Below are positions 1-64,000 of a DNA stretch of 64,000 nucleotides, in pieces. Positions within the stretch are counted from its first letter, which is position 1. Each line of letters opens with the position of its first letter. Source of the DNA: Pocillopora damicornis. Lineage: Eukaryota. Below the pieces are notes generated by a model. That model was not told the DNA's origin and searched no databases. It saw only the letters and a list, made by a program, of their open reading frames with translations. The translations under genes were made by a program, and so were the position numbers. The stretch covers positions 248,001 through 312,000 of the forward strand of contig NW_020846470.1 in NCBI RefSeq assembly GCF_003704095.1, in the 5' to 3' direction.

Positions 1-1892
1 ATCTCCTTAGAAATTAAGCTAGAAAGTGAGGATCCTTTCTCTATTAAGATCTTGATTGAGTAGAAGAAAATCAATCTTAGAATTACCTGTGAGTCAATTC
101 TCAATGATAACATTATTGTTTCGAATGCTTAGCTTCGCCCCAAGAAACAAAATTTGATAAACGCATAAATAATGCACGATCTTTTTCGTGCAATTATGTT
201 TATGATTGGACGAAGATAAAACAGACCGCATGAAACAGGTGAAAAAAGAATGGATTTTCTAGAAAGAAAACCACACGAAATCAAAACGCGAATCAAAAGC
301 CGCTGTATTTTCAGGACAAAATTTTTCTGTGTGAAAAACGAGAAACGAGCTTGAGAAACAAAACCATCCTTACGGTTAACTGTAGGGATGTGTTCGAATC
401 AGTTCGTTACTCATTCCTGGCAGATTAGCATGATGTATTTCACATGCTGATTGAATATTTTTGTTCAATGTTATTTAATTTCAAGTATGAACTAAACGTT
501 CTAGAAATTCTCCCTTCTAGCTAACAAAATTTTCTTGGTAATTAAATACAAGAATTTGGTGTTAGACCAAGACAACAATTTCTACCTGATAAGTTTGAGT
601 ATTCTCGTTACCCGCTTGTTGGATTTATAATGTATGGATATTATAGAGAGAAGTTATAGGGTAATCACTTCGGGGTGATAAATGGTTAAAGGAGTATGTC
701 TGATTGTATCGTATGAACTTGAAGAACAGCGGTGTGATTAGGCCAGACCAACCTTTTCAAAATTTCGAGCGCTGATCACGCTTTAACTTATGCGCACAAG
801 GGATGTGCAATGTAATAAGAAGGACTGAGAATGAATATAAGGATGACTCCTGTCTAGACTAATGATATTAGACAACGAACATTACATGGATCAACAGATA
901 TATACTCAGGCAAATCAGTTCAACGTCACAAAGAATAAAAAAAATGGGATATATCCACTCGAAACTTCCGTGGTCAAATGGTTTTTAGAATAGTAATTTT
1001 CACTCCATTTATCATGTTTTTAGTTTCCACACATTGGATTAATTTCTCTTGACAAATAAGCAGTAAGTATAGGCGGTCAGCTGTTGAAATGCTGAAAAGA
1101 TTCAGTCAAACGTTTAGTGCAGTTGCTCACTAGGAACCAAAATTAGTTGAACACCCTCGGGAGAAGAAAAAAAGTTTCCGAAGTAGAAGTGTCTTCAAAG
1201 AGGACCTCCATTGACGTAAGAAAATAAAATAAGAATGCGATTTCCACAATTACTTTTAAGATGAATGGAATCTTCTGGATCACTGGTGGACCAAAGAAGT
1301 GCTATTTATTGTCTGATTTCTGCCGAGGAGCTGCAGGGTTTTTTTTTTATTTTCCTTCTTCCAAGTATCATGTGTTTACAGGTGAGGCAACCAACGTCTG
1401 CAATTCAATCTGCACACTCGCTCTCTAACCTCCTTACTTTATGTCAAAGTTTATTTATTTACTTTCACTGAATACAAAGAAAATAAGTAGAAACCATAGC
1501 GAGTGACGAAATGGCGTACTTGCGAAAGATACTGCATAAAGATTCGGCGAGAAACAATCCCACCAGAACAAGTTCGAAGGGGGTGAAAGCACAAATAACG
1601 GGGATGAAGATTTAAAGAACTCTTTTTCGTGTGGTTTCCCCTTCGGAAATCCGTTTTTCACTTATCATTACATCAAATCAGTGTTCAATTCGACGAAATA
1701 CAAGAGGAACATGCCTTAAATTACGACCACTTCGCTTTTTCGATACCTTCGTTTGGTCATAAAATAATAATTTAAAAGGGCGTGCATTTTACAATTCTTA
1801 CATTATTTAGTCTAATAAACAAGACCTTAGACAAACAGAGGAAAGAAGGTCTTTAAAGAGGCCTGTTTGATATGATACATCGTGTGAGTTAA

Positions 1893-4800
1893 TCAGTTTC
1901 CACAGCATTTCCACAATGCCACCGTACTCCATTCATTATTGCCAGCGGCCATAATGTGTACGCCTGACGCGGAAACTAAATTGAGTCAAATGATCTGTGA
2001 TTGGTAAGAGTAACAAGTCAAAGAACGAGCAGAACACTTTTAAGAGGACGTTGGTAATTCTTGTTTCCATAAGAGCGCTGGATCGTCCGAATTAATCATT
2101 TCGAAAATTGGTTGCGAATTGGAACGATCCAGGCGCTCATATGGAAGCAGGCATTGGATTTGTTCATCATTTCGTGGGTATTCGTATAACTTGGGAAAGA
2201 TAGGCTTAATTTTGTAAAGCAGTATCTTATTTTCTGTAAATTGAATGACATTCTCGTTAACTTAGTTTTCCTTAATGGGAGGCTAGGAAAACAGAACACA
2301 GGAGAGGCTTCAAAGTTGTGAAACGTGGTCAAAAAATGAGGAGACATCTATATGACGTGGTATATTAAGCTGCATTTAGACTGGCGGGGTTTGATCTCAA
2401 TGAATAACCAAAGATACGATTTTTCCGAGGGAAAAGGTTTGGGGAATTATGCTCTACTCGAATGTTATAAATGCTTTTTCATGCACTGCGTCGAGTATTA
2501 ATATGCTAAAACTACCAACCTCCCCACTTCTTTCCACTCGATGAAGTCGCGGACCAAAATGAACTGGACGTGGCAGTTACCATGTTCTCTGGTATCCCTG
2601 TGCTCATTATCAGGGATGTCTCGTTCTTTAAATTATAAAAGTACTGGGAGGAAATAACCTTCCAGGTCACACCGTCATTGGTGCTTCGGTGAAAGTTCAT
2701 TTTATGGTCTACTCCAAAGAGCGCTGCATTTGTAGGGTCGAAAGCAATGATACTGACGATGGATTCATCAAGACCTAGTAAATTACATATAAGGAGTTTT
2801 AGTTGGCTCAGTCAAAAAGCCACAATATTTTGCACCACTATTCAAACGATTGATTCTGCTCAATGAGTGCAACACTGACCCAACATTGAACATCTATTGT
2901 CTGGTTCGGAGAGCAAGTGTAATTTTATTTTTTACTCGGATCTCGATATTCCAAGGGACGAGTTCGAGAGAAACATTTTAACACGAGCATTCCCTGAATC
3001 ATGTTCCCTAGAAGGTCTGCATCTTTTTCTTTTTACTGCTGAATGGAAAAACGTTACAATTTTTGTGATTTCGCTCCTGACTTTGTTTGTCCACGAAAAA
3101 TTTCACCTCCGCCAAACCATGCTCTCATCACGTTTTCTCCATATAAAAAATAAAAGAAAAAGATAAACCAAATGGAACTGAGTTAAAAGTAACCAAGGCG
3201 AGGTGATCGCTAATTACTCAGTTATAGTCTAATTTATCAGTAATGAAGACCTTGAGTGTAACAAAAGGACTTCTTACACACCCATGGCTAAGTCGTTTAG
3301 TGACCGCCTGGCCTCTCTTGAATTGACAGGTACTCTGCCGGGGATTTTATATTTGACAAGAACATCAAAATTCAATGTTCCAGTGCGCTAACCGTTCCAG
3401 TGTGCTAACCATTGCTCTCCCTGATAGCTTAACATTACCTGTCCAATCCATTCCGTCACTCGAGAAGAAACAGCTGCTCTCTGATCTAGCAAACAAGAGA
3501 ATTAATTTGATAACTCATAGAATGAGAACTTCTTCAAAGAGATGTACTCTACCTATTGAAAATCACTTTTTACTCACTTTTGCTCAGTGTACATGCAGAC
3601 ATAAAACCGTCCGGAGTCTGGGTCCAACAGTACGGCCCTCCGAGAGTATTCGTGGACACCTGCCGATAAAAAACATGTTCGACTAAGGATTGTTTCTTTT
3701 AAGAATTGTGAATCCAGCAGGGTCTGAACAGTCAACTGATAACAGGTTAGGGTTAATGTTGTGCTAGGGGAGGGGTAGGTGGGCTGATAATTTGTATGTT
3801 GAAATTAGGGTGTGAAGGTTCACATACCCCCAAACGGAGGCAACGGTTCAGCCATGCAGCCATACAGCTCAGCTCGCATTACTTTAAGAACTGGAGCGCT
3901 GGTGGGAATGAAACGCACATAGCGCGCCGTGAATGGCTCAGATAATTTCACCAGAATCGGATTTTTAGCTTCTTGGCCATTTTTTGGACCATTCAGCTCC
4001 TGCAACAGAAAACGACGAGAATTAGATTGCATGCGGATGTTACATGGCCACACTGAGGTTCAAACTCTTTCCTCAGGTGCTGATGGTGTCTCTGACGAAA
4101 ATTGTCTCTGACGAAAATAGTCTCTGCGAACGCGTAAAGGGATATAGGACCCAGACAATATGTTATGTTGATTGAATACAACTTGAAAATCAGAATCAAG
4201 GACAAGAGTCGCCATAACACATTCGTCATATTTGGAACATCAGCAAAAAGGCCGAATTCCTGTCGTTTCCCTCTTCAGTGTGTTTTTATCCAGCGTTGTT
4301 AGGGACATGGTTATATTTTAAGTACGAGGGAGTTGCGCTCCTTAGTTTCGTTGTGGATTTATTTGTTTGGTTGATTGTTGTTGCTTTTATTCTGAAGCCG
4401 TCTATCAAGGTGGTCCGGTTTTCCATCTTCCTCAAATAAGAACAGTCTAATTCAGATCAGAATTTGAATAGCCACATACAATTCATTTCATTTCGGACCT
4501 ACACGCACACTTTTTAACTGCGAATATTCCCATTTCCAACCCTCTACTTACCAGAATTTTCTTACCCCCTAAAATGTGCGACTCCATTCTTGTAACTCTA
4601 TCGAAAATGTAACCCTATTGTGGTCAATCCAGTCGTGAAAATGCGAACCCATTCAGCGGTACATCCCCATTAGCCCATAACTAGGAAGTAAACCCCCTCC
4701 CCCCACGTGGGATTTTTTTGTCAACTGATTAGCTATATCGTGAGGATTAGAATCTTGAAAAATGAATTCGATAATTTGGTTCCCGTTTAAATTTGAAAGG

Positions 4801-7800
4801 TCGTTTTATCTTTCTATATCGTCTTTGTGAAAAGGAATCAGATCGTCAGAAATTTTCAACTTTACCTTAACGATTCCATTTTCTGGATAATCTAACCACT
4901 CAATACTGTTGTTACTGAACTTCAGCTGAAAACGTGTTACAAAGAACGAACTTGCCCCCTGCGTCGCCACTCGAGTCACCTTCCGCAATGAGCCAAAGTC
5001 GACCTGAAGGGGGGGGGAGAAGTGAATTGTTAACATACTCCTTGAAACTGCCAAGTGAAGTAAAACGAAATGTTTTGAGGAAAGGTAAAATTCTATGCCA
5101 GACATCGACATTTCACGACTGAGTTGTCATTGGCTTGTTGTGATATGCTCTTTTTACTGGTTAGCCGCTGCGATTTTCTATATTCAGTAGAACTAGGTGT
5201 GATTAGAATCTGATTTCTCCTTACAGTATCACCCCTGAGTTGCGCATAAAGGTCACGAGAATAAAGGAAATGATCAACCACTAAAGGAGCTCTTGATTGT
5301 TTAACGAATTCTCCTTGTCAGCACTTTAGAAAATGTATAGAGATCAGAATGGAGAATTTGCATACTGATTATAGTTTGTAAAGTGTGAAGCTTAATCAAA
5401 AGGCGCTCCCCTTATGCCTCACCCCTTTGTATGAGGGTCTCAATGGGGTGATGGCTTTTACGGCTATCGGTTAAAATTTTGGCCAATTTCCGGCTAACGG
5501 TTAACACCTTTCCATTGTTTCCACCAGACATATTTTTTACGGTTAACTTTTTTTACGACTAACGGTTAAAATTTGTCAATTTTTACTTCTAACGGCTAAA
5601 TATTTTGGCCGTTTTACGGCTAACGGTTAACCCCATTGAGACCCTCTTGTATCATGCCATTGCGTCATGTAGTCCGCCCAGCAGGAAATAGGTGTCAACA
5701 GCACAATATTTCTTGGACAAATGACATGTTTAGGTGATTTCCGATCTCACCATATAAACGTATAAAATGATCACAAAAAGCACAAGAACTGTTATGTTGT
5801 TATAGTCATTTCGATCTTCATTGCTAATTGATGGCTTTGGTATGTTTCTCATCTCAATCTACCCTAACATTGTAAAAACAGGTCTAGAATGCTAAACAAA
5901 CCCTGTTGTAATCTACTACACCTGTAGATAATCCAGTTGCCCCAGTGACGCTTGCCAGCCGTAGGGAAATCCAGGGACGTTCTTGTTCAGGCGAATATCA
6001 GTAGGATTTGACACTGTTTGGGAAGTGTCCACACTATGACTTACACCTTCATCTGGGATATACCCAGACTCCAAACCAAGGGGGTCGATGCAATTTTCTG
6101 TAAGAAAGGCAATGATAACGAGGTAGTGGGCTCTGCTGTTACATCAGGTCTTGCAGAATGCCGTTGGACCAAGAGAGTATCAAATTAGGAGACTACCAGA
6201 TCGTGGAAGCTTAAAACCTAATTCAGTATTGCCTGAACAAACTTACCAGGAGCGCCTTCAATGGGACAGCCGAACACTTCAAATCTCATGCAAACAAGCT
6301 TCTGCCAAGCAAGCGGCCTTATGCGGATGCTGTGCGCCTCAATTTCATTTTTCAGGTGGTGAGAAACTGAGGTGGAACTGTCGAAATTCCCAGGGAACTC
6401 CTAAATGGAAAACAATTCAAAGCATATCCATACTCAAAAAGAAAACGACTGATCTAGTTTTGTCGTTTATAATTGAGAGAGTAAAAAGAAAAACGTTCTT
6501 GTGGCTTTTAAAGTGGAGCTCTATACAGCCCTTTGCCCTGGCGTTCAAAGAGAGGATAATACCAGACAATGGATAAATCGCTTTCTAATGGATAAAAGTA
6601 AACAAAACGTATTGCAATTAACACTGGATAGAGAGCTATCCAGTTGTCAACCCTTGATAACTGAGAGTTATTAGCTTTGGTGAGAGAGTTACCAGCGCTA
6701 TCGATCCTTCGAACAACTGTGGCCTAAAGTTTTTTCGAATATTTCGACATCCATGCATAAGTTGATAACGATTTCATAACCACCAGATAAGTTCGTGAAT
6801 GAAATCAATCGAGTTCTAGGGGTATTTTGAATGAGTAAGCTCGAGTAAACTTTGCAAGGGACTTAAACAATCGCCCAAACCCATAAGGCCTGTACAATTT
6901 TCTAGCCTTTCAAAAAATTCCCAGGGGCTTATTTCGAATTAAACGAAACGTCATTTAAGAACTTGTTAATGTCATACATCCAAGTTAACTTTTGTAGCCT
7001 CGATTTCTACCCTCTGCGCTCCTTTGTCATATTTGAAGCACTCTGCGCAAATGGACATAATGAGATTTACCGATGTAAATGCACTTTACGCATACGTTGT
7101 CCTCTTAAAACTAAACGAAGACGAGTCTTTTCTAACCTTATCAAAGCCATTTTCCGTGTAATTATACCATTCCATATCGTTATTGCTGAACTGAATTAGA
7201 TATCTCTTGACCCAGTGCTGTTTCTGGCTTCTGCCGTATGTTTCAATTCGTGTCACGCGTGTCTTCTTGGTGAAATCAATCTGAATATATTGCTGGTCAT
7301 TTGTGATGAAGGCACACCACGCATCGTTGTCTCCGCCTAAACCCGAAAGAAAAGTGCATATAATTGAAACACATAATTTTCTCTCCAAATCTTACTTAGT
7401 CATTTGGTGCAAAAGACTTGATTATCCTTCGATGGACAATTGTCTAAAACGATGTTACTAGAAAAGAACACGATGTGATATCAATGATACTATTTCTAGC
7501 GATGCTTCAATACCACAACTCAGCGGTGATACATTCATCTTATACACCCTAACATCACCTAATATTCTCGCTCCCCATGTTATGGAAGAGCTGTTTAGTG
7601 GTGATCAACTCCTTTATTCTCGTAACTTTTATGTGTGAATTTAAGGGTGATATCTTAAAGAGAAATTAGATGCTTGTCACTCTTAGGGGTCAAAGGGCAA
7701 AAATCCGACTCGATATTGTATTTATTATAGCGGAGCTCGCAGAGCGTAGCCCCATAATTATACAAAATGGTAGTAGTAACCCATCAAGCCGAAAAAAAAT

Positions 7801-10800
7801 TTGGACATATGACCGTACGACCGTACGACCGTACAAGGTGCTTCTTTTAACATGCGTGGTCAACTGTACCGCGGGCACGCCAACGCCACGGCTTTTTCCA
7901 GTAGTCCAGTGGTCAGTGCACTGGGCTCCGAGTCGGACGACCCGGGTTCTAGTCCTGGCCGGGGAAAGGCGTTGTGCCCTTGAGACGTACGGGAAAAAAA
8001 TACGAGCTCCGCTTTTAGGCTTGGTTAAATCTATATATTACGCATGATGTAATACAGTAGGTAACAATGGTTTGGTCCGCATACCTGGCCTGGCTTTGTA
8101 GGGCTGCAGATATGAGTATGTAGAAGAGGCTGTCAGTTGATAATCTTTGATTTTACCTGACGCCATTCCTAAAGCGGATTCACACCCTGAAAGAAATTTG
8201 TTCTATTTTTATCCTATTTATCCGGTGTCAAAGAAATTTAGAAATATATTGGGTTTTTCACCGACACAACCTTAGCTGATGCTTACCTTTTTTAAAACAA
8301 ATATGTTCATTTGAATGCGAAATTTATTCTGGACTGCAATAGTTTTCTTAGCTACGCGTTGTGATTGGGTTAGAGAGCTCACCCCACACCTTCCCCCCCT
8401 TCGATCCGATACAAAGCTAAAACCAATGGCGACTCGGTCGTCTGCGTTTTTCCTCGCTTCAGACAGTTTGCTTCGTTTAACTCTTGAGTCTTTTTAACTA
8501 GGTTCTACCATTACTTTGAATAATTGTTGTGATATCTATGGTTTGGTTTTACGTAACTTATGTGAAACATAATTACAGGTGTTTCCCGATATCCTATCAA
8601 CAATTGATTTGTATTTTCCTGTAAAACACAATTTGGAAAAACTCTATTTAACCAGTATCTTTTTGCCTCATCATTATCAAAATTAATTCACTGATAGAAC
8701 AACAGCTGGGCTGGGTTGTTCAAAGCTGGGTTTATATAACCCAGGGTTAGTGTGAAATCGGATTTCAGCTCTGGAAGCCTTAAAGGAAAATTCAGGAGAA
8801 TTCTTTTTGTCAACAATTTGATGATTAGATGCTCCATATAGAGTAGAGGAAAATGATCCCAAAAAGGCTATCGAACAAAGAAGTATAGAAACCCAGATTA
8901 AAATTTAACCCTGGGTTAGCGCTAATCGGCTTTCGAAAAACTGGGCCCTGATGTCCAAATAAGGATACACAATATTGTCGTGATTTTGGTGAAATATTTT
9001 AAATCCATTCGCACCGGGTATATTGATCTCTATGGTAACTATTTGAGGGGGACTGGAGAAAGAGGCTCCTTTGGTTATCACGTGACCGTCGTCTGTGTAA
9101 TCCTTGTAGTATAGCAAGCCTACTGGGGTTACAATATGATGTCGTCCATTTTTTAGGGAGAAGTCGTTGTCAAATATCACAGTGAAGTTAATTTTGACTT
9201 CTTCCGCCCACAAAATTCGGTCAATCTGAAACAAGAACAGAGAACCCAAGGTGAAGTCTCAATTAAGTGTTTTAAGCTGAATTGGTAAAGTAGGCCTCTT
9301 TCGTTCTAAACTTTAACTCCATGGCCCATTTTGTACGATGACATCAATTTGAGAGTATCAAAATTCCCTGAGTGTTGTTACTTCCGCCTGAATATTACTG
9401 TTACGTCCCTAGGTCAGGATCAAGACCCGATTCCGAGATCTACCATATTAAGGTCTGTGCCCTCACACTGCCTTTTATGGAACTTTAGCCCATAGAAAGA
9501 CGAAATTATCTCTTGCCGTTACATCACTCGTTGAAAGATGTAACACACAAGAGCGAGTTGGGTCAAAACCACATGGCAGCTCAAAACTTACTTTTAAAGA
9601 TTGTTACGCGTCTAACTCAAGTGATTAACTAATGGTGAAGCTCTCTGTCAGCTTACCAAGAAGGTCACACTGTCATCTTTCTGCTGAACTTGAAGAGAGC
9701 CCATCATTAAAGAAGAGGCCACTTTTTTAAACTTGACAAATGGCGTCAGCATCCAGGTCACATGAACGCCACGTGCGTCTGACCGTGACTCAGCGGAGTG
9801 CTTTACTATGAAAGTATATCCATATTCAGATCTGGGGACCGAAACAAACTTCCGTTTCTGTTATGAATGCAAATTATTAAAAAAGAACTGCGGTTAACAA
9901 GAACGGCAGTGGTAGAGACAAAGCCACGAAGCTAACTCAGTGAAAGGCAGAGTTAATTTCAGAGATTATTTTGAATGAATTACAACAGTTCTACACCCTG
10001 ACAATATCACTCATGAATAACTATTGATTATTAATTGATTATTAAACAAATTTTCCGTGTTAGCATTTTAGGAAATGTACAGTGTGGAGAATATACATAC
10101 TGATGTTAGGGTGTAAACGGATAAAGGTTTTTCGATTTCATGGTGGGAATGACATAAGTTCCAGAAAACTTATAGACACACTAGGTACGTTTAAAGAGTA
10201 AATCATGATATGTAATTTTTGGGAAGTTATCGTCTGCCGTAACAAACGTCAAGGGTACTACGGATTGACTCAAGTCCAGACTCTTTCTTGCACTTCTCGG
10301 TTCATCAAAGAAGGGCGACCTAGGTACTTAGCTTTTAAATTAACCCTGTGTAACTCATCCACTTACCCGTGTTTCATGGCCATACTGTTGTTCAGGTTGT
10401 GACCGATGGTCATCTGTAGTGCAGGTTCAACCTAAAAACGAAGATACATAAATTTACTTCATGCTCATGGAATATAACTGAGTCAGATGTTAAAAAGCTT
10501 CACTGCCAAATTTATTTTTTCGCTCTACGGATCTTGCAGACTAGTACTTCGAAGGGATTTTAAGTTTGTCTGTTCGGTCAATCATCTTCATGGCGTCGCA
10601 TCTGTATGTACAAAACGCAACAGCGGAATTCTCCAGTCGGCCTCACACTGCAAGGCTCTTCTGACGTGACGTGGGAAAACTGGGCTGAGAATGATTCGAG
10701 AATGTCCCGAAAAAGAATTGTAGTAGAATGCATCCCTTAATGGTAATTATCATATGAACACCTCTCAAGGCATAAGGGATGTATGGGAGTTGAAAAAAAA

Positions 10801-11894
10801 AAGAGAAAGAATAACAAACAATGAAATAATATCAGCACAACAAGACTGGTTGACCCTTTGATCCGTAAGAGTGACTAGCATCTAATTTCTCCTTACAGTA
10901 TCACCCCTGAATCAAACATTATTGTCATGAGAATAAAGGAAATGATCACCAACCGAAAAGCTCTCGATTAATTAACAAATTCTCCTTGTCAGTACGGTAG
11001 GAAATGTCTAAAGAACGGTATAGGGAATATACATACCGATATCAGTGTGGAAAGGGTTAAGAGTACTCTAAAAATCATACAAGAAACACGCAAGCGACCT
11101 ACATTGTTTGACCTTCGTTGTATTCGATGATCCTCAGAACAAACTGCAACATAAAAATTTCATACAAGATATAAACAGCGGCGCGTGTAGTATACAGTGA
11201 AGGCTTTTGTACAAATCCGCAATTGTTAAAAAAAAATCGCGCTAAAATGCTGCTGTACGAAAGAATTTTAAGTTCCCTTCTTGTACTTTCTGTAGATTGA
11301 TGAGGCTGACATGAACGTAGACGGTTGATTAAAACAAGCTAGAGTATATTTGTAGAGGAAAGACTACATTCCTTGATTTATTATTCACCTTCAGTCTGTC
11401 ATAACATGCAAGTGTGTGTATAGACAAACTGAGGCTTTCGTTCTTAAATTATTCGTCACAACTAAAACAATAACGGCACAAAGGAGAGAAACGTAGAATT
11501 GAATGTGGAAAGTAATATTTACTTGCCACACAAGAACGTGATCAAATGCATGGTCCATCGAAGAAGGCGCGCAGTTACTAGTGACTACTATTCCAAAAAT
11601 TGCCGAAAAAAATAAAGATATGGGTTTCTTTTCACTATTTTATACGATTAAGGCTCATGAAAATTAATAAAGTATCGATTTTGAAGCGCGTTCATCATGT
11701 TGAAACTCGGTGATCACCCTTTTTCACTTTTGAACCTGCCTTGTTATCACACTTGGGTGTTTCCAGTGAAAATCTTCTAAACTTACATGGAGCTTTTTGT
11801 ATATGTTACTAAATGCCTTTAAAGAGTCACATTTACCTGAGTGAAAAAGATTTAGCCAAAAGAAAATAAAACAAATTGCTTTAGCTTCTTTCAT
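1893..11894 (-). CDS. Secreted double F5/8 type C (discoidin) domain protein with N-terminal DUF11/Ig-like and C-terminal Asp-box domain, paralog A (15 exons, ~652 aa)
   Basis: Phase-consistent GT-AG exons: 11837-11894, 11103-11143, 10367-10431, 9657-9831, 9015-9225, 8085-8186, 7137-7336, 6247-6400, 5922-6097, 4866-5003, 3828-3999, 3578-3659, 3439-3485, 2520-2774, 1893-1975 (1959 nt). Signal peptide MKEAKAICFIFFWLNLFHS. Discoidin motifs GCESALGMASG..DAWCA..YIQIDF..MRFEVFGC and CIDPLGLESG..YLQVDFG..ARYVRFIP..MRAELYGC. Ends WKCCGN*. The first two exons are the least certain. Confidence 0.85.
5433..5646. mobile_element. MITE with perfect 16-bp TIRs and 6-bp TSD
   Basis: GAGGGTCTCAATGGGG ... CCCCATTGAGACCCTC is flanked by TTGTAT at 5427-5432 and 5647-5652. 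Internal repeats of TACGGCTAACGGTTAA. Confidence 0.85.
7712..8040 (+). mobile_element. Non-autonomous element with subterminal inverted repeats (Helentron/HINE-like) carrying a tRNA-derived SINE head
   Basis: AGCGGAGCTCG (~7728) and CGAGCTCCGCT (~8003) form an inverted pair. Internal (GACCGTAC)3. Pol III A-box TAGTCCAGTGG and B-box GGTTCTAGTCC at ~7900-7955. Confidence 0.55.
8705..8950. mobile_element. MITE with degenerate TIRs and AACCC(A/T)GGGTT palindromes
   Basis: GGGCTGGGTTGTTCAAAGC ... GCTTTCGAAAAACTGGGCCC ends. It accounts for the non-homologous tail of ORF 8905-9249. An element with similar ends lies at ~6527-6725. Confidence 0.6.
10850..11060. mobile_element. TTAA-flanked ~210-bp MITE (piggyBac-like ends), family A
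   Basis: TTGACCCTTT...AAAGGGTTAA ends. Related copies at ~5200-5390, 7540-7695, 10040-10125, 55390-55602 (reverse) and 57230-57380. Confidence 0.75.
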
Positions 11895-13903
11895 GGCTTC
11901 TTCATTCGTCTTTCTTCAACGTTCCCTCTACTTCAAGATGTTTACCGATAAACAATGAAATATTCACCGAGTCTTAAACTTAGAGATAGCATATCATTGT
12001 TTTCACCTAGATTTAACAATGAAATTGAAAGTAGTGGTGGTAATTGATAAAGTACTTTATAATTGATAACAGCATGTCTGAGGAATGTTTTCGTGTCGAC
12101 GATGTTAATGTACGTAAATTCAAGCGCCTCGCTGTGTGAGAGATGATTCCTTGTAACTAAATATATTTCTGTCTATTCCGTTAACCTGTAAGTAATAAGA
12201 AGGTCGATAGTACGGAAAGAAAACTGTAGAAATGATGATGTATGAAGCACACTTAAGTTTTAAGAATTCAGCAGCCAATTATCCAAAATGCATGTCAGCC
12301 AGAAGTGCTAATAAGAGTTGATAATAGTTTTTAAATCTTCAACATCAACGAAACTGTACAAAGTAAATGGATGGAGGAGATTAAAAATTAACTAAGTACT
12401 CCATTGATAACTGTATCAGTCGGACCAATGGAAAAACCCCGTAATAAAATCCTACTTTATCTCGAAAATTCGCGAGGATAATGCAACAGATAGAGGAAAC
12501 AAATCCAACCTCCTCATCAATAAACAATTATAAAATAAAGAAGTAACTGCGATGAGTAAACACTTCATTGCCGCCTACATCAACACAACTGGAAGAAGAT
12601 AAAGTGTGATTTGAAACGGTCTTATGGATGATGGGAATAGCATGTTTCCAAAAGGTGTAATGTAGGGTGTTGATAAACTCATTTTTTTCTTACACCCCAT
12701 TCACACCATTAAAACATGTTTAATTAGAACACGTAGGTTTAACTGAATGAAAATCCGAAAATTTGAAATAGAAACTAAATTTTCCATAAGATGCAAGTGG
12801 TCATTAACTTTTATTTTCATTGCGCCAAATTTGAAGTCGAAAAACACCGATCAAAGCAGCTTTTAGAAAGAAAATATTTTTTTTAACAAAAAAGCTTTAA
12901 AACATGTGTAAGTTTTGGTGTGAATAGGGTATTAGTCTGAATATCGAATAGTTGGATATTCAGTAGTTAGTTAGGAAAAAAAGGGTGATATTTCTTAGTC
13001 AGTGGCTGGAATGTGAAGAAACAAAAGAAAAAACGGATGCTGATGAAAGACCTTAAGAAGCATAGCGAATTGTGAGAACTATTTCCTTTGCATGATGTTA
13101 ACTTGACAGAACCTGAAAGCAGGGCGAAATAAGAAATGGGGAACAAGACTATAGACGAAAAACTTAGTAAGAAAATAACGCGAAATTCAACTCAGAGAGA
13201 CCGTTTAAATAAAGGAATATGCAACCCAAACACGGCAGGGAACGTAAAATATCATCATCAACAACACAACAACATTGATTCATATGCAACAATTTTATTT
13301 CTGATCTTAGCAGTCATCTGATCATTACCGCAAGTCGTACTTAAATACAAAACTCCTTATTAATTTCAAACTAAGCAGAGGTTTTCTCACCAAAATTCAA
13401 GAAATTTACCTGCAGTTTGCTCCCACCTGTATGTCAGGTCCTTCATCTTCCCGAGGAGCAAACTAGGGGATACTAAGTTTTATCAACAAAACTGTCTTGG
13501 AAGTTTCAAAATTGAAGTAAAAATTTACAGCAAATCTGGGTTTAGTTAACTGTGTTGTTAACAACCCAGAAATGATCTCTCGAAACTACTAAGAGTTTAT
13601 AAACCATAAGGCTAGTGTGAGACCACAAGAAATATTGAAAAGAAAGACGCGTCTTCTATGTTTGTTACAGTTCGATATCCCTTAGCCCTTTTCCTAGTAT
13701 TGTTTACCAAATATATTGAATTCTTAGTTGTAACATGTCCCAACAAAACTGTAATCTACCGCGAAAATGTTTATTTGATATTTTCCCCATAAGAGTCCCA
13801 TTTTCTAACTTTATGAGTTATATGCAAACTTATACATGAGTTCTATATGTGATGAAGGTGCACTATTTACAAGCTTCATAGCTGTCAACACCCATCCATC
13901 TCA

Positions 13904-16900
13904 TTACTGGCCGCAACATTTCCATGTGCCCACCAGGCTCCACGCGTCACTTCCAGCAGTCATCGCATGAATTCCACGCCCGGATACTGGAAAACAAAAT
14001 AAAGGAAAAGCGTACACTTTTCAGGGGAGGGCATGCACAAGGAACAAGAGGCAACCAACCGAAACCGGATCAACAGGATCCACTGGGGACCGCTTATTAT
14101 TTATCATCTGAGGGGTTAGAGGATTGGGTTGTGTCACCTGATCCCACCTCACTGGCATTCAACTGGCAGTCAATTTGCTCAAGTCCCCCCTTAAACTCTG
14201 TTGGCGAAGACTGATCCCTCTTCCACTCCCTCTGAAAACCATGTGATCTTCCCCAAACTCCCCCTTCTCCCACACAACATAACAAATAATGACTGGCCCT
14301 TCTTGCATCAGTAATATAAAATTTTTTCTCAAACCACTCACCTCCCCAGGTAGTCCCAGTAGAGTCAGCGAGCGCTGTCAGGTCACTCGTGGGCATCTCA
14401 GACACAAGATTTTCTGGAAGAGCTTTCGCTTTAATCAGCTGGGATTCTGTCAGTGTCTTGTTAAAGTAACCGTCCGTGATCTGTCGCCAGGATTCACCCG
14501 AGTCACAACTGCGATGGAAGTTCATTCTTCGGTCCAAACCATATATTTCCTTCAAGGAGGGATTTGAAGCAGCTACACTGATAATGAAAGGCTGAACAGC
14601 TAAAAAAAAGATGCAGTTATAAGCTTGGAGCTGATTAATCTTTATACTAGACCACGTTCGGGTTGTATAGATGTGAGTCAGGTACAAAATGTTGAAGCTT
14701 CGAGAAAATCCCGTGAAAGGAGACAAGTTCAGATATTACTATTTTGAAGTGCTTTTCTTTATGAGATCCATTGCACCAGTAAAATCATCGGAAGAAACTA
14801 AACCAGGACTTCAAGCACCAACATAATCCTTCGCATGGCAAAATCGTCTTTCTATGTGCGTTACGCTTGAATCAATGATCGGTGGAAGGGTGTTGGGAGG
14901 CTAATTATAAACTTGAGGGGGGAGAAGGCACTAGAGTTATACTCAAATAGAACAGTCATGTTTACTTACCAATCCATTCCACACCATCTGTGGTTGAAAA
15001 GCAGCTGCTTTCAGCTCTAGGATAAATTTGTTGGATAAGTAAAATTTTCTGCTGTTTGAACGGTCAAGAACAAGACAGCAGACCGGTTCCGATTTTCAAG
15101 TTCAATTGCGTTTTGTGAGTCTCATATTGGTCAGTTGTTATAGGCGATATGAAACCCCAACTGAAAGGTTACTATCAAAAGCTCGAAAGAAATAACAAAA
15201 AAAATCTGCGGTATCGATACTCACGATTCACTTGTGTACATGCAGGCATAAAACCTGTCAGTGTCGGGATCCAACAGGAAGGACCGTCGAGCGTACAAAG
15301 AGACGCCTGAAGAGCAACAGCAAAAGGGTTTAGATTCAGTCTTAATTTGATACGGTGCCTGCACGAAAAACGATACTCTTCATTTGCACTTGTCAGGGAC
15401 AGGTCATTTATTGTCTGGGAGGGGAACCTCTTCGGAGGATTTGTTTGTGTTACAATAAATTTAACCTGATCCCCTCATAAGGCTCTGTAGTGTTCTAGTG
15501 AACCCCACCCTCTTCATGGGTAGTCCGCTTTCCACAGTCCNNNNNNNNNNNNNNNNNNNNNNNNNNNNNNNNNNNNNNNNNNNNNNNNNNNNNNNNNNNN
15601 NNNNNNNNNNNNNNNNNNNNNNNNNNNNNNNNNNNNNNNNNNNNNNNNNNNNNNNNNNNNNNNNNNNNNNNNNNNNNNNNNNNNNNNNNNNNNNNNNNNN
15701 NNNNNNNNNCGACGAATGCTACTTGACTCAACAGCATCACAACAAAACTGATCAACCGGTTTGCGTGAGCCAGACCGAAAAAATTAAACTTAAAATTAAC
15801 TCTTTGTTTCACATTGATGATGGCTTTTGCTCAGGTTATTGAATATTAGTCACAAGGTCACTGACAACATTCCTCTCCAGAAAATTGGACGATCGCTCAA
15901 ACTATACGATCGATTGTTTCTCACGACTTCGAAACATTTTTTGCAAATATTTTGATATCACAATTTCTAAATTTACTCTACTTACCAGCGTAAGGTGGAA
16001 GTTCTTCAGCGAAACATCCGTAAACTTCTGCTCTCATAGCCATATTCTTAGTGCCAGGGATGATTCGTAGGTAACGGGCCACGAACGGTTCGGCGAGCTT
16101 GGCAAGGACTGCGTAAACGGCCTCTTTACTGCTTTTTGGTCCATTTAAAGCCTTAATCACAATCAAAGATTTGACTTAAACTTTGATTTGTTTCTAGTCT
16201 CTTAAATTTCTAGCTCCCAGTTTTTTTTGCTATGTTTTTTATTCGCTTTACCGGGGAGACAAGAGCAATGGGGGGTGACAAGAACGGAAGAAGAGTGACT
16301 GTCTCTCCTTCTTCTACCATCTAACTTATCCTTTTTCCACACCTGATTTCAGAGAGGCCTTTCTTATTTGCGGATCCCTTTTGCTTTTTTGTGGTATAAT
16401 GAAGCTCTGCTAAGTAAAGAATTGAATTGATGAGAATTCACCCACAAAGTACGCTCGAATGACATTGAATATTCAACTCTTTTTCAATTATTCATTTAGA
16501 ATACTTTGATACGTTCTCGTGGTTCATCTAAAAACCACACCCATACCTGATTTGAGCAGTCAATGATCAAAATCGATTTGAGGCGACAGATACGCGTATG
16601 GCTTATATAGGGGAGAAGCCCTTCTCCAGGAAGCGCTAGGGTAAATGTAGTTCAGAAAAAAAAGAATTATTTAAATTAAATTGACCTGTGATAGCCTGTA
16701 GCGCTAATTTGCTCTCCTTGGCGAAACCTTCGTATTTCGGGCTGGGTCCATAAAAACATTATGTGTCAGACAAAGTAACTCTAGTGAAATTTTACATTGG
16801 ATTAAGACTCATGCCGATGTGTAGCTTCGCACCCATAGGCAGCAAATGTCTTATTCCCTTCATCCTCCGTTGTGTTGTCTAGTCATATGTGGGCCTCTTG

Positions 16901-19900
16901 GCTCCTAAGACACCCGTAACAAAAAAACAAGTTCTAATGCCACGAGATCTGGTAAACCCTTCAAACGCAATTTAAATTTCACTTACTTTAATCTTCCCTT
17001 TCTCATGATAATCCATCCACGTTATACCATCCAAACTGTATTGAAGTTGGTACGACGAAACATAAAAGAATGAGAGAGTTCCTCCCATTGTAGACATTCT
17101 CGTCACTCTGCGCAGCGAGCCGAAGTCTATCTGCAAGTAGTCAGGAGGCACTTGAGCGGCTCGTGCAGACCACCCATACGGGAAGTTACCCACGTCCTTG
17201 TGAAGACGGATGAACTCTGGCTTAGAAGGATTACTGGAAGGAAGGCTGTGAGTCAGGGCTGCGTCTGTAATTTCACCAGATTCAAGACCCAGCGGAGAGA
17301 TGCAGCTTGCTGGAGAAGAAGAAAGAAATGATCATCGACAGGTGACATATTTCTGAGCATAGATCTTCTGCTTATTTACACAATGTCGTGATAAGCATTG
17401 ATAAATGAGAGAAAGGAAGAATGTTAATTTTTCCTTGCTTCCGTCAAAAAGGCTTTATCGTCATAGGTGAGCATTTTCAGGCATGCGCGTTAGTTCGTAA
17501 CACCGCGCCGTGCGTTTCAGAACCCGGAAAGGAGCAAGTTTCGTCATGTTCTGTATTTTTTTTCTCCCTTTTTAGTTTTTTGTCAAATACGTATGTTTCT
17601 AGTTAAACACTCAATCAAGCCACACTGGTCTGCAGTATTCCGTTCTTATCTGCAAATTCTCACTGGCGCCAGAACAAAGATGTTGACAAGTATTGACACC
17701 TAACCTACGGGCGCAATTTGAACTAGAAGCCCGTTTAAGTAACTCAATTACAGATTATCTAACACTTTGAATTAACTGTACCACATTCGGGCAGAGCCTC
17801 CCTACACAAGCCATTAAGAATTACCCCGGATGACGATCAGTCCCAATCTCTCCTCTTTTCCTCTGCAATTCGAGCCAATTGGCCATCAAAATGTCTGATT
17901 TTGATTTTTAAAATAAACGATAATATATCGTACTCTATCAATCGTACCTGGAGAACCTGGAATGTCACAGCCATAAAACTCGAACCTGATGCAGATCAGC
18001 TCCTGAAAAGCCCACGGGCGAATTCGAATACTATTAGCCTCGATTGGGTGGCGGAGTTTATGGACGATCATTTCTCGGTCTTCCGCTCTTTGAGGGCCTT
18101 TGAAGATCTACATGAAGACAGTAAGGGTGTAATCGTTAGGTTTAAATGGCAGAACACCTTCTGGATCTCTTGATATACCTAAAGGACCGCTACAAAGCCG
18201 CTTCACGTGATCTCAATTAGATCTCGATTGTGCTAAAATGACCACAAGAAATAGAGAGAGCTTGAGGGGTTCTTTAGATTTCCGACGCCACTGACAGTAA
18301 AGTGACAGATTTTAAGGCGTTCTAGATGTAAGAAGAAAACCTAAGAACAATTGTAAGGAGATATACGTGGAGAGGCAAACTTTGTCCTTCATCATACAAA
18401 TTTCCGCAATTTCAATTTTTATAATTTTTGTTTTGACTAATTTGTTGTCAGACCTCTAGATCTCACTTTAAACGATCACGAAAACAGCCTATTAGCACAA
18501 AAGTCATCGATGAACAAAATGGTCTTAGAAAACATAATATATCAAATCGCGAAAACTCCAACCACTTGAACCCCAAAATGTATGCCCTACCTTAACTTGA
18601 CCGTTTTCAAGGTAATCATTCCACGTGTTGTCATCATCACTGAACTGCAGGAAGTATTCAGACACCCAGTGATCTTTGGTAATCCGCCGCATGGTTCCCA
18701 CGCGTGTCACTCGTGTCTTGAGTAGGAAGTCCACTTGAATAAACTGATCTTTATCCTCCTTGTCAGTGCACCAAGCGTCTTTGGCTGTAAATTGTAATCA
18801 CATTTAATACCAAGATAAACCCCCAAGAGAGACATGCATCACATTTCTCTTTACAGCATCACCACTGAATCGAGGTTGTAAGAAAAACGAAGTTAATAAA
18901 CATGAAGAAATAACGCGCGTCTGATTGGCGAGAGACATGCATCAAATTTTTCTTTACAGCATCACCACTGAATCAAGGTTGTAAGAAAAACGAAGTTTAT
19001 TTACATAAAGAAATAACGCGCGTCTGACCGGCTGAAAACGAGTGCATTCTTCATGTAACACGGATGCAAAGTTGTAACACGAGTGCAAATAACAAAAATC
19101 AGGCGCGGCTGCAAAAATTGGGGAAAACTGGAGACAAGAATGATACAACTAGAAGTTCCCTCAATACAGTGCTTAGACCATCTTCAGGCATGTGTCAAGT
19201 GTCATGTTATCGCAATGATGACCACATCTGCACATGCGTGGTGAGTATTCTTCCGCGCCACTGTCAATAAAAAAGTTTTTCTACTTACTCTCTCGCGCTC
19301 GCGATGGTTGAGATTCATCATAACTTGAGGAAGCTGTAATCTGATAGTCATTGATTCTTCCACTTTTCATTCCCAATGGCTGTGAACAGCCTAAAAAAAA
19401 ATAAACGTGAGTTGAGACGGAGTCGTTAATCGTGGCCGGACTGATTATAAAATAACGACAATAAGAAGAAAAGAAAAGAAGTATCACTTCGAAAAAACTG
19501 AGTTTTATGTGTGGTGCTATAAGCTTTCAAATAGCGCTTTGAAAAAAAGAAAAATATTTACCCGCTGTTATCTTTCTGGGAAGAATTTATCTCTCAAAAA
19601 ATGTCGATCAAAAGTTAGTTGCGCATGAGTCCGTAACTACTGAATGTAAAACTTACAATTAGCTTCCTGTAGTAAACACCCAAAAGAGACTGAGGAGCCT
19701 ATGTAAGCTGTTAGATGTAAAGGAGACTATAAGTTGACTCAACATGAAGTATTTGGCATGTCTTATCGCGCTGCGATAATGCACCGTACATACTGTCACG
19801 CATTCGACTCTGACTGTATCCTACTTATCGACCGGTCATTAATTCAGGGGGGGAAGGGTCGGAGGATAGCAAGGACTGATCCCTCCTCCGTTCACCCTGA

Positions 19901-22771
19901 AAACTACATAATCCCCCACAAAGTCCTGCACCCCCCTCCTGGTGACTGACTCTTACCTGACAGTTCGACGCCAAAGGTAACTTTACCGAGAGGGTGGTTG
20001 TGCACGTTCTTCTTGGTAACTACACCGTTATTCTCTTGATAGTCATCGTAGTAGAGAAGTTGAACTGGCGTCACAATGTCATAATATTTCGGCTTTAGGA
20101 TCATCTCTGGGTCAAACTGAACTTTGAAGGAGACTGTGGCTTTCAATCCCCAGCTAAGAGTGTCGATCTTAAAATAGGAGATGTAAGAGCAACCCATTAG
20201 ACTTAAATCAGACTAATTGCCATGGTGGGACACCAAAACTACAGCTCATGTACGCCGAGTTAAAAAAAATAATTCAATTATCGCATGAAAAAAATTGAAT
20301 GGCGTTCGATAGAAGCTTCAATTCTTTCTACCTGTGAAAAAGACCTTCAGATGGTGGAAGTTACTCGTATGATGTTTACAGTGGCAGATTGTGTCAGATA
20401 CTTTTCTAATTCCGTTGTCAAGAAAAGGGAATTTATAGAATAGAAACAAAATCTCAGTAAGAGGACCAAAAAAAAAAGCATTTCAAGCGGTTCTAACTGT
20501 AACGTTTTATCATTCATCTCGTCGAATACCTAAATTTTTCATTTGGCGACAAATTAACTTAAATTAACTGAACCTGTTTAATCCAAGAGATTATAAATTC
20601 CTGGTTTAATCTAAATGACTTCACTTAGATGTGTTACTATTGTCGACTCGGGCCTTTAGGTAGCTCGAACCCCACGCTAAGTTGGATCAAAAATTTTAGT
20701 TTTCCTTGGATTTCCCTTAAATATTTTCTGCAGTTTCTTCGATAGGGATTCGAGACCTCGATAACTGTCGAAAATCTCGCTAACGTGAAGTCCCTTTTTA
20801 CCTTTATGTCACTCTTTCTAATTACCACCGACTTTTCAATAAAGTACCTTTTAGGTCTTTAGTTTCCTTCGTTAGCAAAGTACCTCATGTTTCATACCTT
20901 TCTTCATAATGAACCTGAATAATACTTATTTTTTGATCAAGGAAAGTCCGATAGATAAAAGTTTTCTCTGTAGTTTTCAGTCATTTCAATGATTTCGTCC
21001 CATGCTGCGATAACTTGAACCTATAATGATTCACTTGACTGTTCGTTATTATATGCACAACAAAAAATAATTTGAACCTACCTACAAAAAACCTTCTGTA
21101 CAATGAATCCCTTCACACTTGACATTTACATTTGCACAAAAAAATAAATCCTCTAGAGGATTTGAAAGTGTGCTTCATTACCTTCAAGGTAACACTATTG
21201 TCTTTTTGTGTGACTTGCGGAGGATTTATACCAAGCGAAATGTCTACCAAATGACGGTACTTGATGTAAGGAGCTAGCATCCAGGTCACGTGAATACCTT
21301 TGGCGTCGGCTAATGAGTCGCCTGTGTGTTTAAGGGTGGTAACATATCCAAAATGGTGGCTATAGCAACAAAACGAATAATCATTGCATAAACAATTTCC
21401 TCTCTTATTCAGTTGACTATCTACATGGTCTGTGCATATGATGGGACAGAGAGATCATGAACAACTAATGGTCTCTTACACAAAGTTTATTTTCAGGTAA
21501 GTCATTCCCTAACCCTTCAAAAAACTACAAGTGGACGACAATCAAGCATTTATTTTCCTCTTCGAAAATTATCCATCAGTTTTTCTCTTTTTTTTCAATG
21601 TTTGTCAGACTTTCAATTTATTAGAAACGAAATGACGGAGTCAAACCAGTCAACGAAAAAAGTTATGTATGAAATACATTTCATCAAAAAAAGCCTCGCC
21701 GAGTTTTATTTCATTGCGGGAAAATAAGAGCAGGCTATGTTTCATTGGCAGCCAGCGTGAGAGCCGCCATACGGCAGACGTCCATCAAGAGGAAGTTATC
21801 GTCTAACGTCATAAGAGTACATATCGAATAGTCTTGATTAAATCCGACAAGAACTTACCCATGGTTCATTTCCTCCGTCACGTTCACAAAATCTGTCCTC
21901 ATGATTAAATCAGGACCTGCAGCTTGTGATGTGTGCACTGCAAAGAAAATGATAGAATATAACGCTCCAGTGTAGTTAAACTTCACTCTTTTTGCACTAC
22001 TTGTATTAAGTGACCCGATCAGTTTAACAGCAGAAAGTTTTTGTGATGAAGTGTGAACTAAAACTTATTAACGAAATTTTTGTCAGCAACCTCGTCACTC
22101 CTTTCCAAATGATTAAGATACGGACAAAAAGTTTCGGAAAAGAGTTTTGGATTTTACTGTTGCAATATTCGAGGAATTGCTTCAAGGAACGGGGCAAATT
22201 AAACTCCAGTGCGGAAAATGCGTCAGTGACGTGTTGGCTCGGTGTATAAGCAATTAATTAAGCTCAGCCGGCTTTAGAGCCCTATCATCTTCTCACGATA
22301 GATTTTGTTTTAGACATGGTTTCCATGGAACGTTTTTCTTAGCTTCATCAACCGTTTTTAGACAATGTTCAATCTTCGAATGACACGGAGATTTTCAAAA
22401 TAAATTGGCACGTTCTGTGATGAAAAGAGTGAATGCATAAGTTCGGCATTTCTTCAACCTGCAACGACGCAATGTGCGGAAGGTAACGTTCATTCATCCG
22501 GAAAAAGGCTTGCTCTTGATACCAAGTTACCTTGACACATCTGAAGTATCATCTCCTTTGATACAACCCTCAGTAAATTCACAGCCTTACTCAACAGTAA
22601 TATATTAGTTATAGGTAGATTTTCATTGAGTTTTCAGAGACTTTTCTAAAAGCTTCCTCGGTTTTGAACAAGTAGGACGAATTTTACCGGACAAGCAAAA
22701 TAAATCAACATCTTACCTTGAGCGCCTATTATCAAGCAGAATGCCAGTTGATACAATGATCTGGCAGACAT
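13904..22771 (-). CDS. Secreted double F5/8 type C (discoidin) domain protein, paralog B (13 exons, ~645 aa)
   Basis: Phase-consistent exons: 22717-22771, 21859-21937, 21182-21359, 19957-20167, 19289-19390, 18591-18784, 17948-18107, 16987-17309, 15986-16151, 15225-15306, 14970-15016, 14342-14599, 13904-13986 (1938 nt). Signal-like MSARSLYQLAFCLIIGAQVHTSQA. Motifs GCSQPLGMKSG..DAWCT..FIQVDF..IRFEFYGC and CISPLGLESG..YLQIDFG..MRAEVYGC. Ends WKCCGQ*. Exon sizes 211/102/82/47/83 are identical to paralog A. Confidence 0.88.
18828..19032 (+). repeat. Local ~104-bp tandem duplication in an intron of paralog B
   Basis: GAGACATGCATCA...GAAATAACGCGCGTCTGA occurs twice in tandem. Confidence 0.8.
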
Positions 22772-23734
22772 CTTCCTTTCCAATAACTTATCCTTGAAGA
22801 AAACTCTAAGATCCACAACGAATTAACTACTTTGACAAACTTTCGACAAGCGAAATGGATTCATTAAGAATTTATTTCACAAAAATGATATTTTGTTACT
22901 TTGAACCAAACAATTGAAAGTAAGCAGACCGCAAAAGTTTGAAAAGAAATAACAGTGATACGATTGGTTCAAAAGCTACGAAATGTGAAACTAATGAGAC
23001 CTCAAATAGTTTGCTTCATCTGTTTAATTGCGCGGTATTTTTCATTTTGCATATTTAAAAACCCTTAAAATGAGCCCAGTCTGACGTATCGATTTAATTG
23101 GGTAATTCTGTAAGACACTGAACAAAGAAAAACGCAGGTTTCTTAAAAATTAAGAGAATCGTTTTTCAGAGACGCTATTGTTTGTAAAAGTAGAGGTCGG
23201 AAAGGACTATTATTATACCTCATTTTTTCGCTCAATTATTTCTTGAGATAAACCCTAAACGTATGATAAATAGTCACTGCTCAACAGACTAAATTAAATC
23301 AATGAAATAATGACTGTATGAATCGCTGAAATGATCTTTATTCATATGAACCGCTTACTGAAGTGAATGTTATTCTCATCGAAACAGTTGAGGAACAAAT
23401 ATCTACTACCAATTCACCTAGATCTGTGATGGACATGAGTAAATTCCAGATGAATAAAGGATCAGAATGATATCGAAGATCCAAATAGAACTGGCAACGC
23501 ATCTTACGCAGGATATTTGAGCACTTCGGCGCGGGAAGCCTTCAAAACCATTGAAAAAAGGGAAAATAGTGATTCCAGAGCAGATAACGGATGAAGCTGT
23601 TGGGCATAGTTACAGCAGGTATCATCTAAGTGAAAGAAACACGACAAGTAAACGTTTACACCACCGTTTACAGAGGTTGAGGATGCGGACAATTACTCCT
23701 TCACTGCAAAGAAATTTAGCAGTTCAGTTATTGT

Positions 23735-24210
23735 CAAATGATGTAATTGAACTGAGTGGAGTGCAATTTGGGCTCAAATCTTACGCGTGATATGATATCA
23801 GACCAAAATTGCACGACGCGAGGTTCAATTACCACTTTATTACATCCATTTTGAAATCGCCCAAATACAGGACTTGGTCACTTCAAATATTTCATTGATG
23901 CAGTACTGAGCCGGTCTGAAATTAAATTCATCCATTTTTGGGGGGGGGGGGAAAAGTAAGAGCTTTGGAAACAAAAGTTGCATAATTTGCCACATGGTAC
24001 TCTTTATCTTTCATTTTCCTGCAATTTGATCGGTTACTTTAAACAAGCCTTGAAATCTGATTGGTTGTTTTGTTTTTCGTGTAGCCTCCTCATTGGCTGG
24101 GAAAAAGATGCGATTTAAAGCAAAAAATGGTGCGATTTGCGAATAAATCGCATTAATTAGAGCCAATCAGATTACAGGGACCACCAGTGATTTCAAAATG
24201 GTTGTACTTG
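23735..24210. repeat. Dispersed repeat family (probable non-autonomous DNA transposon)
   Basis: Shares segments with ~30950-31110 (GAGCCAATCAGATT..CACCAGTG..AAAATG), ~47930-48060 and ~32680-32780 (reverse). Confidence 0.55.
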
Positions 24211-24999
24211 AAGTAATATCACACCCACTCTCTTTTCTAGGCCGAGGCAAACCCATAAAGACACTGGGAGCTGTGATTGGGAAGCGATAGGTAACAGGTA
24301 TTTCGCGTTAACCTTCTACAAACATCCTTGCTAAGTTTTCTCTATCTTTTTAGCTTCTTCTTAAGTTTTATTGTATCTTTATCAATTATTATTATTAGGT
24401 TTTTGCATAGACCCCCTCAAAGTAGGGCTCCCTTTGTGACCTGACAAGGGTGTACTTTGGTCAATCACTAGTCCACCCTATTTTTGTAAGAACATGCGAC
24501 TAGTTTTAAAGCTTTATTGCTGAATTAGAGGACCGAATTGTGCTGCTTGCAAAACGCGTGGCGTGCTACCGCGCGTGTAACGCGTACAGCGTGACGAATT
24601 TGCTTCGACGGACGAAAAACACTGAGAACTAGTAATGGCGGCGAAGCTGTAGATACCCTGGTTAAATGATGGAATGAATTGCCTATCCTGAAACTAAAAC
24701 CGGAGCAAAAACGGAACCTTTAACCACACTTACCTTTCAGTAAAATTTGGGTTCCTATTTGAAATTATTTGAGGGGAAAAAATGACTTCACAGTGGCTGA
24801 AATATTCTGGAATGGAGACCGCGTGCGATTTGATATCAGATCAACTGTTAAAGGTCAGCTCTAGTAGTAAGCCCAAAACGACTGATTGACACGCAAATCA
24901 TGTCAAGTTATTTCTGGATCACGTCTTATTTTTATTTTATAAGCACAGTTCCTAGTATTTAAAGGTGTTGAGAGAAGGGGCTTTTTCTTACTCTTAATA

Positions 25000-25297
25000 C
25001 AGGGTTCGTTCGGGTCCTGGAAAATCTGGAAAGTCCTGAAATTTTATTTTGACATTTTCCTGGACTGGAAAGTCCTGGAAAAGACTACAGCGCTTAGAAA
25101 ATCCTGGAAATCTGCTTAAGTCTAGTAATAAACTTGTCAGAATTTACGTCACAAGAAATGTATGTAGACCGTAAGGAGAAATGATTTTGAAATCTTAGCA
25201 ATGAAAGGGTTTGAGGTGAAATTTGGAGTCCTGGAAAAATCAATCAAAGTCCTGGAAAAGTCCTTGAAATTGTTTCTGAAAAAGGGTACAAGCCCTG
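25000..25297. mobile_element. MITE with CAGGG termini and internal GTCCTGGAAAA repeats
   Basis: CAGGGTTCGT ... ACAAGCCCTG imperfect TIRs. Multiple (AG)TCCTGGAAA units near both ends. Confidence 0.7.
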
Positions 25298-51600: not shown

Positions 51601-54600
51601 AAAGTATTTTTCCAAGGGTAAAAAAACGACAGAGAGGAAAAACTAAACCAAAAAGAGAAGAAAATTGAAATAAAAATATTGAAAAAATTCCAGCCATCAA
51701 TTTCAAGAAGTGGTAACCATGAAAAACACTTAATCACAAACCTGTTTGTCGAAAGTGATGACGTCAGAGAGGCGAGGAAATTCTGTTGCAGAAGACAGCT
51801 GTGAGATGTGATGAGACGGGGGTCTCTTGTCCGCTTCTTGTTGCCAGCACCACGCCATCAGGTCGAGCACAAACACTGGAGCTTTCTTATCCTACAAAAG
51901 GGTAAACCGTTCCCCATATAGATGCTCTTAATGTTACTGCGCATTTCGAAATTTGTTGTGAAACCAAAAACAATGTGATCACAATCACCAATCAGAATGA
52001 AGGCAAACGTTACAAGGAGCCTATAAAAACTTAAATTTAAGAACAAACAAGCGTCGAGAAAAGATAGTCACCAGAAGCGCGGGAAAACGAAAATTTCGAA
52101 TGGTATCAGTCTTGTATCTGATTGGTTGAGAAGGCGGCACGAATTTCAACGACCAATCACAAAGGGGAGGAAAGCTTAACCAACAAAATTCAGAAGCATT
52201 TCGATACTAAATTGAACTGGCTAATTCTGTCTACCCTAGTCGAGAACCAAAACCAAAGAGACCAGAATAACCAATCATAGCAAAGAAAATATCACCATGA
52301 GCCAATGAGAACTCAAAGTAAAAACAAGCAAACTGTCTGAAGCGCGGGAAAACGCGGATGACCAAGTCGCGATTTCTTTTAGTTTTGGTTCTGATTGGTT
52401 GAAAAAGTTGGGCGAGTTTCCTAGAACAATCACATCACGAAATAAAGCAAAACCGAAGCAACTTTGGATTACTTTCGAGATTCAATTAAAAATTGCTCTA
52501 ATAAACTAAGATGATTAAATACCTTGGTAGTAAGTGGCGGTCGATGACCCTCAACGATAAGCTGTTTGACCTGAGCTGGGTTGAGATCATTAAACGGCTG
52601 GTGCAGCGTGACTAGTTCATAAATGTACATTCCAAAGGAAAACGAGTCCACCTTATCCGTGTAAAGCTCCTTCCCGACGTACTTTTCGATCTCGGGGGCC
52701 ATAAAACCAGGAGTGCCTCCCAGTCCCTTCATTCCTGCTAGCGCCGCTGACCGGCTGATTCCATAGTCGGCCAGCTTTATAACGACTTGATGATGTGATA
52801 TGCCCGCACTGAGGGGGGCTGGAAACACCCACACCAAAATGTTCTCTGATTTGAGATCACGGTAAATGATGTGGTGGCGATGTAAATATTTAATAGCTGA
52901 AGCACACTAATGATGAAAATGAACATGCATTTTGTAATACTGAAAAACTTTATAAGGTGAAGGGAAACTTTTGAATTACAGTGAAGTTGTTTGAAGCAGG
53001 TTGAATACTGGTTAAGTAAATTGCGCGACAGCGGTTGAAACTAAAATTGTTAAAAAGCCCGTAAAGAAAAGACCCAAAAAATGAAGAAAATGCAATCGGA
53101 CCTATCAAATCTGGCTGTTTCAGGCGGATACGATAACACTTAAGGAGGAAAAAAATGTGATCTAATGTTATCAGATGAAAAAGAAACTTAAATTTCTCAA
53201 TGAGCTGTCCACGTCGGCTCTAAGAAAGGTTTCCACTGAATAAAAAACCGTACGAAAAAATTTGGGATGTGAGATATTGACCGCGTAACGCAGGGTGTTC
53301 GCTTCATGTGGGAATTGCATTCATAATTCTAGATAATGGGAGATGTCGTGGATGGTGTCTCATTTTCATGATTTTATTGACTATAATGGGGTTGCATTTT
53401 CAATAGAATTTCTAGAGTGGGTTCTATTTTCAAAAGAGTTACTAAAATAGGGTCGCACATTTTTGGGATTTTGGGGGTAAATCAATTATGGTAAGCAGGG
53501 ATTTACAAGTGGGAAGATTCATGATTAAAAAGTTGCTACCAACTAAGGTGGGATCTGTAATTTGCTAAAGAACAGACTACAATAGGCTAACGTCACATAC
53601 CCAACAAACATTGACTCAAATAACCCCCCCTTCTCCCGAATATATATCAGGTACTAGGTACCAGTCGCTTCGTGATATGGGAAACGGGGTACACTTTACA
53701 GGGGACGTTGGTACCTAGGCCCGTGAGAAGATATGAACGAAAATAAAAACTTCTAAGACTAAAATGTAATTAAATAAGTTTCAATTTGAAAATTATCTCG
53801 TTAATATTTGTACCTGCACAATACATTTCTGCATGACGAAAGCATTCAGCCTGACTCCAACTCTCTTATAATTAGCAAGAATTCCGTCCAAAGCCCCTTG
53901 CGGCGCAAACTCCAGAATCATGCTGAAAGGGTTTAGACAGTATCCTAACAACGACACGATGTTATTATGCTTCAAGGGAAGGAGAATGGACATCTCCTGA
54001 CGAACGGTCCTGTAAGAAATTCACAAATCAATCAATCAGTCAATCGATCGATAAATCAAGTAAGGAAGCAATCAGTTCAGCAATCAACGATCAAGATTAA
54101 GTTTGTCTGTTAGTCGCTAAGTCAGACAGTCAGCTAGTCAGTTAGTTTGCCATTCTATCGCTGATGGAGTCAGGGTGAGTCAGTCACTCAGGCAGTTACT
54201 TGGTTGGTCAGACTGTCAGCCAGTTAGGTCAATGAGTCAGCGCGTCAGTACGATAGCCACTCAGTCAGCTACGGAGAGTATACTCATTAGCCAGCCAAAA
54301 CTTTGGTCAGTCAGTGTCTCTAAGTTAGCAGTCACCGAGCCAGCGAGTCAGTCAGTCAGCCAGCTTTTTGTGTCAATAAGTAATAAGTAAGTCCATCAAG
54401 ATCAGTAACAGTGAACCTTAATTGTGCGGTACTATTCGTTGGAGGAAGGGGGAGGCACTTATAATTTGTTTTCACCTGAAGGACCAACAGCGTCCAGATC
54501 GATGTCAAAAATCGATTCAGGCGGTGATTTGGTCAGTCAGGAGGCCAATCAGTCAACTATGATTAGTCAGTTCGTCAAGCACTTGAAGGATCAGTGAGAC

Positions 54601-57600
54601 CAAATCGACCTCGTTAACAGTGCCTTCAGGTTCACAAGAGATAACTAACGTATGGTTCAACTCAGATTTTGAATGACTTAAAGCGGCTGATTATCATAAG
54701 CTGGGCTTTTAAACGTAGTACAAACTATGATTCCCCAGTAAAACCCCATAGGTTGGGAGGGAGGGTATGTAATCTCTTGGCACTGGTGTAACTCGGTAGA
54801 ATCTCAATCAAACTTCACATTACAAGGAAGTCTTGTTTAATTTTTCAATTAATCCATCTGAACAACCCTTAATTAACTGATCCACCTTCAGCTTCTCTCC
54901 GGATGAGATTTGTAACGATTTACTTTTTGATGGCGACGCTTCTCACTGAGTAATAAAAAAAAGATAAAAGTCACACTGTCTTCTCACCTGTAAGCATCAT
55001 TCAATGTCACCGTTGGATTTTCTTTCAGCGCTCTCATAGCCGCTGCAGCCATTTGCTTTTCTTCCGCTGGTGCATCATCGCCCACTTCATTGTTCAGCGG
55101 CATCTTCATGGCGATAGTTATCGAGTTCCCGGATTCCTGCCTCAGCTCCCCGCGAAATACTGAGCCAAACGTTCCTTTGCCTAAGAATTTGCCTTTAGTT
55201 ATGTCGGATGCCTGAACGTTCATGTTAGGAGCAATGTCTTCAAACATCTGTAAACGATAGAAAAATCACTTAGAATACGTCAAAATTGAGTGAAAATCTA
55301 GCCATGTTAATCAAAAGAAAGAAAAGACATTGACTAGTTGCTTATGCTCTCACTGTCAAGCGTAAAACAATAAATACAATAGCAAATGAATAAAACTTTA
55401 ACACCCTAACATCAGTATGCATATTCTCCCAACTGTCCTCTATACATTTCCTACGGTGCTGACAAGGAGAATTCATTTAGTAAGCAAGAGCCTCTTGAGT
55501 AGGTGACCATTTCCTATATTCTTGTTAACTTAAAGATCGATTCAAAGGTGAAATTGTAGGGAGAAATTAGATGCTAGTCACTCTTGGGGGTTAAAAGGTT
55601 AAGGGATAAGCTCTTATGGTGTCAAAAACACTTACAGCATCTGGAGCTAGCTCTTTGAGATCCAGCTGACCGTGCAGGGTGCACTCCACGGGCTCAGTGT
55701 TGTAAGCAGCTAGCACACATTCTTCGAACTCAAATGAATAAATGATTGTGTCATCTTCGGTGGGTCGCTTCCTGAACGAGCCGTATTTACCGGAACCACG
55801 TTGAAAGCTTTCAGCGCTGTCAGTGCTCCCTGCTGAATATGGAAAACAAAAAAAAGGAAATTAGACAGAGTAATATAAACCAATTGTTAGTTTGTCGCCT
55901 TTGCAGCCGCACTCTGGGATATCTCACGACGCCTTCCCCCCCAAAAAAGATATTTTGGGCACATTGCGTGACATTCCAATGGTAGACTTCAAGCGACCGA
56001 CTTTGCCGAAAAGGAGAGATAACTCGCAGTATATCCCGAAGGCAGCAAAGGAGATTAATTATTAGCCTGCTTTGGTATTTTAGAGGGAATTTGGGGTGGC
56101 GAGTTGTTAACGCGCTTTGCTTTGGAAGAAACCCGCGTGATTTGCGATTTCAGTCACTTTCGTTGAACGGAAACAACGTTAACGTCCTGCGGCGTCAAAA
56201 GAATTACTATGACACATGAAAATATTCTCGATTCACTGTCTGCACCTTTGTTGGGTTCTTCTTGATTGGTTTCGTCCGACTTCTTGGACTTAGAGTTCAT
56301 ATCAATGACGTCACTTTCCTCGCTGTCACTACTCCTCAGTTGCCTGCGTCCTTTGCCGGATTGCTTCCTTCTCCTGCCACCCATTTCTGGAGAAAATGAT
56401 TGGCTGCTTTCACTACCATGACTATCCGTGCTCTGAAAATAAGGAAAACAGTTTCTTCTGTAACAAGCAATTCGAGCGCTTTTCGATCGAGCATCCTTAA
56501 ATTGAAAACCAAAGAAGGTAAAAAATATCTCAATGGCTAATCAGAGCTAAAGAATAAACTATGAGAAACACTACATGAGAAAAAACTCCAGTGAGATTCA
56601 GGAGTCTGGGTTAATCACTTGGCAAAGTTTCCTGTATTCTCGTTTTTTCCTTACCACTCTACAAAACAAAAATGCATGCAGTCAGGAAAATTCTCTCACC
56701 TGATCCGAAGTGTAATCAAAACAACTTGAACTCTCTTCCTCTGTCTCTCTTCCAGTGCTCACATACCCAAACGTGAATCTCTCGGGCTCCGAGTGAAAAC
56801 TGTCACGAGAAGGGAACTTAGGACTGCTATAGCTTTGCCCCTGCTGTATATCAGAGGAGTCCACGCTCTGCGACAGCGAGTTGTCTATAAAGATAAATAA
56901 CGAAGTGATTTGTGAAATGCTTATTTATCTCCAGATTTAATGTGATTAACCTACACGCATGTGTAATTGAAACCTTTCAACGGAGTAACAGGGCGAAAGT
57001 CAACACTTTGCCACTAGAAGAGTTTTGGATAGCACAGTAGCAGGAGAAAATTTTATCGAAATGTTATCCGTATCATAGGGGACTCTTGATATGACATGGC
57101 CGTCTTCACTTGACAGATTTTAAAGTTCCATCATTGAAGCACGAAGGCAATAGAACTAAAAGGTAAAAAAAAAACCCATCTTGGCGCTTCAGTAATCACA
57201 CCCGACTTGAAACCTAGCTCTTCAAGCTTACAGTATCACTGCTGAATCAAACACAAGACATGACAACAACGCCACCTTAAGAAGTTCTTAATTGTTCGAC
57301 AAACTCTCCTGGTCAGCACCATAGGAAATGTACAAGGAACGGTAAAGAAAATACGCAACTTGATGTAAGGGAATTAAGAGTTGCTTTCACGGTGCCTACA
57401 AAGGCGTCGTTTTGTTTGCTAAAAGGAGCCTCGTAATTTAATTTTAAGTCCTCTAATGAAAGAAACTCTTTAGATCAATTTTTAATTGGGTGTAGATAGA
57501 ATTCCGATAATGCATTGGCTTTCCTTTGCTTCGCTTTATGATTGGTCCATTAATCTCGCGCCACCCTCTTCACCAATCAGAAGCAATAGCAAAACCTCTC

Positions 57601-60600
57601 GTAACTTGGTCACAAGCATTTTTTTACGCGCAAGGCACAGTGCACATTTTTTATTTCGAGTTTTCATTGGCTCCTGATTCTTCTTTTGCTCTTATTGACC
57701 GTTGTGACTTCTTTGGTTCTAATCTTACGACACCCAGGGAGGATCCAAAGGCGCAAACATGAAACAAAAGAGAACAAGGATGGCCGCCGATAAAAAAAAA
57801 GATTATCGAGGAAAGATTAGGCACCCACAAATTGTTGAGTAGCTTATGATCTAGTCTGTGGCTCAATTTTAACTCCCTTCATACCTTCTCCATTAGCTTC
57901 GGGTCTCCTTGAAATGTGCACAGGGCTCGGCCATGGAGAAGCGCTCGTACTACTTCCGTCAGTCGCAGACAAATTTATGCCGCTATCCTGCCCTGAGGAT
58001 TGCGTCAAAAGCACATCAGGCGGTACATTATCTCTTTCCTTTTCATACTCGGCTCGATCGTTCCCGCATACGGTCATGATGCACTTGGGGCACGGAATGA
58101 TCCTGGTAACCAGGCGATTTCCTTGCACTGTGATTGCATCAAGTCCTGGGAACCAGTCGGTGATGAGCGTGTCCATGTGTTCCACAGCGATAGCAACCAA
58201 CCGAGCAGCAGACTGGATGCTACTGTCTGAAACAGACTTGACTTTAAATCCGATTAGCTTTGATCCCTCTCGGCGATCTGTGAATACAACATTAAATCAT
58301 AATTTACTGAGCAACTGTAAATATGTTAAATCTTCAGAGCATTGGACCAATCACAAACAAATACAAGCATCCGGTGAGGTCGTTTTCAAGTGTTAAGTGG
58401 ACATAGTGTTCCAGCGTCTGCATAATGTATTAGCGTTTCGCGCGAATTCAACTTCTAAATGTCACCGGTTCAACTTTTCCCGCCCGCGAGCAAAAACTTC
58501 ATGGTACGCCATAAGTAGTATTTTAACACCGCAAAGAAGATAAAGCAGATTTACCGAAGCAAAATATATAGGACTGGGAAATAGACAACTACAAACCTTC
58601 TCCAGCCTTCCTTAGGCTCGTTCTTTTCGATGTAATTTTCTTTCGTTGTTCAAACTTTTCCATTCTTATGCGAACACATGGCGTTAGAACTTCAATGGTG
58701 GAATAACGAGTGGTGTCGTGTACCTCGCGGCGGTAATGCAACGGATTGGCCATGTCATCTAAGACAGAAGGAAATTATCAAATACAATACACGACTATCC
58801 ACAGCAGTGTTTTGAAAGTGCATCTGGCTGCCTGCGCGTGTTCTCAAAGCTCAATAGGAAGAGAGCATCGGGAAGGTCCAGAGTTCGAATACCGCTGAAG
58901 GCCTGGGCCTTTGTCGAGCCATGAGTATTACCTTAAGATCACTAGTCTTTTTCTAATATTCATCAAGGAACTAGGTAGCACTAAATATAAAGCTGAGATT
59001 GCACCAGATTTCCATCAAGAGGATTCGAGTAACTTCCATAAACCTTTTCCACTGTTCATATGAATGAAAGGTACTGACTTGAGGAGAACAACCATTAGGT
59101 GGCTCGAAAGACCTCTCGATGATCTGATTCAGAATTCACGGCCTCCTTTCTGCTAGAAAGGACTGAGAAATCTCGAAAAAGGAAAGGCTCATTAACACTA
59201 TTGCCATCCAGAAATTGCGAAATTTATGACGGGTTATATTCCATTCAGTACTGCCCTCACATTCAAATGAATATAGTAATTCTTTTTTTTTTTTAATTTG
59301 AAATAATTTGTGATTTTATCAGAATTCCCTCTCTTCGTAACTTGGCATGCTAACGAGAATGCTATTGTGTGAAACATAAACAAGAAAAGTTAACAATGAC
59401 TCACCTACGAGACACATGAGATTTACCTTGAGCCATGGGTTTAACCCTTCCTCTCCCCCGATCTCAAATTAAATTCTCCCTTCCATCTACCAAAAATTTC
59501 CTTCAATTTCAGCCCTTAGAATTTTGTGGTAGATTGAAGAAGAATCCATGGTTGATATTTATAGTTCAAGGAGAAATTACTTGTTGGTCACCCCTGGTAG
59601 TGAAGGGCTAAATGTTTAAATGAAATTCAACTAGTAGTGGGAATGTCTCCGCAAATGATTGCTTTATTTTTTTTCTGCTCACCTGGTGCACCATAAAAAG
59701 GTCTTCCTTCCAGTTCACATATCCTTAGCAATTTCACTCCAAAACATGACAGTTCAATTCCAGTCTTCCAGCATGACCACTCTGGTTGAGCCACAGAAGT
59801 TAGTTTATCTCTGTCACCCTCCTGTACTGGGCCATCGGGAGACAGTTGACAACATGACTTGACTGTATCGCGGATTCGTTCATCTGGAATTACTCTGATA
59901 AAACACGTTACATATCAAGACGTTTTTCTAGAATTCTAACATCGAAATTATTCCGTCTTCATTATTTGGGCGACGCCAGATGAGCGGAAATGTGATGATA
60001 GACAATATTGGGGAGTGGGGGAAACATGATGTGAACCCGAGATAAACATGTAAATAGTACCAGACGCGAGAAAATAAGTTAGCAATGTTAAGCGCGCGGA
60101 AAAAAAAGTACGCAGTGCCAAGCGTGGTAAAAACATGCAAGTAGTGCCACGTGCGCGAAAACGTGTTAACGGTTCTAAGCGTGGAAATATAGGAAAACAT
60201 ATAAGGTGCCATAGGCGGGAAAATTTTGTAAGCACTACAAGCACCAAAGAAATTTATCAGCTCAGCAAAGCGCGGGAAAATATGCAAGCAGTGCCAAGAA
60301 CAGGAAGTAAGCAGAGGGAAACGCGGGAATATACGTCAGCGGTGTCGTGCATGGGAAAATACGTAAGAAGAGACAAGCACGGAAAATTTGTAAGTGGCGC
60401 CAAGGGCGGGAAAAGAGTATGCCATTCATAGCATGGGACAATCTGTGAGTAAAGTAAAGGCGGGTGAACCTGTTAGCATCGGAAAGCGTAGGATAAAAGT
60501 GTAAGCAGTTTTTTTACTAAAGGAAAACGCCAACAGGGAATAAAAATGCAAGATAAAAATGTCGGCGGTCCTCAGCGAAAGAGAATGTACAAAGGAAAAA

Positions 60601-63600
60601 AGCGTGGAAAGCTGTAAAAAGTCACAAAAGTGGGAGTATACTCTGTAAAAAATTCGTGAAAGCTCACCTGGTGATCAGTCTTGGCCAAAAGCCACTCGGC
60701 ACATAGGACATGACGTACTGTCTCCGCAGAACCTTTGGTTGAGTGTAAGCTGTCACATTCATGGCCTGAGCAACTGCCGCGCTGACGCCAGCCGCAACAG
60801 GCAGGTTAGTTTCTTGCTGACTATCTGGGAGTAGGGATGGGACGAGCAGGAACTCAGGGCTCCATGGCAGGGCCACTTCAAACTTGCTTAACAGGTTGAT
60901 GTATTGGCTCATCAGATTGGCAGGGAATCGTTCACTTCGGAAAATTTGAGATAAGTCGGAGCGCTTCATGACACCTGAACGAGAAAGGCAACGGGATAAA
61001 GACAAAAATAACTAACAATTATTCATGCTTGTCTATGCATGTAATTTTAGTTATCATAACATTCTTATACCCAAACTTTGACACTAGCTTTTTTAGAGTA
61101 GTTCTCTCTTGATAGGCTCCAAAGTACAAGAGCTATCTTAGCAATTACCACCCCAAATATTCTTCGATGAAGTGCAATCGATAAACGTGGAATCTGTTAG
61201 ACCCCTTTTAAGAAACATTCCAGTCGAAACCAGTAGCCTCAGATAATTCTCATATCACGCAAGCGATGCTTACCATTGTTTATGTGGGGGTTGACTTCCC
61301 TAATCGTTACAACATGAGCAAGCATGTCACACAACCACTGAGGGTCCAAAAAATACAAGTCACGCAGCAGTGGGTCGTCGTAATGTAACAAAACACCTGA
61401 AGGAAGATGGCAAAAACATATATCCGGCATATATTTTTTTAAGTATCTGGTATCACGTAAATTACCCCCATCTCCCCAGATTCTCCATATCCTTACGATT
61501 TTTAACCTAAACATCTCATATCCTTAAAATCTCCAACATAACCACTTTAGTTTCCCCACCCGTAGGATTTAAAAAAATTGTTTATGATTAAAACCACCTT
61601 AACTGATTTAAAAGTGTTCTTAGATGGCAACAATGAGAAACGAAACAGAACAGCAAGTCTAGAGAGACTGGGGTCAAGTTTAAGATGCTAGTCCACACTT
61701 ATCTTCGTTTTATACCTAAAATTTATATGGAACGACATGCGAGAGTGTTATGTGTAGTCTAACTTGACAGCTGTAATACAATACGACGAGAATTCCAGGG
61801 ATCAACCCAGTTATTTTTTACTGTGTTCAGTATCCACTAACAAACTTGGTAAGTATTTCGTACCATTGTCATGCAGGAAACTTGTAGCTTGTTGTAATTC
61901 CTCTGGTCCTCTAAGGTGAAAATTTTGCTTTGACAGCTCAGCTTCAACTGCAGCGCTACAAAAGAAACAGCTTCCCAACTTTATCTAGAGAAGAAGATAA
62001 CCGTAAGACCTCCTCTCCCTTGCTTCTCCTCTCTCTTTGCCCAAACTTACTCCTTCTGATCTACCCTCAGCAAAACAAAGTTTTAACATACAGCTCTTGT
62101 AGAACCATATGGCGGATGAGAATGAAGTTTCCCCTTTAAGAGACAATACCTAGTAAAACTGGTTCAATTCTTAAGCTGATGGCCAAAGGAACACGTGCTA
62201 CGGTGACATGCGAGAAGTTGTATGTTACCCCGAGACAATCAACACCACATTACTATGACGTACTCTGTTCAATACCTGAATTGTTCAGACTTGAGTACCG
62301 GAGTCTGGTCGTCACGGTAGCACCTCTCACGGACCACTCCCACAGCGTTCTCTACTGCGATGTAACTGGCAGGAATGGGCGTCTTTAGCAGAGGCAGGCG
62401 ACTACCTATTGAGCCATGATATGGATTCAGAGGAACATCTCACGCAACAAGTCGCGGGAACATGTCTCAGCGACTGCTTCCTTCGATTGGCATGGCCTAG
62501 TTTTAGTCAAAATCTTCACTTGTGCAAGAGGGTTTTGTATCGAAACAACTCGCACAAAATCGAACTGATTTGGATTCCAAAGATGTCAGCCATAGAGTCT
62601 CATACACGCCTCTTTTTTTCAGAATTTCACAGTGGCCAAGATAAAGCCCACTACCTCACACTCAAATTTCCCGACGATCTCACTTTCTTAACTCCTCGAC
62701 CTCGTTCGACTAAACAAGAATCCGACAAGAATCTGTCTGTCCAGAAAACTCGTTTGACTTACCTTTCTCTTTAATGTCAAAAGACGTGTTGTAGATCAGC
62801 TGCCTTAATTCCCGGATGTGGTACCCAGTCTTACAGCTAACCTCGATCATGGCCCTCACCTTGGGCAAGCCTCGTTCGCGTGTGTTCAGAACCTTTCCTC
62901 CGTATTCGACAGCTATATAGTTATCAGAAATCATACTTCTCAGGTTTGTCAGGTATTCTGATCTTCTGTCTTTGTCCTCTAGCATGTCGTAGTGTGTTCC
63001 AACAATGATGACTGTGGAATCTGGGGCACGAGCCTTTCAAAGAAAGAACTGAGTATTTTAACTACTTTGGCCAAATTCTGAAAGGTTCAAGAAATAATCG
63101 CCTGATTTTAAACGAGATTTCTATTTTACTTGTAAAACGCCGCCCTGGCCGTGTCATTCTATCATGTTCTTGAGAAAGACACTTTACTATCACAGTGCCT
63201 CTCTCCAACTAGGAGTAAAACTGGGTACCAGTCACTCGTTAGGGAAACCTAATTATTAGGCCTTTTGGATGTTTACGTAGGATTTCCTCATTTCACACCC
63301 AAAGCCTCACTTTTTAAGGTGGGGACTGGTGAATTTTATAAGGAAAGTATTCCCAAAACACTAGAATTAGAAGAATACCCAATTGAAAAGCAAAAAGAAA
63401 GTGGCAAAGATTAATGAAGAAGATTAGTGCAAACGAGGCTTAATGATGAATTTTCAGTAAATGACGTAATCTTGCATAAGGGTTATTGCTTGTGGTATAC
63501 CGGCCATGAACTGACCACACATCTTAGAGCTAAAACAATATCACTTGTCGCTTTGTGCTACAGAAAATGCGGCTAAATTTTAACCCTTTCACTCATGTAT

Positions 63601-63982
63601 ATTATTGGTAATTCTCCTCGCTATCTGCCATACAATTCTTATGATGTATATATAGGAGAATTTGGTACTGGATCAACTACTAATCCTCTACTAATTGATA
63701 TTTTCCTTTGTTCTCATCACTTATCTTCTTGATTTTGTATCGATATTGTGAGGAGAAATTCTTTCTTGGTCACTAATGGGAGTTAGATGGGTAAAGGAAG
63801 CACCCTTTGAAGCTAAAATTTAGTAAAAATTCTACGGAATTCAGTTTCGGAAAATGCACCTGGATATTCAGCAACCAAGGTTCAATTTGATTGACGCCCT
63901 GTTCGCCGTCTGTAACCTTCCACATGGCAATGTACAGCGAACGATGAGACAGGAAACACTGATGAGTAGCGTAATACTCGCG
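48669..63982 (-). CDS. LRRK1: Leucine-rich repeat kinase family ROCO protein (Roc GTPase-COR-kinase-WD40-like), LRRK1/invertebrate Lrrk type; 5'-partial, 20 exons and ~1566 aa in window
   Basis: Exons 63860-63982, 62763-63033, 62276-62405, 61864-61955, 61274-61396, 60668-60974, 59683-59894, 58597-58758, 57885-58277, 56700-56884, 56246-56432, 55636-55832, 54988-55247, 53814-54009, 52523-52906, 51742-51891, 50983-51159, 50199-50341, 49185-49846 and 48669-49015 keep one frame. Roc: EYYATHQCFL, IIVGTHYD, EVSCKTG. COR: GVLLHYDD..YFLDPQWLC, PSGFWPRLITR. Kinase: LGKGTFGSV, YRDLKSENILVW, KLADYGISR, GTPGFMAPE. The symbol is approximate; exact orthology is unresolved. Confidence 0.92.
51930..52500. repeat. 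Tandem cluster (about 3 copies) of a CCAATCA/TGATTGG-rich MITE family
   Basis: Repeated AAAACCAAA..CCAATCA..AAGCGCGGGAAAACG..CTGATTGGTTGA, ending AATTGCTCTA. Other copies at ~8310-8560, 26085-26345, 50490-50750, 56470-56550 and 57485-57730. Confidence 0.65.
54030..54580 (+). repeat. Degenerate (AGTC)n microsatellite in a LRRK intron
   Basis: AGTCAGTC runs. It explains the SQSVSQ-rich ORF 54175-54390. Confidence 0.8.
55390..55602. mobile_element. Family A TTAA MITE copy in a LRRK intron
   Basis: Reverse-complement match to 10850-11060 (e.g. GGAGAAATTAGATGCTAGTCACTCTT), ending AAAAGGTTAA. Confidence 0.75.
60030..60640 (+). repeat. Degenerate ~28-bp tandem repeat in a LRRK intron
   Basis: Recurring GTGCCAAGCGCGGGAAAACATGCAA-like units. 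Confidence 0.7.
63140..63250 (+). mobile_element. tRNA-derived SINE body fragment (MIR/CORE- or Nin-like)
   Basis: GCCCTGGCCG..TGTTCTTGAGAAAGACACTTTACTATCACAGTGCCTCTCTCCA..GGGTACC resembles the conserved central domain of widespread metazoan SINEs (recognised from memory). Confidence 0.55.
63580..63795. mobile_element. TTAA-flanked MITE, family B
   Basis: TTAACCCTTTCACTC...GGGAGTTAGATGGGTAA. Related copies at ~505-689, 38331-38500 and 59441-59611. Confidence 0.7.
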
Positions 63983-64000
63983 CTGTAAGATTTAAAGAGA

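Follow-up and report, generated by a model that had tools for sequence, protein, structure and literature searches.

F5/8C (discoidin) domains are frequent in the secreted matrix proteins of corals, and they are found together with Asp-boxes in sialidases and GH74-like enzymes. In DDR, a second disulfide lies at the top of the collagen-binding trench. Lactadherin and EDIL3 bind phosphatidylserine by means of hydrophobic spikes on C2. Excerpts of PMC7734218 give four to ten blades for natural propellers and describe designed three-blade pieces whose dimers are six-blade rings.

The window, which is the whole 64,000-nucleotide stretch of Pocillopora damicornis DNA analysed here, contains a pair of genes, A and B, both on the minus strand (as are all exons given below), with the ATG of gene A at 22771 and the stop codon of gene B ending at 1893. 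The coordinates 1893..22771 that an earlier note had given for two intact paralogs are exact: both reading frames are open, and all introns are GT-AG, 12 of 12 in gene A (645 aa, 13 coding exons, no internal stops) and 14 of 14 in gene B (652 aa, 15 coding exons). The proteins are 47% identical over 615 aligned residues (40% in their N domains), and hence diverged, as the note had said, but not extremely. Similarly, the shared exon structure that it described holds for the positions and phases of the introns with two exceptions, both in B, which has one more intron within the second discoidin domain and a further exon, of 41 nt, behind the signal peptide. Both proteins follow the order proposed: the signal peptide is succeeded by the N domain, an Ig-like sandwich by prediction, then by the two F5/8C domains and a tail of ~155 aa (C), and Pfam found two F5/8C domains and no other match in 5 of 5 full-length orthologues. 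The signal peptides are likely, as read from sequence, and are encoded by exon 1 of gene A (22717..22771, start codon and amino acids 1-18) and exon 1 of gene B (11837..11894, start predicted from splice sites and frame). Exon 2 of gene B (11103..11143) encodes a short predicted pro-peptide with a basic furin-like site at its end, and similar R-x-K/R-R sites occur in acroporid and Nematostella relatives. The highest hydropathy over 19 residues is N-terminal in both proteins (1.18 in A, 1.45 in B) and the maximum downstream is at most 1.16, so a membrane segment is absent, as had been claimed. The search for further gene copies was negative both within the window and over the 20 kb past gene B.

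Each of the 12 introns of gene A is spanned by RNA contigs in at least 2 of 4 runs, which come from 4 studies. The bridged joints include those between the discoidin exons and the four tail exons, the junction that the earlier note had singled out for checking, and those between the N-domain exons and the signal exon (joint 21937/22717, in 2 of the 4 runs); the contigs also span the N-gap at 15541-15709. For gene B, exons 8 and 9 are joined in one RNA contig, and two more contigs map to exon 14 and to the final exon including its 3' flank. Among the contigs listed, gene B is left without coverage over most of its exons, which is no measure of its expression because the runs were chosen by their match to gene A and the contigs indicate presence only. 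One Paramuricea model contains a fusion with a MAPEG gene. Such a fusion of gene A in P. damicornis was rejected because a long gene A contig, judging by its length, ends ~66 nt upstream of the ATG, and because the MAPEG part is missing from two sister models of the Paramuricea locus.

The first F5/8C domain is encoded by exons 5-7 of gene A (19390-19289, 18784-18591, 18107-17948; RNA and Pfam) and the second by exons 8-9 (17309-16987, 16151-15986; RNA). In gene B, where the domains were assigned from sequence, they correspond to exons 6-8 (8186-8085, 7336-7137, 6400-6247) and 9-11 (6097-5922, 5003-4866, 3999-3828). The best sequence match to solved structures was to factors V/VIII and did not extend beyond the discoidin pair (residues 173-486 of 646, E 3e-35), and the pair also matched the neuropilin b1-b2-like tandem (E 5e-33). 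The F5/8C tandem has the canonical disulfide. In addition, the first discoidin domain contains a further Cys pair (C214/C312 in A) that is absent from factors V/VIII and invariant in 12 of 12 two-discoidin members; it may be equivalent to the second disulfide of DDR. At the positions that we presume to be the factor VIII C2 spikes, the second discoidin domain has polar residues instead of the hydrophobic pair of spike 1, and the spike 3 region keeps aromatics. These domains bear on the possibility that A and B are soluble innate-immune lectins or opsonins that bind microbes, symbionts or dying cells in the manner of lactadherin, which we consider unlikely. The tandem is 30-35% like factor VIII C1-C2, lectins are among the propeller matches of C, and the amphioxus member includes a pentraxin besides three C-type lectin domains. 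Moreover, the gene families diversified in corals include 'lactadherin' genes with a suggested role in phagocytosis, according to excerpts of PMC6208414, a link to A and B that is made by label. However, A and B have no EGF domain and no RGD in their sequences, the spike 1 pair is polar, and the at least three loci found in the P. damicornis genome are unlike the expanded families of immune lectins. The lectin, mucus and symbiont roles considered in the earlier note are putative.

The N domain is encoded by exons 2-4 of gene A (21937-21859, 21359-21182, 20167-19957; amino acids ~25-175), as indicated by RNA, an orthologue model and fold matches, and by exons 3-5 of gene B (10431-10367, 9831-9657, 9225-9015). 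The orthologue model predicts an Ig-like beta-sandwich (pLDDT 96), and its fold matches are the pilin SpaD (Z 12.4, rmsd 3.2, 134 aligned), integrin alphaM (Z 12.1, rmsd 2.6, 127 aligned) and the receptor-binding domain of alpha-2-macroglobulin (Z 11.7, rmsd 3.2, 123 aligned), tied within Z 1. N is thus predicted to be an Ig-like sandwich of the pilin-D2/integrin-calf/alpha-2-macroglobulin class. Its alignment has no column conserved at 90% or more, and no conserved Lys/Asn pair for a CnaA-type isopeptide bond was seen in it. The nearest neighbours of N in language-model comparison are DUF11 proteins (0.90-0.91), and none of 21 N-domain rows matched DUF11 (PF01345/TIGR01451) at E<=1; a related sandwich in Nematostella P0065, matched by the N profile, scored 22.8 bits against DUF11 with a cut-off of 24.6, and 16.5 with a cut-off of 24. 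Sequence profiles of N and of C gave no match below E 0.6 among PDB chains. The labels 'DUF11-like' and 'Asp-box' of the earlier note point the right way for the two ends of the protein, but as resemblances and not as family matches.

The C domain is encoded by exons 10-13 of gene A (15306-15225, 15016-14970, 14599-14342, 13986-13904; RNA and orthologue model) and exons 12-15 of gene B (3659-3578, 3485-3439, 2774-2520, 1975-1893), and ends in Trp-Lys-Cys-Cys in both; B-type C-domain exons also occur in another genome (loci L016-L018), 52-60% identical to B. No Pfam model matches C as a domain. The Asp-box motif S/T-x-D-x-G-x-x-W is present (A has two Asp-box-like motifs, and B has a strict one and a degenerate one), and BNR gave a weak match in 4 of 29 C-domain rows. 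The model of an orthologue (156 aa, ten strands and a helix, pLDDT 91.6, pTM 0.87) predicts about three adjacent Asp-box propeller blades and a helix. The first two blades are related as repeats (HHalign E 5.7e-5, probability 66%), and no sequence repeat with them was detected for blade 3. The best fold matches place C on the first and the last blades of whole propellers: 8wt1 reached Z 8.8 (rmsd 4.2, 140 aligned, chain residues 25-404), where the best chance match is typically at 7-8, and the lectin propellers 6gxs and 4csd reached Z 7.0 and 5.9. Foldseek found no whole-domain match among solved and viral structures (best TM 0.30-0.42, rmsd 10-13), which does not by itself prove a new fold; a new domain family is the best reading of C. 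That the tail belongs to a secreted glycosidase, sialidase or GH74-like, with carbohydrate-binding modules is extremely improbable. Such enzymes do combine Asp-boxes with F5/8C modules, and the local fold matches include propellers of the GH74 and sialidase types, but these have a whole-domain TM of ~0.3 and an rmsd of 12-13, the ~155 aa of C fall far below a six- or seven-blade catalytic ring, and only two Cys and one Trp are conserved at 90% or more over 29 rows.

The terminal Cys-Cys is found in 27 of 41 rows with a chain-terminal C domain and in 0 of 5 rows with an internal one, four of the latter coming from one clade. This distribution and the match of the blades to arcs of larger rings argue against C being a self-contained, monomeric ligand-binding domain with its terminal cysteines paired within the chain, which would make the protein a monomeric bridge with binding sites at both ends. 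We regard such a bridge as rather improbable, although all 5 single-chain models of C are confident (pLDDT 90-92) and internal C domains exist, followed by EGF or CUB domains. The confident single-chain model fits a self-contained domain equally well, with the open edge covered by helix and linker, and in this respect counts against cross-linking through C; so do the 14 of 41 terminal C domains in which Cys-Cys is missing, the closeness of Z 8.8 to the chance level and the non-repeat blade 3.

The four-domain order of A and B is also found in Nematostella (anemone), Paramuricea (octocoral) and Sanderia (jellyfish), and N and C occur together, with 0, 1 or 2 discoidin domains between them, in molluscs, an annelid, a brachiopod, a crinoid and amphioxus. 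A narrow reading of the lineage restriction that the earlier note had proposed is therefore not supported. A near-complete C domain was present in 33 of the 150 profile matches listed. Of these 33, 17 extend for 450 residues or more upstream of C, and 15 of the 17 have an N domain, again with 0, 1 or 2 intervening discoidin domains. The profile used was rebuilt from 47 hand-picked animal-type rows, as the iterated one drifted into multi-repeat BNR proteins by round 3. Word-index protein searches returned stony-coral relatives only (12, 8 and 6 matches) and would falsely imply a coral-only family. No vertebrate, insect or nematode was among the 30 clusters named, of 478 matches, which does not imply loss. 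What stays constant across the family is the frame of N and C, and the discoidin domains are a variable insert. The frame is also found fused to EGF, cadherin, Ig, CUB, C-type lectin and pentraxin modules, all of them extracellular domains of adhesion or recognition, and in long relatives several N-like sandwiches are stacked. Three own-genome searches of P. damicornis found at least three loci, the third gene having the order Ig-N-C and the same intron phases as A and B; the weak matches L008 and L010 were attributed to chance. Orthologues carry the database names 'Coagulation factor VIII', 'Neuropilin-2', 'lactadherin' and 'lactadherin-like', much as had been foreseen for automated pipelines. 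We found no description of an N-discoidin-C family in the literature, in agreement with the claim that these likely secreted proteins are uncharacterised, and the family is apparently an old and undescribed one of marine animals.

This range bears on two more specific roles. A skeletal organic matrix protein dedicated to calcification would agree with the frequency of F5/8C domains in secreted coral matrix proteins and with the shell or skeleton formed by some bilaterian holders of the frame. Nevertheless, such a role is very unlikely, because the non-calcifying anemone and jellyfish keep the architecture; A and B also have no acidic region in their sequences, and 'discoidin', 'FA58C' and 'lactadherin' are absent from the main text of the Acropora skeletal proteome paper (PMC4890752). 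The other role, to which we give little credence, is in the stinging capsule, as a part of its wall, tubule or coat that polymerises via its terminal cysteines. The nematocyst proteome of Ceratonova shasta contains a 671-aa 'lactadherin-like' protein and a related entry with discoidin over ~53% of its length, compared with 48% in the A/B family (excerpts of PMC8684318), and NV2.19396, a candidate orthologue in Nematostella, appears in a cnidocyte-expressed matrisome table, with low values and with some neurons too. However, the C. shasta proteins are tied to the A/B family by length and label only, discoidin is absent from seven conserved nematocyst-specific proteins in excerpts of PMC6134521, a search of one nematocyst-proteomics supplement (PMC8773148) for the accessions of Nematostella relatives gave no hit, and the N...C frame also occurs in animals without cnidocytes.

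The best explanation, which we put forward tentatively and at somewhat short of an even chance, is that A and B are likely secreted, membrane-free glycoproteins that act as multivalent cross-linkers in the extracellular matrix or in a cell-surface coat. The signal peptide would direct export of the chain, and B-type chains would lose a short pro-peptide at the furin-like site. The discoidin pair may be the binding head, with a polyanionic glycan, collagen or a lipid surface as putative ligand, and N a rigid spacer, stacked into a stalk in the long relatives. The C domains of separate chains would pair edge to edge into a complete propeller and the terminal Cys-Cys could lock the chains by disulfides, presenting the heads multivalently. 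The low copy number and the 62-83% identity of coral A orthologues fit a structural role. NV2.19396 and NV2.19400, 'coagulation factor-like' candidate orthologues in Nematostella, have no abundance values in a mesoglea table, which disfavours bulk mesoglea if they are orthologues. A more far-reaching version, which we hold to be doubtful, is that C is a natural three-blade half which, with that of a second chain, forms a six-blade ring locked by disulfides, and that it defines a so far unrecognised extracellular family from the cnidarian-bilaterian ancestor, in which a fixed chassis of Ig stalk and half-propeller displays swappable binding domains (discoidin, Ig, EGF, cadherin or lectin). If C does complete a propeller by pairing, it would be a natural case of a step in propeller evolution so far seen mainly in designed proteins, and a new route to multivalent matrix proteins. 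The analysis also corrects a false label that recurs for coral proteins ('coagulation factor VIII', 'neuropilin' or 'lactadherin') and finds its way into inventories of venom, immunity and matrisome, and it defines two domains without Pfam models whose joint occurrence extends from corals and jellyfish to molluscs, a crinoid and amphioxus. Function is directly testable in the Nematostella orthologues (XP_001636742 and XP_001636743).

Compared with known systems, lactadherin, factor VIII and neuropilin identities were rejected for A and B on architecture, and the distinction that the earlier note had drawn from these families and factor V stands, as the other domains of those families are absent. 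Lactadherin (MFG-E8) and EDIL3 are likewise secreted, without membrane anchor, and have tandem F5/8C domains with the canonical disulfide. They differ in their N-terminal EGF domains and RGD, both lacking in A and B (EGF is absent by Pfam from 5 of 5 orthologues), whereas the discoidin pair of A and B is internal, between an Ig-like sandwich and an unnamed tail, and has the extra Cys pair in its first domain. Factors V/VIII share the discoidin pair only; their three cupredoxin A domains are absent from the A/B family, as is the spike-1 hydrophobic pair of factor VIII C2. Neuropilins share the b1-b2-like discoidin tandem but have CUB-CUB, MAM and a transmembrane helix, and DDR has a transmembrane helix and a kinase domain, none of which occurs in the A/B family. 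The Gram-positive pilin D2 (CnaA-type), integrin alpha calf, alpha-2-macroglobulin and DUF11 domains resemble the predicted Ig-like sandwich of N, but their identity to it is 8-16% and Pfam gives no match at cut-off. Finally, BNR/Asp-box propellers (YCF48, GH74, Vps10, sialidases) and Ralstonia RSL, an oligomeric lectin whose propeller ring closes through self-association and has its sugar sites between blades, share the Asp-box motifs and blade topology of C, but the BNR/Asp-box propellers have four or more blades per chain where C has only about three, and C is set apart from them and from RSL by its helix, the long linker between blades 2 and 3, the conserved disulfide pair of blade 1 and the terminal Cys-Cys.

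In the window, a stretch of animal DNA with spliced genes, the minus strand carries genes A and B in head-to-tail order. Gene A runs from its ATG at 22771 to its stop at 13904 in 13 coding exons (645 aa), and gene B from 11894 to 1893 in 15 exons (652 aa); all 26 introns are GT-AG. The 2 proteins are 47% identical across 615 residues, with values of 40, 50, 53, and 44% for, in order, the Ig-like N-terminal domain (N), the first and second discoidin (F5/8C) domains, and the approximately 155-aa C-terminal domain (C, or tail). Gene B has an extra small exon encoding a putative pro-peptide with a basic site at its end, and its second discoidin domain is split by one additional intron relative to A; the remaining intron positions and phases are the same. 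Hydropathy maxima occur only at the N-termini, where putative signal peptides were read directly from the sequence rather than with a predictor. The nearest named relative of A, from the stony coral Stylophora pistillata, is 77% identical over a database model that misses some exons, and A is 83% identical to the full-length transcript-derived protein P0004; this identifies the source as a pocilloporid-like coral. Both genes are real and intact. The introns of B also carry high-copy interspersed repeats (approximately 3730-3780, 5190-5650, 7690-8040, 8700-8950, 10080-10120, and 10850-11000), and the RNA contigs that match these number in the hundreds to thousands.

RNA contigs from 4 runs of 4 studies bridged 12 of 12 introns of gene A, each in at least 2 runs. 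One contig of 1921 nt spans the tail exons through the first exon; a second of 1024 nt, assembled in a different study, connects the second discoidin domain with the last exon. In A the terminal exons are therefore spliced to the discoidin exons, contrary to the outcome that the earlier note gave as refuting its reading. Gene B has one contig across its exon 8-9 junction and 2 on its last exons. Its intact reading frame gives additional support, as do exons of B type, with borders identical to those of B, in 3 metagenome contigs (52-60% identity to B, 34-38% to A); one of these has a frameshifted tail exon (L018:1545-1797), reflecting either a pseudogene or an assembly error. In some RNA contigs, intron 12 or intron 1 of A is still present. 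A 212-aa frame runs through exon 12 of A into the adjoining introns (14097-14735, minus strand), and the collection proteins P0001, P0002, P0006, and P0008 are, as far as tested, intron read-throughs of this type and not real isoforms.

Searching with one tail exon revealed a third family locus in this genome (G000:C2150:279558-282698, L003-L005, plus strand), with the order I-set Ig, N, C. It has no discoidin insert; its identity to A across 150 tail residues is 31%, and its N and C exons share the intron phases of A. By eye, more exons upstream resemble the Cys-containing N-terminal part of P0178, a relative of full length that begins with a signal-like stretch. A C-domain profile gave 478 matches (E<=0.001) among 1.84 billion representatives. 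Of the 150 matches listed, 33 had at least 70% of the C domain, and the remaining 117 were either short fragments or long proteins with many repeats; the 5 of these that were checked were all BNR/Vps10-type propellers. Among the 33, 17 had at least 450 residues ahead of C, N was present in 15 of these 17, and the stretch from N to C held two, one, or zero discoidin domains. Because N and C are kept and the discoidin count varies, the constant frame of the family is N plus C, with the discoidins as its variable insert. Names obtained for 30 clusters included cnidarians (Nematostella, Actinia, Porites, Orbicella, Paramuricea, Sanderia, and Clytia) and Lingula, Haliotis, Octopus, Nucella, Elysia, Owenia, Antedon, and Branchiostoma; within these clusters, the exact order of N, 2 discoidins, and C was found only among the named cnidarians. 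The bilaterian members measure 1500-1900 aa; they contain EGF, cadherin, lectin, or pentraxin domains, and a series of further sandwich domains precedes N. In P0170, P0107, P0055, P0069, P0113, and P0114 this is a long series of a second unnamed sandwich-type repeat, for which no Pfam model was found.

Nematostella has 2 family genes; their accessions are consecutive and their contigs equally long, which suggests a tandem pair. In the second (P0018, EDO44680) the N domain is present twice in nearly the same sequence, and the second discoidin hardly differs from the one in the neighbouring EDO44679; this looks like a chimeric gene model or local misassembly. B grouped with this second gene in a C-domain tree of 41 rows (5 omitted as fragments or duplicates; support 93/80), in a full-length tree of 15 rows (SH-aLRT 96, bootstrap 94), and in an extended tree with 2 noisy metagenome frames and an octocoral added and 4 rows dropped (89/83). 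The first Nematostella gene was placed outside A and B, not with A. Read most simply, these trees suggest that the A/B split would be older than the coral-anemone split. In Paramuricea, one gene model has a MAPEG (MGST3-like) gene fused ahead of a family member, and here an MGST3-like first exon (41891-42013, minus strand) lies upstream of A and B on the same strand; together these point to old microsynteny. The last 2 MGST3-like exons lie on the opposite strand (33573-34111, plus), indicating either 2 genes or a locally inverted assembly piece. The window also contains a single-exon ORF of about 81 aa (42320-42565, plus strand) that begins like a signal peptide, is rich in Ser, Thr, Pro, and Ala in its middle, and has a hydrophobic end; it gave no Pfam match and may resemble a small GPI-anchored mucin-type protein. 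A large multi-exon protein kinase gene (approximately 48600-64000, minus strand; Pkinase E 5e-23 at 52469-52906) resembles an LRRK/ROCO kinase by eye.

The N domain of P0004, modelled from 21 rows, is predicted to be a confident beta-sandwich (pLDDT 96), with tied fold matches (Z 11-12.4) to pilin D2, the integrin alpha leg, the fibrillar-adhesin CLIPPER, the alpha-2-macroglobulin receptor-binding domain, and cohesins. Its description as DUF11-like in the earlier note holds as a resemblance, given language-model features of 0.90-0.91 and a related domain in a Nematostella family member scoring slightly below the DUF11 cut-off, but 0 of 21 N rows matched the DUF11 profile. For C, the domain was modelled from the Stylophora orthologue with 29 rows, likewise with confidence (pLDDT 91.6, pTM 0.87); it has 10 strands and one helix, and is read as 2 Asp-box propeller blades, then a helix and linker, then a putative third blade that would pack against blade 1, forming an arc. 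With Foldseek, it matched propellers only locally, at a TM of about 0.3. The arc is suggested by the best rows of a wide aligner, in which the model superposes on the opening blades and the final blade of full rings (best Z 8.8, close to chance level, rmsd 4.2, 140 aligned). A Cys-Cys motif occurs in 27 of 41 terminal C domains and 0 of 5 internal ones; the latter are mostly one clade, so its absence there counts as about one event. According to PMC7734218, natural propellers have 4 to 10 blades and designed three-blade pieces dimerise.

Starting from the observed gene, splicing of A, domain order, absent anchor, conservation, and constant frame of N and C, we infer a function in which the chain would be exported, B would lose its pro-peptide, the discoidin pair would bind ligand, and N would act as a spacer. 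Chains would self-associate through C, a step suggested by the arc-like predicted fold, the propeller statements in PMC7734218, and the terminal versus internal Cys-Cys counts; the rival here is a monomeric bridge. An enzyme, an immune opsonin, and a skeletal protein are rivals to this cross-linking reading as a whole. A nematocyst component is a further rival, and PMC8684318 lists a 671-aa 'lactadherin-like' protein, by its label a candidate relative, in a myxozoan nematocyst proteome. The Nematostella matrisome contains NvCoag-like 3 and 6, 2 genes close to each other that share an orthogroup designated Cnidaria-specific and are candidate family members, with low values for NvCoag-like 3 in some neurons and cnidocytes. 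Among the full texts covered, few of them subscription papers, no description of the architecture or tail was found, and accessions of the Nematostella relatives appeared in 0 papers; coverage included PMC4890752, PMC6208414, PMC5566210, PMC6134521, PMC7734218, PMC8684318, PMC12549020, and PMC8773148.

Pfam detected 2 F5/8C domains, and no other domain, in 5 of 5 full-length orthologues, and an NCBIfam scan of 7 proteins gave no match in the 3 two-discoidin ones. Orthologues are named 'Coagulation factor VIII', 'Neuropilin-2', 'lactadherin', or 'lactadherin-like' because the discoidin pair alone matches solved structures (factor VIII, E 3e-35; neuropilin-1, E 5e-33). In the first discoidin domain, 12 of 12 two-discoidin members share an additional, invariant Cys pair that factors V and VIII lack; DDR receptors have a bond of this kind. 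The second discoidin domain has a family-typical aromatic-Pro-x-Gly-Trp loop (11 of 12 rows) and lacks the hydrophobic pair found in spike 1 of factor VIII C2. A and B are outside every named discoidin family and appear to be secreted multi-domain discoidin proteins of a new variety, with an unnamed ancient domain of unusual predicted fold.
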